NCBI GenBank assembly: GCA_044070495.1
Contig: JBIPSI010000005.1
Span: forward strand, 1 to 64,000
DNA from: Spirulina sp.
Lineage (GTDB): Bacteria > Cyanobacteriota > Cyanobacteriia > Phormidesmidales > Phormidesmidaceae
DNA: 64,000 nucleotides
Direction: 5' to 3'
Part shown: one piece after another, positions 1 to 64,000 of the stretch
Position numbering within the stretch: the first letter of the stretch is position 1
Layout: each line of letters begins with the position of its first letter
Made by a program: the position numbers and the translations under genes
The notes under the pieces: model-generated
What the model saw: only the letters and a program-made list of their open reading frames with translations
The model's database searches: none
What the model was told of the DNA's origin: nothing

Positions 1-70
1 ACCCTCCTCACCACCCTCACCCTCCTCACCACCCTCACCCTCCTCACCACCCTCACCCTCCTCACCACCC
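1..70. repeat. Tandem 18-bp repeat (ACCCTCCTCACCACCCTC, ~4 copies; may extend left of window)
   Basis: Unit directly visible at 1-18, 19-36, 37-54, partial 55-70. Confidence 0.85.
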
Positions 71-83
71 CACCACCCCACCC

Positions 84-473
84 ATGCTCCCCCCCATCGA
101 CCGCATCAAACTCTCCCAATCCGCGAAAGACCAACTGGTCAAACTCAAGCGCATCACCAAAATTCCCACCTGGAACGTCCTTTGCCGCTGGGCGCTGTGC
201 CGTTCCCTGGCGGAACCGTCGATGCCGTCCCCCGTGCCCATCCCCGCCGACAGCAACCTAGAAATGACCTGGCAGGTCTTCGGTGGCCCCATTGCCGACC
301 AACTGCTCATCGCCCTCAAGCAGCGCTGCCATCAAGATGACCTCGGCACCGATCCCGAAACCCTGGCTACCCAATTACGGCTACATTTGCATCGAGGCAT
401 CGGCTACCTAGCAGGCGATCCCAATTTGAAAAGCATTGAAGACTTTTGTCGCCTAGGTCTTGCTGAGCCTTAG
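84..473 (+). CDS. dndE: DNA phosphorothioation protein DndE
   Basis: 129 aa; IKLSQSAKDQLVKLKRITKI..WNVLCRWALCRSLAE..MTWQVFGG..LHLHRGIGYL resembles cyanobacterial DndE. Confidence 0.85.
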   Translation: MLPPIDRIKLSQSAKDQLVKLKRITKIPTWNVLCRWALCRSLAEPSMPSPVPIPADSNLEMTWQVFGGPIADQLLIALKQRCHQDDLGTDPETLATQLRLHLHRGIGYLAGDPNLKSIEDFCRLGLAEP

Positions 474-486
474 AAGAACGATATAA

Positions 487-549
487 AAACCCGGTTTCTT
501 GGCCAAAGCACAAGACCCCCTGGGGTAGCGCAGCAGAAGCCGGGTTTTT
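487..549. repeat. Palindromic REP/MITE-like element (AAAACCCGGTTTCT...AGAAGCCGGGTTTT)
   Basis: Imperfect inverted arms; same motif family as 24263, 25744, 27403. Confidence 0.6.
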
Positions 550-588
550 ACCTATACTGAGAGTATCCCCCATACCGCAGGAGGCTAT

Positions 589-1146
589 ATGGTCTCAGTC
601 TTAAAAACGGTCAAATGGAATCTAGATGATTATCACCGCATGATCGATGGGGGAATTTTGACGGATCGGCGGGTCGAATTGTTGTGGGGAGAAATTGTTG
701 AAATGGCCCCAGAGGGAACACCCCATGCCCATCTCAGCAGTCGGGCGGGAGACTATATCCGTTCAAAACTTGCAGGACGAGCTAAGGTACGCGAAGAAAA
801 GCCGATCACGCTACCCAATGCCTCAGAACCCGAACCGGATATTGCCGTTGTGCAGGATTTGGGAGAGGAATATTTCGAGCATCATCCCTACCCAGAAAAC
901 ATCTTTTGGCTGATCGAGTATGCCGATGCCAGCTTGAAGAAAGACTTGGAAATTAAAATCCAGATCTACGCCGAAGCAGGTATTCTAGAATATTGGGTTG
1001 TCAACCTAAAAACTATGGAGTTAGTGGTCTTTAAAGAACCGACTGAAAACGGCTACCAACAACAAGAAACCTTGACGGAGGGCCAAGTTTATCCCGTCGC
1101 CTTTGTCGATGTAGCCTTGGCGGTGAGAAGCTTCATTCGTCGCTAG
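589..1146 (+). CDS. Uma2 (DUF820) family endonuclease
   Basis: RVELLWGEIVEMAP, SEPEPDIAVV, LIEYAD, K..IYAEAGILEYWVVNL. Confidence 0.9.
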   Translation: MVSVLKTVKWNLDDYHRMIDGGILTDRRVELLWGEIVEMAPEGTPHAHLSSRAGDYIRSKLAGRAKVREEKPITLPNASEPEPDIAVVQDLGEEYFEHHPYPENIFWLIEYADASLKKDLEIKIQIYAEAGILEYWVVNLKTMELVVFKEPTENGYQQQETLTEGQVYPVAFVDVALAVRSFIRR

Positions 1147-1149
1147 ACA

Positions 1150-2352
1150 TTAGTTTGAAAACAACAATGGCTGCACACTGCCATCGGGCAAAATATCGGG
1201 CAGCCACTCATCGCCTCGGTGTTCGGTGCCGTCCCATTTTTCGGGCCAGGTTTCGGCGGCAATGAGTTCATGAATCCGGGCCAGTTCTTCAGCGTTAATC
1301 AGGCAAATCTTGGGCTGTCCGGCTTGGGCGGCTCCGGCGTTGACTTCGGCTTCGATGCGGAGAATTTCCCCCAGCATCCATTCTCGCGTTTCTAGGGTGA
1401 GTGGCCCTAGGCGGCCCTGTTTTTTGGCCAAAGAACCGTCCTTTTTAACTTCCCCATGCTTCCGCAAACGGTACTGAGGCTTCTTGACTTCCCAATACAA
1501 CGGGCGCAGTTGTCGCAAGGGGGATAGGTACGTCCATCTGGGGTTGGCCAAAACCCGCTCCAGGGCGGCATCTTCCTGTACCAGGGGGCAGCCAATACAG
1601 CCCGTCCGGGCATTAATCGATTCGGTTTCGCCCAGGTCATCCTGGGGGTTGTGGCCGTAGACCTCGGCAACCTCAAAGGTGGGGTAGCCCAGTTCCACAT
1701 CGGCCTGCACCAGCCAGTCCCACACATGGCAGACTCGCCAGTGCAGCAGCGGCGCAAGCACATCAGCGACTGCATTTGAGGTGGTCTGCTGAAACCAGCC
1801 CTGGCCACACTCGCCGCCATCCTTGGTGCAGCTCATGGCAATGCGTTGGTCGCGGGCGGCAGATTCACCAATGCGCACCCCCGTCAGCATCAGAAACTTT
1901 TCGCCCCGCTCTTGGCGCAGGGTTTCTAGTTCTCGCTCCATGCTCATCACCTTCAGCTTGGGCGTACACCAGCGAAAGGTGTTGCTGGGCGGCGGCACCC
2001 CTCGGCCCAGCATGTAGACAAAGTAGCGGTGATCCAGCTTGGGCAGCACCACGCGGGTATCAAAGCCCCGAACCATGAGGGCGTCCAATAGGGCCATGGC
2101 CGCATTGTGCAGGGGCGGCAACTCCTGGCGGGTGTCGGCATAGAGGACGGTGATGCTCTCAGGGCGGGGCACCAACCCTTGATCGAGCAGGTGGGCTACT
2201 AGGGTGACGGTGGCGGTAGAATCCTTGCCGCCGGAGAAGGCGATTGACCAATGCGGATACAGCCCCCCATAGTGACGCAACGACTCCGCCGATAGCTCGA
2301 TGCTGCGATCTAGCGAGAGCCGCTCATGGTCAAATAGGCTTAGCGTTTTCAT
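1150..2352 (-). CDS. PAPS-reductase family / DndC-like protein
   Basis: PP-loop SGGKDST, RWCTPKLK, GVRIGESAAR, RTGCIGCP Fe-S cysteines. Confidence 0.8.
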   Translation of the reverse strand: MKTLSLFDHERLSLDRSIELSAESLRHYGGLYPHWSIAFSGGKDSTATVTLVAHLLDQGLVPRPESITVLYADTRQELPPLHNAAMALLDALMVRGFDTRVVLPKLDHRYFVYMLGRGVPPPSNTFRWCTPKLKVMSMERELETLRQERGEKFLMLTGVRIGESAARDQRIAMSCTKDGGECGQGWFQQTTSNAVADVLAPLLHWRVCHVWDWLVQADVELGYPTFEVAEVYGHNPQDDLGETESINARTGCIGCPLVQEDAALERVLANPRWTYLSPLRQLRPLYWEVKKPQYRLRKHGEVKKDGSLAKKQGRLGPLTLETREWMLGEILRIEAEVNAGAAQAGQPKICLINAEELARIHELIAAETWPEKWDGTEHRGDEWLPDILPDGSVQPLLFSN

Positions 2353-2551
2353 GGTCAGGGCGACCCCATATTTAGCGCTATTCTAACGAGAATCCCGGTC
2401 TAGATTAAATTGGCCCGTTGATGGATGGGTATGGGTGGGTGTGCTACGTAGCGCCTGATCCCCCCCAAGCCAGTGGGGTTTCCTGGCCGGGATGGGTAAC
2501 CTAGAGAGAAGTCGTTCCCTAGGGTTGTGCTGACGTTTCAACACCATCACC

Positions 2552-2890
2552 ATGCGAGTCTTTAATTATTTGTTGGGTCTAGCGCTCATCGTGCTAGGCA
2601 TTTATTTCCTGGGTAAAAACATCATCTTCACCACCTATGCCTATCCCTGGTGGCGGGGCATTGCTGCCGATATGTCCGTTATTTCCCTCTGTATTGGGGT
2701 GTTTGCCCTGGTCTTTTTACCGCCCCCCATGCGGCCCTTTGGCTGGGTAGCGGTGGCCTTTGGCATTGTGTGTGTCTTTGCCAGCAGTCGGGCCATACTA
2801 AACCCCACCAGTCTGTGGCAATTTTTCCTTTCGTTGATGGCGATGGGGTTTGGCTATAAGTTGCTCTCCCGCCGCCGTGCCCTGTTTTGA
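2552..2890 (+). CDS. Small membrane protein, hypothetical
   Basis: 112 aa, ~4 hydrophobic segments. Confidence 0.65.
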   Translation: MRVFNYLLGLALIVLGIYFLGKNIIFTTYAYPWWRGIAADMSVISLCIGVFALVFLPPPMRPFGWVAVAFGIVCVFASSRAILNPTSLWQFFLSLMAMGFGYKLLSRRRALF

Positions 2891-2975
2891 CCAGCCCAGA
2901 GGCCTAAAGTCCTGACTATTCAACCCCTAGGTCGCCTTTGCCAAACCTCTTTGCGGCCTGGGGGTTGATGCGCTT

Positions 2976-3614
2976 CTAACCCCTATCTGTGTTTTGAGGC
3001 TCAATCGGTCTTTGCATCGGCCCTAGGTAGCGGGTGAGGTAGGGAGAAAAGACCTCATAAATCAGCGTTAAAGGTTTACCTCGGTGCCAAAACAGGTAGT
3101 GACGGCCCCAAAACGGCCCTGGTTGGCCAAAGGCGGCTTCTAGGGCTGGAGATTCGCCAAAATAGAGGCCCTGGATGTCGCGATACAGTTCTGTGCGTAG
3201 ACGGGCGAGGCTGGCCCAAATCGGTAGGGACTTGTTCTGCAAATACTCATCCACATGGCTGGCTTCCCACCAGGAGGCGGCGTAGGCAAGGCGCTGCCCG
3301 GAGGCCGTCCTCAGCCATACCTGGCGGCGCACCCTTGGCCCCGGCACCACCCGGATAATGTCGGGGGCACCGTCCAAATCCAGGCCCACGCGGGACATGT
3401 CAATCACGTCTACCTCGGTGGGTTCGCGGGTGAGCAGTTGCAGATGGCGGGTGGGGGAACCATCGCCCAACAGCAAAATTTGCCAAGCGGGGGCCATCTG
3501 GTCGTGGGGTAGCCCCTGCTGCACCAGGGGCGATCCGGCCTGCCACAGGGGATCTAGGGCGTGCCAAGCGCAGGGGAGGGCGTTGGGGTTAATCGGCTGG
3601 GTTACGGAGGCCAA
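2976..3614 (-). CDS. Chorismate pyruvate-lyase-like (DUF98/Ycf21 family)
   Basis: LLLGDGSPTRHL, RRQVWL, YAASWW, GRHYLFWH..LIYEVFSP. Confidence 0.8.
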   Translation of the reverse strand: MASVTQPINPNALPCAWHALDPLWQAGSPLVQQGLPHDQMAPAWQILLLGDGSPTRHLQLLTREPTEVDVIDMSRVGLDLDGAPDIIRVVPGPRVRRQVWLRTASGQRLAYAASWWEASHVDEYLQNKSLPIWASLARLRTELYRDIQGLYFGESPALEAAFGQPGPFWGRHYLFWHRGKPLTLIYEVFSPYLTRYLGPMQRPIEPQNTDRG

Positions 3615-3690
3615 GGTGTGTTACAAAAGTTCATCTCTAGTTTCATAGTATCGTGCTTTTCTAGGGTCGTTTCCCCGTCTGGATATCCCC

Positions 3691-4401
3691 ATGGCCGTTG
3701 ATACCTGGTTTCCCCTCGCCATTTACTACGAAGACTTGCCCGATGCGCCCCAGCATCAAGCGGCGTTGATGGAGGCGGTGCTTGACCTGGAACAGTCGGG
3801 TTACGAGCCGCGCAACTTCCCCGAAATGGCCTGGACGGGAGACCTGCACGGGGTGGAGCAAATTCATCTAGACCCGCGCTTTGCCTGGATTGTGGGCCAG
3901 GTGGAAACCCATACCCGGCAATACCTAGATGCCCTAGGACTCGATCTAAACCAGGTGGATTTGTACATTCAGCGGGCTTGGCCTGTGGTGTCGCGCCATC
4001 AGCAGGAGGTGGGCACCCACTGCCACAACACCGCCAACATCAGCGCCGTGTACTACGTGGCGGTACCCGAATCCGGCAGCGATGAATCGGGCTGTTTAGC
4101 CTTTTTTGACGACGCCCGCCAAAACGAAGTCAGCCCCGGCATTGGCAGCGAAAACACCGACATCATCGCCCAGTGGAACTACCTCAACCAAGACCAGGCC
4201 CTTTACCTGCCCACGGAAGGCCGATTGATTCTCTTCCCCGCCAAGCAGCGCCACGGCGTCACCATGAACCACACGGAGGGGCTGCGAATTTCCCTCTCCT
4301 TTGATATTGTGCTCACCGCCGCACCAGGGCAGGCTGCGGGTTCCTACGAATTCCTCACCCCGCCCCCCAGCCAGTGGAAACGGTTTTCCCCGCCCGTCTG
4401 A
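3691..4401 (+). CDS. Putative 2OG-Fe(II) oxygenase (TIGR02466-like)
   Basis: HxH (THCHN), SAVYYV, LILFPAKQRHGV, RISLSF. Confidence 0.75.
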   Translation: MAVDTWFPLAIYYEDLPDAPQHQAALMEAVLDLEQSGYEPRNFPEMAWTGDLHGVEQIHLDPRFAWIVGQVETHTRQYLDALGLDLNQVDLYIQRAWPVVSRHQQEVGTHCHNTANISAVYYVAVPESGSDESGCLAFFDDARQNEVSPGIGSENTDIIAQWNYLNQDQALYLPTEGRLILFPAKQRHGVTMNHTEGLRISLSFDIVLTAAPGQAAGSYEFLTPPPSQWKRFSPPV

Positions 4402-4438
4402 TGGTTTATCCCACCAGTAAGCCCCAGCCTCTCCAAAA

Positions 4439-4587
4439 CCTGATTGCCTAACACATCTCCAAAGTAGGTTGGGTGCAGCGAAGCGGAACCCAACACTCGC
4501 CGAGGATTTTGGGCTGGTTGGGTTCTGCTATCGCGCCACCCAACCTACGAGAGATCAAGGCTTTTCGGCGTTGTGTCAGTCAGCCAG
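4439..4587. repeat. MITE-like element carrying an inverted GTAG-REP doublet
   Basis: GTAGGTTGGGTGCAGCGAAGCGGAACCCAAC ... GTTGGG..CACCCAACCTAC; imperfect ends CTGATTGCCTAACAC / GTGTCAGTCAGCCAG; ~59 bp nearly identical (reverse) at 54105-54163. Confidence 0.7.
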
Positions 4588-4737
4588 AACCAAAACACCG
4601 GGGGCGCACATAAAAGGCGTCCTAGCCATGCTGCCCAACGGCAACGGCTAGAACGCCTGTCTAAGTCCTGAATTGAAGCGTTGAAGAAGTTGGCAGGGGT
4701 AAGAATGCAGCAGTTAAGCTACAGCCCTCTACCCAAC

Positions 4738-5394
4738 CTAGGCGGCGGTGTTGTCTTCGGCTTCGGCCTTACGCTTCCGCAGAGCAGCAACCCCCATGCC
4801 AATTAGGCCAGGGAGAAGGGCGGGAGTGGGAACAGGCCTAGCAAAGACACTGAAATTGGACAACTCAGGGTTGTTATTCCCATTTGGTGTCTTAATTCCG
4901 TCAGTAGTAAATCCAAAAGAAGTTGCTGTGTATTTTCCTGCCTGGAAGTAATACGCTGCATATTCGGTAGCACCCTTAGGAACTAGTACCAAGCTAAACT
5001 TTGCGGGATCTAAGCTAGCAAAAGAAACAGAGCCACTTTTGCTATCAAAACCTGAAACGCTCGCCCCTAGCGAATTCGTACCCTCAATACCGTCACTGTC
5101 TTGTTTAGAGCTGAAGAACCAGTTAGAACTCTCCGCAAACAAGCCGTTGTTCAGGGCAGTCAGAAACTTGCCCCGCTCAGTTGGCTGATTAATCAGGCCG
5201 TCAAATGCGCCAGCACAATCAGTAGCTGAAGGTGTGAAGTGGCTGGTAGAACACACTCCCTTCCCTAGGGTAAGGCCAGCATCAGTAGCGGCAGTTATGT
5301 TAGCTGCGCTTGCAGGCTCAATCATTCCAACGGAGCCAAGCATAGTTAGCCCTGCTACAGAGGCAACTGCAAATTTTGACAAAGTTGTTTTCAC
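4738..5394 (-). CDS. PTPA-CTERM (PEP-CTERM-like) sorting-signal exoprotein
   Basis: N-terminal signal peptide; C-terminal VPTPALLPGLIGMGVAALRKRK; start uncertain (GTG 5394 assumed). Confidence 0.8.
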   Translation of the reverse strand: MKTTLSKFAVASVAGLTMLGSVGMIEPASAANITAATDAGLTLGKGVCSTSHFTPSATDCAGAFDGLINQPTERGKFLTALNNGLFAESSNWFFSSKQDSDGIEGTNSLGASVSGFDSKSGSVSFASLDPAKFSLVLVPKGATEYAAYYFQAGKYTATSFGFTTDGIKTPNGNNNPELSNFSVFARPVPTPALLPGLIGMGVAALRKRKAEAEDNTAA

Positions 5395-6012
5395 GGTTCT
5401 ATCTCCTAAACATGGTTTTGGGGATAGACGCAATTCGGTGTGCTCCCAAGCATTTCTGCTTAGTTGAATCGTTCACATGACACTCAACCGATTCCCTGAT
5501 TCCATTTCGGTAGCCCTGTGTGTCAGACCACTGGGTTGCTGGAAGCCAACTTGCCTAGCCCCTCAACCCTGGTCGCCTTGCACAGTGCAATCATGGAGCA
5601 GGCATCCCCCCCGAACAACAGGGTTCTAAGTATCTTCACGTAAGCTTCAAAGGATGAAAAGTCAGATTAGTCTTGCCCGTAGGTGTCGCTTATGGGACTT
5701 CAGCCCGTAGGTGAGGTGGCGCAATGTAAACCCAACATCCAAAATTTATGATGCTGCGCCCAAAAGCCGCAGCTCGTAGCGCCAATTTATCCAAAGTCAC
5801 TTAGTTATCGGAGTGGTTTGGAGCTGGCTGACTGACAAAAGATTCTTCATCGGGTGCGAAAACCGCACCCCTACAGGATTGGGTTCATATAGGGGTCAGG
5901 TCTACTGACCCTTTGGATGTCGGCTTCTTTATGAGGTAGAAGACGCTAGCTTGCCAATGGAGTTACCACGGTATCTGTGTAAAGGTGACATTCAGGCTGG
6001 CAATTTGCCACC

Positions 6013-6792
6013 ATGGACAAGGGCATCCTTATCAATACATGGACGCCCAAGGTTCATGATGGAAAGGAGGCTAAAGCCATGGGAAATCGAGGGATTTCGG
6101 CAACCCTAGGGCTGGTATGGGGGTTGGGATTGGCTTATGGGGGGCTATTGGGTCAACCGCTGGCGGTACAGGCCCAAGGAAACTCGGTGGGGTCGCTGAC
6201 CGCCGAACCGGGTTCTCGGATTAACGTTCGCACTGGCCCCGGTACAAGCCATACAGCCCAGCACTACGGTCTGCCGGGGGATCGGGTGACGCTTTTGGAC
6301 TCTGCCTTTGAACCCTGTGATAGCCCCCTAAGCTGTCGCGAGTGGCATCGGGTGCGGTTTCCGCAGTCGGGGGCGGTGGGCTGGGTGCGTGGGGATTTTC
6401 TGGTGCAGGGTAGCGCGGCCCTCAGCGAGGGATGCCACCGTCAACTGGCGGCGGAGCGAGATCGGGTGAATGGCGTGAGGAACGGCTTTTTGAGTGCGAT
6501 TTACCTCGCCCCCAGTCCAGAATCACCCTACCGAGATCGCCCTAACGAAATCACCTTTCAACTGGGTGGGGCGGGGCAGGAATCGGTGCTATCGTCGCCC
6601 CAGTTTATGCGAAATATGAGTGACCGCCTGATTCAAAGCTGTGGCAACGTCAGCGCCGTGCGGTACGCCTCCAATGCCTCAGGCTGGCACGATGTCTATG
6701 GGTTAATTAACGGCCAGGTCACGGGCTTTACCTGTGTGGATATGGGGCCGTCCCGTCGGTTGCGCTGGGGCGAATACTACTGCGGCCTCTAG
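6013..6792 (+). CDS. Secreted bacterial SH3-domain protein
   Basis: Signal peptide; INVRTGPGT...WHRVRF...GWVRGDF. Confidence 0.75.
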   Translation: MDKGILINTWTPKVHDGKEAKAMGNRGISATLGLVWGLGLAYGGLLGQPLAVQAQGNSVGSLTAEPGSRINVRTGPGTSHTAQHYGLPGDRVTLLDSAFEPCDSPLSCREWHRVRFPQSGAVGWVRGDFLVQGSAALSEGCHRQLAAERDRVNGVRNGFLSAIYLAPSPESPYRDRPNEITFQLGGAGQESVLSSPQFMRNMSDRLIQSCGNVSAVRYASNASGWHDVYGLINGQVTGFTCVDMGPSRRLRWGEYYCGL

Positions 6793-6957
6793 CAGAGCGG
6801 TTGAGCAGGGGGATTTCCTAAGCTTTTCCAGGCGTTTTGCCGAGGGTTCTGGGCGTGGGGGCAACGGGTTGTTTCGTTGGCCATTGGGATTGGCACGGCG
6901 GATCGGGTAGGCTTTAATACGTAACGTCATCCACCTTTCCAGAGGCAACGTTTGACC

Positions 6958-7296
6958 ATGATGCTGAAGTCCACCACTCGCCACGTACACATCTACACCG
7001 CCGTTGTTGAGAACAATGCCCTGGTACCCAGTGAAGATCGCCTTACCCTAGATGTGGATCCTGACAACGAGTTCAACTGGTCGGAGGAGGCCCTCAAGGC
7101 CCTCTACGGCGAATTTGATCGACTGGTAGACGCCGCCGAAGGGGAAGACCTGACCGACTACAACCTGCGTCGGATTGGTTCGGATCTGGAGCATTTCATC
7201 AAAACTCTGCTGAAGACGGGGCAAATTAGCTACAACCTTAAGAGCCGCGCCCTGAACTACAGCATGGGTCTGCCCCAGGTGGTGGCGGAGGAGTAG
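6958..7296 (+). CDS. ndhM: NAD(P)H-quinone oxidoreductase subunit M
   Basis: MLKSTTRHVHIYTA..LTLDVDPDNEFNW..YNLRRIGSDLEHF..NYSMGLP. Confidence 0.92.
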   Translation: MMLKSTTRHVHIYTAVVENNALVPSEDRLTLDVDPDNEFNWSEEALKALYGEFDRLVDAAEGEDLTDYNLRRIGSDLEHFIKTLLKTGQISYNLKSRALNYSMGLPQVVAEE

Positions 7297-7400
7297 GTAA
7301 TCCATGGCCCGTGTTCCTCTCCCCAGCATAGGGGCGAGCGGCCTAGGCTCCAGGGGAGGTTCTTCGATAGGATGACGACAGTTCTCTATGGGTTGACGGA

Positions 7401-9803
7401 ATGGTGATTCACTGCACCAATCCGACCTGCCGCACCTGGGTTTCTCAGCCCCTTGGGCGCTGTCCAGCCTGCCAAACGCCCCTGCCCTATCGGTTGCTGC
7501 TGGCGGTGGGCGATGGCCTACCCAAGGAGGTTGAAGCCACCCTCATCTCTGGTACTAGGGTGGCTCAGCGGTACATGGTCTGGAAACATCCCGTCTGGCT
7601 AGATACCCGCCCAGAGGATCCCATCGCCTCGGTGGATCCCATTCCACCACGGGTGCTTCCCTATCTGCATTTGTCTGGCTTTATTCAACATATTCCCCGT
7701 CCCTACGATTACCTCACGGGTGCAGCCAGTGGTTTGGGGGTAGATGTGCTGCTGCTGGAGGCGTCTCCCCTGGCGGTCACCCTGCCTCCTTCGCCCTCCG
7801 ATCCGGTGCAGGTGCAACGGTTACCCCTCATGGGTCAAGCCTGGGCAGAGGGGACAGCCCTACAACAGCTCAATTGGCTCCGGCAGATCGCCTACCTGTG
7901 GCCCGCCTTGGCCGAGCAACGGGTCGCCACAACCTTGATCACCCCAGAGACCCTCAGGGTTGATCAGTCCCTGCTGCGGATCACTCGCCTGGTGCCCGAT
8001 GCACCCCAGTCGCCCGCCTTGGCCGCCCTTGGCCGTCAGTGGAAACCCTTGGCATCCAAGGCTCAGCCTGTGCTGCGAGACTATCTAGGTTGGCTCACCG
8101 CAGCGCTAGCCCGTGGGGAATTGGTCTCGGCCTCGGCCCTGCTGGCGGAATTGGAGCAGGCGATCCAGACCCTAGCGACGGGGCTAACCGTGACCGTGGA
8201 GTGGGCCGCCGAAACCGATCAGGGGCTTTCCCGCGACCGCAATGAAGACGCCTGCTATCCCCAAGGAAAGGGTCACAAACAGGTGATCTCAGGGGTTGCC
8301 GCCTCCCAGAAAAGCGGGTTGGCCCTACCGCTGCTGGTGGTGTGCGATGGCATCGGTGGCCACGAACAGGGCAACGTGGCTTCCCAAACCGCCATTCAAA
8401 CCTTTCTTACGACCCTCCAGCCCCTAGCCCAGCAGGGCGACCTCAGCCCCGCCACCGTAGCCCAGGGGTTGAGGCAGGCGATGGTGGAGGTGAACACCAA
8501 CATCGTGAATCGCAACAACGACGAACACCGCTCTGAGCGGGCCAGGATGGGGACAACGGCGGTGTTGGCCCTGGTTCACTTTCCCTACGTGTCTGTGGCC
8601 CACCTGGGGGATAGCCGCGCCTATCGAGTGAGTGCCCACACCGCCTACCAAATCACCCTAGACGACGATGTGGCCTCCCGTGAGGCCCGCCTCGGCTATG
8701 CCCTCTACCAAGAAGCCACCCACATGGCGGGGGGAGGGGCGTTGGTGCAGGCCCTCGGCATCAACGATTCGGAGTACCTATACCCCACGGTGCAGCACTT
8801 TTTGCTGGACGATCCCTGTGTGCTGCTGCTGTGTTCCGATGGCCTCAGCGACTACGACCGGGTAGAGACCCTGTGGCCCCACACCGTTGCGCCCTTGGTG
8901 GGGCAAGCCGCGCCCTTGGAGCCTGCCATCCAGTCCCTCATTCAGTGGGCCAACCAGCTCAATGGCCACGACAACATCACCGTGGGGTTGATGCGGTTTT
9001 TGCCCCAGCCGTTGCGGGTTGCTTCGCCCCTGCCTGCGGCGGCCCTTGCGCCATCTGTCCCGCCGAACTCAGGATCAACCCTTCTGGCGCAACCCACCAG
9101 GGGAACCTTCTCCGACCGACCCACGCCGCCTGGGGCATCATCCCCTGAGTTTGGCCCTGGAGACGATCTCATCCCTGCCACAGAGGTAGCCGCTCTCCCT
9201 CAATCAACCCCTCGCTGGCCCTGGCGTGCGTTTTTGGCGGGGGCCGTTCCTACCCTTTTACTGCTGGCGGTCGGGGGCTGGGCCTATACCCGCTGGCAAC
9301 CCAAACCCTTACCGCTAGCGGCACTCCCCCCCTGGCCCTCTGACCTCCAGGCGGAAGTTTTTCAGGACTTAGCCCCAGCGAAAAGTCTTGATATTGCGGT
9401 CGGATCCTTTTGGCAGCGGTCGGTGGCCTGGGAGAATTCCGGTGATCCCGATCCCCTGGCCCTGCGGCCCAATCCCACGGCCTCTGTGCCGAATAATCTA
9501 CCCACCATTCCCGTAGGCAGTATTCTAAAGGTGGTAGATCGGCGTGGACTGTCCGATCAGCCTCAGTGGGTGTATCTTCAGGTTTGCGCCATTCCCTCTG
9601 GCGGTTCCCTCGCCCCGGTTCCCCCAGCATCGGGTTCATCGTCGGTAGGGGCCGGATCAGCGTCCTCCACCGAGGCTCGGTTAGCGACTCCGTTGGCCCA
9701 GCCCGGTCGTCAAGGCTGGGTTCGTTCCCAGGCCCTCTCCACCAACGCCACGCCCCTGACCGGAGTGTCTCCTAGCCAGCGGGGAATCTGCACCCTTCCC
9801 TAG
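7401..9803 (+). CDS. PP2C-family Ser/Thr phosphatase with N-terminal Zn ribbon and TM segment
   Basis: RDRNED, VCDGIGGH, MGTT, HLGDSRAY, LCSDGL, GHDNIT motifs. Confidence 0.88.
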   Translation: MVIHCTNPTCRTWVSQPLGRCPACQTPLPYRLLLAVGDGLPKEVEATLISGTRVAQRYMVWKHPVWLDTRPEDPIASVDPIPPRVLPYLHLSGFIQHIPRPYDYLTGAASGLGVDVLLLEASPLAVTLPPSPSDPVQVQRLPLMGQAWAEGTALQQLNWLRQIAYLWPALAEQRVATTLITPETLRVDQSLLRITRLVPDAPQSPALAALGRQWKPLASKAQPVLRDYLGWLTAALARGELVSASALLAELEQAIQTLATGLTVTVEWAAETDQGLSRDRNEDACYPQGKGHKQVISGVAASQKSGLALPLLVVCDGIGGHEQGNVASQTAIQTFLTTLQPLAQQGDLSPATVAQGLRQAMVEVNTNIVNRNNDEHRSERARMGTTAVLALVHFPYVSVAHLGDSRAYRVSAHTAYQITLDDDVASREARLGYALYQEATHMAGGGALVQALGINDSEYLYPTVQHFLLDDPCVLLLCSDGLSDYDRVETLWPHTVAPLVGQAAPLEPAIQSLIQWANQLNGHDNITVGLMRFLPQPLRVASPLPAAALAPSVPPNSGSTLLAQPTRGTFSDRPTPPGASSPEFGPGDDLIPATEVAALPQSTPRWPWRAFLAGAVPTLLLLAVGGWAYTRWQPKPLPLAALPPWPSDLQAEVFQDLAPAKSLDIAVGSFWQRSVAWENSGDPDPLALRPNPTASVPNNLPTIPVGSILKVVDRRGLSDQPQWVYLQVCAIPSGGSLAPVPPASGSSSVGAGSASSTEARLATPLAQPGRQGWVRSQALSTNATPLTGVSPSQRGICTLP

Positions 9804-9879
9804 GATCCCCTAACTTTCAGGATCCCGGCCAGCCTAGGCATTTCCCCGGCATTGCTCCCTAGCATTTCTCTATTGTGGT

Positions 9880-11514
9880 TTGTCGCCCTTCCCTATGTCC
9901 TCTTCCCCTGCGTTGACCCTGCGACTTGCCCTTGATCGACTGACCAAGGCCGATGCCAATCACTATGCCATTTGGGTACTCAGCAGCCCCTTCCCCGATG
10001 GCTATGCCCACCATGATCGGGTCTGGGACGAGGCCATGTCTCAACTGTGGGCGCGGTGGCAGGAATTTTTCTCCCTGCGGGGGCTACCCCTGGTGCCCCA
10101 CGTTCCCTCGGCCTATGCCTCTCCGGTTGACCTAGAGGCCCTGCTGGATCAGGTGGGGCCACCGATGGAATCGGGGGGGCAAACTGGACGCCTGATGCAG
10201 GGCCTAGGGGTGAGCCTCTGGAACTGGCTGTTTGACGGCCCCCTGCGAGCCACCCTAGAGCGCAGCTTGGGCATGGCCATGGGGCTAGACTGCCCCCTGC
10301 ACCTTCAGCTCGAAATTCGTGCCCCCGAACTGATTAGCCTGCCCTGGGAAATTATGCAGCCGGAGCCCGGTCGTCCGGCAGTCTCCCTAGGGCCACAAAT
10401 TTTATTTAGCCGCACCACCAGCGCTGTGGATACCCTGCCGCCCATAGACCTGGATCGGTCGCTGCGGGTATTGCTGGTGCTGGGCCAAGGGGAAGGGGGA
10501 GAAATGGGATCGACGGCAACCCTGCAACTGTCCCAAGAGGCCGCCATTCTGAAACAGCTCCTAGAGCAAAGCGCCTCGCGGATCGGGGCCAGTGCAGCCG
10601 CTCCCTGCCAAGTGAGCACCCTGGTAGAACCCGACACCAAGACCCTAGTCACCACCCTAGAGAGCGGTCAGTTCAACGTGTTTTTCTATGCAGGCCACGG
10701 GGTACCAGCCCCGGATGGAGGGCTGCTGTTCTTGAACCCAGACGTGACCCTGAGCGGAATGGAACTGGCCCAGGTCTTGGTGCGCTGTCGTCTGCGGTTG
10801 GCCGTTTTTAATACCTGCTGGGGAGCCCAGCCCGATCAGAGCCACAGCCAGGTGATTTCGCGCAGTAGCTTGGCTGAGGTGTTGCTACACCATGGCATAC
10901 CAGCAGTACTAGCCATGCGCGACTCCATTGCCGACGAGGAGGCCCTCAGCTTCATTCAAGTCCTCGCCCAGGGCCTTGCCCAGCGCCAGTGCATAGCCCA
11001 GGCCATGGCCACCGCCCGCCAACATCTGCTCACCGTCTATCGGTTCAACCATCCCGCCTGGACCTTACCTGTTCTCTATCAGCATCCCCAATTTGAGGGA
11101 GCGCTCCTGCAACCCGTGGATCTGGCGGTGACCCAAATCCCAGGACAGGACTCACCCCTAGCCCAGGGGCCGGTGATTCGCTGCGCCGACCATCCCACTC
11201 GGTTTTGGCGCATGGGGGGCGGGCTGATGCGGGTAGGACGCCTGCCCGACAATGACCTTGTCATCTCAGAACCCTGGGTATCTGGGCAACATGCGGAAAT
11301 TTTCTGCCGCAATGGGCTGGGTTCCACCCCCGATCAACCGACCTACTACCTGCGCGACCGATCTCGATTTGGTTCCTACTACTTCGATGGCAAGACCTGG
11401 CAGCATGTGCATCGGGCGGAGGTCACCCTTCCCTTGGGTACAGCCCTGCGATTCGGTAGCCCTGAGGGCCAACTGCTGGAATTTACCCTTGAAGGCAGCC
11501 CCACCCACCCTTGA
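9880..11514 (+). CDS. CHAT (caspase-like) domain + C-terminal FHA protein
   Basis: LPWE, FFYAGHG (His), VFNTCWG (Cys); FHA GR..DNDL..VSGQHA..SRFGS. Confidence 0.85.
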   Translation: MSPFPMSSSPALTLRLALDRLTKADANHYAIWVLSSPFPDGYAHHDRVWDEAMSQLWARWQEFFSLRGLPLVPHVPSAYASPVDLEALLDQVGPPMESGGQTGRLMQGLGVSLWNWLFDGPLRATLERSLGMAMGLDCPLHLQLEIRAPELISLPWEIMQPEPGRPAVSLGPQILFSRTTSAVDTLPPIDLDRSLRVLLVLGQGEGGEMGSTATLQLSQEAAILKQLLEQSASRIGASAAAPCQVSTLVEPDTKTLVTTLESGQFNVFFYAGHGVPAPDGGLLFLNPDVTLSGMELAQVLVRCRLRLAVFNTCWGAQPDQSHSQVISRSSLAEVLLHHGIPAVLAMRDSIADEEALSFIQVLAQGLAQRQCIAQAMATARQHLLTVYRFNHPAWTLPVLYQHPQFEGALLQPVDLAVTQIPGQDSPLAQGPVIRCADHPTRFWRMGGGLMRVGRLPDNDLVISEPWVSGQHAEIFCRNGLGSTPDQPTYYLRDRSRFGSYYFDGKTWQHVHRAEVTLPLGTALRFGSPEGQLLEFTLEGSPTHP

Positions 11515-11647
11515 CCTAACTCCCCTGATCTCAAGTCACCCAATCCTGACCTAATCTCCAGATTAGGATCCCAGGTTAGGATACGGAATAACCCCTGGCG
11601 GTGGTGTAGTCTTTTCCAGGATCTCTACCCAGATTCTTTACCGTCCC

Positions 11648-12277
11648 GTGCATCTTCCCTGTAGACCTATGACTTTGCCCATGTCCTCCCCCAGTTCCGA
11701 TCCTAAGTCCGCCGACCAATCTAAGGCAGACCTGCTCTCCGCCCTAGTGACTCCATCGCCGATCTACCCCTGGGAACCCAATGCCCCAGAGGCCGAACCC
11801 TACTTTGCGACCGCTACAGCCACCGTCGATGATGGCGACGCACTGATCCACACCGCCCTCGCGGAGGGGTGGCAGCGGTTCTCTGCTCAATTAAACAATC
11901 AGTGGGGCCAGACCTCGGAGTCCTTGGTGAGCACCATTCTTCAGCAGCTCAAGGCCCGACTGCAAAGCCCCCCACCCGACGAGATTTTACAAACCATCGC
12001 GATCACCGTCACCGCCCTGCGCGGCAGTGGCCAAACCTACCTCGCCCAGATTGTGACTTGCGCCCAGGCGGTGCTGCCCACCTGGGATGCCGAGGATTTG
12101 GCCGTGCTGGCGCGTCCCTTAGCCTACTCTCTGCGGGATGGCCACAGCGAAATCCTCGATCTGAACCTGCGCTCCATCCTGAAGTCCAACTGGCAAAGCC
12201 TTTCGGAGATCGAACAGGCCCGCCTCAGTCTCACCCTAGCGGCCCTCGCCCTGAGAACCGCCGCCGAGGAAGATTAG
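11648..12277 (+). CDS. Conserved cyanobacterial hypothetical protein
   Basis: 209-aa ORF; YPWEP, WDAEDLAVLARPLAYSLR, LSEIEQARLSL; start uncertain. Confidence 0.65.
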   Translation: MHLPCRPMTLPMSSPSSDPKSADQSKADLLSALVTPSPIYPWEPNAPEAEPYFATATATVDDGDALIHTALAEGWQRFSAQLNNQWGQTSESLVSTILQQLKARLQSPPPDEILQTIAITVTALRGSGQTYLAQIVTCAQAVLPTWDAEDLAVLARPLAYSLRDGHSEILDLNLRSILKSNWQSLSEIEQARLSLTLAALALRTAAEED

Positions 12278-12297
12278 ACTTCGCCTCACTTAAACGG

Positions 12298-12567
12298 CTA
12301 AAAGTCGTAGGCTAGGTGCCCATTGCGCTCCACCCAAATGTTGGTAATGTCTAGGCCTAGGCGGCGGATGGCGTGGCGGAGTTCCAGTTGGGCATCGTCT
12401 AATTGCCACAGGGAGGCGTAGTCGCGGCAGTTGATGACGAGGGTGTTCGCCGTGGCAAAGACGTAGATGATGTTGAGGTCGGTGAGGCTGGCCGCCGCTA
12501 AAATGGCCTGTCCAGTTTGCTGAGCCTGCCGAATTTGGTGCAGTAGTTTTTCGGTTTTAACAGTCAT
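12298..12567 (-). CDS. Hypothetical 89-aa protein downstream of glutamine riboswitch
   Basis: ATG at 12567 preceded by GGAGG RBS. Confidence 0.7.
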   Translation of the reverse strand: MTVKTEKLLHQIRQAQQTGQAILAAASLTDLNIIYVFATANTLVINCRDYASLWQLDDAQLELRHAIRRLGLDITNIWVERNGHLAYDF

Positions 12568-12603
12568 GGATTTCGCCTCCAAGGGGTCGAAGAGGAGTTA
12601 AGA

Positions 12604-12660
12604 GGCGCGTTCCTTCGGGAAACTCCCTACTTCCGTCTCCAGGGTTGGAGATGAACGGAT
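12604..12660 (-). ncRNA. Glutamine riboswitch (glnA RNA motif)
   Basis: Minus strand CGTTC-A-TCTCCAACCCTGGAGA-CGGAAGTA-GGGAGTTTCCC-GAAG-GAACG-CGCC: three-stem junction with conserved GGAAGUA/GAAG. Confidence 0.85.
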
Positions 12661-12820
12661 TTATGGAGGGCCACCAAGGCCCCGCGAGCGTCATACCCCA
12701 CAACAAATTGCCGCCCCTGAAATGGAGACAGCTTGGGATGACCCACCGCCAACAGACCCATGCTCTGAGCCTCAAAACATCGCCAGGGAGAATTGAGGGT
12801 GCAGATTTATCGGCCCGTCT

Positions 12821-12834
12821 GTATTTATTGTTAC
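12821..12834. promoter_or_regulatory. Putative NtcA box
   Basis: GTA-TTTATTGT-TAC, exact GTA-N8-TAC, upstream of the riboswitch. Confidence 0.55.
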
Positions 12835-12916
12835 CAAATTTCGACCCAAGCGCGATAGCTGGGCGTATCTGTAAAAAGTTGTAATACAAGGGCGGTTTCC
12901 CTAGCCCAGTCTAGCC

Positions 12917-13162
12917 CTATAGATCGCCCTCTAGCTTCCGTCGAGATTCTCCCCAGTAGGCGCTGACGGTGATCACTTCTTTGTCGCCCTTAATCTCTGA
13001 ACGCCAGCGATACACGGTGTTTTTGGGATTTACGCCCACCTCCAGCAGCTTGGCCCCCATGTAGTATTCCATAGAATCGCGGGTGCGCTTTTTGAAGAAC
13101 TCGGACTGGTTTTTGGGCACTGTGCGCGATAGGTGGGCTTGGGTGTGCTTAGGTGTGGGCAT
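12917..13162 (-). CDS. Small conserved hypothetical protein
   Basis: 81-aa ORF, basic. Confidence 0.6.
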   Translation of the reverse strand: MPTPKHTQAHLSRTVPKNQSEFFKKRTRDSMEYYMGAKLLEVGVNPKNTVYRWRSEIKGDKEVITVSAYWGESRRKLEGDL

Positions 13163-13279
13163 GGACGAATCGCAAAAATGGAAAAAGGTCAGCTTCCATC
13201 ATAATCGAGAGTGCTGGGGCTGACATCTTGGGCGGCGGCAGGAGGATGTGGGGGCGAACCAGGCCCAACCCAACCCCCA

Positions 13280-13630
13280 CTAATTGGGGTTAAGCGCCTG
13301 GGCAAGGACTTGGGGCAGACCAATTTCGCTGCACACTTCGTAGAACGTGGTGACGGGCGGGGCAGCGAACAGGTGGGCAATTTTGGCCAGGGTTTGCTCG
13401 TAGATGACATTGTGGTGTTCGCCCATGTCCTCAATGTTTTCCCAGAGGATGATGGCAATGCCGCGATCCGTGCCCGGTTCCTGCAAAAGGTAGGCCCCCT
13501 GAAAGCCCTTGTCAAAGGTGGAAACCGCCTTTTCATAAAGCTGGCGAGCTTCGGAAAAGCAGCCTGGCTTGAATTCACCAATGGCCACGTAAGCGTACTT
13601 GTGCTTCAAAAAATCATCAAAGTCAGACAT
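13280..13630 (-). CDS. ABM-like (dimeric alpha-beta barrel) protein
   Basis: 116 aa; GEFKPG, GFQGAYLL, IAIILWE pattern. Confidence 0.65.
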   Translation of the reverse strand: MSDFDDFLKHKYAYVAIGEFKPGCFSEARQLYEKAVSTFDKGFQGAYLLQEPGTDRGIAIILWENIEDMGEHHNVIYEQTLAKIAHLFAAPPVTTFYEVCSEIGLPQVLAQALNPN

Positions 13631-13896
13631 GGCAGTTTAGATCGGAATGAGTAAATAACTTTAGGGGTTCAGGGCCACTTTTGCCAGCCCTGGAGTCTCG
13701 AAAAGTCGTTCCCTTAGTGTGGCGCAGATGCCGCCCCTCGGTGCTCTTTCTAACCTTGGCTTTAGATTCCGGGGCGATGGCTAGAAGTGTTGCCCCCACT
13801 CAAATCCCTGAGATGGTGGGTGGCTCAGGGGGAATGGCCCTAGCGCCCCAGGCCGATGGGTATGATGGGGCTGTGTTCTGCGAGGCTGTTTTTCCC

Positions 13897-14568
13897 ATGT
13901 CAAACCGCACCCTAACTCTCACCGATGGCCTGTATGAGTACCTCCTGGCCCACTCGGTGCAGGAGCCAGACATTCTCAAGGCCCTGCGTCAGGAAACGGC
14001 CCAGCACCCCATGGCCCAGATGCAAATTGCGCCAGAACAGGGGCAGTTGATGGCGCTGCTGATTCAGCTAATGGGGGCCAAAAAGGCGCTGGAAGTAGGG
14101 GTGTTTACGGGCTATAGCGCCCTACGGGTGGCGATGGCCCTGCCGCCGGAGGGACGGTTAATCGCCTGCGATGTCAACCCCGACTACACGGCCATCGCCC
14201 AGCGCTATTGGGAACAGGCGGGGGTAGCGCACAAAATTGACCTGCGCCTCGCTCCGGCAACGGAAACCCTAGCCCAACTCATCGCTGGGGGCGAACAGGA
14301 CAGCTTCGACTTTGCCTTCATTGATGCCGACAAAAGCAACTACCCCACCTACTACGAGCAGGTGCTTCAGTTGGTGCGGCCCGGTGGATTAATCGCCATC
14401 GACAATGTGCTGTGGTCAGGGCGGGTGGCGGATCCATCGGTCACCGATAACCGCACCGAAACCCTGCGACGATTCAACGCAGCCCTGGCCGCCGATCCGC
14501 GCATTGTGCTTAGTCTCGTGCCCATTGCCGATGGTCTCACCCTGGCCCTCAAGCTTGCCGATTCCTAG
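13897..14568 (+). CDS. SAM-dependent O-methyltransferase (caffeoyl-CoA type)
   Basis: LEVGVFTGYS, FDFAFIDADK, IDNVLWSG, PIADGLT. Confidence 0.9.
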   Translation: MSNRTLTLTDGLYEYLLAHSVQEPDILKALRQETAQHPMAQMQIAPEQGQLMALLIQLMGAKKALEVGVFTGYSALRVAMALPPEGRLIACDVNPDYTAIAQRYWEQAGVAHKIDLRLAPATETLAQLIAGGEQDSFDFAFIDADKSNYPTYYEQVLQLVRPGGLIAIDNVLWSGRVADPSVTDNRTETLRRFNAALAADPRIVLSLVPIADGLTLALKLADS

Positions 14569-14695
14569 GCAAGAACGCCAAGCGACCCTTTAGCCTAACG
14601 AGGGGCCTTGAGTTCAGGCTCTCAAACAACAAAGACCGCCAGCCCAGAGAACTAGCGGTCTTTGCTGGGGTACAACTGCCCCCGATGAGACGGGC

Positions 14696-15613
14696 CTAGC
14701 GGAGGAAGTTGGTGGGGCCAGTGTAGCCCGACAGCTCGGCTAGACGGCGCAGGGGCTGGGCACCGGGGTAGAATTGCCCGTCGATTTCCCAGGTGGGGAA
14801 GCCCGTCACCTCAGGCGTCGAACGACAGAGATCGGTCTGGGGGTTAACGCCTTCGGGATCGCATTCTACGTTGGGTAGAATAGCCACCGCTTCGGCCCCA
14901 AAAGCCTGCTTTTGATCGTGGCAGTGGGGGCACCACCAGGCGGAATACATCGACGCACCGCTGTCCTTGAGGTACTGGGCCAGGGCAATTTCAGCAGGGC
15001 CAGAACTGGTGGTGATGGGTGGCCCTACCTGGCCTTGCACCGTACCCGATCCACCACCGGCCCGAATGGGGGCATAGACCGCCATCACTCCGGTTAGGGT
15101 CACCATGGCGACAATGACGCCAATGAAGGCAAGCTGCCCCAGATCGTCCCAGCGCCGCCCCAGCAGGGTAATCACAAACATGGCTAGGGCAAATAGGGCC
15201 GAGGCCACACAGAAAGGGCAGAAGGCCTTAATTTCAAAGGCCATGATGGTCATCAAGTAGCCGCTAAAGACCACCATGGCCGTGGCTAGGGTGAAAATCA
15301 GGGGCCAGGTGGTGGTTTCTAGCTTCTGGCGCAGGGCTTTGTTTTGGTCGGGGTTGATCCACAGGGGCGCGGTGGCCAGGGCAAACATGGCCGCATAGCC
15401 CAAAAAGCCAAACAGGGTCAGCGGCAGCCCAAAGATGGTGGCATAGGGGCTGTTCAAGACGCGATCACAGCCCTCGGTGGGGCAGGCATCGCTGCCCATC
15501 AGCTTCGTAATCGTGAGGTAAGCCGTTTCTACCGCCCCCAGGGCTGCAATACCAGCCAGCAGCCAGCGGGAGCGGCGATGAATCCAGCGGCTTTCTTGAC
15601 GTCGTCGTCTCAT
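14696..15613 (-). CDS. Vitamin K epoxide reductase-thioredoxin fusion
   Basis: CPTEGC, CPFC (VKOR), WWCPHC (Trx-like), GFPTW. Confidence 0.9.
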   Translation of the reverse strand: MRRRRQESRWIHRRSRWLLAGIAALGAVETAYLTITKLMGSDACPTEGCDRVLNSPYATIFGLPLTLFGFLGYAAMFALATAPLWINPDQNKALRQKLETTTWPLIFTLATAMVVFSGYLMTIMAFEIKAFCPFCVASALFALAMFVITLLGRRWDDLGQLAFIGVIVAMVTLTGVMAVYAPIRAGGGSGTVQGQVGPPITTSSGPAEIALAQYLKDSGASMYSAWWCPHCHDQKQAFGAEAVAILPNVECDPEGVNPQTDLCRSTPEVTGFPTWEIDGQFYPGAQPLRRLAELSGYTGPTNFLR

Positions 15614-15763
15614 CGGAGTTCTCTCAACCTGAAGTACTCTGCTCGGCTGATCCGTTGACCAGCAACCGAATTTCTTAGACCTACGGGTGAGGTCTGCTGT
15701 TTATCTTAGTGCGTGAATCTTCAGTCTGTGAATCTATCGCCTGCAAGACTCCGCCTAGGAAGC

Positions 15764-16633
15764 CTAGGAGACCGCCAGGGTGGGCATGGTCTCCCCTAGG
15801 GTTGGGCTTTGCAGCCCCTCCGCCATGGCCTCCACAAACTGCCCCACGCGAATCGGATCAATGGGCTGATTGATATCGCCGTGGCGCTTGAGGGAACTGG
15901 CCACAATCACGCCATCAGCAGCCTGCATGAGGGTGCCAATATTATCCCAGGTGGCCCCACTGCCAATGAAGACGGGGCAGGCTCCGGCGGCGGCCTTGGC
16001 TAGTTCTAAATCCTCTAGGCTGGGGGGGCTGCCCGTAGCCCACCCCGATAGGATGACGCCATCGGCCATGCCTCGGTGAATGGTTTCTTGCACCGCCGTC
16101 GTTAGATTGGGCGACCCCAGGGGACGGGCGTGCTTCACCAGCACATCGGCCAAAATCTTGACCTCGCTGCCGAGGGTTTGGCGGTAGCGCAGTAGGTCGT
16201 GGGCACAGCCTTCGATCAGGCCCTGATCCGTGGCCATCACCCCCGTCAGCACGTTCACCCGGATGAACTTAGCCCCCACACAGGTGGCAATGGCCATGGC
16301 GCTACGGGCATCGTTGCGGAGCACATTGAGGCCAATGGGCACCATGATCAGGGATTGCAGCCGATGCACCACCAGGCTCATGGCGCTAACCACGGCAGGA
16401 TCGACGGATCCCTTGGTGAAGGGCGCATCGAAAAAGTTCTCTACAATAATGCCGTGAACTCCCCCGGAGGCCAGGGCTGTGGCTTCCTGTTCGGCGCGGT
16501 CGATGACTTGCTGAAGATTTCCCTGCCAGCGTGGTGACTGGGGCAGAGGCAGCAAATGGACAACACCAAGGACGGGGTGATCGGTTCTAAAGGTTTCAAA
16601 TAAGTCCACGTTCGTCTTTGCCTGGACTCGCAA
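15764..16633 (-). CDS. btpA: Photosystem I biogenesis protein BtpA
   Basis: GVVHLLPLP, VENFFDAPF, NVLRND, ILADVLVKH. Confidence 0.9.
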   Translation of the reverse strand: MRVQAKTNVDLFETFRTDHPVLGVVHLLPLPQSPRWQGNLQQVIDRAEQEATALASGGVHGIIVENFFDAPFTKGSVDPAVVSAMSLVVHRLQSLIMVPIGLNVLRNDARSAMAIATCVGAKFIRVNVLTGVMATDQGLIEGCAHDLLRYRQTLGSEVKILADVLVKHARPLGSPNLTTAVQETIHRGMADGVILSGWATGSPPSLEDLELAKAAAGACPVFIGSGATWDNIGTLMQAADGVIVASSLKRHGDINQPIDPIRVGQFVEAMAEGLQSPTLGETMPTLAVS

Positions 16634-16969
16634 GAGTAATCACGACACAGCAAATATGACTCGGAAACACCGAAGCATTTCCTCAGCCCCATTTACCTTA
16701 CCAGCATACCAAGGATACGGACGCCCTATGAGATTGTGGGGTAGTGGAGCGCGACTGGGCCGGATCCGTGATCGGATTGAGACAAACCCTGCTACGCTGA
16801 ATGTCTGAAATGCCTATCCCCCTGGGGGCTTACCCCTGGTAAACCCGATTCCCCTAGCCGATCTGATTCCCTTGGGTAGACCGGATTCTCCCGGAATCCG
16901 TACCTAGGGAATCCGTACCTAGGACGTTGGGCTACGGGCTAGGCCGCTGTTGATCCTTATTGTGATTGG

Positions 16970-17584
16970 GTGAAGTCGTCCTCGGTGCTCGCGCCATTTG
17001 AACTCCTCTGGGCTTTGATTGGCCTGGTGCTCACCATCGTGGCCACCTGGATGGAGGCGTTTACGGTGAATCCACCCTGGGCCTGGGGCCAGACGGGGCT
17101 AACGGTGCTGTCTTTGGGGGTGAGTTTTCAGGTGGGGGCGGTGCTGCTCACGGGCTGCGTGGGCGGCAAAAATGCGGCGGCCCTTTCCCAAATTGCTTAC
17201 CTGGTGCTGGGTCTGGCCCTGTTTCGGGTGTTCGAGTTTCCGGTATTCACCCAGGGCGGCGGGCTTAGCTATGTGCGCGAACCCAGCTTTGGCTACTTAT
17301 TAGGATTTCTGCCAGCGGGCTGGATTTGTGGCTACCTGGCCTTCCAAGACCCGCCCAAGCTGGAAAACCTGACCGTAAGCAGCCTTTGTGGCCTAGGGGT
17401 GATCCATGTCTGTGGATTGGTTTACCTCACGTTCGCTTCCCTGCTAGGCTGGCTAAGCACGGTTTCGGCCTCCTACTGGGAACTGGTTTTGAACTATTCG
17501 GTGCTGCCGTTCCCCGGTCATCTCGTCGTGGTGTGTGCGGTGTCGGTGCTATCCCTTGCCCTGCGGCAATTGCTATTTTATTAA
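16970..17584 (+). CDS. bioY: Biotin transporter BioY
   Basis: Membrane protein; SFQV..LLTG, PVFTQGGG, PSFGYLLGF. Confidence 0.85.
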   Translation: MKSSSVLAPFELLWALIGLVLTIVATWMEAFTVNPPWAWGQTGLTVLSLGVSFQVGAVLLTGCVGGKNAAALSQIAYLVLGLALFRVFEFPVFTQGGGLSYVREPSFGYLLGFLPAGWICGYLAFQDPPKLENLTVSSLCGLGVIHVCGLVYLTFASLLGWLSTVSASYWELVLNYSVLPFPGHLVVVCAVSVLSLALRQLLFY

Positions 17585-17588
17585 GCCC

Positions 17589-18071
17589 ATGCGACTTCGC
17601 AATCACCTGTTTTGGATAGCGGCGGTACTGGGTCTGGTGATCGACCAACTCACCAAGTACTGGGTCACGCAAACCTTTGAACTCACCACCCCGCCCGATG
17701 CCATGGCGATCTGGCCAGGGGTGTTTTACTTCACCTACGTCACCAACACCGGGGCGGCCTTTAGCCTATTCAGCAACAATGGCGAATGGCTGAAGTGGCT
17801 CTCCATGGCCGTTAGTGCCGGGTTAATTGCCCTGGGCTGGGGCGTGGTTCTCCCCAACCGCTGGGAACAGGTAGGCTATGGCTTCATCCTAGCCGGGGCC
17901 TTGGGCAACGGTATCGACCGGGTGCTGGCCGGAGAAGTGGTGGATTTTTTAGATTTCCGGCTGATTCGCTTCCCGATTTTCAATATGGCCGATGTCTGTA
18001 TCAATATCGGCATTATCTGCCTGCTCATTGCCGCCCTACGCCACCCCGCCAAACATCCTGAAAACAGCTAA
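17589..18071 (+). CDS. lspA: Lipoprotein signal peptidase II
   Basis: DQLTK, NTGAAFS, GALGNGIDR, VVDFL, FNMAD. Confidence 0.93.
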   Translation: MRLRNHLFWIAAVLGLVIDQLTKYWVTQTFELTTPPDAMAIWPGVFYFTYVTNTGAAFSLFSNNGEWLKWLSMAVSAGLIALGWGVVLPNRWEQVGYGFILAGALGNGIDRVLAGEVVDFLDFRLIRFPIFNMADVCINIGIICLLIAALRHPAKHPENS

Positions 18072-18118
18072 CCCCAAGGCCATTAACCCCCAAAGCCACG
18101 AATCCCAAAGCCCCCCAC

Positions 18119-18236
18119 AACCTTCCCCACCTGTAACCTTCCCCACCTGCAACCGTCCCCACCTACAACCGTCCCCACCTGCAACCGTCCCCACCTGCAA
18201 CCGTCCCCACCTGTAACCTTCCCCACCCGAAACCTT
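18119..18236. repeat. Tandem 16-bp repeat (AACC(T/G)TCCCCACCT(G/A)(C/T), ~7 copies)
   Basis: Directly visible intergenic array. Confidence 0.85.
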
Positions 18237-18275
18237 GCTAGCCTAAAACCATCTTTCCCAACACCACCCAGGAGA

Positions 18276-18473
18276 TTGTCCATGACTCCTCGCCGCCGCT
18301 ACCCCCTCCAACCCTTTACCAAGGTCTTTCTGGTGGCCCTCGGTGTCACCCTGATCGTGTGGCTGCTGCGGGGGCTGGCGGTGCTGGCCTTTATGCCGGG
18401 GGTGGTGCTGTGGGTGTTGATTTTGATTTGTTTTAGCCTGGGCATCATCAGCACCCTCCAACGCATTCGCTAG
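18276..18473 (+). CDS. Small two-TM hypothetical protein
   Basis: 65 aa, two hydrophobic helices, GGAG RBS. Confidence 0.6.
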   Translation: MSMTPRRRYPLQPFTKVFLVALGVTLIVWLLRGLAVLAFMPGVVLWVLILICFSLGIISTLQRIR

Positions 18474-18491
18474 GGGCGGGGTTGGTTGACC

Positions 18492-19181
18492 CTAGGGTTT
18501 GGCAGGTTGAGAATTGGGGTTGCCTAGCTCGGATCGGGTATCCGATACGGCTTGGCAAATTCTGACCAGTTGCCGTGCCAGATCGGTAATCTTGCCCCAA
18601 TCCTCCTGGGCGAGGGCATCGGCGGGGAACAGCCCCGTGGAAAGCCCTACCGCCGTTGCGCCAGCCTTCAGCAGGGTGTCCACCTGATCGATGGCCAGCC
18701 CGCCCGTAGGGATGAGGGGAATGTGGCCTAGGGGGGCTTGCAAACTGCGTAGATAGCTTGGCCCCCCCATGGCCCCCACCGGAAACACCTTCACCGCTGG
18801 GGCACCTGCCCGCCACGCCGCCCCAATTTCGCTGGGGGTAAGGGCACCGGGCACCAGGGGCCACCGTCGATCCGCCGCCCACTGCAATAGATCGGGATCT
18901 GTGTAGGGCGAAAATCCAAACTCGGCCCCCGCCGCCATCGCCGCCTGAAAATCTGCCATAGACAGCACCGTACCCACCCCAATCCAGCAGTGGGGTAGGG
19001 CATGGCGCAGGTGAGCCACTAGCTTCTCTGGTTGGTCGCTGTTCCAAGTAATTTCAATCAGCCGCACCCCACCCGCCGCTACGGCCTCCGCCATCCGCAA
19101 ACCCAGATCTAGCTGAGGAGCACGCAGCACGGCAATGGCCCGCTGTTGTTGCAGAATCTCTAAAAACGTGGCTGAATCCAT
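18492..19181 (-). CDS. eda: KDPG/KHG aldolase
   Basis: IEIT, GVGTV, PGALTPSEI, VKVFP, LIPTGG. Confidence 0.88.
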   Translation of the reverse strand: MDSATFLEILQQQRAIAVLRAPQLDLGLRMAEAVAAGGVRLIEITWNSDQPEKLVAHLRHALPHCWIGVGTVLSMADFQAAMAAGAEFGFSPYTDPDLLQWAADRRWPLVPGALTPSEIGAAWRAGAPAVKVFPVGAMGGPSYLRSLQAPLGHIPLIPTGGLAIDQVDTLLKAGATAVGLSTGLFPADALAQEDWGKITDLARQLVRICQAVSDTRSELGNPNSQPAKP

Positions 19182-19282
19182 GTTTCGATCCTACAACCAG
19201 AGAATACGGTTGTTCGTTCCAGCGGCCAAGGCATGACGCCAAGGCCAATGAGATTGCTAAATTGATATCCCCCCTCACCTTA

Positions 19283-19546
19283 GGGGGTGTTTGGAACGGG
19301 TTGTCCCAGGTATAGTTTGCCCCTAAGAGACAGCGAAACCAGGGACCTTTGAGGCCGTCAACCTACGACCCAGGTATAACCTGAGACGCTCTTTGACGTT
19401 TCAAATACCCTCTTAGAGGGCGTTTGAAGAGAGTTACCTCAGGTGCGATTGGTCGCTAATTCGGTGAAAATCTACGGGATTTTTGACGACTGAGGCTGAC
19501 CTCATCGGTATAACTTGGGACCTGCTTCGGCTTTTCAAACGTCCTC
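19283..19546. mobile_element. Two tandem ~130-bp MITEs with IS5/IS1031-like ends and TTA flanks
   Basis: TTA-[GGGGGTGTTTGGAA..TTTCAAATACCCTC]-TTA-[GAGGGCGTTTGAA..TTTTCAAACGTCCTC]-TTA. Confidence 0.65.
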
Positions 19547-19946
19547 TTAAGGAGGCCAAGGAGGACGACTCTTCCCAGGGCGGCATTGTCACGAGGAGCA
19601 ATGGTAAAGAATAGCCATAATTTCTCGGCAACGGTCGATTAGAAGTCTAAAATAACAAATGAAATCCTGAATCTAGAAAGCCTTTTAGAGATCAAAAATC
19701 TTTTTTTGTTGACATCTCACCGTAGTCAATCAAGACCTTTTCAACCAATATCATAGATGTTTTCCATGGAAATCTGACATTTCCCTCACTCAAAAGTCAT
19801 AATCGTCATATCGCCTCAGCACTCCTCTAGGATGCAGGCTAAACTCGGCATTATGGCATAGCAGATTATGATGATTTATGGATATAAAGACACCAGTAAG
19901 AAACGTTGGTTTTGTGAGTTCCAACAGATAGGTTAAGTCGTCCACA

Positions 19947-21461
19947 ATGATTTTTCGTCAACACGCTATTGCCCTGGGTGCTGTGGGAGGGCTGGCTGGC
20001 TTAATGATGTGGCTTGGCCCCTTGGCCCAGTCTTCTCCAGTCCCCAGCCCTGATCTATCCGATCCTCCGGTCTTTGTCCATCTGTTTGAGTGGCCCTGGT
20101 TGGACATTGCGGCTGAATGCGAAGCGGTGCTGGGGCCAGCGGGGGTGGGGGCGGTTCAAATTTCTCCGCCCCAGGAGCACATAGTCCTGCCGGACTATGG
20201 CTATCCCTGGTGGCAGCGCTACCAACCCGTAAGCTATCGTCTGGACAGCCGGGGGGGGAGCCGGGAAGACTTGGTTGAAATGGTAGATCGCTGCCGTCGG
20301 GCCGGAGTCACCATCTATGCAGATGCCGTGATCAACCACATGGCCGGGATGGAAGCGGGGGTGGGCAGTGCCGGAACGAGGTTCACCAAATACGAGTATC
20401 CCGGCCTCTATGAACCGGAGGACTTTAACCGCTGCCGCACCCCCATTGACAACTACAACGACGCCACCAACGTCACCCAGTGCGAACTGGTGGGGCTGGC
20501 GGATCTCGATACCAGTTCCCCACGGGTGCAGGCCCAGATCGTCAGCTATCTGCTAGATTTAGCCAGCCTGGGCATCGGCGGCTTTCGGATTGATGCGGCC
20601 AAGCACATTCGCCACGAAGAGCTGGGTCAAATTCTGGATCAGTTTCGCAGTCGTGCTTCCGGCGACGTCTTTATCTACCAAGAGGTGATTGACCCCGGCA
20701 CCGAGGCCATTCGCAAGCAGGACTACTATCCCCACGGCAACGTCATCGACTTTAAGTATGGTGAGTTTTTGGGCGAGGCGTTCCTAGGGCTGGAGGGCCA
20801 AACCCTGGCCAACCTCGAAACTCTAGGCGAATCTTGGGGGCTGGCTCCCTCTGGTCAGGCGGTGGTCTTTATCGATAACCACGACAAACAGCGCGGCCAC
20901 GGCGGCGGCGGCAACTACCTCACCTACAAAGACGGTGCCCGCTATGCCCTGGCCAATGTGTTTATGCTGGCCTTCCCCTACGGCATTCCCCAGGTGATGT
21001 CGAGCTACGCCTTTGAGGACAGCGACCAAGGCCCCCCCACCTACCCCGACGGCACCACCCGCCCCATCTACGACAACGGCGAGGCCCAGTGTTTTGACGA
21101 GTGGATTTGTGAGCATCGCTGGCCCGCCATCCTCAACATGGTGGCCTTTCGCCATGCCACCCAGGCCCACCCCGCTGTCACCGACTGGTGGGACAACGGC
21201 GCAAATCAGATTGCCTTTGGCCGAGGAAATCTGGGCTTTGTGGTGATCAACGGCGAGGAGGACACCCTCACCCACACCTTCCAAACCCAGCTTCCCCCAG
21301 GCCGCTACTGCAACGTCACCGTGGGGCTGCCCACGGCGGATGGGCAAGGCTGCCAGAACCAGGCAGATCCACTCCAGGTTGGGGCAGACGGAACATTTAC
21401 CGCTACCGTCAATGGTCTCTCAGCCCTCGCCCTTCACCAGGGAGCTAAGTTATCCCCCTAG
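19947..21461 (+). CDS. Secreted alpha-amylase (GH13)
   Basis: VHLFEW, WWQRYQPVSY, DAVINH, GFRIDAAKH, YQEV, FIDNHD. Confidence 0.93.
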   Translation: MIFRQHAIALGAVGGLAGLMMWLGPLAQSSPVPSPDLSDPPVFVHLFEWPWLDIAAECEAVLGPAGVGAVQISPPQEHIVLPDYGYPWWQRYQPVSYRLDSRGGSREDLVEMVDRCRRAGVTIYADAVINHMAGMEAGVGSAGTRFTKYEYPGLYEPEDFNRCRTPIDNYNDATNVTQCELVGLADLDTSSPRVQAQIVSYLLDLASLGIGGFRIDAAKHIRHEELGQILDQFRSRASGDVFIYQEVIDPGTEAIRKQDYYPHGNVIDFKYGEFLGEAFLGLEGQTLANLETLGESWGLAPSGQAVVFIDNHDKQRGHGGGGNYLTYKDGARYALANVFMLAFPYGIPQVMSSYAFEDSDQGPPTYPDGTTRPIYDNGEAQCFDEWICEHRWPAILNMVAFRHATQAHPAVTDWWDNGANQIAFGRGNLGFVVINGEEDTLTHTFQTQLPPGRYCNVTVGLPTADGQGCQNQADPLQVGADGTFTATVNGLSALALHQGAKLSP

Positions 21462-21497
21462 GGTTACTCACGCTAGCGGCAGATTCTCCATCACATC

Positions 21498-21523
21498 CCG
21501 TAGGGGCGAGGTCTCCTCGCCCG
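21498..21523. repeat. GTAG-type REP (CCGTAGGGGCGAGGTCTCCTCGCCCG)
   Basis: Hairpin between convergent genes; identical 26-mer at 55702-55727. Confidence 0.75.
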
Positions 21524-21537
21524 TATAAGGGTTTGCC

Positions 21538-22140
21538 TCACTCTAGGGGCAAAATTTCCACCCCATCACCCACCTGGAGGCCCAGTTCCTCGGCCCGCCC
21601 CGCCCGCAGTTCAATCACATGATCAACCAGTTGGCTGTCGGGGCCATAGGTGGGGCAAGGAGCCGCAGGACAGGGGGGCACCTCGGCGGCAATGTACTGA
21701 ATTGTGCCCTGGTAGACAAACACCATGTCCAGCGCTACGGGCACGTTCATCATCCAAAAGCGCACCGGACGAGGGCGATTCATCGGAAACAACATCCCCC
21801 GATCATCGGGCAGGGCATCGCGATACATCAGCCCTAGGGCTTGCTGGGCCGGAGTTTCAGCCACCTCCAGAAAAATGTCTTCGCCCCCCAGCACGGTTTT
21901 GGCGGTGATGGGCAATTGCTGACCTAATTCAGAACCAACCATCCCCTGGTTATCGACATTTTCCGTCGATGATTGGGGGGGCGGCGCAATATTGGGGTCG
22001 GGGGTGTCCTCGGCGGCATTGGGCTGGGTACAGCCGATACTCACCGTCATCAGGGCGATCCAGCACCCTAACCACAGGCCCGTCCGCCATCGAAACCAGC
22101 GTGGGGAATTGGGATTAACCATAGCAGTACGAGGCAGCAC
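21538..22140 (-). CDS. DUF192 domain lipoprotein
   Basis: LEVAET..GLMYR..RGMLF..FWMMNV..LDMVF..VIELRAG. Confidence 0.85.
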   Translation of the reverse strand: MLPRTAMVNPNSPRWFRWRTGLWLGCWIALMTVSIGCTQPNAAEDTPDPNIAPPPQSSTENVDNQGMVGSELGQQLPITAKTVLGGEDIFLEVAETPAQQALGLMYRDALPDDRGMLFPMNRPRPVRFWMMNVPVALDMVFVYQGTIQYIAAEVPPCPAAPCPTYGPDSQLVDHVIELRAGRAEELGLQVGDGVEILPLE

Positions 22141-22284
22141 GTCCTATCCCCACCGTTCTAAAATCATGCCCATTCTATCAAACGTGGCTTGCAACGGACG
22201 CGCCATCCCGGTGCTGCCCCCAGGCCTGAATACCTCCGTGCATCCGGCTTTTGAGGAGGTGCGGCGACGGAAGGAACGGGCCGA

Positions 22285-24180
22285 CTAGGATGTGGGACAC
22301 CAAAAGCGCAGGGTTTCATCGGCACTGGCACTCACCATCATCCGGCTGTCGGGGGTAAACGCTAGGGCAGTCAACGACCAGCCATGGCCCACGAGCGGCA
22401 CGGCGCTCAAGGCGTCACGTTGAAGGGTGAGGTTGACCAACGCTAGGGTTCCAGATTCGGTGCCCATCGCCAACCACTGACCATTGGGGCTGATTGCTAG
22501 GGCGGTGATGGGGTTGGGAAATCGCTGAATCAGGCTGCCCTGAGCGGGTTGTGAGGCGTCCCAAACCTGAACTTGGCCTTGGGCATCCCCGCTGATAATG
22601 CGGCCATCCTGGGGGTGGCAAGCCAGGGCGGTAATCGCAGACTTGGGGGCCGTGATGGTGTGGCTGAGCCGTCCGGCGGGCAACGACCACAGGCGAATCG
22701 TGCGATCTTGGCTACCGCTGACCAAAAGCTTTTCAGGCAGGTTAACCGCCAGGGCGGTCACAGCCGCCTGGTGATGCACTAAAATCTTGGGCTGAACCTG
22801 CTGCGTTAGGGACACCAGATAAATCCGCCCATCGCCACAGGCCACCGCCAGGGTATCGCCGCCCAGGGCATCATCCACCGCCAAGGCCGACACCTGCCAA
22901 CTGTTGAGGGGGATTCGCTGCCGATGGCTTGGATCAGCCAAATCCCACTGAATCACCTGTCCATCCTCGCCGCCGCTGATCACCGTTTCGCCGGGGCCAA
23001 AAATCACCGAGGTCACCGTTCCCCGATGCCCCAGCCCTCGCAGGGTTTTGCGGAATTGATGAAGGGGCTGACCATTGGTGCAATCCCACAGCCGCACCGA
23101 ACCATCGGCACAGGCGGCGGCGAGGGTGCGCCCCTGGGAATGAATCGCCAAATCCTGAACCACCACACCGGAGAGATCAATACGATGGCGTTCTTGCCAG
23201 GGTGTGACTGTTGTTTTGAACTTTGAACTTTGAACTTTGAACTTGGAGGACTCTATCGTCCGACCCCTAACTTCCGAGGGAGAGCCATCTAGGGAGAAAT
23301 TACCCCACCGCAAATCCGCCATCACCTCCTGGGCGCGGCTGTAGCGCTCCTTCAGGCGGCGGTTCACCATGCGGTCGAGCACTCTGGCCAGGGCAGGGCT
23401 GATGGGCTGGGTCAGAAAGGGCTGCCAGATCCAGGCGTCTTCGCCCACGGCATAGAGATCGAAGGGATGGAGTCCGGTGAGCAGGTGCAGGCAGGTGAGG
23501 CCGAGGCTGAAAATGTCGCTGGCAAAGACAGCCTTGCCGAGGGTTTGTTCGGGGGCAGCATAGCCTGCGCTACCGATCACGGTTCCGGTTTGGGCTAGGG
23601 CTTCTGGGTTCACGGTTTTGGAAGCGCCAAAATCTACCAGCACAAAGGGCCGATTATCGGGGGGCGCGATAATGTTGGCGGGTTTGATGTCGCGGTGGAT
23701 GACCTGGTGATCGTGGATGAATTGCAGCACGGGCAGCAGGTCGCTCAGCAGGCGGCGAATCTGGGTTTCTTCCAGCGGCGGGTTGAGTTGGTCGAGGTTG
23801 GGGCCAGGGATATATTCCTGCACCAAAAATTGGCCTTGATCCGTGTCCAAGGCTTCTAACAGCCTGGGAATTTGGGGATGGTGGCCCAGGATGGCTAGCT
23901 GCTCGGCTTCCTGCCGAAAGCGTTGATGTTGGGCCTCAGGGGTTCTGTTTTGGCGGGGATGCATGGACTCTGGCCAAAGCTGCTTCACCACGCAGATTTG
24001 CGGCGGATGGACGCTTTCATCCACTGCCCGATAGGTACGGCCAAAGCCCCCCTGCCCTAGCACCGCCACGCATCGATAGCGCTGGCTCAGCCACAAATCC
24101 GCACCGCAGGACTGGCAACGCAGGGCCGCCGTGGGGTTAACGGGCTGGGCACATTGGGGGTTAAGGCAAAGGGTGTCCAT
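22285..24180 (-). CDS. Ser/Thr protein kinase with WD40 repeats
   Basis: LGQGGFG, HRDIKPAN, DFG, APEQ; C-terminal WD repeats. Confidence 0.92.
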   Translation of the reverse strand: MDTLCLNPQCAQPVNPTAALRCQSCGADLWLSQRYRCVAVLGQGGFGRTYRAVDESVHPPQICVVKQLWPESMHPRQNRTPEAQHQRFRQEAEQLAILGHHPQIPRLLEALDTDQGQFLVQEYIPGPNLDQLNPPLEETQIRRLLSDLLPVLQFIHDHQVIHRDIKPANIIAPPDNRPFVLVDFGASKTVNPEALAQTGTVIGSAGYAAPEQTLGKAVFASDIFSLGLTCLHLLTGLHPFDLYAVGEDAWIWQPFLTQPISPALARVLDRMVNRRLKERYSRAQEVMADLRWGNFSLDGSPSEVRGRTIESSKFKVQSSKFKTTVTPWQERHRIDLSGVVVQDLAIHSQGRTLAAACADGSVRLWDCTNGQPLHQFRKTLRGLGHRGTVTSVIFGPGETVISGGEDGQVIQWDLADPSHRQRIPLNSWQVSALAVDDALGGDTLAVACGDGRIYLVSLTQQVQPKILVHHQAAVTALAVNLPEKLLVSGSQDRTIRLWSLPAGRLSHTITAPKSAITALACHPQDGRIISGDAQGQVQVWDASQPAQGSLIQRFPNPITALAISPNGQWLAMGTESGTLALVNLTLQRDALSAVPLVGHGWSLTALAFTPDSRMMVSASADETLRFWCPTS

Positions 24181-24262
24181 AGATAGGACGGGGTAGGACG
24201 GAGGAAAGGTATAGCCATCCTACTGAAGATTCTGAAAAATTCGGCTTGGGTAACAACAGCAG

Positions 24263-24295
24263 AGAAGCCGGGGTTCTTCAGGAACCCCGGCTTCT
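24263..24295. repeat. Palindromic repeat copy 1 (AGAAGCCGGGGTTC-N5-GAACCCCGGCTTCT)
   Basis: Perfect 14-bp stem followed by GGGGATGGC. Confidence 0.8.
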
Positions 24296-24324
24296 GGGGA
24301 TGGCAGTACACCTTCAAAGCTCTA

Positions 24325-24430
24325 AATAGACACCTCGTGATACTCGCCAGGGCAAACCGCTTCAATCAACGCCTGTATGCGATCTGTCCGCTGAATTCGG
24401 GGCCACGACGTAGAGAGCAAAACAACAACA
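24325..24430 (-). pseudogene. 3' remnant of DUF5615 PIN-like toxin gene
   Basis: Clear nucleotide similarity to 25160-25265 (CCTCGTGATACTCGCCAGGG ... GGCCACGACGTAGAGAGCAA). Confidence 0.65.
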
Positions 24431-24505
24431 GAAGGGATGGTGTCTTGGGAAGCCCTCAAGGCGGATGTTGGGCTATGAGCTATCGCCTGGAGTGATTCGG
24501 ATGAG

Positions 24506-24835
24506 ATGCCTATGAAGCATGATGTTCAGGCGGCGTTAGACACGATCAAGGCCCGTCTTGTGCCCCAGTTTCAGCCGATTCAGATCATCTTATTCGGCTC
24601 CCAGGCAACGGGTAGGGCAACGCCGGAAAGTGACATTGATCTGTTGGTGGTGATGCCCCAGGTGGCTAGCAAACGCCAAGCCGCCATTGCCATGCGTCGG
24701 TGTTTGGCCGATTTGCCGATGGGCAAAGATATTATCGTCACGACCACGGAGGAAATCGCTCGTCGGGGTTATGTTGTGGGCACGGTGCTGCACCAGGCCA
24801 TCACCGAGGGCAAGGTGATCTATGAGCAAGCCTGA
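24506..24835 (+). CDS. Minimal nucleotidyltransferase (MNT) antitoxin, copy 1; HEPN partner truncated
   Basis: LFGSQATG..SDIDLLVV; near-identical to 26663-26986; only ~9 codons of the HEPN gene follow. Confidence 0.85.
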   Translation: MPMKHDVQAALDTIKARLVPQFQPIQIILFGSQATGRATPESDIDLLVVMPQVASKRQAAIAMRRCLADLPMGKDIIVTTTEEIARRGYVVGTVLHQAITEGKVIYEQA

Positions 24836-24857
24836 ACATTACCTTGAGGCCATCCGG

Positions 24858-25076
24858 CTAGGCCGCCTTTGATGCTATCAACTGGGCATAGAGGGGTTTT
24901 TCTTTGGAGAGTTGGCTGACGCTGAGGACAGAAAATCCCAAAATATTACCCTGGTCATCGACTCGCTCCATGATGGCGTCGTGATCGGTTTCGCGCAGGT
25001 AGCCGGGGGCATCTGAGAACAAGACTTCTAAAAAGTCAGCTTCGGGGTCAAACCAGATTTTTACAGACTGGGCCAT
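24858..25076 (-). CDS. DUF2283 family protein (putative antitoxin)
   Basis: IWFDPEADFLEV..D.QGNILGFSVL; upstream 25076-25150 looks like a remnant partner (..FIITAYLT..). Confidence 0.75.
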   Translation of the reverse strand: MAQSVKIWFDPEADFLEVLFSDAPGYLRETDHDAIMERVDDQGNILGFSVLSVSQLSKEKPLYAQLIASKAA

Positions 25077-25153
25077 CGTTGCTCTCCCTGCTTGAGTTGG
25101 TCGGTCAAATAGGCGGTAATGATAAAGGCGTCATTCTCTAAAGATTTGAGGAT

Positions 25154-25471
25154 TTATATCGAAACCTCGTGATACTCGCCAGGGATAACGGATTCAACTA
25201 ATGCTTGTATGCGATCCGTGTGGATCTGAATCCTTGGCCACGACGTAGAGAGCAAGACGACAATGGCGATCTGGCGCGTCGTCAAGTTTTGCTGATAGCG
25301 CAGGTTGCGATCCGTGGTGATCAGAAGCTCGTAACCCTCCTGTTCGGCAATCTTCAGCAGGTCGCCATTGGTGAGTGCTGACCAAGCTTTTTCGTAGGCC
25401 GTATCGATGGAATGACCTGGTAGATAGCGGCGTAGGGGAACTGGCGTTCCTTGATCGAACAGGATTTTCAT
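25154..25471 (-). CDS. DUF5615 PIN-like toxin
   Basis: MKILFDQGTP, NGDLL, LLITTDRNL; start overlaps DUF433 stop. Confidence 0.8.
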   Translation of the reverse strand: MKILFDQGTPVPLRRYLPGHSIDTAYEKAWSALTNGDLLKIAEQEGYELLITTDRNLRYQQNLTTRQIAIVVLLSTSWPRIQIHTDRIQALVESVIPGEYHEVSI

Positions 25472-25722
25472 CAACTGGCCAGTAATTGATTTAAGGCCAT
25501 CAGTTCGTAATCCAGCAGGGCTTCTACCTGGGCACGGGTAACGCCCGGAAACCATTCCAAGAACTGATCGACGGAGGCCCCGTCCTTGAGGTTTTCAAAA
25601 AAAGCGGCGACCGGAACACGGGTGCCACGAAACACCCACGCACCGCTCACTTTGTCGGGGCTGCGCTCCAAAATGTGGCTGAGGGGGGTGGCCGTATCCA
25701 TGTCAATGGTCGTTTTTTTCAT
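25471..25722 (-). CDS. DUF433 antitoxin
   Basis: PDKVSGAWVFRGTRVPV, FLEWFPGV. Confidence 0.85.
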   Translation of the reverse strand: MKKTTIDMDTATPLSHILERSPDKVSGAWVFRGTRVPVAAFFENLKDGASVDQFLEWFPGVTRAQVEALLDYELMALNQLLAS

Positions 25723-25743
25723 TATAAGCGGGCTGGCAGGGAG

Positions 25744-25776
25744 AGAAGCCAGGGTGCTTGGAGAACCCTGGCTTCT
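25744..25776. repeat. Palindromic repeat copy 2
   Basis: AGAAGCCAGGGT-N9-ACCCTGGCTTCT-GGGGATGGC. Confidence 0.8.
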
Positions 25777-25802
25777 GGGGATGGCGGTGCGCCCTTGCGG
25801 CT

Positions 25803-26027
25803 CTAAGCGGATTTAAGTTGGTAGATAATTGGGCGATAGGTGGGTGGCGGAATGGGTTTGCCTTCAGCTTGGGCGGTCTCTAGCCAAGCTTGTTTGGCCA
25901 TGGTGAGTTCTTGCAGAGCCTCTAGCGGGGTTTCGCCAAAGGCAGAGCAATAGCGGAGGTCGGGGATATCGGCGATGTAGCCCTCGTCTTCGTCGCTGTA
26001 GAAAATGTTGATGTGGTAGTCTTTCAT
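25803..26027 (-). CDS. hicB: HicB-family antitoxin (no intact hicA seen)
   Basis: YHINIFYSDEDEGYIADIPDL..CSAFGET.EAL..W..GKPIPPP. Confidence 0.82.
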   Translation of the reverse strand: MKDYHINIFYSDEDEGYIADIPDLRYCSAFGETPLEALQELTMAKQAWLETAQAEGKPIPPPTYRPIIYQLKSA

Positions 26028-26062
26028 GGTTAATCCTCCACAAGGCACTGAGGACATTTAGG

Positions 26063-26383
26063 GTGCTCGTCGGCATTGTTACATCGGTAAATGGCGTATC
26101 AATTCGGCTCACAGAAGAGCGCTGGGGGCATATTACATCTCAGCATCCTGAAATGGAGGCTTATCAAGCTGTTATTTTAGAGGCAGTAGCCAGTTCAGAC
26201 CGGGTACTCGATGGCGGCAATGGGCAGTTGATCGCCGTGCGGTCAGTATCTCGACAAAAATGGCTGCTGGTGATCTACCGAGAAATTGAGACACAGGGCG
26301 CGATTATGGATGGCTTCATTGTCACAGCCTTTTTTAATCAGCGGCTCCGCTACCTGGAGGGTAAACATCAGCTATGGCCTTAA
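26063..26383 (+). CDS. DUF4258/RelE-like putative toxin
   Basis: IRLTEERWGHI..HPEM, FIVTAF; overlaps the DUF2283 gene. Confidence 0.65.
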   Translation: MLVGIVTSVNGVSIRLTEERWGHITSQHPEMEAYQAVILEAVASSDRVLDGGNGQLIAVRSVSRQKWLLVIYREIETQGAIMDGFIVTAFFNQRLRYLEGKHQLWP

Positions 26384-26610
26384 CTCAGGTTAACGTTGAC
26401 AACTACTTGAATATCGCTAAGGTGCTACAGACTGTAGAGCAGCGCCCTTGTTGGATGATGTTTGATGCCGAGGCGGATGTGCTGTACATCAATTTTCAGC
26501 AGCCTGCGGTGGCGGCAACCGATAGCGAAGTCACAGACAATGATGTGGTGATTCGCTATGCCGATGATGAGGTGATTGGCCTGACCATTTTGTCGGTGAG
26601 TCAGCGTTAG
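26374..26610 (+). CDS. DUF2283 family protein
   Basis: FDAEADVLYINF..VIGLTIL. Confidence 0.8.
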   Translation: MALTQVNVDNYLNIAKVLQTVEQRPCWMMFDAEADVLYINFQQPAVAATDSEVTDNDVVIRYADDEVIGLTILSVSQR

Positions 26611-26662
26611 GCGGGGGATAATGGGGTTTAGAGAAGACGTGTCACATTTGGGAGGCTCTCCC

Positions 26663-26986
26663 ATGAGGAATGACATTCAGGCGGCGTTAGACACGATCAA
26701 GGCCCGTCTGGTGCCCCAGTTTCAGCCGATTCAGATCATCTTATTTGGCTCCCAGGCGACGGGAAAAGCAACGCCGGAGAGTGATATTGATCTGTTGGTG
26801 GTGATGCCCCAGGTGGCGAGCAAGCGCCAAGCGGCCATTGCCATGCGTCGGTGTTTGGCCGATTTGCCCATGGGTAAGGATATTATCGTCACGACCACCG
26901 AGGAAATCTCCCGTCGGGGTTATGTTGTGGGCACAGTGCTGCACCAGGCTATCACCGAGGGCAAGGTGATCTATGAGCAAGCCTGA
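26663..26986 (+). CDS. MNT antitoxin, copy 2
   Basis: GS..DxD nucleotidyltransferase motif; overlaps the HEPN gene. Confidence 0.85.
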   Translation: MRNDIQAALDTIKARLVPQFQPIQIILFGSQATGKATPESDIDLLVVMPQVASKRQAAIAMRRCLADLPMGKDIIVTTTEEISRRGYVVGTVLHQAITEGKVIYEQA

Positions 26987-27380
26987 ACACCACCTTGAGG
27001 CTGCTCGGTGGCTTCGCTATGCCGCAGAGGATTTGAAGGCGGCGGTGGCGCTGTTGGGGCAAAGTGCTGTGGAACCCAGGCATATCTGTTTTCTGTCGCA
27101 GCAAGCCGCTGAGAAGAGTTTGAAGGCAGCGCTAATTTTTGAACAAATTAAGTTTCCCTTTCGGCATGATTTGGATGAATTGAAAAACTTGGTACCCAGG
27201 GGTTGGGCGCTTAGCCGTTGTTCTGTTGACCTCGCAGAACTGACGGAGTGGGCGGTGGAGTCCCGCTATCCGACGGATGATGACGACCCAACGTGGGAGG
27301 AGGCCCATCGGTCGGTGGAACAGGCCAAGGCCATCTATGAGGCGACCCATAGGGATTTACAAGGGCATGGGTTGGGCTGA
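26973..27380 (+). CDS. HEPN domain toxin
   Basis: WL..A.EDL, FLSQQAAEKSLKA, HDL..L, SRYP. Confidence 0.85.
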   Translation: MSKPEHHLEAARWLRYAAEDLKAAVALLGQSAVEPRHICFLSQQAAEKSLKAALIFEQIKFPFRHDLDELKNLVPRGWALSRCSVDLAELTEWAVESRYPTDDDDPTWEEAHRSVEQAKAIYEATHRDLQGHGLG

Positions 27381-27402
27381 GAAGGGAGATGCTGGCGGGA
27401 AA

Positions 27403-27435
27403 AGAAACCAGGCTTCTCGGAGAACCCCGGTTTCT
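27403..27435. repeat. Palindromic repeat copy 3
   Basis: AGAAACCAGGCTTCTCGGAGAACCCCGGTTTCT-GGGGA. Confidence 0.7.
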
Positions 27436-27455
27436 GGGGAGGTGGCCGCAACCCC

Positions 27456-29342
27456 CTAGGGCTGAAGCTGCGCTACCAGGGCTTGGGTGGCGGGGTGGTT
27501 AGAGAGCAGATGGGTTTGGTTGGCGGCAACCACCGCTTGCAGAAGACCAATAAAATTGTTCCGAAAAATTTGCGTGTTGGGGTGATTTTCTCCCAACCGT
27601 TGCACCGCAATGGTAAGCGCTTGCACATACAGCGGTTCCGCCTCCCCGTACCGCCCCTGCGACTCATACAGACCCGCGAGATTGTTCATGCTGGTGGCGA
27701 CAGCGGGATGTTCCTCGCCCAACAGCCGTTGGAGCAGCGTCAGGGCGTCGCGGTAGAGCGGTTCCGCCTCCCCGTAGCGCCCCTGCGACTCATATAAACC
27801 CGCGAGATTGTTCATGCTGGTGGCGACAGCGGGATGATCCTCGCCCAGGCGATTACGCACTATTACCAAGCAGTCCGTGTACCAGGGTTCGGCCTGTTCG
27901 TAGGCTCCTTGCCCTTCATAAAACCGCCCTAGGCCAATAAAAGGCCAATCTAAGGAATCATCCTCTAGCCACTGTTGCCAAGTCGTAGCCGCCTCTGCAA
28001 TGTGGGGGATGGCCGGAGTCACCGCCAAAATTTGGTTGCGGGTGGGGGTTTGGGGAATGCCCTGGGCTACCTGCACCATCATCTGACAATAGCTCTGTTG
28101 CAGCGGTGCCGTGTTGTCTAGGGTGGCAAATCGCACCCGCAAAAATTCTTGAATCAGCGGATGCAACTGATAGATATCTTGATCGACGCGCTGAAGCAGA
28201 CTGTTTCGTAGCAGCTTATTGCGCTGCTGCCGCAGGGTAGGCGTGGGCACATCGGCCAAACAGGCCTGCACCCACTCCCAAGCAATAGGCGTTGCGGCAA
28301 ATAGGCTGAGTAGCGAGAGCAGGGTTTGGCTGGCTTCGTCTAGTCGTTGCAGGCTGAGTTCAAAGGCTTCGGCTACCCCCAGCTTTGCCGTCATGGTGGC
28401 TGCGGTTTCGTCTTTTAGCAGGGCGTAGGCATCGGTACGCATTTCATCCAGCTCGGCCTGCACCTCTGCTAGGGTCAGGTCTTCGTCTAGCTCCAGGTAG
28501 CGACCCACCAGTTCTAGCGCTAGAGGCAAGCGACCTAATCGCGTACAAAGGGCAGTGGCTTCGGCCAACTGAGCGTCAAGGCGGTCTGGCCCCACAATAG
28601 AGCGCAGCAGGTCGAGGGCGGCCTCTGGGCTAAGCACATCAATCTCTAGGTTGTTGATGCCGGAGAAGCGCTGCCGCGTGGTTAGCAAGACTCGAAACTG
28701 CTCGGTCTGGGGTGGTAAATAGGGCTGAATATTGGCAAGGTCGGCCACATCGTCGTAAATAACCAGCATGACCGAGGGCGCTAGGGGCCACTGTGCCCAC
28801 ACGTAGGCCACCTGGTCGGCCAATTCACCATCGGGGGGTGACATCCCTGCGGTTTTTGCAAATCGAACGATCTGGCTGGCCACATCTTGATCTCTGGCTT
28901 GCAGCCAGCAAATCCCACCGGGATAGGTCTCTGCGTCCAAGTAGGTGTAGGCATATTGCAGAGCCAGTTCGGTTTTGCCAATGCCGCCCATCCCCTTTAG
29001 GGCCGTAATCGCAAGGCGGCTGGTTTCGTGCAGTTGGGCGTGAACACGGTCGAGGTCTGCCTGGCGACCGACAAAGGTTTGGGTGCCGCTGCGGGGGAGG
29101 TTATTGGGGCAAAGCTTGGGCGGTGGCGGCAGGCTAGGAAGCTGGCCAAGCAGGTCTTGAATTTCGTCCAGTCCTCGACCCGTGGGGCTGTCGGCCCAGT
29201 CTAATAACGCTGAAACGCGCATGGCCTGGGCGGCACTAGGGCCAGGAATCAAACCACGGGGGGGCTTGATAGCAAACAGAAGCTTTTCAAAGTCTCCTGG
29301 CACCAGGGCGCTGAGGGTGGTAAAAAGCTGGACGCGATCCAT
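27456..29342 (-). CDS. NLR-like STAND (NB-ARC) ATPase with TPRs and small N-terminal helical domain
   Basis: FVGR, GMGGIGKT Walker A, VIYDD, LLTTR, GRLPLAL; 42-aa HPAVATSMNNLA TPRs. Confidence 0.88.
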   Translation of the reverse strand: MDRVQLFTTLSALVPGDFEKLLFAIKPPRGLIPGPSAAQAMRVSALLDWADSPTGRGLDEIQDLLGQLPSLPPPPKLCPNNLPRSGTQTFVGRQADLDRVHAQLHETSRLAITALKGMGGIGKTELALQYAYTYLDAETYPGGICWLQARDQDVASQIVRFAKTAGMSPPDGELADQVAYVWAQWPLAPSVMLVIYDDVADLANIQPYLPPQTEQFRVLLTTRQRFSGINNLEIDVLSPEAALDLLRSIVGPDRLDAQLAEATALCTRLGRLPLALELVGRYLELDEDLTLAEVQAELDEMRTDAYALLKDETAATMTAKLGVAEAFELSLQRLDEASQTLLSLLSLFAATPIAWEWVQACLADVPTPTLRQQRNKLLRNSLLQRVDQDIYQLHPLIQEFLRVRFATLDNTAPLQQSYCQMMVQVAQGIPQTPTRNQILAVTPAIPHIAEAATTWQQWLEDDSLDWPFIGLGRFYEGQGAYEQAEPWYTDCLVIVRNRLGEDHPAVATSMNNLAGLYESQGRYGEAEPLYRDALTLLQRLLGEEHPAVATSMNNLAGLYESQGRYGEAEPLYVQALTIAVQRLGENHPNTQIFRNNFIGLLQAVVAANQTHLLSNHPATQALVAQLQP

Positions 29343-29418
29343 GCTGCCGCCTGGAAATGTGCCAACATTTTAGCCGTTCAGGAGAAAACTGGCCGTATCG
29401 GAGTAAGAAGGGCGTCAT

Positions 29419-29835
29419 CTACAGGGCTTGGCTTCGGGGGTGGCCTAGAGACAGCAACAGCCCTGCCGATGAAAGGAATATAGTAGAGTTGAGTCGTTTC
29501 TTTAACGCTAGAGGCTTTGTAGGTGGTGTACTGCTCCCAAATCTCCTGAATCGTGGGTGTAGGCGTGGGTGTAATCTCCTCTGGCTGCGCTGCTGTGCCG
29601 CCTTTGGGGGCTTATAGCGAGTCAGCGTCTCGTCAAAGTGGCCTGAAAGAATGTCCAGCTCGATTTCCTTCGCCTTCATCTCCGCCAACTTCCGGTTTGC
29701 CGGAGTATCGGCAAACCCCAAAGAGAGGTAATGGCGTTTGCCCTGGTGGCGAAATCGCAGTTGAAGCCTCCCATGGGACACCAGAATCGCCACGGAACCT
29801 TTGGAAGCCTTACCAGTCGGGGTTTTAGAGAACAT
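29419..29835 (-). pseudogene. Tyrosine integrase remnant (N-terminal arm-binding DUF3596-type domain), frameshifted and truncated
   Basis: GRLQLRFRHQGKRHYLSLG..DT..N.K.A..KA.EIELDI..GHFD.TL..YK; continuation (IQEIWEQY) lies in another frame; no catalytic domain. Confidence 0.78.
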
Positions 29836-30005
29836 GGATGTAAGCGCCACAGGGCTAACTGCTACACCCAAATTACACCCGACTTACACCCAAACTGCCT
29901 CAAAAGTCCCCAAACTTCACCCCACCTTTAGGACGGGAGAACTAATCTACTGCCGTTCTGAGACGAGCTAAAATCCCTGAAACCGTTGATTCTAAAGGGA
30001 TTTGC

Positions 30006-30305
30006 TGTACAGTGACACGTTATTTGTCGTCGGGTCAAATTGCTGTCGTCCGATTGAAACCTTTTATTTTCAGGTGCTTCGAGCATTCTAGCAGGCATTT
30101 TAGACCTCAGATGAGATGGCAGACAAGGGACAAATAGGCTGTCGTCATCCGACAAAGTGACAGTCTATTTGTCGTTTTTCTTTAGGTTTCAAAATCAGCG
30201 AGTGACAGAATCAGTGTCGTTTTTTGGATGGCGCTATATAATACATATAAACTATCTGGCTGGCTCGTTGTAGTGATTAAAGGTCGGTCAGGATTGATGT
30301 CGTTG
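30006..30305 (+). repeat. CAST tnsB-proximal end with multiple TnsB-binding sites
   Basis: GACA/GTCA-N~7-TGTCG repeats near 30013, 30034, 30128, 30158, 30203, 30286. Confidence 0.8.
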
Positions 30306-30327
30306 TTGGGCTGGGAGGAGGATCTAG

Positions 30328-32079
30328 ATGGCGTTGGATATGTCCTCGGAGAACCTGGAGTCGCCCATGGATCTGGGCTTACCTCCGAGTCGCACTTCTG
30401 ATTCAGAGCAAGGAATCACCATTGTTGAAGAACTAGATGAAGGGGCTCAGCAGAAGTTGGAGGTGATTCAGTCGTTATTGGAACCCTGTGACCGGGCAAC
30501 CTACGGCGAAAAGCTGCGAGACGCCGCAGACAAGCTGGGGTGTTCTCTCCGCACGGTGCAGCGGTTGGTGAAGCGCTGGGAGGCGGAGGGGGTTTCTGCT
30601 TTTGTGACCGCTGGCCGATCTGACCAGGGGAAGCACCGCATTGCTGAGTTCTGGCAAGACTTCATCATCAAAACCTACGAGGCGGGCAACAAGGGCAGTC
30701 GGCGGATGACACCCAAGCAGGTGGCCGTTAGGGTGCAGGCGAAGGCTCGTGAGATGGAGGACGATAAACCACCGAGCTACAAAACAGTGCTGCGAGTGCT
30801 GAAGCCTGTCCTGGAGCGGAAGGAGAAGGCCAAAAGCATTCGCAGTCCTGGCTGGCGAGGCTCAACGCTGTCGGTTAAAACGCGGGATGGTGAAGATCTA
30901 GGGATTGAGTACAGCAACCAAGTTTGGCAGTGCGACCATACCCCTGCCGATGTGCTGTTGGTAGATCAGCATGGCAACCCTGTGGGACGGCCTTGGCTGA
31001 CGGTGGTGATTGATAGCTACTCCCGCTGTGTGATGGGGGTGAATGTGGGGTTCGATGCCCCGAGTTCGCAGGTGGTGGCGTTGGCGTTGCGGCACGCCAT
31101 GTTGCCTAAGCCGTATGGCCCGGAGTACAAGCTCCATTGTGAGTGGGGCACCTATGGTAAGCCCGTTCACTTTTTTACCGATGGGGGGCGCGACTTTCGG
31201 TCTAACCACATCCAGCGCATTGGGGCGGATTTGGGCTTTAGCTGCCATCTCCGGGATCGTCCACCGGAAGGGGGCATTGTCGAGCGGGTCTTTCGCACCC
31301 TCAATGATCAGCTCTTTTCGACCCTCCCTGGCTACACCGGATCGAACGTCCAGCAGCGACCAGAGGAGGCGGACAAGGAAGCGAGTTTGACCCTACGGGA
31401 GCTAGAGCAGTTGGTGGTGCGGTTCCTCTGCGACAACTACAACCAGTCGATTGATGCGCGGATGGGTGACCAAACTCGGTTTCAGCGCTGGGAAGCGGGG
31501 TTGATCGCACCCCCAGACCTGTTGGAGGAGCGACACCTCGACATTTGCTTGATGAAAGCCAGTCGCCGTACCGTGCAGCGCGGGGGCTACCTGCAATTTG
31601 CAAACCTGATGTTTCGGGGCGAGTATCTGGCGGGGTATGTCAGGGAGAAGGTATGGGTACGATTTAACCCCAGCGACATCACCACCGTTTGGGTCTATCG
31701 CCAGGAGGATAATCGCGAGGTTTTTCTCACCCGTGCCTTTGCCCAAGGGCTGGAAACAGAGCAGCTTTCCTATGAGGAAGCCAAGGCTAGTAGCAAGCGC
31801 CTCAGGGAGGCGGGCAAGGCCATCAGCAATGAGTCAATCCTGCAAGAGTCCATTGAGCGGGATGCCCTGCTTGCCAAGAAAAACCGCAAACAGCGTCGTA
31901 AAGCGGAGCAAGATTCTGTCAAAGCGCAGAAATTGTTAGAGGTTGCTCCCGATCCCCCAGAGTTGCCAGAGCGGTTCGATGATGTGGTCGAGGAGGACGA
32001 TGCGCTTAGTGGGGAGGAGGATCTGGATCTAGGTGCCTTCGAGCCGATTGATTTTGACGATATTCGTGGAGCGTGGTGA
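30328..32079 (+). CDS. tnsB: DDE transposase TnsB
   Basis: WQCDHT, FTDGGRDF, GIVER catalytic triad; N-terminal HTH SLRTVQRL. Confidence 0.95.
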   Translation: MALDMSSENLESPMDLGLPPSRTSDSEQGITIVEELDEGAQQKLEVIQSLLEPCDRATYGEKLRDAADKLGCSLRTVQRLVKRWEAEGVSAFVTAGRSDQGKHRIAEFWQDFIIKTYEAGNKGSRRMTPKQVAVRVQAKAREMEDDKPPSYKTVLRVLKPVLERKEKAKSIRSPGWRGSTLSVKTRDGEDLGIEYSNQVWQCDHTPADVLLVDQHGNPVGRPWLTVVIDSYSRCVMGVNVGFDAPSSQVVALALRHAMLPKPYGPEYKLHCEWGTYGKPVHFFTDGGRDFRSNHIQRIGADLGFSCHLRDRPPEGGIVERVFRTLNDQLFSTLPGYTGSNVQQRPEEADKEASLTLRELEQLVVRFLCDNYNQSIDARMGDQTRFQRWEAGLIAPPDLLEERHLDICLMKASRRTVQRGGYLQFANLMFRGEYLAGYVREKVWVRFNPSDITTVWVYRQEDNREVFLTRAFAQGLETEQLSYEEAKASSKRLREAGKAISNESILQESIERDALLAKKNRKQRRKAEQDSVKAQKLLEVAPDPPELPERFDDVVEEDDALSGEEDLDLGAFEPIDFDDIRGAW

Positions 32080-32912
32080 GCATGACACAAGCAAAGGCCT
32101 GGGCTGAGGTGCTAGGTGAGTCAACGCCGGATACGGACTCGCTACAGGCGGAAATCACCCGCCTACGGAAGAAAACCGTGTTGCCCCTAGAGCATGTCAG
32201 CCAGCTTCACGGTTGGCTGGATGGGAAGCGCAAGGCGCGTCAGTCTTGCCGCATTGTGGGGGAATCGAGAACTGGAAAGTCGAGTGCCTGTGAGGCGTAC
32301 TTTTACCGAAACAAGCCCACTCAAGCCACGGGCAAGAAGCCGATTGTCCCGGTCGTCTACATTCAGCCGCCACAGAAGTGCGGGTCGAGGGAACTGTTTA
32401 AGGAGATCATCGAATTTCTCAAGTATCGGGTGGCTAAGGGGACGGTCTCTGATTTTCGGGGGCGGGCCTTTGAGGTGCTGAAGGGCTGCGAGGTCGAGAT
32501 GATCGTCATCGACGAAGCGGATCGGCTGAAGCCCGAGACCTTTGCCGATGTGCGCGATTTTTACGACAAGCTGGCGATTTCGGTGGTCTTAGTCGGCACG
32601 GATCGGCTGGATGCCGTCATCAAGCGAGATGAGCAGGTGTATAACCGCTTCCGAGCCTGCTACCGCTTTGGCAAGCTCTCCGGGGAGGACTTTATCAAAA
32701 CGGTCAAGATTTGGGAGCAGAAGGTTTTGCTGCTGCCCGTGGCCTCTAACTTAACCAGCAAGGCGATGCAGAAAATTCTGATAGAGGCGACGGAGGGCTA
32801 CATTGGCCGCATGGATGAGGTACTGCGGGAGGCGGCGATTCGTGCCTTGAGCCAGGGGCACAAGAAAATTGAGAAGTCGGTGCTGCAAGAGGTGGCTAGG
32901 GAGTACAAATAA
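32073..32912 (+). CDS. tnsC: AAA+ ATPase TnsC
   Basis: GESRTGKS Walker A, IVIDEADR Walker B; start could be 32082. Confidence 0.95.
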   Translation: MVSMTQAKAWAEVLGESTPDTDSLQAEITRLRKKTVLPLEHVSQLHGWLDGKRKARQSCRIVGESRTGKSSACEAYFYRNKPTQATGKKPIVPVVYIQPPQKCGSRELFKEIIEFLKYRVAKGTVSDFRGRAFEVLKGCEVEMIVIDEADRLKPETFADVRDFYDKLAISVVLVGTDRLDAVIKRDEQVYNRFRACYRFGKLSGEDFIKTVKIWEQKVLLLPVASNLTSKAMQKILIEATEGYIGRMDEVLREAAIRALSQGHKKIEKSVLQEVAREYK

Positions 32913-33415
32913 TGGTGGAGTCTGGGATTCAGCCCTGGTTATTTGAGGTGGAACCTTACCCAGGCGAAAGCCTGAGCCATTACCTAGGGAGGTTTCGGCG
33001 ACGCAATCAACTGACACCGGGCGGGCTGGGAACCATGGCGGGCATTGGGGCGGTGGTGGCCCGTTGGGAAAAGTTTCACCTCAATCCCTATCCCACCCAG
33101 GCGCAGTTTGAGGCGCTGGGGAAGGTGCTAGGGCTATCGGCGGAGCGCCTTTGGGCCATGCTGCCACCTCAAGGAGAGGGGATGGTGCATGAGCCGATTC
33201 GGCTGTGTGGGGCCTGCTATGGGGAGAGTCCCTGTCATCGGATGGAGTGGCAATACAAGTCGGTTTGGAGGTGTGAGCGCCACAACCTCAAGCTACTCTC
33301 TAAGTGCCCTAACTGTGGGGCCAAGTTTAAGGCTCCAGCCCTTTGGGAGGATGGCTGCTGTAGTCGTTGCAAGATATCGTTTGCCATGACCGAAAAACTT
33401 CAAAAATCTAGCTAG
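32912..33415 (+). CDS. tniQ: Minimal TniQ
   Basis: PYPGESLSHYLGRFRR, CGAC, CERH, CPNC, C..C zinc motifs. Confidence 0.95.
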   Translation: MVESGIQPWLFEVEPYPGESLSHYLGRFRRRNQLTPGGLGTMAGIGAVVARWEKFHLNPYPTQAQFEALGKVLGLSAERLWAMLPPQGEGMVHEPIRLCGACYGESPCHRMEWQYKSVWRCERHNLKLLSKCPNCGAKFKAPALWEDGCCSRCKISFAMTEKLQKSS

Positions 33416-34035
33416 GGCAAACTAATCTTACTTAACTCAAGCTTGTAAAACTCTTGCTTTTCATCTAAATCTTTATCCTGAAAGATCTCGTTGACTTCTG
33501 AGCTGGAGAGGCATTTTTTCTCGCAAATTATATCAGCAATGTGCGAGATTAAATCCCAATTTTCTTCGACGATTTTCCTCACTGGGTCAAGAAATCTATC
33601 GCTAGATCCTATAGGAAATCCTAGCTTCGTATATTTAGAAAAATCATCTCCTCCGCCTCCTACACTAAGAGAAGCAAAAGGCTCTTCAAATCCCCTGAAA
33701 ATATCCTCTGCTATGGATCCAGCAAATGCTATACAAGTGAAAATATATTTTTCCATCAAGTCTTCGATCAACTCTGGTGGAGTATAAGGAATGTAATTAG
33801 TCTCTCCTCCATTGTCTTTATCTATGGAAGCATTAATTACATCATATCCAAATAGTCGAATCATGAATATATGTCCTGCCTCATGATGGGCAGTTGCCTT
33901 TGCTTCTTCTTCCTGAGACTTGAATGGATTCATTGTGATTATTTTCTTTGTTAGATCGTCTGGAATTCCTGATAATCCATTCCGAATTGAATGCGATTTG
34001 CTTTCCTGATGAAGGGGAGTGCTGATAGAGATCAA
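33412..34035 (-). CDS. HEXXH zinc metallopeptidase (M41/M50-like), AT-rich
   Basis: TAHHEAGH, AGSIAE, GGDD; true start may be ATG 33933. Confidence 0.7.
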   Translation of the reverse strand: MISISTPLHQESKSHSIRNGLSGIPDDLTKKIITMNPFKSQEEEAKATAHHEAGHIFMIRLFGYDVINASIDKDNGGETNYIPYTPPELIEDLMEKYIFTCIAFAGSIAEDIFRGFEEPFASLSVGGGGDDFSKYTKLGFPIGSSDRFLDPVRKIVEENWDLISHIADIICEKKCLSSSEVNEIFQDKDLDEKQEFYKLELSKISLP

Positions 34036-34068
34036 TGCCTTCAGCGAAAATATGGGTCTTCACAATTA

Positions 34069-37000
34069 CTAAGGACTCGACTGAGCTTCTTCAAAAACTT
34101 TCTCGGCAAAATCTGGATCTTCCTGCATTTTCTTGAAAAGAGCGGGCATTTTGTCGTAGTGCTGTTTGAGAAACTGCTCTTCACTCTCGGGCAAACGGCC
34201 AGCTAGATAAATCAATTCTTCTTCATCGAGTTCTAAAATACGAGCAATCGCCCGAATAGCATCTTCCTTGGGCGGATAGTCGGCTTTATCGTTCTCTAGC
34301 TTTGACAGATAGGTGAAATTTAGTCCCACCGAGTCAGCTAGCTCTCGCTGGCTCAGCCCTTTTGCCTTCCTCGCCTGGAAGATTACCTGCCCAAAGGTTT
34401 CATCGGTGGTGTACGGGGCGACCGGCTCTCCAGCTCTTTGGGCACGGGGTTGGCGCTTGGTTTTGCCCTGCACCTCTACCCAGCCAATCAGTTGGGTAGA
34501 GAAAGCCCGTTCGGCTTGGGCTAGCCCCTGCTGCTTTAGCTCTCGGTTGAGCATGGGTTCCAGGTATTCGTGAAGTAGTCTTTGCCGCTCTTTGACTTCC
34601 CAGTTAGGGACGGCAGGGGCTTGCATCAAGACATCAATGCCTTTGCGTTCTAGGGTGGGTAGGCGTTTGCCGTTGGGGTTGGTTGCTAGAGATTTGAGGA
34701 CAAACTGTTGTTCCCCTCGTTGTCCCAAAACCTCTATCAACCACCAGGTCAACACCGCTGGCATTTCGTCATCGCCAATGACCGAGGCTCCCAGCTCTTC
34801 AGGCACAACGTTTTGCCACTTCTGTAGTGCCTGCTCCATCACCGGATGGTCTAGCCCCATGAGGTCGAGGGTTTCATTTTCGCAGGCCAGTTCCCGATTG
34901 GTGGTAAATCGCAGTAGCTTGGTGCCCTGGTCACCTCGGAGTTCAAACAGGCTGTCGCCAATGCGGACGACACTCTGTTTTTGATCTTCGAGGGCTGCCG
35001 ATAGGAAACGGATAATGCGATCTAGGCTAGCGCTGACATCGGCGAAGGGTTTGTAGTCATCAATGTTGAAGCCTTCCAGGTCTTGGAATAGCTCAAAGAC
35101 CACTTTGCGGGCCTCTGCTGCGTTGGAAAGGGCATTGGCTAATTCGTGCTGGGTGCGCTTCAAGGTTGGGTCAGACAGCGCCTGTTGATAGAGTTTTTCG
35201 TAGCTCAGGCGTTCGGAGAGTTGGCCGAGAATTTGAGCTTTCAGATCTTCGGCCACTTTGCCATGTTCGTCTACCTTGCCGACGGCTTTGGCAATTTCTT
35301 CTAGCTTTTCTTCCAGCAGCAGAAAGATTTTGCCCTCGATGGTGTCTGAGAGCACGAGGTTATAGACCTGGGCCGTATGGTTTTGCCCATAGCGGTGGAT
35401 GCGACCAATGCGCTGCTCGATATCCATCGGGTTCCAGGGCAGGTCGAAGTTAAACAGCACCCTAGCAAATTGCAGGTTGATGCCCTCTCGCCCTGCTGCG
35501 GTACAAATCAGCACGCGGGGGCCATTCTTTTGGCGGAATTTGCGCTCAGCGGCCAGCTTAGAGCCATGGTCGCCCCCTCGGAGCACTACTACGCCCTGGC
35601 CTGGGTAGGTGGTTTCGATTTCTGCGGCTAGCAGATCGACGGTGCCCAGGTAGGTGGCGAAGATCACGATTTTTTCGGTGGGGTTCTGCTTCCAGAGGTT
35701 GCCCAGGGCGATCATGAGTTTTTCGACCTTGGTTTCTCGGGCGACGGGGAAACTTTCTAGCAAAGCATTAATCCGATCGCGCTCTTCAGGCAGGGCAATT
35801 TTGACGAAGCTCACGGCAGCAGCTTCGGCCTGGCTGGCGTTGATTTCGCCGCTGTAGGCGTCCGAGCCGATTTCTAGTTCACCATCGTCGATCTTTTTGA
35901 GAATGGCGAGCTTAGCCTCGGCTAAGATGCGATCGCACTCGCCCTGGCCCATGGCATTCTCAGGCAGTTGGTACATCTGGCGAATGAGGTATCGAGCCTC
36001 ATCGAGCAGGCGCTCGCGGTTGTCGATGTCGAGTTCTTGGTCGCGCAGGATGGCTTCGTGGATGGTGAGCATCAGCAGCCGTCGCCGCAGGGTGAGGCGC
36101 ACCGCCGCGAAGCTAGAGGCGGCAATTTTTTGAAAAATGGCCATGATGAAGCCCAAGGCCCGTGCCTGGTTGCCCTGCTGCTTGGCTAGGTCAAAGCCAT
36201 CCTGGAGGTATTGGCAGAGCTTGGTGTAGAACTCCCGCTCTTCGTCGGCCATGGTGAAGGATTCGGTTTCCACTTGGCGGCGGGCAAACAGGGTGGAGCC
36301 GTCGGGCCTACAGGCATCGGCCTTGGTGCGGCGAAAGACAATGGTATTGAGGCGATGGCGATTTTCCACCATGTCGTCGGGGTTTTTGAACAGGGTGGAG
36401 TCGAGCAGGTTGGTCAGCATCCAGAAGCGGAAGTGATCGCCCTGGTGGGGGGTAGCGGAGAGCAAGATCAGATCGCGGGTGTGGTCTTTGAGCTTTTCGG
36501 CCAGCTTGTAGTTTTCGGTTTTGCGAACCCGGTTGCCGCTTTTGTAGGCATTGAGGTGATGGGCTTCGTCAAACACCACCAGATCCCAGGTGGGGGCATC
36601 GAGCAGCTTTTTAATGCGGCTAGTGCGTTTGAGGGTGTCGATGCTGACGATTAAATTGTCGTGTTTCTCAAAGGCGTTGGATTTACGGTCAAACACATCG
36701 CCTTCGCTGCCAAAGACTTCAAAATTGAGGTTAAAGACTTCGTTGAGTTCGCGATGCCAGTTGTTGACCAGGCCCGCTGGCACCACCATGAGGGCGCGGT
36801 TGAGTTCTGAGCGGCTGGCCAGTTCGCGCAGCAGCAGGGCGGTTTCAATGGTTTTGCCTAGGCCCACTTCGTCGGCGATTAGGTAGCGGCGGGGGCTGTT
36901 GGTGGCGATGCGGTGGGTAAGCACCACCTGGTGGGGCAGCAGGTCAATTTTGGCGGCGGTGAGGGCGGCGGCGCTTTCCATCAGGGGCAGGGCGTGGGCT

Positions 37001-37239
37001 TCGTGGACGAGCCAGAGCTGTCGCAGCCGTTCCCAGGTGCCAGAAACGTTGTGGATGATGCGCTCGTTTCTGGAGAGTTGGGGGGTGACGCTGGAGAGGG
37101 GCAGTTGCCGTTCGCCGCTGCCAAAGAAGACTCGCACGTAGCCGTTGCGGGGCGCTTCTAGCACCACCCCTTCGCCAAATTCGGCGTGGGTGATGCGCTT
37201 ACCGGGTTGGAGGCTGGCTTCGAGCAGTGGGTTATCCAT
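34069..37239 (-). CDS. SNF2/RapA-like helicase with C-terminal XRE HTH fusion
   Basis: ADEVGLGKT, DEAH, SATPH, EGINLQ, QRIGRIHRYGQ; tail RKAKGLSQRELADSVGLNFTYLSKLEN. Confidence 0.9.
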   Translation of the reverse strand: MDNPLLEASLQPGKRITHAEFGEGVVLEAPRNGYVRVFFGSGERQLPLSSVTPQLSRNERIIHNVSGTWERLRQLWLVHEAHALPLMESAAALTAAKIDLLPHQVVLTHRIATNSPRRYLIADEVGLGKTIETALLLRELASRSELNRALMVVPAGLVNNWHRELNEVFNLNFEVFGSEGDVFDRKSNAFEKHDNLIVSIDTLKRTSRIKKLLDAPTWDLVVFDEAHHLNAYKSGNRVRKTENYKLAEKLKDHTRDLILLSATPHQGDHFRFWMLTNLLDSTLFKNPDDMVENRHRLNTIVFRRTKADACRPDGSTLFARRQVETESFTMADEEREFYTKLCQYLQDGFDLAKQQGNQARALGFIMAIFQKIAASSFAAVRLTLRRRLLMLTIHEAILRDQELDIDNRERLLDEARYLIRQMYQLPENAMGQGECDRILAEAKLAILKKIDDGELEIGSDAYSGEINASQAEAAAVSFVKIALPEERDRINALLESFPVARETKVEKLMIALGNLWKQNPTEKIVIFATYLGTVDLLAAEIETTYPGQGVVVLRGGDHGSKLAAERKFRQKNGPRVLICTAAGREGINLQFARVLFNFDLPWNPMDIEQRIGRIHRYGQNHTAQVYNLVLSDTIEGKIFLLLEEKLEEIAKAVGKVDEHGKVAEDLKAQILGQLSERLSYEKLYQQALSDPTLKRTQHELANALSNAAEARKVVFELFQDLEGFNIDDYKPFADVSASLDRIIRFLSAALEDQKQSVVRIGDSLFELRGDQGTKLLRFTTNRELACENETLDLMGLDHPVMEQALQKWQNVVPEELGASVIGDDEMPAVLTWWLIEVLGQRGEQQFVLKSLATNPNGKRLPTLERKGIDVLMQAPAVPNWEVKERQRLLHEYLEPMLNRELKQQGLAQAERAFSTQLIGWVEVQGKTKRQPRAQRAGEPVAPYTTDETFGQVIFQARKAKGLSQRELADSVGLNFTYLSKLENDKADYPPKEDAIRAIARILELDEEELIYLAGRLPESEEQFLKQHYDKMPALFKKMQEDPDFAEKVFEEAQSSP

Positions 37240-37297
37240 GGCGGTGGGGGAGGGAACTCCGGTGGGGGTGGGGAAATTTGAGGCAACCTGGGCCAGG

Positions 37298-37822
37298 TTA
37301 GGAAATGCGCTCTAGGTAAAGACCAATCCAATCGGGGCCTTCGAGGTCGGTGTTGGTGGGGGCATCGGCACGCAGAAGGTGGCCCGCATCGGTGGCGGCT
37401 CCGGCCCACAGGGCACGGCCCATGGCGAGGGTTTGGGCATTGTACCTGCCGCCACAGGCCCAGGTGTAGGCGTTGGTGGCGGGCTGGTGTTTGATGCGTT
37501 TTTGCCCCTGGGGGAGCCAGAAGAGCAACCCGGCTTGGCCTTCGTACTCGTCTTGGAAGCTGAGGATGGCGGGCTGGATAGTGTCTTCGAGGAATTGTTG
37601 GCCGTCGTCGGGGGAGAGGCTATCGAGGGCACCGTCTAACCCGGCGACGACGAGGGTGTTGCCATGGCTGGAGGGCAGGTCATCGGGCCAGTGCTCCTGT
37701 AGGCGCAGAAACTGTCGCAGGGAATAGACTTCGTCGGGGGCGGCGATGGTGGCCAATTTTTCGGCATTCCACAAGAGGGCCATGCCGTTTTTATGCCAGT
37801 TGGGGTTTCGCACGGGTCGCAT
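37298..37822 (-). CDS. Accessory protein of the cargo operon, unknown function
   Basis: 174 aa tightly packed in the operon; TLVVAGLD resembles a degenerate Walker-B strand. Confidence 0.7.
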   Translation of the reverse strand: MRPVRNPNWHKNGMALLWNAEKLATIAAPDEVYSLRQFLRLQEHWPDDLPSSHGNTLVVAGLDGALDSLSPDDGQQFLEDTIQPAILSFQDEYEGQAGLLFWLPQGQKRIKHQPATNAYTWACGGRYNAQTLAMGRALWAGAATDAGHLLRADAPTNTDLEGPDWIGLYLERIS

Positions 37823-37828
37823 GGTGAT

Positions 37829-40800
37829 TTACTCCCCAAAGATGGACAGTTGGGTGGTGGTTTCTTGGGGATGCTTGCGCTCCCAAGTTTGCAAAATGCG
37901 GCGAGCCAAGGTGGCAGCCTGACGAATTTCGGCGGTGGCTCCCCGATCTTTGTGCCAGTCGAGCAGGGCGGCGAGGGCAGGGTGGGGTCGAAAGTTGGGG
38001 TTGTTGAGGGTGTCGTTGGCGTTGATGCCGCTGTTCTCGAAGCAGGCTCCGATGAGGATCATGGCTTGGTCGTAGTCGTTGGTGAGGCGCTGGCGGTGTT
38101 TACCATGCCAGGTTTGGGCGATTTCGAGGGGGGAGGTGAGGTAATACACTTTTTTCTGCTGCTTGCACCAGCCGCGTTCTTCAAATTCTTGGGGAGAAAT
38201 GCCCGTGCCGCGCAGGTATTTTTGCATTTGGTCGCGGGGTAGCTCGGTTTGGCGATCAAAGATTCTCAGAAATTGCCGGGTAAAGGGTTCTGCTTCGATG
38301 GGCGGCAGCACGTCGTTGGTGCTGTTTTCTTCGTCCAAAAGCTGAAAGATACCCACCAGCGCTTCTTTAACGGAAATGGGTTTGCCTTCGTCTAAATACA
38401 CTTTGCCATAGTGGCGAGAGTAATATTCTAGGGCTTTGCCTCGCTTAATGACTTGCAGATCGGCCTTGGGCAAACCTGCTTTTTCGTGCAGTTCTAAAAT
38501 GCCTTGCAGTTGGCGAACAGCGTTCAGTACCTCCCGGCGCATTTTGCCCCAGCTTACGGGTTGGGGTTCTTCCATGCGCTTGCGGCAAACGTGGACAATG
38601 TCGTATTCAATCTTTTGAGAACCAAAGGTACCCGGCTTTGAGCCTTCTCCTTTCGTTTCGTCAGAACGAATTGGGTAAGCTTGCTCTAGATAAAAGCCCG
38701 CATCAAAAAGACTTTCAAGGACATCGACCCACGGTTCATCTAAACTATGATGGAATGTAAAAGCTAGTATTCCTCCTGGCTTAAGCAATCGATTTGACTC
38801 GCTCCAGCACTGAGTTAAAAGACGCTTGTAAAAGCCATCAGGATCTTCAGGTTCCCGAGCCTTGTTTGAAAGGCATTCAAGAGCCTTTGGTGAAAATCTT
38901 GCGTCAAAATGCTCAGGATACTTTTCTTTCAGAATCAATTTAAGCCAAACATAGAAAAAGTCTGAAAGCTCTGAGTAATGAAGTAGCCCCCCAAATGGAG
39001 GATCAGTTATTACTGCATCCAAAGATTCACTGTCTCGACTTTTGATACTTGTACAAGAGGACGACTCTATCTCAAAGCTTGTTTCAACAACAGAATCAAA
39101 ACAATTAACTTTAATACTTTTCCCGCTGATTTCATCTGCAAGATAAGTTGGCAAAGATTTTTTTCCAATCAACTCCCAGGGCGAATTAAACCACGCATGG
39201 CCCTTGCGTAAGATCTCCACAGTTGAAGCCCAGGGGCCATACCCCATTGGGCTAAAAACTCCTACCTCAACAACATTAGATTTTGGATGAAAATTACTGT
39301 TTGACAATGCTGGAGCAAGTTTGTCATAGGTCATATGCCAAAAGGAAAACATGCACTGATTGCGAAGATACTGCTGAAATCCCCCTAATACGTATTCTTT
39401 GACTTTCCAAGAGTGATTATGTAAATTATCTTCGCTTATAGCTCTCAATATCTGAGCATGACCCAGTAACTGGCGGCTGTTGAACATCTTCCACCAATGG
39501 GTATACCCATGATTTGGAATCCCCCCATTATTCATGGAAGTCATAAACCCATAGGGCACCTCACTGCGAGGCCAAAAATCAGCTAAATCTTTCTCTTTGC
39601 GGGCTTCCCATTCCCGATCTGCTGCATCAAACCCAGCCGTGTTGGCTACGGGCGCAAAAAAGCGGCCCCCATAGGGCTTGTCTTCCTTCGCGCAGTCTGG
39701 GCAATAGCCCTGAATGGCATACATCGCCACCGGGCCAGTTTTGCGCGTTGCTTTTACCGTCGTCAAAATGTCCTGAGTTGTCCCACAGGCTCCACAGGCA
39801 TAGTGCGACTTCCTCGGCACCGTGCCCACATCCGTTTTTATCGTAATGCCCGTATCTGGGCAGATAACTTCCTCCGGTAATTCACCCCTCACCTCCAGCA
39901 GCTTTATCTTGCTCGCCCGTTCCCGGTTCCAAGCTGCTGTCGCCTCTGGCGTATCCGTCGCGCTGCCGCCATATTCCGTTCCATCCGGTGACATCTTCGG
40001 CGACCCTGCCAACCACTGCGGATGCACCAACAACGACAACGACACCTTCTTCTTCTGCCATCGGGGCATCACCATACCCTTCGATAGCTGCCGATGGCCA
40101 CAGTGCGGGCACGTCACCTTATTTTCCGCATCCAACACCGCATAGGGCGCTTCACCCTCCGCCACCACCAGCGACACCCCCGGTGCCATGCGGGCCTCCT
40201 GCGGTTCCTCATCAAACTTGCCGCCACACTGCTCACACTCCCGATCCAGCCATGCCTTCACCGTCAGCGTTTTCACCGCCATCACCGGGCTGCTCATAAT
40301 CGGTGTGCGGTGGCCACAGCCCGTCACCTGGCAAGGGCCATGCTTCGCCCAAAACACATAGATAATCTCCGGGCCATCGTAGCGATAATCCTTCCGTTCC
40401 TCCGGCGTCAGGCCCAGCGGGTCAAAGGTCTCATCCATCACCCGATTCGTGGAAAGCTGCGTCCACTTGCCCTTGTGCCCCCTAGGGCAATCGCAGGCAT
40501 AGAACGGCATAATCTGCGGCTTTACCTCCGCCTCAATATCCGCCAGCAGCGCCTCCACTTCTTTGATGTCTACCTGGGCCAGCTCATTCTTCACCACAAA
40601 CCAGGCCACCGGGTTTAGGTCTACCCCAAACATCTGCATCCCCAGCCGCGACCCCTCCACAACGGTGGTGCCCCCGCCCATAAAAATATCCGCCACCTTC
40701 AGATGGCTCAGCGCCCCCTTCTTCTGGTGGTTGGCGTAGTACACATCCCACACCGCCTTCGCCGCCTCCGCCGGGTCATCCGGCGCTTTCATCGCCGCCG

Positions 40801-41089
40801 CCAGCAGCAGCGCCCGAAACACACTCGACCGCCGCCGCGCCCACCACTTCGACATTTGGTAAATCGGCTTGCCCGCATTGCCCTCAATCGCCGCAATCTG
40901 GTTAATCGGCAAAATCGGGAAGTCTACCTCCAGGCACGTCTTAGGCCGATTGGGGTCAGAGAAATCCACCGTCTCCACCGCTACCGGACGGCCTGCCCCC
41001 ACCGCCTTGGCCACCTGCTCCGCCAGCCACTCTTTTTTGGTTTGCTTCTTCTCTCGTGCCACGGTTGCCCTATCCTTTGCTGATTTCAA
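37829..41089 (-). CDS. DUF1156-type amino DNA methyltransferase with Zn ribbons
   Basis: KWWARR, DIFMGGGTT (motif I), TDPPF (motif IV), many CxxC, LKPGG.L.FTFHH. Confidence 0.88.
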   Translation of the reverse strand: MKSAKDRATVAREKKQTKKEWLAEQVAKAVGAGRPVAVETVDFSDPNRPKTCLEVDFPILPINQIAAIEGNAGKPIYQMSKWWARRRSSVFRALLLAAAMKAPDDPAEAAKAVWDVYYANHQKKGALSHLKVADIFMGGGTTVVEGSRLGMQMFGVDLNPVAWFVVKNELAQVDIKEVEALLADIEAEVKPQIMPFYACDCPRGHKGKWTQLSTNRVMDETFDPLGLTPEERKDYRYDGPEIIYVFWAKHGPCQVTGCGHRTPIMSSPVMAVKTLTVKAWLDRECEQCGGKFDEEPQEARMAPGVSLVVAEGEAPYAVLDAENKVTCPHCGHRQLSKGMVMPRWQKKKVSLSLLVHPQWLAGSPKMSPDGTEYGGSATDTPEATAAWNRERASKIKLLEVRGELPEEVICPDTGITIKTDVGTVPRKSHYACGACGTTQDILTTVKATRKTGPVAMYAIQGYCPDCAKEDKPYGGRFFAPVANTAGFDAADREWEARKEKDLADFWPRSEVPYGFMTSMNNGGIPNHGYTHWWKMFNSRQLLGHAQILRAISEDNLHNHSWKVKEYVLGGFQQYLRNQCMFSFWHMTYDKLAPALSNSNFHPKSNVVEVGVFSPMGYGPWASTVEILRKGHAWFNSPWELIGKKSLPTYLADEISGKSIKVNCFDSVVETSFEIESSSCTSIKSRDSESLDAVITDPPFGGLLHYSELSDFFYVWLKLILKEKYPEHFDARFSPKALECLSNKAREPEDPDGFYKRLLTQCWSESNRLLKPGGILAFTFHHSLDEPWVDVLESLFDAGFYLEQAYPIRSDETKGEGSKPGTFGSQKIEYDIVHVCRKRMEEPQPVSWGKMRREVLNAVRQLQGILELHEKAGLPKADLQVIKRGKALEYYSRHYGKVYLDEGKPISVKEALVGIFQLLDEENSTNDVLPPIEAEPFTRQFLRIFDRQTELPRDQMQKYLRGTGISPQEFEERGWCKQQKKVYYLTSPLEIAQTWHGKHRQRLTNDYDQAMILIGACFENSGINANDTLNNPNFRPHPALAALLDWHKDRGATAEIRQAATLARRILQTWERKHPQETTTQLSIFGE

Positions 41090-42065
41090 TAAACGGCGAC
41101 GCTACCTCCAACACACTCAGCCCCCCGTGGGTGAGCGTGGGGTAGCCGCTTTGGCCCTTCCATTTGCGACGGCCCAACACATAGCGATGGCACCCCCGGC
41201 GCGAGTCCAACACCACGTCAATCGGCGGGTTCCAGTTACCGAGAGGCTCCTTGGGGTCAGCCCATCGGCCATTCTTAAATGCAGATTTGAGATAATCGGC
41301 CTGTTCCCCATCCGCATTGGCAAACAGACTGCTAGCCGCATAGCCGTGGTCAGAGGTGATCACCAACCGCCGCCCCGTCGCCAGCCGCTCCACCAAGGCC
41401 CAAAAATCATCGCTGGTGAGGTTTTTTTCTGCCTCTAGAGCTAGCTTATCTAGCCCCGACCCAGCTTTTTCACCCAGCTCATGCACCCGATTGTCGGGCC
41501 AGTGGTGCCACAGCACCCAGTGGCGCTCTGAACCGATCATCGTTGAACAATCGATCCAGGGCAAATCTAAGCTCTCGGTCACTGCCCCTGCCAGCCGGTG
41601 CGAGTGCCCCGCCTGGTTATTGGCCAGGGCCGACCGCTGGGCAAACCCTAACGCTTGGGCAAAGGGGGTGGTATCGGCGGGCAGTTCGGCCCCCGTCACC
41701 TTGGTCTGTAGAATCTGAAACCCTCGCGCTTGGGCACCCTGGAGCAACCAGGGTACCTCCCGCAGGGAAAGGCCATCTAAAATCAGCACCGCTTTGCCCC
41801 CCAGTTGGCGATTCCACCAACTCGCTAGGGCATCGGCGGTGTGCTCCACTTCGGCATCGTAGGTCTGCCACAGATCCCAGGCGGCAGAGGCGAGGAACAG
41901 GTCAACGGCCTCCAGATCGCGATCGCGCTGCACGATGGTCGGGCCAACCTTGCCGGGCGGTACTGGCGGGCTAAAGATCTGCCACGCATAGGCAAAAATC
42001 GCCGCCCACCCCGCCGAGGCCGGAGCCGTTAAGGCCTTTTGCAGAAGTTCTAGGGAAGCCGTCAT
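41070..42065 (-). CDS. PglZ-like alkaline-phosphatase-superfamily protein
   Basis: LILDGLS, LPADT, VITSDHGY, HGGLSVLE..P. Confidence 0.75.
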   Translation of the reverse strand: MTASLELLQKALTAPASAGWAAIFAYAWQIFSPPVPPGKVGPTIVQRDRDLEAVDLFLASAAWDLWQTYDAEVEHTADALASWWNRQLGGKAVLILDGLSLREVPWLLQGAQARGFQILQTKVTGAELPADTTPFAQALGFAQRSALANNQAGHSHRLAGAVTESLDLPWIDCSTMIGSERHWVLWHHWPDNRVHELGEKAGSGLDKLALEAEKNLTSDDFWALVERLATGRRLVITSDHGYAASSLFANADGEQADYLKSAFKNGRWADPKEPLGNWNPPIDVVLDSRRGCHRYVLGRRKWKGQSGYPTLTHGGLSVLEVASPFIEISKG

Positions 42066-44842
42066 TAGCCTTCCTCCTTATCGAGTTCGAGGCCATAGGT
42101 CAGCCCGTCGGGCAGGTTTTTCAGCAGCTTTTGCAGTTGTGCCCCGGTCAACGACTCCACGCTAAGGGTCAGGTTTTTCACCTGGGATCCGGGGTTGATG
42201 CCCCACTCGTCAGTGGCCTTGGCATAGAGGTTGAGGGCAGAGGTGGCCGGGGTGAAACGGCGAGACACCTGGGCTGGTGGCGTAGAGTCAAAGATGGATC
42301 CGCCCATTGATCCACCCGTGGTACCTACCCCTGTGCCTGGGTCGGGTTCGTGGGGTATGGGTGGTGGTGGTGTGGTGGGCGGGGGGTAGGGGGTGTCTCC
42401 GGTCGGTATCGTCGGGGGCGATCCACCAGAATCGGGCGACACAATGCTGGTACTGCTCGATCCTGTGGAGGCGGGCGGGGCAGAGGAGCCGGACGACGAC
42501 CCATCGGAGGTGGGGGCGGCCTGGGGCAGTTGCAGGTAGGTTTCTTCTAGGTGTCTGCCGCTGGGGAGCTTTGCCTTCATGCGGTGATAGGCAGCGGATT
42601 CCTCTTCTCCTGGCTTGGCCTGGATGGTTTCTCGCCCCTGGAGGTTGATGGCCAGTTTGCCCTGGGCACAGAGGCGAATTAGCTTTTCCTTCACCTGCAC
42701 TTCCCCTAGCCAAGGAATGCAGTCTCTGCCGTTCGTGCGGGGTTCTTGCAGTTCGCTCAACAGCTTGCTCACCGAGTCGCCATTGGTCGTTGCCTCCAGC
42801 ACCTGCTCCTCAAAGTCTTCAGGAATAAAGATGTCCCGACGCAGGCGTTCTTCAATAGCATCGGGAATCTTAGATCCCTTAGCCTGCAACCCTTCCACCA
42901 CAAACTGACAGCGGTTCGGTTCGCCATAGTTCCAGGTTTGCAGAATCGCAAAGCGATCAAAGCGATCCTGAAGGGCCTCCTGCAACTGTCGATGATATTT
43001 CTTTTCAAACCCCTTATATTCAGGGCTTTGCCCTTGCCATTCCTTGGCTTTGAGCACGGCCCGCGCCAAAACAATCAAGTCGCGGTCGTAGTAGGCGTTT
43101 GAGCTGCCTACTTTGGGCAGCAGAAACCGAATGGTATTGCGGCGTTTGGGCACATGCTCCTTCAGCCAAGGGCCAAGCCGTTCATTCAGCTTAGCCACCT
43201 CCTCCGGAATCACCAGGATAGGCAATCGGGCATCCCACTGGTCGGGGTGTTCAGCGGGGTCGAGTTCTCCCCACGGATTGCTAAGCCATTGGGTAGGCAG
43301 CACAATCACCCGGAAATCTCCCCGCAGATCGCCGCTGCCCGCCAGGGCGTAGCGAATCTCGTTGCGCAGGTGCAACTGATCGGAACCGTCCTCAAACAGA
43401 CGATCGTTACGGGCAAAGGCCATCAGCTTGGTCTGGGGGTTGTCCTCTACCTGGAACACCAGGCGATCGCCCAGCCGATGAATGTTGAAGCTGTTCTCGG
43501 CGATGGTCTCTAGCTCAACCTGGAAGGCGTTTTCATCAATGGCGCGATCGCGGGTGATGTCGAGCTGGAGCGTTGCTGGATCGGCCCCGGTTAGCCGACT
43601 AACAGAAAGAGAACGCACCCATAGCGCCCCCATAACTTCCGACAGATGGGGCACCTCAGCATCTGGCCGCTTCACCGCCTCGCGGACAGCGACTAGGTTG
43701 CGCTGGGCCTTATCCCTAAGACTAAGATGACGCTGCCCCACCACCGAATCGAGCAATGAAGCTACCCCACTGACCTCATCATCGACCCGAAAATCAGCGG
43801 CGGTAATCAGCGGGCGATCACTATGGCGCTTGAATAAGTCAGCCAGAATTTTGATCAGGTCGCGGGTGTCCTGAGCCTCCGTGGCCACTAATATCTGGTC
43901 TTCCAACAACTGGAGCAGATGGGGAGCAAAGGGCCAAGCCTCAATAAATTCCTGCTGTTTGCGCTCCTGTTCGGTGGGCGGCACTGCTCTAAGCCGAAAA
44001 TACTCCGCCACATGGGCCTGGGTAAGGGATTCGATGGCTGACTCAGCCACCTGCATACGGTTCTCAAACAGTCGATGCAGCAGCAGTTTCCGGCGTTCGG
44101 AAGCGGCGTTAGGCCCCTCAAAGTCAATCAGGACAGGGTTCACCCGGTGGATTTGTAGATAGGCATCGGTTCCACCATTACGGACAGAAACTACCAGGGA
44201 CAGTAGATCGGGGTACTCCTGAGCAATTTCAGAGAGCATCTGAATAAAGCTAAACGCCCAGGTACGTGCCGGTAGCCGTTTGCTGTTTGTCAGGGCGTCG
44301 TACCAGGTCTGGAACTCGTCCAGAATCAGAACAATAGGTTGCTTCTGTAAAAGTTCTATAACGAGGTCATGGGGGAGAATGTCTGTTTTTTTGTCTCCCA
44401 TGCCTTCCCACTTACCCCGAATGTAATTCCCCTCCGGGTGTTCCTCCAGAATTAAATCCCATAAGTATTTGTACCTCTGGCGGTTGAGGTTGACGCTAAT
44501 GACCTGGGTATCGGTGCGGGGCCGTAGCCCAGCGATGTAGGGGCTACCAAGCTGCGCGGCCCAGTAGTTTAGCCATGTTGCGATTGCGTCAGGGGTCTTG
44601 ATGGCATGGTAGAGAGCCGCCATCAGGTGAGATTTACCTTTGCCGCGCTCACCCATCAACACCACCGGTCGCCCTTCCCCCGGCGCGAGGGCTGCCAACG
44701 TCTTGAGCAAATCGGTAGAAGGATAGGTAATGGCAAGGAACTGCTCAGCGGGAAGCTTACTCGCCTCCACCAAGTCGATTTGCGTTCCCTTGAGTCGTTT
44801 TCCTTCAAATTCTGAACGCAGTTGTAGGCCTAGCATAGGCAC
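42065..44842 (-). CDS. DUF499/BrxC-like P-loop ATPase
   Basis: FLAITYPS, GERGKGKSH Walker A, LILDEFQ Walker B, WPFAP, RDLIKILA. Confidence 0.82.
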   Translation of the reverse strand: MPMLGLQLRSEFEGKRLKGTQIDLVEASKLPAEQFLAITYPSTDLLKTLAALAPGEGRPVVLMGERGKGKSHLMAALYHAIKTPDAIATWLNYWAAQLGSPYIAGLRPRTDTQVISVNLNRQRYKYLWDLILEEHPEGNYIRGKWEGMGDKKTDILPHDLVIELLQKQPIVLILDEFQTWYDALTNSKRLPARTWAFSFIQMLSEIAQEYPDLLSLVVSVRNGGTDAYLQIHRVNPVLIDFEGPNAASERRKLLLHRLFENRMQVAESAIESLTQAHVAEYFRLRAVPPTEQERKQQEFIEAWPFAPHLLQLLEDQILVATEAQDTRDLIKILADLFKRHSDRPLITAADFRVDDEVSGVASLLDSVVGQRHLSLRDKAQRNLVAVREAVKRPDAEVPHLSEVMGALWVRSLSVSRLTGADPATLQLDITRDRAIDENAFQVELETIAENSFNIHRLGDRLVFQVEDNPQTKLMAFARNDRLFEDGSDQLHLRNEIRYALAGSGDLRGDFRVIVLPTQWLSNPWGELDPAEHPDQWDARLPILVIPEEVAKLNERLGPWLKEHVPKRRNTIRFLLPKVGSSNAYYDRDLIVLARAVLKAKEWQGQSPEYKGFEKKYHRQLQEALQDRFDRFAILQTWNYGEPNRCQFVVEGLQAKGSKIPDAIEERLRRDIFIPEDFEEQVLEATTNGDSVSKLLSELQEPRTNGRDCIPWLGEVQVKEKLIRLCAQGKLAINLQGRETIQAKPGEEESAAYHRMKAKLPSGRHLEETYLQLPQAAPTSDGSSSGSSAPPASTGSSSTSIVSPDSGGSPPTIPTGDTPYPPPTTPPPPIPHEPDPGTGVGTTGGSMGGSIFDSTPPAQVSRRFTPATSALNLYAKATDEWGINPGSQVKNLTLSVESLTGAQLQKLLKNLPDGLTYGLELDKEEG

Positions 44843-44999
44843 GCTCTAACTAAAGTTGGCAAACGATATCCAGTAGGGGCAGGCACTCGATGGGGACAAA
44901 GGGAACCCTTGTCAGATCCACAGATAACTGAAAAGGCTCCAATTTCGACCAGACAAACCGGGTCAGGATACCCCCAGATGAATCCATAGTACCCAAGAC

Positions 45000-45076
45000 T
45001 TGAAAAAAACATCAACTCGATGTTGACGTAGAAATCAACATCGGTTAGCTTGGTGGACAGTTGACGAAAAAATCAA
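45000..45076 (+). promoter_or_regulatory. Sigma70-like promoter overlaid by three TTGA-N8-TCAA operators
   Basis: Operators 45000-45015, 45023-45038 (9-bp perfect arms 45018-45043), 45061-45076; -35 TTGACG 45023-28, 17-bp spacer, -10 TAGCTT 45046-51. Confidence 0.7.
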
Positions 45077-45092
45077 GTTTTGGAGATTACCG

Positions 45093-46487
45093 ATGTCTAC
45101 ACCACCTTCTGTTTCCCTCAAGGCTCACGCCCCTGTCGCTGTCCGGCAGGTCAGCTTGTTTGATGAGCTAAGCGATTCGGGCTTTCACCCGCTCCATGTT
45201 CCCTTAGATGTGCTGGTCAGCATTCCAGCCAGCATCCGGCAAGACGAAATCCGATTGAATGACTATCTCATCCACGGCCTAAAGCTCGGCCTAGGGGCAC
45301 TCGCTCAGGCTGCCGTAAGCCTCGACACCACCGAGTACGTAGCCACTATCCAGCGGGAGTTTGCCGCCATTCAACAGTCCTGGAGCCAGCTCCAGACTGA
45401 GAGCCGCCAAGAGCTAGAACAGCTCATTGACCAAGAGTTGACCGGTGAAAATTCGGCCCTCGCCACCGAGCTAAAGCGCTATCTTGCTGACGGGGGCACC
45501 TTCACCAAGGCACTAGAGGATATTCACCGCAAACTTGCCGATCCCAATAACTTGACCAGCATTCCTGGCCAGGTCAAAGCGCTTTTGTCGGCAGCGTTTG
45601 AGCAGGCCGATGCCCCCTTCCGCAAAGCCCTAAGTATCGCTGACCACAACTCCCCCCTAGGCCAACTGCTGGAGCACCAGCAGCGAGAGCTAGCCAACCA
45701 CAAGGCGGCGATCACTCAACTGCACACCAACCTACATCAAGAGTTTAAGGAGCAGTTCGAGCTGATCAAAAACGGCCTGAACATTCAGGCACTGCTGGAG
45801 CAGCAGCAGGCAGAGCAATCGGCCCTGCTGGAAAAGAGCATCCAAAAAGGTCGCCCGTTTGAGGTTGTGGCCGCTGAGTGCCTAGACCAGGCCAGCCGCT
45901 ACTGTAAAGATATCGTCACTCCCCTAAGTGACGAGTTGGTGGAGGGCACTGGACGCAAGGTGGGCGATGTGCTGGTGGAAATCTTCGATGAAGCCTGCGC
46001 CGATATCAAGATCGTCGTAGAAACCAAGGCGGGTCAGTACAACATCGGCGGCAAGCGGGGGCTAATCAAACAAATGCAGGAGGCGATGGAGTTTCGCAAT
46101 GCCCAGGCTGCGATCGCCGTCGTTCACCGTGATTACGCCAAGCAAAACCAAGCCGTCTACAGCGAGTTAGGTCACAACCTTGTCATGGTTGCCGTAGATC
46201 CTGACAATGAGGAGTCTGGGTTGTTGCCCCTAGAGCTGGCCTATCTCTCTACTCGCTCTAAGCTGATTGCGCTCCACCGCAAAGGCAGCTCAGAGCAGCT
46301 TGATCTCAATGCTATCCAGCAAACTATCGATCAGCTATCGGCTTGCCTCAACAGCGCCCAGGCCATGAAAGCCAACTGCACCGCCGCCAAAACCAGTGTC
46401 GATAAGGTCTACGCAGATATTCAGCAGATGGAGTCAGGGGTCAAGCAGCAACTATCGACTCTCCGCTCTCAATTGGGGCTGGCTTAG
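45093..46487 (+). CDS. Coiled-coil protein with putative PD-(D/E)XK nuclease domain (RmuC/DUF2130-like)
   Basis: Long helical region, then KGRPFE..GD(VLV)..VVETK motif; GGAG RBS. Confidence 0.65.
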   Translation: MSTPPSVSLKAHAPVAVRQVSLFDELSDSGFHPLHVPLDVLVSIPASIRQDEIRLNDYLIHGLKLGLGALAQAAVSLDTTEYVATIQREFAAIQQSWSQLQTESRQELEQLIDQELTGENSALATELKRYLADGGTFTKALEDIHRKLADPNNLTSIPGQVKALLSAAFEQADAPFRKALSIADHNSPLGQLLEHQQRELANHKAAITQLHTNLHQEFKEQFELIKNGLNIQALLEQQQAEQSALLEKSIQKGRPFEVVAAECLDQASRYCKDIVTPLSDELVEGTGRKVGDVLVEIFDEACADIKIVVETKAGQYNIGGKRGLIKQMQEAMEFRNAQAAIAVVHRDYAKQNQAVYSELGHNLVMVAVDPDNEESGLLPLELAYLSTRSKLIALHRKGSSEQLDLNAIQQTIDQLSACLNSAQAMKANCTAAKTSVDKVYADIQQMESGVKQQLSTLRSQLGLA

Positions 46488-46621
46488 CAGACCGTGTACT
46501 CCCATCTGGCAAGTCAGGCTTTGTGTCCGAGGGGAGACGAGCCTACCCAACATCTGATTCCCAGTGAGCTTTGATCGCCCAGAAACAAGACAGCGTCTTT
46601 ATTCTCTCACGGTTGTAATTT

Positions 46622-48505
46622 ATGGCCCAAAAAACGATTCAATGCCGCCTAGTCGCCCCTGCTGAGACTCGTCAATACCTGTGGACACTCGCCGCCGAAA
46701 AGAACACACCGCTGATTAACGCCCTCATCCAGGGCATCGTCACCCACGAGGACTTTGAAACCTGGCGAATTAAGGGCCGACATCCCGCCGATGTTGTAAC
46801 CAAGCTCTGCAAAAGCCTGAAAACAGAAGCCCCCTTCTCCGGTCAGCCCTCCCGGTTCTATGCCTCCGCCGAAAAAGCCGTCAACTACATCTTCAAGTCC
46901 TGGTTTACCCTGCAACGCCGCCTCCAACAGAAAATCTCTGGCCAACAAACCTGGCTCACCATCCTCAAAAGCGATGACGAGCTAGTGGAGCTATGTGGCC
47001 ATGCGTTAGAAGATATCCAAGATAAAGCCGCCCAGATTTTGGATGACGCTGAAACAGCGATTGAGGAGGAAGGGCATTCAGGCCAATCGAAACAAACCGC
47101 CATCAGAGCACATCTGTTCAAAAAGCACGACCAGGCCAAACAACCCCTGATTCGCTGTGCCACCGCCTATCTCCTCAAAAACGGGGGCAAAATTCCCGAC
47201 CAGCCCGAAGACCCTGAGAAATTTGCCCACCGCCGCCGCAAAGCCGAAATCCAGGTGCAGCGCCTCCAAGACCAACTCGAAGCCCGCCTTCCCAAGGGCC
47301 GAGACCTCACCGGACAAACTTGGCTTTCCACCCTGCTCACCGCCACCACCACCGTCCCCAAAGACAACCGCGAACATAAGCAGTGGCAAGACAAACTGTT
47401 GGCCCAGCCCCGCACCATCCCCTTCCCCATCCTGTTTGAAACCAACGAAGACCTCGTCTGGTCACGGAATGCCTCCGGTCGTCTCTGTGTACGATTCAAC
47501 GGCCTGAGCGAACATCGGTTTCAAATCTACTGCGACCAACGGCAACTGCCCTGGTTTCAGCGATTCCTAGACGACCAAGAAACCAAGCGGGCCAGCAAAA
47601 ACCAGCACTCCAGCGCCCTCTTTGCCCTGCGTTCTGCCCGCCTCTCCTGGCAAGAATGCGATGACCACCAAGGCCACCCCTGGGATGCCCACACCCTCAC
47701 CCTCTCCTGCACCGTCGATACCCGCCTCTGGAGCGCTGAGGGCACCGACGACGTGCGCCAGGAAAAAGCTGCCGAGGTCTCCCAGATACTCACCCGCCTC
47801 AACGAGAAAGGTGACTTATCCAAAACCCAGGCAGGCTATGCCAAACGCCTCACCTCCACCCTAGAGCGCCTCGATAGCTCCTTCCATCGCCCCAGCCGCC
47901 CCCGCGACCAAGGACAAGCCCATATCATCGCTGGCCTCAGCCTGGGCTGGGATGTCCCGCTTACCCTAGCGATTTGGAACGCTAGCACCCAGGAAATCCT
48001 GACCTATCGCAGCCTCCGCCAACTCCTGGGTCAAGACTACAGCCTCTTCCTCAAACACCGCCGAGATCAACAGCAGCAGTCCCATCGCCGCCACAAGGCC
48101 CAGCGGCAGGGCAAAGATAACCGCTTTGGCACCTCCCACCTGGGAGAACATATTGATCGCCTACTGGCCAAGGCCGTCGTCGCTGTGGCCCAACAACACG
48201 GAGCCGGGAGCATCGCCATCCCCAAGCTAGACAACATCCGCGAAACCCTTCAGGCCGAAATTCAGACCAAAGCCGAGCAAAAAGCGCCCGGTTCCATCGA
48301 AGGGCAGAAACGCTACGCCAAGCAATACAAGATCAGCATCCACAAATGGAGCTACAGCAGGCTACTCGATCAAGTGGCCAGCAAAGCCGCCCAGCAAGGA
48401 CTCGTCATCGAAACCGTCAAACAACCCTGGCGGCAAAATCCCCAGGAGCGGGCAAAAGCCGTAGCCATAGCCGCCTACGAGGCACGACAAACGATAGTAC
48501 CTTAG
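46622..48505 (+). CDS. cas12k: Cas12k (nuclease-dead type V-K effector)
   Basis: TIQCRLVA..W.L.AEKNTPLIN, LPKGRDLT, VDTRLWSAEGT, inactive RuvC (GLSLG, IAIP), IHKWSYSRL. Confidence 0.96.
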   Translation: MAQKTIQCRLVAPAETRQYLWTLAAEKNTPLINALIQGIVTHEDFETWRIKGRHPADVVTKLCKSLKTEAPFSGQPSRFYASAEKAVNYIFKSWFTLQRRLQQKISGQQTWLTILKSDDELVELCGHALEDIQDKAAQILDDAETAIEEEGHSGQSKQTAIRAHLFKKHDQAKQPLIRCATAYLLKNGGKIPDQPEDPEKFAHRRRKAEIQVQRLQDQLEARLPKGRDLTGQTWLSTLLTATTTVPKDNREHKQWQDKLLAQPRTIPFPILFETNEDLVWSRNASGRLCVRFNGLSEHRFQIYCDQRQLPWFQRFLDDQETKRASKNQHSSALFALRSARLSWQECDDHQGHPWDAHTLTLSCTVDTRLWSAEGTDDVRQEKAAEVSQILTRLNEKGDLSKTQAGYAKRLTSTLERLDSSFHRPSRPRDQGQAHIIAGLSLGWDVPLTLAIWNASTQEILTYRSLRQLLGQDYSLFLKHRRDQQQQSHRRHKAQRQGKDNRFGTSHLGEHIDRLLAKAVVAVAQQHGAGSIAIPKLDNIRETLQAEIQTKAEQKAPGSIEGQKRYAKQYKISIHKWSYSRLLDQVASKAAQQGLVIETVKQPWRQNPQERAKAVAIAAYEARQTIVP

Positions 48506-48577
48506 AACCAAAAGCCTAGGCTATAATGGGCAAACAGCTTTGAACCCGACCGCTGAACCTAGACAACCGAATGATTC

Positions 48578-48840
48578 AATCGCGCCGCGACTCATGCGTT
48601 AGCCTCTGAGTCGTGTGAAATAAGGGTTAGTTTGGCTGTTGGAAAACAGCCGTGCTTTCTGGCCCTGGTAGCTACTCGCCCTGATGCTGTCGGACGAGAG
48701 GCTTCGGCCTCTCCGAAGAGATTAAGTCGTAGTTGACGTGCTTGTAACCTTGATTATGACGTAGGTGCGCTCCCAGCAATAAGGGTGTGGATGTACTGCT
48801 GTAGTGGCTACCGAATCACCCCCGACCAAGGGGGAACTCG
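48578..48840 (+). ncRNA. Type V-K tracrRNA
   Basis: GCGCCGC..GGGTTAGTTTG..TGCTTTCTG.CCCTGGTAGCT..TAGGTGCGCTCCCAGCAATAAGGG..GAATCACCCCCGA.CAAGGGGGAA matches the V-K tracr scaffold; ends approximate. Confidence 0.88.
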
Positions 48841-49045
48841 CTCCAATACTGGGGTTGAGGGTCTTTGGAAGGATGAAATACGCCTTCTCGATCCGCGCCA
48901 AGACCGAACAACCCGTCACACGGTTATTCCAAGTCTTTGCCCAGGTCAAAAGACCCTCGACCTCACCAGTACTGCCGGGATGGATGAGGCGATCCGCGCA
49001 AATGACTTCTGAAAGCCTTGTCTTGAGAGCCTTTCAGAAGCCTGC

Positions 49046-49292
49046 GTCACAATCAACCACCCTGCACAGGGGAGGTTGAAAGGGCGCAGCCCATGGGAAG
49101 GCGTGCTTGCTTTCAGGTCACAATCAACCACCCTGCACAGGGGAGGTTGAAAGAAGGTAGGCACCTAGCTCCCAGGAGGTCAACGAACGTCACAATCAAC
49201 CACCCTGCACAGGGGAGGTTGAAAGCACTATACGGAGTGGACAAGAGATCAGCGGGTTGGTCACAATCAACCACCCTGCACAGGGGAGGTTG
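49046..49292 (+). CRISPR. CRISPR array: 37-bp repeat GTCACAATCAACCACCCTGCACAGGGGAGGTTGAAAG, 3 spacers
   Basis: Repeats 49046-49082, 49117-49153, 49189-49225, degenerate 49260-49292; spacers 34, 35, 34 nt. Confidence 0.96.
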
Positions 49293-49377
49293 GTGGGAAT
49301 TATCTGTGTATGATGGCCAAATGACATAATTAGGGACTTTGGCTAGTGCTGAAGACCTCAGAAGACAGAATAAACCA

Positions 49378-49407
49378 GCGAGTTGAAAGGTAAAACCTTA
49401 GCCTTCC
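49378..49407 (+). ncRNA. Delocalized homing crRNA (truncated repeat + 17-18 nt spacer)
   Basis: GCGAGTTGAAAG + GTAAAACCTTAGCCTTCC, identical to tRNA-Gly 49576-49593 (minus strand). Confidence 0.92.
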
Positions 49408-49419
49408 TGTATTCCACTT

Positions 49420-49533
49420 AAGCGACAACAATTTGTCACCAGTATTTTGACGACAAGATTTTGTCCCGACGACAGTAATATGACCTTGACGACATCAATC
49501 TGTCACCGATGACAAATAACGTGTCACTGTACA
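49420..49533 (-). repeat. CAST tRNA-proximal end (LE in ShCAST nomenclature) with TnsB sites
   Basis: Repeated GACA-N~7-TGTC units ending in TGTCACTGTACA. Confidence 0.88.
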
Positions 49534-49539
49534 GATTTA

Positions 49540-49610
49540 AGCGGGTGGGGGGAATCGAACCCCCATCATTAGCTTGGAAGGCTAAGGTTTTACCACTAAA
49601 CTACACCCGC
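49540..49610 (-). tRNA. tRNA-Gly(TCC)
   Basis: GCGGGTG TAGTTTAGTGGTAAAA CC TTAGC CTTCCAA GCTAA TGAT GGGGG TTCGATT CCCCC CACCCGC T cloverleaf. Confidence 0.96.
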
Positions 49611-49752
49611 AAGGTGGATGGCGCTCTATTTATCTAGAACTAGTTATTTAGAGCCAGTATGGCCTGAAGCCTAGTTTAGCATAGGTTGGGATCGAAGCTG
49701 TGGCCACGATTGGGAGCGCTAAGCAGGCCTGAGCAACGGGATTGAGCAACGG

Positions 49753-49789
49753 GAAAACCGGAGCACTTTCTCTGAAGCACTCCGGTTTT
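49753..49789. terminator. Putative intrinsic terminator after hpf
   Basis: AAAACCGGAG..CTCCGGTTTT inverted repeat. Confidence 0.5.
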
Positions 49790-49869
49790 GGGTAGAGATT
49801 AGGCTATGGCCCTAGCAGGTCTCCCGAATTGGCCCCTAGGCAGGATGCCAGTTCGGGCGCGAGGAAAAC

Positions 49870-50508
49870 CTAGGGTGCCGCAGCCGACAGTTCTTTATTG
49901 CTGACACCATTAGCTTCGTTGCCGTTGGGCTGGCGGGGTTGGATGAGGCCATAGCCGCCGTGGTTGCGTTCATAGACCACGTTGATTTCGTTGGTGTCCG
50001 CATTGAGGAACATATAGAAATCGTGGTCGATCAGCATCAGTTGTTCCAGGGCATCGGACACCGTCATCGGCGGCATCGCGAAGTATTTGGCCCGGATCAC
50101 CTCTTCCGGCAGTTGAGGTTCGGCGTTGTTCAGCACCTCCGTGACGTTGGTAACGGGCGCTTCGTTCAAGTAGGCTTCTGTGGTTTTGCCCAGACTGCCG
50201 TGCTTGCGGTCGTTGCGCTTTTCTTTGAACTTGCGGAGTTGGCGGCTAATTTTATCGGCAACTAGATCGATACTGGCGTATAGGTTTTCGCTGCTTTCCT
50301 CAGCCCGCACAATGGCCCCATCGACATAGAGCGTTACCTCTGCCGACTGCTTGGAGCTAATCCGAGGATTGCGCGCCACCGATAGGTGAACGTCAACCTC
50401 GTTGGTCAGATGATTGAAGTGGCTGACCGCCTTGAGGATCTTCTGCTCCACATAGTCGCGAATTGCATCGGTAATCTCGATATTTCTGCCATGGATAACC
50501 AGTTTCAT
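49870..50508 (-). CDS. hpf: Ribosome hibernation factor LrtA/HPF (long)
   Basis: [49 protein letters not shown]. Confidence 0.93.
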
Positions 50509-50675
50509 AATAAAGCGGACTCCTTGAAACGTCGGCTTATGACTTCACCCTAGCACCTTGTATTCTGCACAACACTGTCCGTTAGAATCCTTTGCATGGG
50601 TTGATAATTCTTGATTGCTACCTCCGCAATTCTCCACAGTTCATCACATTTTCCAGTTGTTGTACGGTTGACAAG

Positions 50676-51374
50676 ATGGGGCACGACGACCAAAAGATCC
50701 GGCCTTTATGCGAGGTGTATCCCCTAGGGTTGATGCCCTATGAGGACGCCTGGACCCTACAAAAGGCATGGGTTTCGCGCCATCGACAATCCCCCCAGCC
50801 CGACCGTCTGCTGCTGGTAGAGCATCCCCCGGTCTACACCCTGGGGCAAGGATCCACCGTAGAAAATCTTAAATTTCTAGAGAGTGATCCTCCCCACCCC
50901 CTGTTTCGCATCGAGCGCGGCGGCGAAGTGACCCACCACTGCCCCGGCCAACTGGTGGGCTATCCGATCCTCGATCTCAAGCGCCACCAGACCGATCTGC
51001 ATTGGTATCTGCGGCAGTTGGAAGAGGTGGTGATTCAAACTCTGGCCGCGTTGGATATCCCCGGCACCCGCCAACCGGGCCTAACGGGGGTGTGGGTGGG
51101 CGATACCAAACTGGCGGCCATCGGCATCAAGGTTAGCCGCTGGATTACTATGCACGGTTTTGCCCTCAACGTTTGTCCTGACCTATCCGGCTTTGAGGCC
51201 ATCGTTCCCTGCGGCATTGCCGATAAATCCGTGGGCAGCGTGGCGCAATTTTGTCCCGGCATCACCGTGGCGGAGGTGGTGCCCGTGGTGAAGCAGTCGT
51301 TCAGCCAGGTGTTTGCGCTAGATCTTATGGATATCGCTATTCAACAGCAGGGGCACCCACAACGACACTTTTAG
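50676..51374 (+). CDS. lipB: Octanoyltransferase LipB
   Basis: [40 protein letters not shown]. Confidence 0.93.
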
Positions 51375-51512
51375 GTTTATCAGGATTGAAGAAACCCTTG
51401 CAGTCAACTTCGCAAATTGCTAAGATCGCCTAAACAGTTATGAACGTTCTAAATCCCCCTTGGTTGAGTAGCTGCCGTTAAGTATTGTCTGCGCTGACCT
51501 ACAAGGCTATTC

Positions 51513-51815
51513 ATGCACATTATTACGCGTTCCCGATTGGTTGAGTTTTGGGAGAAGCACCCTAATTCTAAGATAAGCCTGTTGCTTTGGTATAAGTTAG
51601 CTAGCACGGCTAATTGGCAAAATTTTGTAGAATTACGACAAGTTTTTTCTTCTGCCGATCAGGTCATGAATTTCACAATTTTCAATATAGGAGGCAATAA
51701 GTATCGTCTAATTGCATTGGTAGATTATAGCTATCAGAAAATTTTTATTCGACATGTTCTTACCCATGCAGAATATGACAAGGGCGACTGGAGGAAAGAT
51801 AGTTGGTATAAGTAG
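51513..51815 (+). CDS. higB: HigB toxin
   Basis: MHIITRSRL..F, FNIGGNKYRLI, THAEYD. Confidence 0.9.
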   Translation: MHIITRSRLVEFWEKHPNSKISLLLWYKLASTANWQNFVELRQVFSSADQVMNFTIFNIGGNKYRLIALVDYSYQKIFIRHVLTHAEYDKGDWRKDSWYK

Positions 51816-51945
51816 CCTGAGTCTCTTGGCGCGATGAAGAACGAGGTAAACAAAATCTTTTACCAGTAGGTACTTTAGGCTTGATACTTATTTTGAATAG
51901 CCAGAGCATCTCATGTCAGTTCATTCTTGAGGTAAGGAGAAAACA

Positions 51946-52353
51946 ATGATTGTGACTGAGGCTGATAGCTACCGTGATCTTCTCCAACAGTTTCCACCCC
52001 GTCCTATCAAGTCTGAGGCAGAATTGATGGCAACTCAGGCATTTATTGATTCCTTGCTAGACTCCGATGAGATAACAGCCGACAAGCGAGATTACATTCA
52101 TCTGCTGGGAATGCTTGTTCATGACTATGAGGAAAAATACGTTACTATTCCAGATCTCAGTGGTGTGGAACTGCTTAAAGCACTGATCGATGAATTTGAT
52201 CTTAAGCAAAAAGATTTAACCCCTATTTTTAAAACTGAATCTATTATCTCTGAAGTTCTCAATGGTCGGCGTGGTTTTACTGTAGAACATATTGAAAAGC
52301 TGGCGAACTTTTTTCATGTTTCTCCTTCAGTCTTCTTTAGTCGATCAGCGTGA
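51946..52353 (+). CDS. higA: HigA antitoxin (HTH)
   Basis: PRPIKSE, LVHDYEE, LKQKDL..SEVLNGRR. Confidence 0.85.
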   Translation: MIVTEADSYRDLLQQFPPRPIKSEAELMATQAFIDSLLDSDEITADKRDYIHLLGMLVHDYEEKYVTIPDLSGVELLKALIDEFDLKQKDLTPIFKTESIISEVLNGRRGFTVEHIEKLANFFHVSPSVFFSRSA

Positions 52354-52400
52354 TGAGGTGATTTAGATGAGATGAGATGAGATGTTTTTCAACGGAGTAC

Positions 52401-52551
52401 TATAGCGGTTCTCGATAGAGTGAGGTACACCGTTGCCGGGTTCTAGATCCCCCCAGTATCTAGCGGTCTAAGTTTTGCTCTGTACCCCCCCTTATCAAGG
52501 GGGGCAGGGGGGATCCCCAAAATGTACTTCACTCGATTGGAATCCGCTATA
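52401..52551. mobile_element. 151-bp MITE-like element with 29-bp imperfect TIRs
   Basis: TATAGCGGTTCTCGATAGAGTGAGGTACA vs revcomp TATAGCGGATTCCAATCGAGTGAAGTACA; internal CCCCCCTT..AAGGGGGG hairpin. Confidence 0.65.
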
Positions 52552-52653
52552 AGTTATGGTGACAACGCTGAGAGTTCTTCCAGATTTATGAACGCTAAAA
52601 ACCCCCTCAGGGCAAGCCCGTCGGGGGTAATCAGAGGGTTAATCTAGCCGACC

Positions 52654-53889
52654 CTACCAGCTCCGAGTAGGAGCCAAGGCGTGGCCGCGAATCAGGCTAC
52701 CCACGGTTTTGGCGGTGATTTTCATCTGCACTAGGGGGTTGGCAGGCACCACGGTTTTGTAGAGGTAGCTGTCGAAGGTGAGCTTCTGCACGTCGATGTC
52801 CGAGCACATTTCCACGAAGGCTTCACGGGTGGCGTCGGAACGGTAGAACACCGTTTGCAGCAGATCCAGCACCTTGTAGGTCATGCCGTACTGCTTGTCC
52901 CACCGCTTCAGGTAGATTTTCAGCTCGTCTTCGGTGGGGATGCGCTGACCGCCGTTGGAGAATTCCACGATGGTTTCGGCGCACATGCGGGCCGACTTGG
53001 CGGCAAAGTAGATGCCTTCGCCGGAGGACTTGGTGACGGTACCAGCGGCATCGCCCACCAGGGCCACCCGACCCACCACCCGACGAGGGCGGGGATGCTC
53101 AGGGATGGGGTGCGCTTCCACTTTGATGATTTCGCCGCCTTCCAAACGCTTGGCGGCACGGGCGCGGATCCCGGCCTGGAGCTGCTTGATTTTGGCTTGG
53201 TTCACCCGCATGGTGCCGGTGCCCACGGCGACGTGGTCGTACTTGGGGAACACCCAGGCGTAGAAGTCGGGGGAGACATCGTTGCCGACGTACATTTCCG
53301 CCAGGTCTTCGTAGTAGGCCATTTTGTCTTCGGGCAGACGAATCCGCTCTTGGAAGGCGATGGCGTAGTTGTAGTCCCCGGCATCAATGGCCTTGGCCAC
53401 GCGGGAGTTCGCGCCATCGGCCCCAATCACCAGATCCACTTGCAGCGATTTGTTGTCGCCCACCAGACCGTCTTCGCGGTGCTCGGTGTAGTGGAGGGTG
53501 TAGGGTTGGTTGCTGGATTTGGGCAGGTCTAGGGCGTAGACGGTGCCGTTGATTAGCTTGGCCCCCAGCTTAGCGGCCCGATCCCGCATGAAGCCATCCA
53601 TCACTTCGCGGCGGCACATGCCGATGTACTCGTCATCCTTCAGCGTGCTGCCGATGTTGACTTCAATATTGGAGGGGGAGATCATCTTCATCTTCCGCAC
53701 CCGGCGGTCGATGATGCTGGGGGGCAGGTCAAACTCGTCCACCATGCAGAGGGGAATGGCCCCACCGCAGGGCTTGGCGTTGTCTAACTTGCGCTCAAAC
53801 AAATAGGTTTCGATACCGGCTTTTACTAAAGTCTCGGCAGCCGAGGAGCCTGCCGGACCTGATCCTACTACTGCTACCCGAAGTGACAA
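52654..53889 (-). CDS. chlP: Geranylgeranyl reductase
   Basis: VVGSGPAG, KPCGGAIP, GDAAG..SSGEGIYFA; TTG start assumed. Confidence 0.95.
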   Translation of the reverse strand: MSLRVAVVGSGPAGSSAAETLVKAGIETYLFERKLDNAKPCGGAIPLCMVDEFDLPPSIIDRRVRKMKMISPSNIEVNIGSTLKDDEYIGMCRREVMDGFMRDRAAKLGAKLINGTVYALDLPKSSNQPYTLHYTEHREDGLVGDNKSLQVDLVIGADGANSRVAKAIDAGDYNYAIAFQERIRLPEDKMAYYEDLAEMYVGNDVSPDFYAWVFPKYDHVAVGTGTMRVNQAKIKQLQAGIRARAAKRLEGGEIIKVEAHPIPEHPRPRRVVGRVALVGDAAGTVTKSSGEGIYFAAKSARMCAETIVEFSNGGQRIPTEDELKIYLKRWDKQYGMTYKVLDLLQTVFYRSDATREAFVEMCSDIDVQKLTFDSYLYKTVVPANPLVQMKITAKTVGSLIRGHALAPTRSW

Positions 53890-54104
53890 GGATGTGTCTC
53901 CCAAAATCGCAAAAGCTACGAGAGGCATCGTATCACGCCAATTTGGGCATTTCGGGCCGCCCCTGAGAGGATGTAACCGGATTGAAACACTCGTTTACAA
54001 TGCGATACCTGGATCGGGGACGGATCTATTTCTTGGCCAGAGAGTTTTCTATCGACGCCTCGGACGATGCCTTAGATAGGGAAGACCCTGTGCCCTGCGC
54101 CCCC

Positions 54105-54163
54105 AGTGTTGGGTTCCGCTTCGCTGCACCCAACCTACTTTGGAGAGGTGTCAGGCAATCAGG
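54105..54163. repeat. Half copy of the REP-bearing element at 4439
   Basis: Reverse complement matches 4439-4497 with 2 mismatches. Confidence 0.75.
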
Positions 54164-54210
54164 ACTAGGGTGGGCAATCTGGATTTTAGGATTGATGTTG
54201 GTAGGAATTA

Positions 54211-54801
54211 TCAAAACGTACAGTTTTGGGCTAGGGCCACCTTAAGCAAGCTTTTGTATTCTCGTTCGGGCACGATGTAGGCCCCAAACCGGGAAAGATG
54301 GGGGTTCATCATTTGGGCATCAAATAAAACAAAATGTTGTCGTCTGAGGTGTTCTACCAGCTTCACCATGGCCACCTTAGACCCCTCAGAAATACGAAAA
54401 AACATCGACTCGCCAATGAATGCCCCGCCAATCACCAGGCCCAGCACGCCGCCTGCCAGTTCGTTGCCCTGCCAGGTTTCAAAACTGTAGGCCCAGCCCA
54501 TTTGATAGAGATCCCAATACACCTGCTTGAGTTCCTCGGAGATCCAGGTAGTGTCTCGGTCGGCGCAGCCTTCGACCACATCTTGAAAAGCCTGATTAAT
54601 AGCCACCCGGAAGCGGTTTTGGTTGAGTACTCGCCGCAACGATTTGGGATATCGAAACCGTTGGTCGAGGGGAATAAGCGTGCGTTGACGACTTGCGTAC
54701 CAGCCGAGGGTGTTGCCGTCGTCGTCGGCCATCAAAAAATAGCCTCGGGAGTAGCCGTCAATGATGGCGTCAATGTCGTATCGAGGGGGGCGCAAGGTCA
54801 C
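54211..54801 (-). CDS. aat: Leucyl/phenylalanyl-tRNA-protein transferase
   Basis: GYFLMAD, TWIS, GGAFIGESMF, SKVA, FDAQ..HL.RFGA. Confidence 0.92.
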   Translation of the reverse strand: MTLRPPRYDIDAIIDGYSRGYFLMADDDGNTLGWYASRQRTLIPLDQRFRYPKSLRRVLNQNRFRVAINQAFQDVVEGCADRDTTWISEELKQVYWDLYQMGWAYSFETWQGNELAGGVLGLVIGGAFIGESMFFRISEGSKVAMVKLVEHLRRQHFVLFDAQMMNPHLSRFGAYIVPEREYKSLLKVALAQNCTF

Positions 54802-54963
54802 CGGGGTTTTCTCCGTAACGCTGTTTTCATTATCCCTTAACCCCCGTCCTGCATTCCCAGGGGCATCAGGCCGCAGGGGCGAGTAACAGACTGTGTCCTA
54901 AGTCTTTCCAGGCCAAAATCCCTTGCTTAGCATGGAGGGACTATCTCTTTTTGGGAAATCGCC

Positions 54964-55506
54964 ATGTTTTTGAATCAATGGAAGGGGGCTGTCGTGGCCC
55001 TGGTTGGGGTGCTGCTCTCCTTTGCGGGGATTAAACCTGCCCCCGCTGTCCCCTTGGCCGAGCCAGAACCCTCCCTAGCCCAGGCGGCTTGCCCTAGCGA
55101 ATGGCAAACTCGCCAGCGCTATGCGCGGGTAATTACAGAACGGGATCCGCTGCGAATTCGGGCCACCCCCAATGGTCGAGCGATTGGGTCGGTGCCGAAG
55201 GGCTGGGCCGTGGTGGTGCTAGAGCGTGACCCTAGCGGCCAATGGACAAGAATTACTAGCCATTTTGGCGAATATACCAACGACGCCGAATTTGCCTCAG
55301 CTCCCTACTTTCGCGATGGCTGGGTGGCAACGCGCTTTTTGCGAGATCTGGGTGAGTTTTGCGAAAAACCCATGGCCATGGGCGTTGCGCCTCTGGTGTC
55401 CTCGGCTCAGCCTGCCCCCGCTGCCGATTGGCTGGCCCTAGGGGATGAGATTGCCCAGGCCTCCCAGGCTCAACCTGCCCGAACCCAGTCCACGGATCAG
55501 GAATGA
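54964..55506 (+). CDS. Secreted SH3-like domain protein
   Basis: Signal peptide; LRIRATP..GSVPKG..W..GWVA. Confidence 0.7.
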   Translation: MFLNQWKGAVVALVGVLLSFAGIKPAPAVPLAEPEPSLAQAACPSEWQTRQRYARVITERDPLRIRATPNGRAIGSVPKGWAVVVLERDPSGQWTRITSHFGEYTNDAEFASAPYFRDGWVATRFLRDLGEFCEKPMAMGVAPLVSSAQPAPAADWLALGDEIAQASQAQPARTQSTDQE

Positions 55507-57989
55507 TCGACGGGCGACAACCTGCGCCACCGGCCCTTGTCCAAGATCGACTAGCGGCGGTGCTGCAAGCCGCGATGGATGCCCCTGGCAACGGGCCTCG
55601 GTTGCGGGCGGCGGGGCTGGTGGCGGCGTTCTTTGACGGGGTAGAACAACCTCAGCCATCCCAAGGCCGACCTGGAAACCCCCGATTTCCCGCCTACCCA
55701 ACCGTAGGGGCGAGGTCTCCTCGCCCGCTCATACCGGGGGTAAACCAGCCGAATTTACGATTAGTGGCGGATTGGGCAGAGCGATTCACTCAAATTCCGA
55801 TCCTCACCAAGGCGGAGATTCGTTCCCAACCCGGATTATTTTTGGCCTCGGTAGCTAGGATCGCCTATCGGGGCAGCACCAGCGGTAGCCGGGGCCAAGC
55901 CTACGAATTTTTTGCCGGGGCCGATTGGAACCAAGCCCGCATCCAGGCTCGTGAGCGAAGTTTAGCCTGGTGGGGCATTTCCCCAGCGGTACCAATTCTC
56001 AACCTAAACAGTCGGCTGATGCCTGGTCGGACGGGGGATCTGGCCCTAGGTGGCCCCCTTAGTACTGAAATGATGGCGGGGTTGGTGGAAAGCTTGCGCC
56101 ACACCCCCATGGCCCTGCGCGGCTACCCCAGCCGATTGTGCGAGGTGGCCTCTGAGTTAACCGAATCCTTGCCATCGGTGCGGGCTGTGATCTGCACGGG
56201 AGAGCCCCTGTTTGACCATCAGAAACACCTGTTAGAAGCGGTGTTTCAGGCTCCGGTAGTGAACGAGTATGGCTGCCACGAATCGGCGGCCTTTGGCATG
56301 ACCTGCCCAGAGGCGGGCCGCCTGCACCTCGACGAACACCGCTGTTTCTACGAAATTTTGGATCAACACCTGATCACCACGGATTTGTGGAACGAAACCA
56401 TACCGCTGGTTCGTTACCAAAGCGGCGATTTGGTGCAGCCCTACGCCACCCCCTGCCCCTGCGGTCGCCCTGGGCTAACGGTGGACATCCTAGGCCGCAT
56501 GGAGGATCGCGTCACCACCCTTAACGGCCTGGTGCCCACCGGAAACGTTCCCCTGCCGCCGCTGCCGGGGATTTCCCACTACCGCATCCAGCGGATAGCA
56601 CCGGGGCAAGTGTTGGCCTGGGCGAAACCTGCTTCGGAACAGTTGGTCAATCCGTCTCAACCTCAGGATGGCCTCGCATCCAAGCAGAATCCTCTCAACC
56701 CAAGTCGGCAGGATCCCAGATTTTCCGAAGCCCAAGAGAGCCTAAACACCTGGGTACAAGACACCTTTGGCCCCAGCCGCGTCGCCATTACCTGGGCCGA
56801 ATCTAGCTTGGCTGAATCCATTCCCCCCGCACCCTGGACGGATCAACAGTGGCAAACCGTAGTGACCCAGCAATCGTTGGGGGCTTGGTTGCAAACTGGG
56901 GCCATGCCCACCGGAGAAGCCCAGTCCATCGCCGCACTGCTAAAGGATTTAGTGAGTCCCACGGTGATTGGTCAGCCGTTGCCCTGGGTCATGCAGAAAA
57001 AAATTGCTGACCTCGTCGATAGGCCCCCCCTAGCCGATCCAGCCCTGGAAATTCTGCGATGGCGAGTCTTGCTGTTGGCAACGAGTGTGTTGCCCCAGTC
57101 CCAGGCTGAAACCCTCTATGGTCAGACCCTAGATCGGCTTCAGTCCATGCCCCTTCCTGCCTCCGCCTGGTTAGATAGCCTCATTCCCAGCCTGCACCTG
57201 CCTACCGAAATCACCGCCCTCGCCTGGGCCGATCTGATGGCTTCCCAGCGCCATAATTTTGGGGAGGTGTGGCCCCTCGATCCCCTCAACGCCCACCACC
57301 TACTCGCCGCCTTTGATGGGGTGATCCATCGCCAAGCACCCCCAAAACGTCCCCCTGTGGCCAAGGCTCTCACGCCCCTGCTGGCGGTTCTAGTAGGGGA
57401 TTTGCGTCAATGGGCCTCAGAATTTACCCCAGATCACCTGCTGCACTGGATCGCCCTCGTTCAGGGAAAAACACCTGTTGATCTAACGGATTCAGCCTCC
57501 ACAACATCCCTGGATACAGGCCACCTCAGTCCTTTTGCCAAGGCTTGGCTAACCTGGCGACAGCGCCTTATTCAGGGTTCCTCAGGCCTGACTTGTGACT
57601 CAGCCCTAGAGCAGGATTGGCACACCCTCAAAGCGGCGACCCCAGCCGGTCAGCAAGCCCGCCTTTGGATCGAGTGGGGCTATGGTCAACGGGTGCAGGG
57701 GCAAGCCCTCGATCCGGCCCAGTGGCTCCCCATCCTAGACACCCACATACCGGGATGGCTGGATCCAGCCCAGTCCCCCCCAGCGGGCATCACCCCCTGG
57801 TTGCCCATTGTGCAAGCCTTGGCCCAGCCCCTTCACCGTCAGGGACAGGTGGAGTTGGCCTATCGCTGTTTGCAGGTGGCGGCCCTGGCTCCTCGGCAAT
57901 CAATGGCCTTTGCGGCGTTGACCCAGCACTACAACACAAAGCAAGCCGTCCTGGTGGATTTGCTGCCCTGGCAGGGGGCCGAGGGATGA
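55503..57989 (+). CDS. Phenylacetate-CoA ligase/CapK-like adenylate-forming enzyme with long C-terminal extension
   Basis: IPILTK, STSGSRG, GYPS, TGEPL, NEYGCHE, LVRYQSGD, CPCGR, GRMED. Confidence 0.78.
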   Translation: MIDGRQPAPPALVQDRLAAVLQAAMDAPGNGPRLRAAGLVAAFFDGVEQPQPSQGRPGNPRFPAYPTVGARSPRPLIPGVNQPNLRLVADWAERFTQIPILTKAEIRSQPGLFLASVARIAYRGSTSGSRGQAYEFFAGADWNQARIQARERSLAWWGISPAVPILNLNSRLMPGRTGDLALGGPLSTEMMAGLVESLRHTPMALRGYPSRLCEVASELTESLPSVRAVICTGEPLFDHQKHLLEAVFQAPVVNEYGCHESAAFGMTCPEAGRLHLDEHRCFYEILDQHLITTDLWNETIPLVRYQSGDLVQPYATPCPCGRPGLTVDILGRMEDRVTTLNGLVPTGNVPLPPLPGISHYRIQRIAPGQVLAWAKPASEQLVNPSQPQDGLASKQNPLNPSRQDPRFSEAQESLNTWVQDTFGPSRVAITWAESSLAESIPPAPWTDQQWQTVVTQQSLGAWLQTGAMPTGEAQSIAALLKDLVSPTVIGQPLPWVMQKKIADLVDRPPLADPALEILRWRVLLLATSVLPQSQAETLYGQTLDRLQSMPLPASAWLDSLIPSLHLPTEITALAWADLMASQRHNFGEVWPLDPLNAHHLLAAFDGVIHRQAPPKRPPVAKALTPLLAVLVGDLRQWASEFTPDHLLHWIALVQGKTPVDLTDSASTTSLDTGHLSPFAKAWLTWRQRLIQGSSGLTCDSALEQDWHTLKAATPAGQQARLWIEWGYGQRVQGQALDPAQWLPILDTHIPGWLDPAQSPPAGITPWLPIVQALAQPLHRQGQVELAYRCLQVAALAPRQSMAFAALTQHYNTKQAVLVDLLPWQGAEG

Positions 57990-59440
57990 CCGTGACTTCG
58001 ACCGTGACTTCGACCGTGACCTCAACAGAGCCGTTGCTGATTCTGGACGGTCGCTTTGTGTCAGCGGAAATGGTGGCGGCAGCGATGGCTAAACGTCCGC
58101 CAGACCTGCCTAACCATCGGTGGGTGGTGCTGGTATCGGGGGATTTTTCTGAGGATTTTTCTTGGGATTGTGGAAGGGTGAGGTTCTTGTCGGAGAGGGA
58201 TCTGGGTGGTGCATTCGCAAAGCAATGCACCCTACGGGGGTGGGTAGGGTATGGGGTGTTGGGGGAGGATGGGGGGTGGCCGTTTGGGGGGTTGCCTTGG
58301 CCAACGGAGGATTTCGTCCACGTTGACATGGGTTACCTGGCTCCCTGGTTGCCATCGCCTGGGTTTCCGAAAGAAACGGCCCAGGCTAGTCCTGAGGCTT
58401 CTACAGCCTGGATTGCTTCTACGGACTTGGTGCAGGCTGGTTTGACGGAGTTGCCTGGGGATCGCCCGTGGTCGCTGATGGATTTAGCGGAACGCCTGGA
58501 ACGGCGTCGGATTCTTTTTTCTTGGCGGGTTTGGGCCGGGGGCACAGAATCCTTGACGCCCTCCTCGGCAAAATCCTTGACGAAAGCTTGGCCAGACACC
58601 CCCACCCGCCCGCCACCCACCCACCCATCACCCCACCACCCCGCCACCCTTCTCGCCACCGTTCTCGCCATCGTGCCCCACTACCGCTGCGAACCCTGGC
58701 TGCGGCGTTGCTTGGCTGCCTTGGTCAACCAAACCCGCCCCCCCGATGGCATTGTGGTGGTGGACGATGGTTCCCCCCTGCCGCCAGCGGAGATTGTGGC
58801 CGAGTTCCCCACCGTGACCCTGCTGACCGCCCCTGCCACCGTTGGCCCCTACCGATTGGTGCAGCAGGTCATCCAAGACACCCATTACGACTATTACCTG
58901 TTCCAAGATGCCGATGATTGGTCGTTTTCGGAACGCCTTGCCCAGTTGTTAGCCGTTGCCGAACACACCCAGGCCGACCTAATCGGCACCCAAGAACTGC
59001 GCTGGGAATGCGAACCGGGTCGCCTTTTGCCCGTCCACTATCCCCTAGACGTGAACCTCGCCCTGGCGGAAAAACCGGGACACCCCCTGCTACACCCCAC
59101 CAGCCTGGTACGGCGGCAGTTGGTGATGGCGGTGGGAGGCTTTGCCACGGGCCTGCGCTTTGGCGGCGATACAGAATTTCTGCTGCGGGCCGCCTGGGTG
59201 GGGCGCATCCTCAACCTGCCCAGCTACGGCTATCTACGCCAAAAACGGCCCCACTCCCTCACCACCGATCCCCAAACGGGCCTAGATTCCCCCGCTCGCC
59301 AAGCCCTGCTAAAAGCCCTCAAACAACGCGCCCACCAAAACCGCACTGCCCACCGTCAGGGGCTTCCCCTTGACCTTAGCCCCCTCTGCCAAGCGCCCCC
59401 GATCCGCCTTCAGCACCACGCTGGCCCTGCCTTACCATGA
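57986..59440 (+). CDS. Glycosyltransferase family 2
   Basis: IVPHY, VVDDGS, FQDADD, GGDTEF; ATG 57986 overlaps the upstream stop. Confidence 0.82.
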   Translation: MTVTSTVTSTVTSTEPLLILDGRFVSAEMVAAAMAKRPPDLPNHRWVVLVSGDFSEDFSWDCGRVRFLSERDLGGAFAKQCTLRGWVGYGVLGEDGGWPFGGLPWPTEDFVHVDMGYLAPWLPSPGFPKETAQASPEASTAWIASTDLVQAGLTELPGDRPWSLMDLAERLERRRILFSWRVWAGGTESLTPSSAKSLTKAWPDTPTRPPPTHPSPHHPATLLATVLAIVPHYRCEPWLRRCLAALVNQTRPPDGIVVVDDGSPLPPAEIVAEFPTVTLLTAPATVGPYRLVQQVIQDTHYDYYLFQDADDWSFSERLAQLLAVAEHTQADLIGTQELRWECEPGRLLPVHYPLDVNLALAEKPGHPLLHPTSLVRRQLVMAVGGFATGLRFGGDTEFLLRAAWVGRILNLPSYGYLRQKRPHSLTTDPQTGLDSPARQALLKALKQRAHQNRTAHRQGLPLDLSPLCQAPPIRLQHHAGPALP

Positions 59441-60318
59441 CCCCCATGCTCGACATCATCATTCCGCTCAAAGATCGTCCGGTAGCAGCCTGTGTGGAGT
59501 CTCTGTGGCGGAGTTTGGTGAATTGGAATGCGGGTACCTATCGGATTTGGCTGTGTGATGGCGGATCTACCCAGCCCGAAGTCGTCGATACCCTGGCCCA
59601 TCTGGCCAATGGGGACAGGGTGACGGTGTTGTCTCGGCTCGATTCTGGATTCAACAAAGCGGCGTTGATGAACGAGGGCCTGCGCCACGCCCAGGCGGAA
59701 ACGGTGCTGGTATCGGATGCGGATATTCTGTGGAATGAAGCGGCCCTTGAGTCCGTGCTGACTGTCCTGGATGCAACCCCAACGGCCCTCTGCCACATCG
59801 CCCAGGTGAACGAAACGGAACCGCAAACGACGGCTTTATCACGACCTCGCTACGGCTACCGTCTGAAAACGACAGCCCAGGGGCTAGCGGTCATTGTGGA
59901 ACAGGTTGCCCCTCGGCCCGATCACCGTCCGGGCTGTGGCTTGGTGGCGGCAAGGCGGGAGACCTGGCAAACACTTGGGGGCTACAAGGAACAGTTCCAT
60001 GGCTGGGGCTGGGAGGATCAAGACTTGCTGATGCGGGCGGAATTGTTGGGGATTCCCCTGCGGGCGGCGGGTTGCGTGTTACATCAGTCCCATGCTGACG
60101 CTCTGCGCAACCCCTTCCATGGACATCAACCTCCGCAAGCCACCCGTGACTTAAACCTGTTGCGGTGCCTAGAGGGTCTGCAACGGGGCGACCTGTGGGG
60201 CGATCTTGGCAATTCCGGTGATTCCATCCAGACAAGACGGCCCCCCATCCAGGCCGCTATCCGGGTAGATTTGCCTCCCGACTTGGCCCGTTTCCTGGAA
60301 GGTCTGTCATCGCCGTAG
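59437..60318 (+). CDS. Glycosyltransferase family 2 (GT7-like C-terminus)
   Basis: DGGS, FNKA..N.G, SDAD, GGY.E.F.GWGWED. Confidence 0.85.
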   Translation: MTPMLDIIIPLKDRPVAACVESLWRSLVNWNAGTYRIWLCDGGSTQPEVVDTLAHLANGDRVTVLSRLDSGFNKAALMNEGLRHAQAETVLVSDADILWNEAALESVLTVLDATPTALCHIAQVNETEPQTTALSRPRYGYRLKTTAQGLAVIVEQVAPRPDHRPGCGLVAARRETWQTLGGYKEQFHGWGWEDQDLLMRAELLGIPLRAAGCVLHQSHADALRNPFHGHQPPQATRDLNLLRCLEGLQRGDLWGDLGNSGDSIQTRRPPIQAAIRVDLPPDLARFLEGLSSP

Positions 60319-60320
60319 GT

Positions 60321-60818
60321 TTACCCTTGGGCGGGGGCTACGGCCTCAGCCAAAGCCTGGTTTACCAACGCCTTCGCCTTTTCGTCCAGGGCAATCCAGT
60401 CGATTTCGCCATCTTCCATCACCAAGGACGCATCCGTGGTGGCGGGTTGAGCCGGATCGTAGTCCTCGCAGCAGAGGCGAAAGCAGAGTTCCCACACATC
60501 CAGCGTGGCGATGCGTTCCCCTTGAGTGAGGCGCAGGTGGTAGATCGGGGTGGGGGTGGGCAGTTGGGCGAGGGCCTGCTCGATCTGGGCGGTGGCCTCG
60601 GCGTCGGCCTTGGCCTCACCGAGCTGGGCCGAGAGATCCGCGACCCGTTGCTTTTGATCATCGGTGGTGCCCTCTATCCAGGCCAGGGTTTGGGTGTATT
60701 CGCTCTGCCAGTCTAGGGTTTCGGTGGCCTTGCGCAGGTTGTCGATGATGCGAATTAGGCAAGGCTGCATCAGGTGATGGGCTAGGGCATAGTCGCGGTC
60801 GGTGGCAAAGGTCAGCAT
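60321..60818 (-). CDS. Conserved cyanobacterial hypothetical protein
   Basis: LMQPCLIRIIDNLRK, DVWELCF, IDW..LDEKA. Confidence 0.7.
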   Translation of the reverse strand: MLTFATDRDYALAHHLMQPCLIRIIDNLRKATETLDWQSEYTQTLAWIEGTTDDQKQRVADLSAQLGEAKADAEATAQIEQALAQLPTPTPIYHLRLTQGERIATLDVWELCFRLCCEDYDPAQPATTDASLVMEDGEIDWIALDEKAKALVNQALAEAVAPAQG

Positions 60819-60884
60819 GGTAGGGAAAGCTCAGGGAAACAACGGGGTTAGCAATGACAGAACCGGGTTATTACGGAGTCTCTA

Positions 60885-60982
60885 TTGGCCCTCACCCCCA
60901 GCCCCTCTCCCAAGGAGGAGAGGGGAGCTAGAAGGTTCAAAGTCCCTCTCCCCACGGGAGAGGGATTTAGGGTGAGGGCCAA
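60885..60982. repeat. Palindromic REP-like element (CCCTCACCCC..CCCTCTCCC..GGGAGAGGG..GGGTGAGGG)
   Basis: Outer arms TTGGCCCTCACCC/GGGTGAGGGCCAA with two internal hairpins. Confidence 0.75.
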
Positions 60983-61047
60983 ATCTCGGTAAAAGAGCAG
61001 GTTTGTAACCTAGTGAGTCTAGCAATCAGGGATCCTGGGGGCGAAAT

Positions 61048-62523
61048 CTAGGGGCGAATCACCTTCAGGGTGGCGAGGCTGGGGTCGCTGGCCCCGGTGA
61101 CGTAGCCGCCCTGTTGGTAAACGGTGGTGAGGTGGGCGATGGCGGCGGGGGTAATTTCCTCGCCCGCGAACAGGGTGGGGATGCCGGGGGGATAGGCCGC
61201 TAGGGTTTCGGCACTGAGGTGGCCTAGGGCTTCGGCGGCGGGTAGGGTGGCGGTGGGGGCAAAGAAGGCTTCGCGGGGCGACATCGGGGGCAGGGTGAAG
61301 GGGTGTGGGGTAGGGGGTAGGGGGGCAGGATTGTGGGGGAATGAGGATTGCGGGGTGGTGAGGGTGGTGAGGTGGCGGAATCCGGCTAGGCAGCGATCTT
61401 CATCGGCAGGGGTATTGCCGAGGCTAACGATTAGGGTGAGGTGGTGCAGTTCCGGTAGTTCCACGGTCACGCCTTGGGTTTCGTGGAGGATTTCGTCGGC
61501 CTCTAGCCCGGTCATGCCCAGGTCAGTTACGTCCACGGTAATGCGCGTTAGATCAAGGGCTTGCACACTGGCGTAGGGGGTTACGTCCTGGGGAGAAACC
61601 ACCCGCACCCCCGGCAGTTGGGCTAACTTATCCCGCAGATTTTGGGCAAGGGCGAGGGTGTCGGTTAGCAGGGCCTTGCCCTCGGTGGCCATTTGGTGAC
61701 GGGCGGCATCGAGGGAGGCTAGCAGCAGGTAGTTGGGGCTGGTGGATTGGGTGATCTGAAGGGCGGCCTGGAGCCGTTCTCGGTCAATCCGTTCCCCCTG
61801 AATATGGAGCATGGAGGCTTGGCTGAGGGCCGCTAACACCTTGTGGGTAGACTGCACCACCAGGTCGGCCCCCTGGCGCAGGGCGGGGGTGGGCAGGTGG
61901 GGATGGAAGGCAAAGTGGGGGCCATGGGCCTCGTCCACCAGCAGCGGGATGCCGTGGGCGTGGGCTAGGTCGGCCAAGGCATCTAAATGGGAGCAAATCC
62001 CGTGGTAGGTGGGCGACACCACCAGCACCGCCCGCGCATCGGGGTGGTGGGCTAGGGCTGTCTCAACATCTTCGACCCGCAACCCCAGGGTGAGGCCCAG
62101 GTCGGGGGCATACTCTGGCTCCACAAACACCGGACGCGCCCCCGCCAGCACCAGCCCCGCGATTACCGAGCGGTGGACATTGCGCGGCAGGATGATTTTG
62201 TCCCCCGGATTGCACACCGTCAAAATGGCGGATTCTAGGCCACAGGTGGAGCCATTGGCCAAAAACCAGGTTTGCTCGGCCCCAAAGGTACCCGCCGCTA
62301 AGCGTTGGGCCTCCAGAATCACGCCCTCCGGCGCAAACAGGTTATCCAACTCCGTCAGTTCCGGCAGATCGGCCCGCAAAGCCCCTTCCCCCAGCAGATC
62401 CCGTAGGCCAGCCGGGGCACCTTGGCCGCGCTTGTGGCCGGGGGTATAGAAAGCCGCATGGGGCCGCTGGGCACAGTCCCTAAGGGCCGTCAGCAGAGGG
62501 GTCTGGGTGTGGTCGAGGGGCAT
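61048..62523 (-). CDS. Orn/Lys/Arg decarboxylase (PLP, fold type I)
   Basis: FYTPGHK, NGST, RNVHRS, VDEAHG, QSTHK, TSPNY, YPPGIP. Confidence 0.9.
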   Translation of the reverse strand: MPLDHTQTPLLTALRDCAQRPHAAFYTPGHKRGQGAPAGLRDLLGEGALRADLPELTELDNLFAPEGVILEAQRLAAGTFGAEQTWFLANGSTCGLESAILTVCNPGDKIILPRNVHRSVIAGLVLAGARPVFVEPEYAPDLGLTLGLRVEDVETALAHHPDARAVLVVSPTYHGICSHLDALADLAHAHGIPLLVDEAHGPHFAFHPHLPTPALRQGADLVVQSTHKVLAALSQASMLHIQGERIDRERLQAALQITQSTSPNYLLLASLDAARHQMATEGKALLTDTLALAQNLRDKLAQLPGVRVVSPQDVTPYASVQALDLTRITVDVTDLGMTGLEADEILHETQGVTVELPELHHLTLIVSLGNTPADEDRCLAGFRHLTTLTTPQSSFPHNPAPLPPTPHPFTLPPMSPREAFFAPTATLPAAEALGHLSAETLAAYPPGIPTLFAGEEITPAAIAHLTTVYQQGGYVTGASDPSLATLKVIRP

Positions 62524-62559
62524 ACTGGGCGGGGATTCTGGATGGGCTAGCGTGGTGGG

Positions 62560-64000
62560 CTAATTGGTTTTGGCGGGGGGTGGTTCGGGGCTAGTATCGG
62601 TCACGTTGTCGGCCCCCACGGTCAGGCTAAAGGGAATGGTTTCCCCACTTTGGGACACCACCACAATTTCGTAGTAGCCCGACTGGGGCAGTTCTCCGGC
62701 CCAGGTGTTTTGGGCGGCGCTGGCCAGAATGTGGGGCAGTTCCGGCGTGGGCACCGGCACGTAGAGGGACAGGCGAGTGCTATCGGGCGGGGCCTGGAGG
62801 TTAATCCGCATCAGTTGGCCCTGGCGCAGGTTGAGGATATACACATGGCCGTCGCCGGGGGAAAAGTTACCCGTGACCTGATGGTCAAAGCGATCCGGCT
62901 CAAAGCGAATTTCCGTTAGGGCTTCGCCGCTGGTGATGGCGGTGACGCGATCCTGAGCCAGGGCCAGCCAGATTTGATCCACCGGGGTTTCCACAAAGCC
63001 CTGCTGGGTGCGCCCCGGAAAAAGCGTCTGAAACCGAGCGTTGGCCAGGTCTTCCATGGCCTTGCTGCTGACGTAGCGTTCGTTCACCTGGCGCTGCCAC
63101 CGTTCTCGGTCGGTGGGGTTGTAGCGCCCCAGTTTGGCCCTCGCCTCTGGGCTGAGGTGGGTTTCCACTAAATCGAGGTTGGCTGTGGCGATGGCGTCCC
63201 AGTCCTCCCGCAGGGCGGCATCCTGGGGTTGATCGGTGAGCTGGGTACCCTGCAAGCTGGGGTTTTGCTCAAAGAAAAACTGATCGGTGAGGCTGACCAA
63301 GTAAGCCCAATCTACCCCCAGAGCCGAGGCCCGATCTCGGATCGCCTGCTTGCGGGCCTGTTCTGCCTCGCTGAGGTTGGGGTTGGCGGCATTATTTCCC
63401 CCAGGGTTGACGGCCCCCGAATTGCGCCAGTCCAACGGGTCGAGCCACCAGCCCAAGCCCACCGCCACCCCCAGCACCAGGGCCATGGCCGCTAGGGCCG
63501 ATCCACACCCCGCCCCCGACCGCTGGGAAACCTTGGTGGGGCGGGGCGGCGGCGGCACGGTGTAGGTGGGGTCGGGGTAGGCCGCATTGCCGTAGGCCGC
63601 GTTTTGCTCCGATGGATAAACCGGGGCGGCAGTGGGGTAGGCCAGGTTTTGGCTGGCTGATTTGGGGGACGGACGACGGGCCACGGCCACGGTGGGGGGC
63701 GGTTCTGGCGGCGGTGGGACGATGGGCTGCATTCGCACGGGCAGGGATGTCTCTTCCGGTGGGGCGGCACCCGCAGGATTAGCCAGGTTTAATGCCGCCA
63801 TCACCTGCCTTGCCGAGGTGGGCCGCTGGGCCGGATCCATAGCCACCATTTGTTCTAATACCTGCCGCAGCCGATCCGACACCTCCAGGTGCGGTGGCCA
63901 GTCCCAGCGTTTCCGGCGGTCGTCGTAGAGGTTCTCTGGATCCTTGCCCGTTAGCAGCACCATGGCCGTCATGCCAAGGGCGTAGAGATCATCCGACGGG
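62560..64000 (-). CDS. Membrane Ser/Thr kinase, C-terminal part (5' end outside window)
   Basis: DLYALGMTAMVLLTG..RP.SA kinase C-lobe, TM helix, extracellular domain. Confidence 0.8.
   Translation of the reverse strand, partial: PSDDLYALGMTAMVLLTGKDPENLYDDRRKRWDWPPHLEVSDRLRQVLEQMVAMDPAQRPTSARQVMAALNLANPAGAAPPEETSLPVRMQPIVPPPPEPPPTVAVARRPSPKSASQNLAYPTAAPVYPSEQNAAYGNAAYPDPTYTVPPPPRPTKVSQRSGAGCGSALAAMALVLGVAVGLGWWLDPLDWRNSGAVNPGGNNAANPNLSEAEQARKQAIRDRASALGVDWAYLVSLTDQFFFEQNPSLQGTQLTDQPQDAALREDWDAIATANLDLVETHLSPEARAKLGRYNPTDRERWQRQVNERYVSSKAMEDLANARFQTLFPGRTQQGFVETPVDQIWLALAQDRVTAITSGEALTEIRFEPDRFDHQVTGNFSPGDGHVYILNLRQGQLMRINLQAPPDSTRLSLYVPVPTPELPHILASAAQNTWAGELPQSGYYEIVVVSQSGETIPFSLTVGADNVTDTSPEPPPAKTN

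Follow-up and report, generated by a model that had tools for sequence, protein, structure and literature searches.

A Type-3 BREX-related operon on a type V-K CAST, with an XRE repressor fused to its helicase and candidate operators before a divergent nuclease gene

The analyzed stretch of DNA (64,000 nt, hereafter the window) carries a type V-K CAST, inserted at tRNA-Gly, that has a BREX-related operon lodged as cargo between its tniQ and cas12k genes. This position, already given in a preliminary description of the locus, was confirmed by Pfam matches for TnsB, TniB, and TniQ, a Cas12k match of 871 bits, four 38-nt CRISPR repeats, and the tRNA-Gly gene (Table 1). The reading we favor, at a probability of about 60%, is that the cargo is a Type-3 BREX-Related (BR) system whose helicase-XRE protein controls a divergent nuclease gene through operators, and in which the adjacent peptidase is not an obligatory part. 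What appears to be new here is the fusion of a whole CapH/DdrO-like XRE repressor to the helicase C-terminus, which is clade-specific, together with three copies of the family operator in the divergent region.

Table 1 Features of the CAST and its cargo in the window.
Feature	Coordinates	Strand	Basis
tnsB, tnsC, tniQ of type V-K CAST, left of cargo	30328..33415	+	Pfam Mu-transpos_C/rve, TniB/AAA_22, TniQ
Lone FtsH/M41-like HEXXH peptidase domain, 207 aa from TTG	33412..34035	-	Pfam Peptidase_M41 E 1.6e-3, 18.8 bits, under cut-off 29.9
Complete XRE-family repressor (HTH + C-terminal helical tail), helicase aa ~941-1056	34069..34419	-	Pfam HTH_3 1.3e-10
Swi2/Snf2 helicase body, aa 1-~940	34420..37239	-	Pfam SNF2-rel_dom 9.4e-22, Helicase_C 1.2e-17
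174-aa protein, Type-3 BR "iSTAND" position	37298..37822	-	Position
DUF1156-type N6-adenine DNA methyltransferase, 1086 aa	37829..41089	-	Pfam DUF1156 2.8e-6 (27.8 bits, cut-off 24) + N6_N4 methylase
Short standalone PglZ-like phosphatase/nuclease, 331 aa	41070..42065	-	NCBIfam BREX_PglZ_4 E 6.6e-4, under its cut-off
DUF499-type AAA+ ATPase, 925 aa, operon gene 1	42065..44842	-	Pfam AAA_16 7e-8; DUF499 3.1e-6 (25.7 bits, cut-off 23)
Regulatory block, conserved	44972..45092	.	Three operators 45000-45015, 45023-45038, 45061-45076; predicted divergent promoters
464-aa coiled-coil protein, predicted PD-(D/E)XK nuclease domain aa ~250-397, distantly DUF2130-like	45093..46487	+	AF2 model
cas12k + CRISPR array, right of cargo	46622..49296	+	NCBIfam V_Cas12k 870.9 bits (cut-off 150)
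CRISPR array	49045-49296		Four 38-nt repeats
tRNA-Gly, CAST attachment site, after cas12k/CRISPR array	49540-49610	-	

All open reading frames of the preliminary description proved real, with the same coordinates and sizes (925, 331, 1086, 174, 1056, and 207 aa on the minus strand, 464 aa on the plus strand). The core operon runs from the DUF499 ATPase through the short PglZ, the DUF1156 N6-methylase, and the 174-aa protein to the SNF2 helicase, and a motif check found all of Walker A, DPPF, GLGKT/DEAH, and TSDHG. Tight coupling, which had been claimed for the entire leftward run, holds for these five genes (neighbors overlap by 1 or 21 nt or lie 6 or 58 nt apart) but not for the peptidase gene, which follows more loosely (33 or 135 nt). 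Family matches in Pfam, PADLOC, and NCBIfam likewise bear out the earlier assignment as a methylase-based, BREX/DUF499-type defense operon carried as CAST cargo; the PADLOC name for the ATPase/methylase/helicase trio is "Hma" (HmaC/HmaB/HmaA).

The ATPase matched HmaC (3.9e-8), has its Walker A motif, GERGKGKS, at aa 64, and shares 56% identity with its DUF499 counterpart in a Klebsiella plasmid locus (L085). For the 331-aa PglZ-like protein no Pfam match was found; it contains the motifs ILDG and TSDHG, is 50% identical to the gene product at the same position in L085, and has ESM Atlas feature matches (scores of 0.97–0.98) to clusters of ~333-aa proteins in which 14–38% of members carry PF08665 PglZ, this set holding 27 of the 30 matches. 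The methylase matched HmaB (7.9e-31) and PglXI (8e-20) in PADLOC as well as NCBIfam DUF1156_antiphage (3.2e-24, under its cut-off), with DPPF at aa 696 and 64% identity to its L085 counterpart. The middle of its gene (~38260–39780) is strain-variable: bins 38484–39571 had near-zero cover in four of four metagenome runs, and contigs of runs X3 and X10 omit parts of 38260–40256. The 174-aa protein matched nothing in Pfam, PADLOC, or NCBIfam; its residues 1–142 are 48% identical to a 166-aa gene product between the L085 methylase and helicase, and it is 66% identical to a gene product of another related locus, L036. Because its fold model is poor (pLDDT of only 34.9), its identification as a candidate iSTAND component is positional only. 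The helicase, whose body is without a nuclease domain, matched HmaA (1.2e-97), BrxHI (6.5e-96), and DrmD (2e-72) in PADLOC, and its residues 7–926 are 66.6% identical to SNF2 proteins of Klebsiella and Citrobacter plasmids, the alignment stopping at aa 926.

The XRE domain previously noted in the helicase was recovered as HTH_3 at aa 955–1009, within a complete repressor fused in frame to the helicase C-terminus in a single open reading frame (34069–37239, minus strand, 1056 aa). Homologues of this XRE (E ≤ 1e-10) occur in 62 of 400 other cyanobacterial genomes, at 46–68% identity and nearly all as standalone proteins, and the recognition helix is almost invariant between fused and standalone forms. 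Among the 120 helicase homologues listed, 113 are ~922 aa long and without the HTH, and the fusion is retained in six further clusters (58–83% identity); in Almyronema, a deletion remnant retains the HTH tail at 88–94% identity. Conservation in these six clusters and in the remnant indicates that the fusion is real and selected. We regard it as highly improbable that the fusion is a relic, left when a deletion accidentally joined a neighboring XRE gene to the helicase, neutral and with no regulatory role. Both the differing GC content of the HTH segment (47.9%, against 56.8% in the helicase body) and the HTH-less majority of listed relatives would fit such an accident, but in the six clusters the frame is open and the recognition helix almost invariant down to 58% identity, and the cognate operators beside the fusion of the window are conserved.

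The three palindromes that had been noticed in the nuclease promoter region are real and form the sole such cluster in the 5.3-Mb genome. TTGA-N8-TCAA occurs three times in the window, always within 45000–45076 (0.82 expected; at least three anywhere in 4 of 100 shuffles), and 123 times in the 5.31 Mb of the genome, where this trio is the only spot with at least two copies inside 120 bp. At the 29 best XRE loci, which are not independent because their genomes are related, the motif is found within −300 to +30 of the XRE gene at least once in 27 and at least twice in 21; of 70 copies across 94.8 kb, 63 fall in these intervals, which amount to 9.6 kb. Since 27 of 29 standalone homologues have the motif upstream and the recognition helix is almost invariant, the fused repressor very probably binds all three sites, in line with their earlier reading as operators. 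The operator positions are kept in L036, with the remaining spacer diverged, and in runs X1, X3, and X10 positions 44887–44971 are swapped for 97–99 other letters, the match returning at 44972–44974.

Read by eye, the block contains a predicted rightward promoter (−35 TTGACG at 45023, −10 TAGCTT at 45046, +1 roughly at site 3) and a predicted leftward one (−35 inside site 1, −10 at 44982–44987); a consensus scan of 44700–45200 found no promoter. So placed, the operators overlap the predicted promoter of the divergent 464-aa nuclease gene and, probably, also that of the BR operon itself. Since the trio lies in a shared divergent region, the operators may equally autoregulate the BR operon, which the preliminary description had overlooked.

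The divergent gene had been taken to encode a PD-(D/E)XK nuclease, and its AF2 model (pLDDT 79) supports this, with a helical/coiled-coil part and a predicted PD-(D/E)XK fold at aa 250–397. In VIA-align, the model matched VC1899 (Z 10.1), Can2 (9.8), McrC (9.8), and PaqCI (9.4) over 116–133 aligned residues; Foldseek returned nothing at E ≤ 0.001. Across 40 sequences of the family, which has 367 representatives at E ≤ 1e-3, G253, D273, G291, D292, and E310 are invariant and K312 is conserved in at least 90%, so that D292, E310, and K312 of the predicted domain are all conserved. Searches with the window protein gave nothing in Pfam or PADLOC and no meaningful match in NCBIfam; DUF2130 matches 3 of the 40 members. 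The earlier proposal that the nuclease is encoded apart from the helicase stands insofar as a PD-(D/E)XK gene adjoins the operon, but the helicase is not simply "missing" a nuclease, because the presumed primary effector of Type-3 BR systems is PglZ.

Distant members of the nuclease family at five cyanobacterial loci were found beside a DUF499 system in none and beside BrxL in one, and the Klebsiella BR locus has no 464-type gene; the nuclease may therefore be an independent neighbor of the BR operon. This bears on an unlikely explanation in which the XRE controls the BR operon alone, and the 464-aa gene, as independent cargo or defense or tied to cas12k expression, merely abuts it. Standalone modules have their operators just upstream of the XRE gene, the classic autoregulation layout, and Type-3 BR neighborhoods are described without conserved standalone nucleases and with PglZ as the presumed effector (PMC12839542). 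Moreover, the nuclease family occurs in unrelated contexts, among them between tnsC and tniQ of a Tn7-like element (L052) and on a plasmid-like contig (L054), and the stretch separating the 464-aa gene from cas12k showed nothing resembling a promoter or a terminator. However, sites 2 and 3 lie 17–70 nt before the 464-aa start codon, as against 180–235 nt from the ATPase start, and the operator-to-ATG geometry is the same in a divergent nuclease-pAgo operon (L033), where the same operators lie 23 nt before a PD-(D/E)XK gene that has a pAgo gene after it. Among the divergent genes scanned at 19 XRE loci, family matches include PD-(D/E)XK nuclease genes at two, followed by pAgo in each. Likewise, operon, operators, and 464-aa gene stand together in a second context, L036, with no cas12k in the next 830 bp, in a sequence that ends at helicase residue ~793, short of the HTH position. 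The evidence for co-occurrence comes from the window, L036, metagenome contigs, and a single deletion remnant, which are all rather closely related.

Central to the preliminary description was a protease gate. Spelled out more fully, stress or infection would lead the HEXXH peptidase to cut the XRE or its dimerisation tail off the helicase, freeing the operators and switching the nuclease on. Such a gate now looks decidedly unlikely. A peptidase of the ImmA/IrrE/CapP (M78) type was considered and rejected: the protein is a lone FtsH/M41-like domain, with HEAGH at aa 51–55, a weak FtsH alignment across this motif, and an ESM Atlas structure at TM 0.70–0.77 to M41 domains. Its start is probably the ATG at 33933 (codon 35; 173 aa), where the ESM Atlas record begins, which places it 135 nt past the helicase stop instead of the 33 nt given by the TTG start, and its GC content is 37.7% compared with 57% around it. 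Searches of 400 other cyanobacterial genomes (only the source genome among the 401 has it), IMG/VR, and the Almyronema genome returned no homologue, and a word search of 5.8 billion proteins gave only a 100%-identical copy; Almyronema has a gene for a different 181-aa protein after the HTH remnant. In run X3, a ~96%-identical contig links tniQ to the helicase-HTH gene by 58 nt where the window has 702 nt with the peptidase, and the operators and 464-aa gene are retained on other contigs at the same depth. Of the three relatives with contigs over that spot, two have the peptidase region, namely those in runs X1 (98% alike) and X7 (94%). The peptidase is thus most likely a low-GC, strain-variable insertion and not an obligatory part of the switch.

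What speaks for a gate is the company this XRE family keeps: an M78 (ImmA/IrrE-type) metallopeptidase lies directly downstream of the standalone XRE in 23 of the 29 loci examined, a pairing that fits the logic of CapH/CapP, ImmR/ImmA, and DdrO/IrrE, in which an M78 metallopeptidase cleaves the XRE repressor (10.1101/2022.04.27.489752). In the window, the HEXXH peptidase occupies the same position, with HEAGH intact and an acidic ligand candidate downstream, and the 97%-complete source genome has no M78 peptidase detectable by Pfam PF06114 or by a custom profile from 23 partner peptidases. An HEXXH peptidase at the usual M78 spot in an M78-less genome may be there not by coincidence but as a functional replacement; the M41-like enzyme would then stand in, non-orthologously, for the usual M78 peptidase.

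Under the favored reading of a BR system with a repressor-bearing helicase, the methylase would mark host DNA and the ATPase-helicase-PglZ machinery would restrict unmarked DNA, both as presumed from the published family. The helicase-tethered repressor would bind the TTGA-N8-TCAA operators, repressing the nuclease gene from sites 2 and 3, which cover the predicted −35 and +1, and probably its own operon too, from site 1, which covers the predicted leftward −35. In this way, expression of the nuclease would depend on how much BR helicase there is or on its state. The ancestor may have been a cassette of XRE (with an M78 peptidase), operators, and nuclease, like those facing cyanobacterial nuclease-pAgo operons; the BR operon would have landed between these operators and the XRE gene, which would then have fused to the helicase, with loss of the M78 peptidase.

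Judged by domains and gene order, the five-gene core is the already published Type-3 BR system (Rakesh & Krishnan, NAR, January 2026; PMC12839542), gene for gene, with a DUF499 AAA+ ATPase, a DUF1156 N6-methylase, a nuclease-less Swi2/Snf2 helicase, a separate short PglZ, and a gene at the iSTAND position. The Klebsiella plasmid locus has the same order (DUF499-hypothetical-DUF1156-hypothetical-SNF2), with identities of 56/50/64/48/67%. Unlike Type-3 BR as described, the window system is V-K CAST cargo, its helicase has a C-terminal XRE repressor, and its operon adjoins a divergent PD-(D/E)XK gene with three cognate operators. The match to a described system therefore covers the core, and the XRE fusion, operators, and divergent nuclease fall outside that description, in the main text of which XRE, ImmA, CapP, metallopeptidase, and repressor are all absent. 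According to the same paper, BR helicases without a fused nuclease tend toward nucleases encoded nearby, and standalone PD-(D/E)XK genes ("auxiliary/backup nucleases") are common beside BREX/BR loci; transcriptional wiring of such a nuclease to a core component is not described in its main text. The 464-aa protein resembles DUF2130/coiled-coil PD-(D/E)XK nucleases in its long helical part and predicted restriction-endonuclease-like domain with D...ExK.

With canonical BREX (types 1–6) the locus shares a methylase, PglZ, and a large ATPase, as well as a helicase as in types 2, 3, 5, and 6, and the PADLOC matches to BrxHI and PglXI point the same way. It differs in that the ATPase is DUF499-type and not BrxC/DUF6079 and the PglZ is short and standalone; none of the ORFs matched the BrxA, BrxB, or BrxL families in Pfam, PADLOC, or NCBIfam. 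Like CapH/CapP-type modules, the XRE family of the fused domain has M78 downstream (23/29) and palindromes upstream (27/29), and the standalone layout in cyanobacteria matches that described by Lau et al. (10.1101/2022.04.27.489752). In contrast to CapH/CapP, ImmR/ImmA, and DdrO/IrrE, the window repressor is fused to a defense helicase instead of free-standing, in a genome where no M78 was found, and the adjacent peptidase is M41-like and strain-variable; the part of Lau et al. drawn on here describes a CapH-CapP fusion beside DISARM and no repressor-helicase fusion. Finally, BREX has been reported among Tn7-like cargo in 40 transposons, with cyanobacteria among the phyla (Benler et al., mBio 2021, PMC8649781), in a main text with no occurrence of DUF499. 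Compared with the Tn7-like and CAST cargo described there, the window represents a specific case, a BR system lodged between tniQ and cas12k.

The genes named in the preliminary description were present exactly as described there, and the five of them that form the minus-strand core can be placed in a published class. Rakesh and Krishnan (NAR 2026, PMC12839542) defined 'DUF499-centred BREX-Related (BR) systems', whose Type 3 combines, in the main text of that paper, an ATPase of the DUF499 type with a DUF1156 methylase and a Swi2/Snf2 helicase from which the nuclease fusion has been lost; there, a standalone, separately encoded PglZ is near-universal across 569 Type-3 BR taxa, an inactive STAND (iSTAND) protein occurs in 82% of these taxa, and the ATPase/methylase/helicase trio is equated with PADLOC Hma. 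The window holds a DUF499 ATPase, a DUF1156 N6-methylase, a Swi2/Snf2 helicase without a fused nuclease, and a standalone PglZ, as well as HmaA, HmaB, and HmaC matches in one locus, with the PglZ and 174-aa genes as two extra core genes. N6_N4 methylase motifs were recognized in the 1086-aa protein (DPPF at aa 696), which scored 85 bits against NCBIfam DUF1156_antiphage, far under the equivalog cut-off of 1000. No Pfam nuclease family matched the helicase, whose extra C-terminal domain is a helix-turn-helix (HTH). The PglZ assignment is made with moderate confidence: Pfam PglZ did not match the 331-aa protein, and a PDB sequence search with it returned chance or coiled-coil matches only; its top ESM Atlas matches (0.97–0.98) were clusters of ~333 aa with PglZ in 14–38% of members. 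Canonical BREX was not found, as no ORF matched the BrxA, BrxB, BrxC (DUF6079), or BrxL models (Pfam, PADLOC, NCBIfam; E ≤ 0.01), and likeness to it was limited to PglXI-like, BrxHI-like, and weak PglZ similarities. On sequence grounds, the core is a Type-3 BR operon.

Features of the cargo block and its surroundings, with window positions
Feature	Position	Strand	Assignment	Matches or remarks
925-aa protein		-	DUF499-type AAA+ ATPase	Pfam DUF499 25.7 bits (cut-off 23), AAA_16; PADLOC HmaC 3.9e-8; Walker A
331-aa protein		-	PglZ-like	weak NCBIfam PglZ_4 match, E 6.6e-4; TSDHG motif
1086-aa protein		-	N6-adenine methylase, N-terminal DUF1156	Pfam 27.8 bits (cut-off 24); PADLOC HmaB 7.9e-31
174-aa protein		-	iSTAND position	no family match (Pfam, PADLOC, NCBIfam)
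1056-aa protein		-	Swi2/Snf2 helicase	SNF2-rel_dom, Helicase_C; PADLOC HmaA 1.2e-97, BrxHI 6.5e-96; HTH_3 at aa 955-1009
Helicase C-terminus	34069-34419	-	XRE repressor domain	HTH_3 1.3e-10
207-aa protein	33412-34035	-	HEXXH peptidase (HEAGH)	Pfam Peptidase_M41 18.8 bits (cut-off 29.9)
Mid-methylase segment	38260-40256		putative swapped target-recognition region	
Replaced segment	44887-44971			swapped for 97-99 other letters in contigs of three metagenome runs
Leftward -10	44982-44987	-	putative promoter element	
Three TTGA-N8-TCAA palindromes	45000-45076		probable operators	
464-aa protein	45093-46487	+	predicted PD-(D/E)XK nuclease	
Spacer before cas12k	46488-46621			fold stability z 0.84
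Nucleotidyltransferase + HEPN pair, 628-aa protein, 150-aa ORF	26621-27380, 27456-29871		toxin-antitoxin-like (the pair)	left of the CAST

The same five proteins recur in the same order in a Klebsiella plasmid locus (L085; NZ_CP007734.1, 251879-265338) at 56% (ATPase, against an annotated DUF499 protein), 50% (PglZ-like protein, against the gene at the same position), 64%, 48% (174-aa protein), and 67% identity (66.6% for the helicase, against a 935-aa SNF2 protein). The gene order there is HTH_17, DUF499, hypothetical (339 aa), SIR2 + ATPase, DUF1156, hypothetical (166 aa), SNF2 (935 aa). The helicase match ends at residue 926, and the HTH tail is therefore extra in the window helicase; neither the 464-aa gene nor the peptidase has a counterpart in the 26.7-kb locus. 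The fold model of the 174-aa protein, built from a 2-sequence alignment, reached a pLDDT of 34.9, too low to be of use. The plasmid operon, Type-3 BR-like, begins with a separate 82-aa HTH_17 gene and has SIR2-family and ATP-binding genes embedded between PglZ and methylase. At ≥80% likeness, 4 of 4 metagenome runs leave the central part of the methylase gene virtually uncovered, the remaining operon being covered, and contigs of runs X3 and X10 omit parts of it; this looks like a swapped target-recognition region, i.e., near-identical elements may differ in methylation specificity.

The block lies between tnsB-tnsC-tniQ (Pfam) on one side and, on the other, cas12k (871 bits) followed by four CRISPR repeats and a tRNA-Gly gene, and is therefore cargo of a type V-K CAST, for which tnsB, tnsC, tniQ, cas12k, and a CRISPR array beside a tRNA gene were all found. 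Directly left of the CAST, besides the nucleotidyltransferase and HEPN pair, one gene encodes a 628-aa protein that matched NCBIfam FxSxx_TPR (5.7e-57) as well as AfsR-type models, and an Arm DNA-binding domain was recognized in a 150-aa ORF.

The helicase tail (aa ~941–1056) corresponds to a whole XRE protein. Among the 120 helicase relatives listed, six further protein clusters keep the helicase–HTH fusion at 58–83% identity and the other 113 are ~922 aa long without the HTH; because these six clusters keep it, the fusion is not an assembly accident, and a neutral relic, which would sit more easily with the relatives that lack the HTH, is highly improbable. Homologues of the XRE domain were detected in 62 of 400 other cyanobacterial genomes (E ≤ 1e-10, 46–68% identity), nearly all as free-standing ORFs of 114–160 aa. 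In the window, all three copies of TTGA-N8-TCAA lie in the divergent region, the only cluster among 123 occurrences in the 5.31-Mb genome. At the 29 best XRE loci, 27 carry at least one copy and 21 at least two between −300 and +30 of the XRE gene, and these regions, 9.6 kb together, contain 63 of the 70 copies counted across all 94.8 kb; the genomes are kin and the counts overstate independence, and despite this kinship the enrichment as counted is still very large. Since the palindrome tracks the XRE homologues and the recognition helix hardly differs between the free-standing XRE and the fused one, the three window sites are probably operators of the fused domain. An XRE-family HTH with apparent palindromic operators in the promoter region, one half of a CapH/CapP-type arrangement, is thus present. 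A CvkR-type CAST regulator was considered as palindrome binder and rejected, because the motif tracks the XRE family and no MerR-family match was found in the eight ORFs of the cargo and cas12k (Pfam, PADLOC). The sole MerR-type match, NCBIfam CarH against the 464-aa protein (E 5.9e-4, 19 bits, cut-off 400), was taken as spurious.

Downstream of the free-standing XRE, an M78 (ImmA/IrrE-type) peptidase is encoded at 23 of the 29 loci; 26 downstream ORFs were scanned, those of the remaining three loci (under 60 aa) being left out. This XRE + M78 module with TTGA-N8-TCAA was catalogued in cyanobacterial genomes as loci L033/L056, L034/L057, L035/L059, and L058-L084. Opposite it, a PDDEXK_1 gene with a long pAgo gene behind it is found at two loci, and 11 of the 19 scanned divergent ORFs encode a recurrent 326–349-aa protein without Pfam family, nine short ones (under ~110 aa) having been left out. 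At L033, a free-standing module, 23 nt separate the operators from the PDDEXK_1 gene downstream of them, with the long pAgo gene next, and the operator–gene geometry read from the sequence is the same as in the window.

The control region is also retained on a metagenome contig (L036), whose proteins are 66–74% identical to those of the window and have the same layout: helicase (cut by the locus end), 173-aa protein, methylase, PglZ, and ATPase, followed by a 463-aa gene in divergent orientation. All three operator sites are in place there and the remaining spacer has diverged; no cas12k follows the 463-aa gene within 830 bp. In contigs of runs X1, X3, and X10, a segment between ATPase gene and operators has been replaced, and the match resumes at 44972-44974, just before the first site. 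We propose a rightward promoter with its −35 inside site 2, a TAGCTT −10, and site 3 at about +1, and a leftward promoter with its −35 inside site 1; this putative placement agrees with how the control region is conserved. Scanning 44700-45200 for simple promoter consensus sequences returned no promoter, and the two minus-strand 'terminator-like' hairpins that the scan flagged are the palindromes themselves. In the spacer between the 464-aa gene and cas12k, neither a promoter-like nor a terminator-like site was found, the predicted fold is not unusually stable, and no MerR-type (CvkR-like) regulator was matched among the neighbouring ORFs; cas12k might be expressed by read-through from the operator-controlled promoter.

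The product of the 464-aa gene had no family match in Pfam or PADLOC, nor in NCBIfam apart from CarH. Five close homologues were found (73–81% identity), and an exhaustive phmmer search gave 367 representatives at E ≤ 1e-3; in a 40-sequence alignment, G253, D273, G291, D292, and E310 are invariant and K312 is at least 90% conserved, and 3 of the 40 members reach Pfam DUF2130. The AlphaFold model (pLDDT 79) shows a long helical assembly around an alpha/beta domain (aa 250–397). Foldseek alone gave no match at E ≤ 0.001, and a PDB search with the family profile gave chance or coiled-coil matches only; the nuclease fold emerged on re-alignment, in which aa ~250–397 aligned to PD-(D/E)XK nucleases (VC1899 Z 10.1, Can2 9.8, McrC 9.8, PaqCI 9.4; overall range 10.1–9.0, Bax1 included). 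Judging from this model, the protein carries a PD-(D/E)XK nuclease domain and belongs to that superfamily.

Family members of this predicted nuclease were found in 8 of 400 other cyanobacterial genomes, and the contexts of five loci were examined: BrxL is the neighbour at one, a Tn7-like element encloses the second between its tnsC and tniQ, and a CHAT/DUF7019 gene adjoins the third; of the other two, one has a HerA-like ATPase next to it on a plasmid-like contig and one is flanked by housekeeping genes. These five loci vary and none (0/5) is beside a DUF499 system; the family is thus mobile and defence-associated, and its link to a BR operon is specific to the clade of the window. A small HTH-like gene lies just upstream of the family gene at two of the five. 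At both, a 128-aa HTH-like gene precedes a 437-aa member (L052, 7425-9230; L053, 4709-6514), the two small proteins being 91% identical; in one genome the pair occupies the tnsC–tniQ interval of a Tn7-like element, and in a congener it adjoins BREX brxL. These contexts bear on the possibility that the fused XRE is an autoregulator and the nuclease gene an unrelated neighbour, a reading that the variable company of the family elsewhere favours and the retained operators and divergent gene of L036 disfavour; we consider it unlikely. Profile scans with the 464-aa alignment recovered one metagenome locus (L036) and one genome-contig locus, in Almyronema, where helicase residues 862–1050 abut residues 248–463 of the nuclease gene, through a single deletion across everything between the helicase and nuclease ends. 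On this Almyronema epifaneia contig (L002, 9424-10681), the last ~190 helicase residues, with the HTH at 88–94% identity, abut the last ~216 nuclease residues, and the gene after the HTH encodes a 181-aa protein without family match, GNAT-like by eye.

The preliminary description had proposed a protease gate, in which the adjacent HEXXH peptidase cuts the HTH and the nuclease gene is then switched on. Such a gate would follow the XRE + M78 pairing of the free-standing modules, and the peptidase of the window does lie next to the fused repressor. It nevertheless belongs to another family, M41-like and not M78: it showed no BLAST similarity to the M78 partners and no match to Peptidase_M78 (Pfam, E ≤ 0.01), and PF06114 and a custom M78 profile retrieved nothing from the 97%-complete genome, so that the M78 (ImmA/IrrE/CapP) metallopeptidase of a CapH/CapP-type pair was not found. 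Around HEAGH, the protein aligned weakly to PDB FtsH (E 0.067), and its Atlas model matched M41 domains with TM 0.70–0.77 over 139–159 residues, which suggests a HEXXH zinc site in an FtsH-type fold; the ORF (173–207 aa) has no AAA domain, the fused AAA+ unfoldase of M41 proteins being absent, and as a lone protease domain it resembles Atlas clusters of ~164–199 aa. The gene has 37.7% GC vs 56–57% in its neighbours and, counted from its likely start, lies 135 nt beyond the helicase. Searches of 400 other cyanobacterial genomes, IMG/VR, and the Almyronema genome yielded no homologue, and a word-indexed search of 5.8 billion proteins, which needs shared 5-mers and which distant relatives can escape, returned only a 100%-identical 150-aa copy. 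Most telling is run X3: one of its contigs (3.8 kb, ~96% identical) links tniQ (33376) with the region of the helicase stop (34079), 58 letters replacing the 702 that hold the peptidase, and a second X3 contig, equal in depth, extends from the ATPase across the operators and 464-aa gene into cas12k. The peptidase region is present in contigs of X1 (98%) and X7 (94%), and the gene is therefore polymorphic among close relatives; by composition and comparison, it is a variable and foreign component. A complex prediction of the HTH tail (aa 930–1056) with the peptidase (aa 35–207) scored 0.00 in two runs without controls and weighs neither way. The partnership of peptidase and repressor is accordingly not upheld, and we regard the protease gate as quite unlikely. 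More generally, a HEXXH peptidase encoded next to an XRE repressor need not be its partner; the one here is of a different family and is present in some near-identical strains but not in others.

Sequence and comparison point instead to a Type-3 BR core with a conserved helicase–repressor fusion and family-specific operators in the divergent region, and we assign a probability of roughly 0.6 to the reading as a whole, in which the tethered repressor controls the nuclease gene. It would repress this gene, and probably its own operon too, and the arrangement may have originated by insertion of a BR operon into an 'XRE(+M78) <operators> nuclease' cassette. Repression may never be relieved (simple homeostasis), or relief might come from the M41-like peptidase, where present, or from the helicase being drawn off the operators on engaging invader DNA. 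The last of these could be developed into a switch coupled to activity without any protease, which we put forward as speculative and doubtful. In the idle state of the BR complex, helicase molecules would occupy the three operators through their XRE domains and keep the backup nuclease gene as well as the operon repressed; recruitment of the helicase to unmethylated invader DNA, or its trapping by a phage anti-BREX protein, would take the repressor off the operators, and the coiled-coil PD-(D/E)XK nuclease and more BR machinery would then be expressed, with cas12k perhaps following by read-through. If true, a defence system would report its own engagement or inhibition directly to transcription.

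Several parts of the repressor–nuclease arrangement are already known, namely the core system, defence cargo on Tn7-like/CAST elements (Tn7-like elements carrying such cargo, BREX included, are described in the available text of PMC8649781), and XRE/metallopeptidase logic. A repressor–helicase fusion with cognate operators beside a nuclease gene was not found in print, as far as main texts go (supplements may list such architectures): the main text of PMC12839542 has no mention of XRE, ImmA, CapP, metallopeptidase, repressor, or DUF2130, its single 'Cro' being irrelevant, and a literature search on CapH/CapP, BREX, and metallopeptidases brought up no such fusion. The fusion provides a simple handle on the regulation of BREX-related systems and a means to ask if a 'backup' nuclease is controlled by the state of the primary machinery. 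By comparison, TTGA-N8-TCAA can also be assigned as the probable operator motif of a widespread cyanobacterial XRE/M78 family. In the available text of Lau et al., a CapH–CapP fusion beside DISARM is mentioned; in the window, by contrast, a complete CapH-like repressor is fused to a Swi2/Snf2 helicase, which adds a concrete and conserved case of a repressor joined to a core defence enzyme, with its probable cognate operators beside a predicted nuclease gene.
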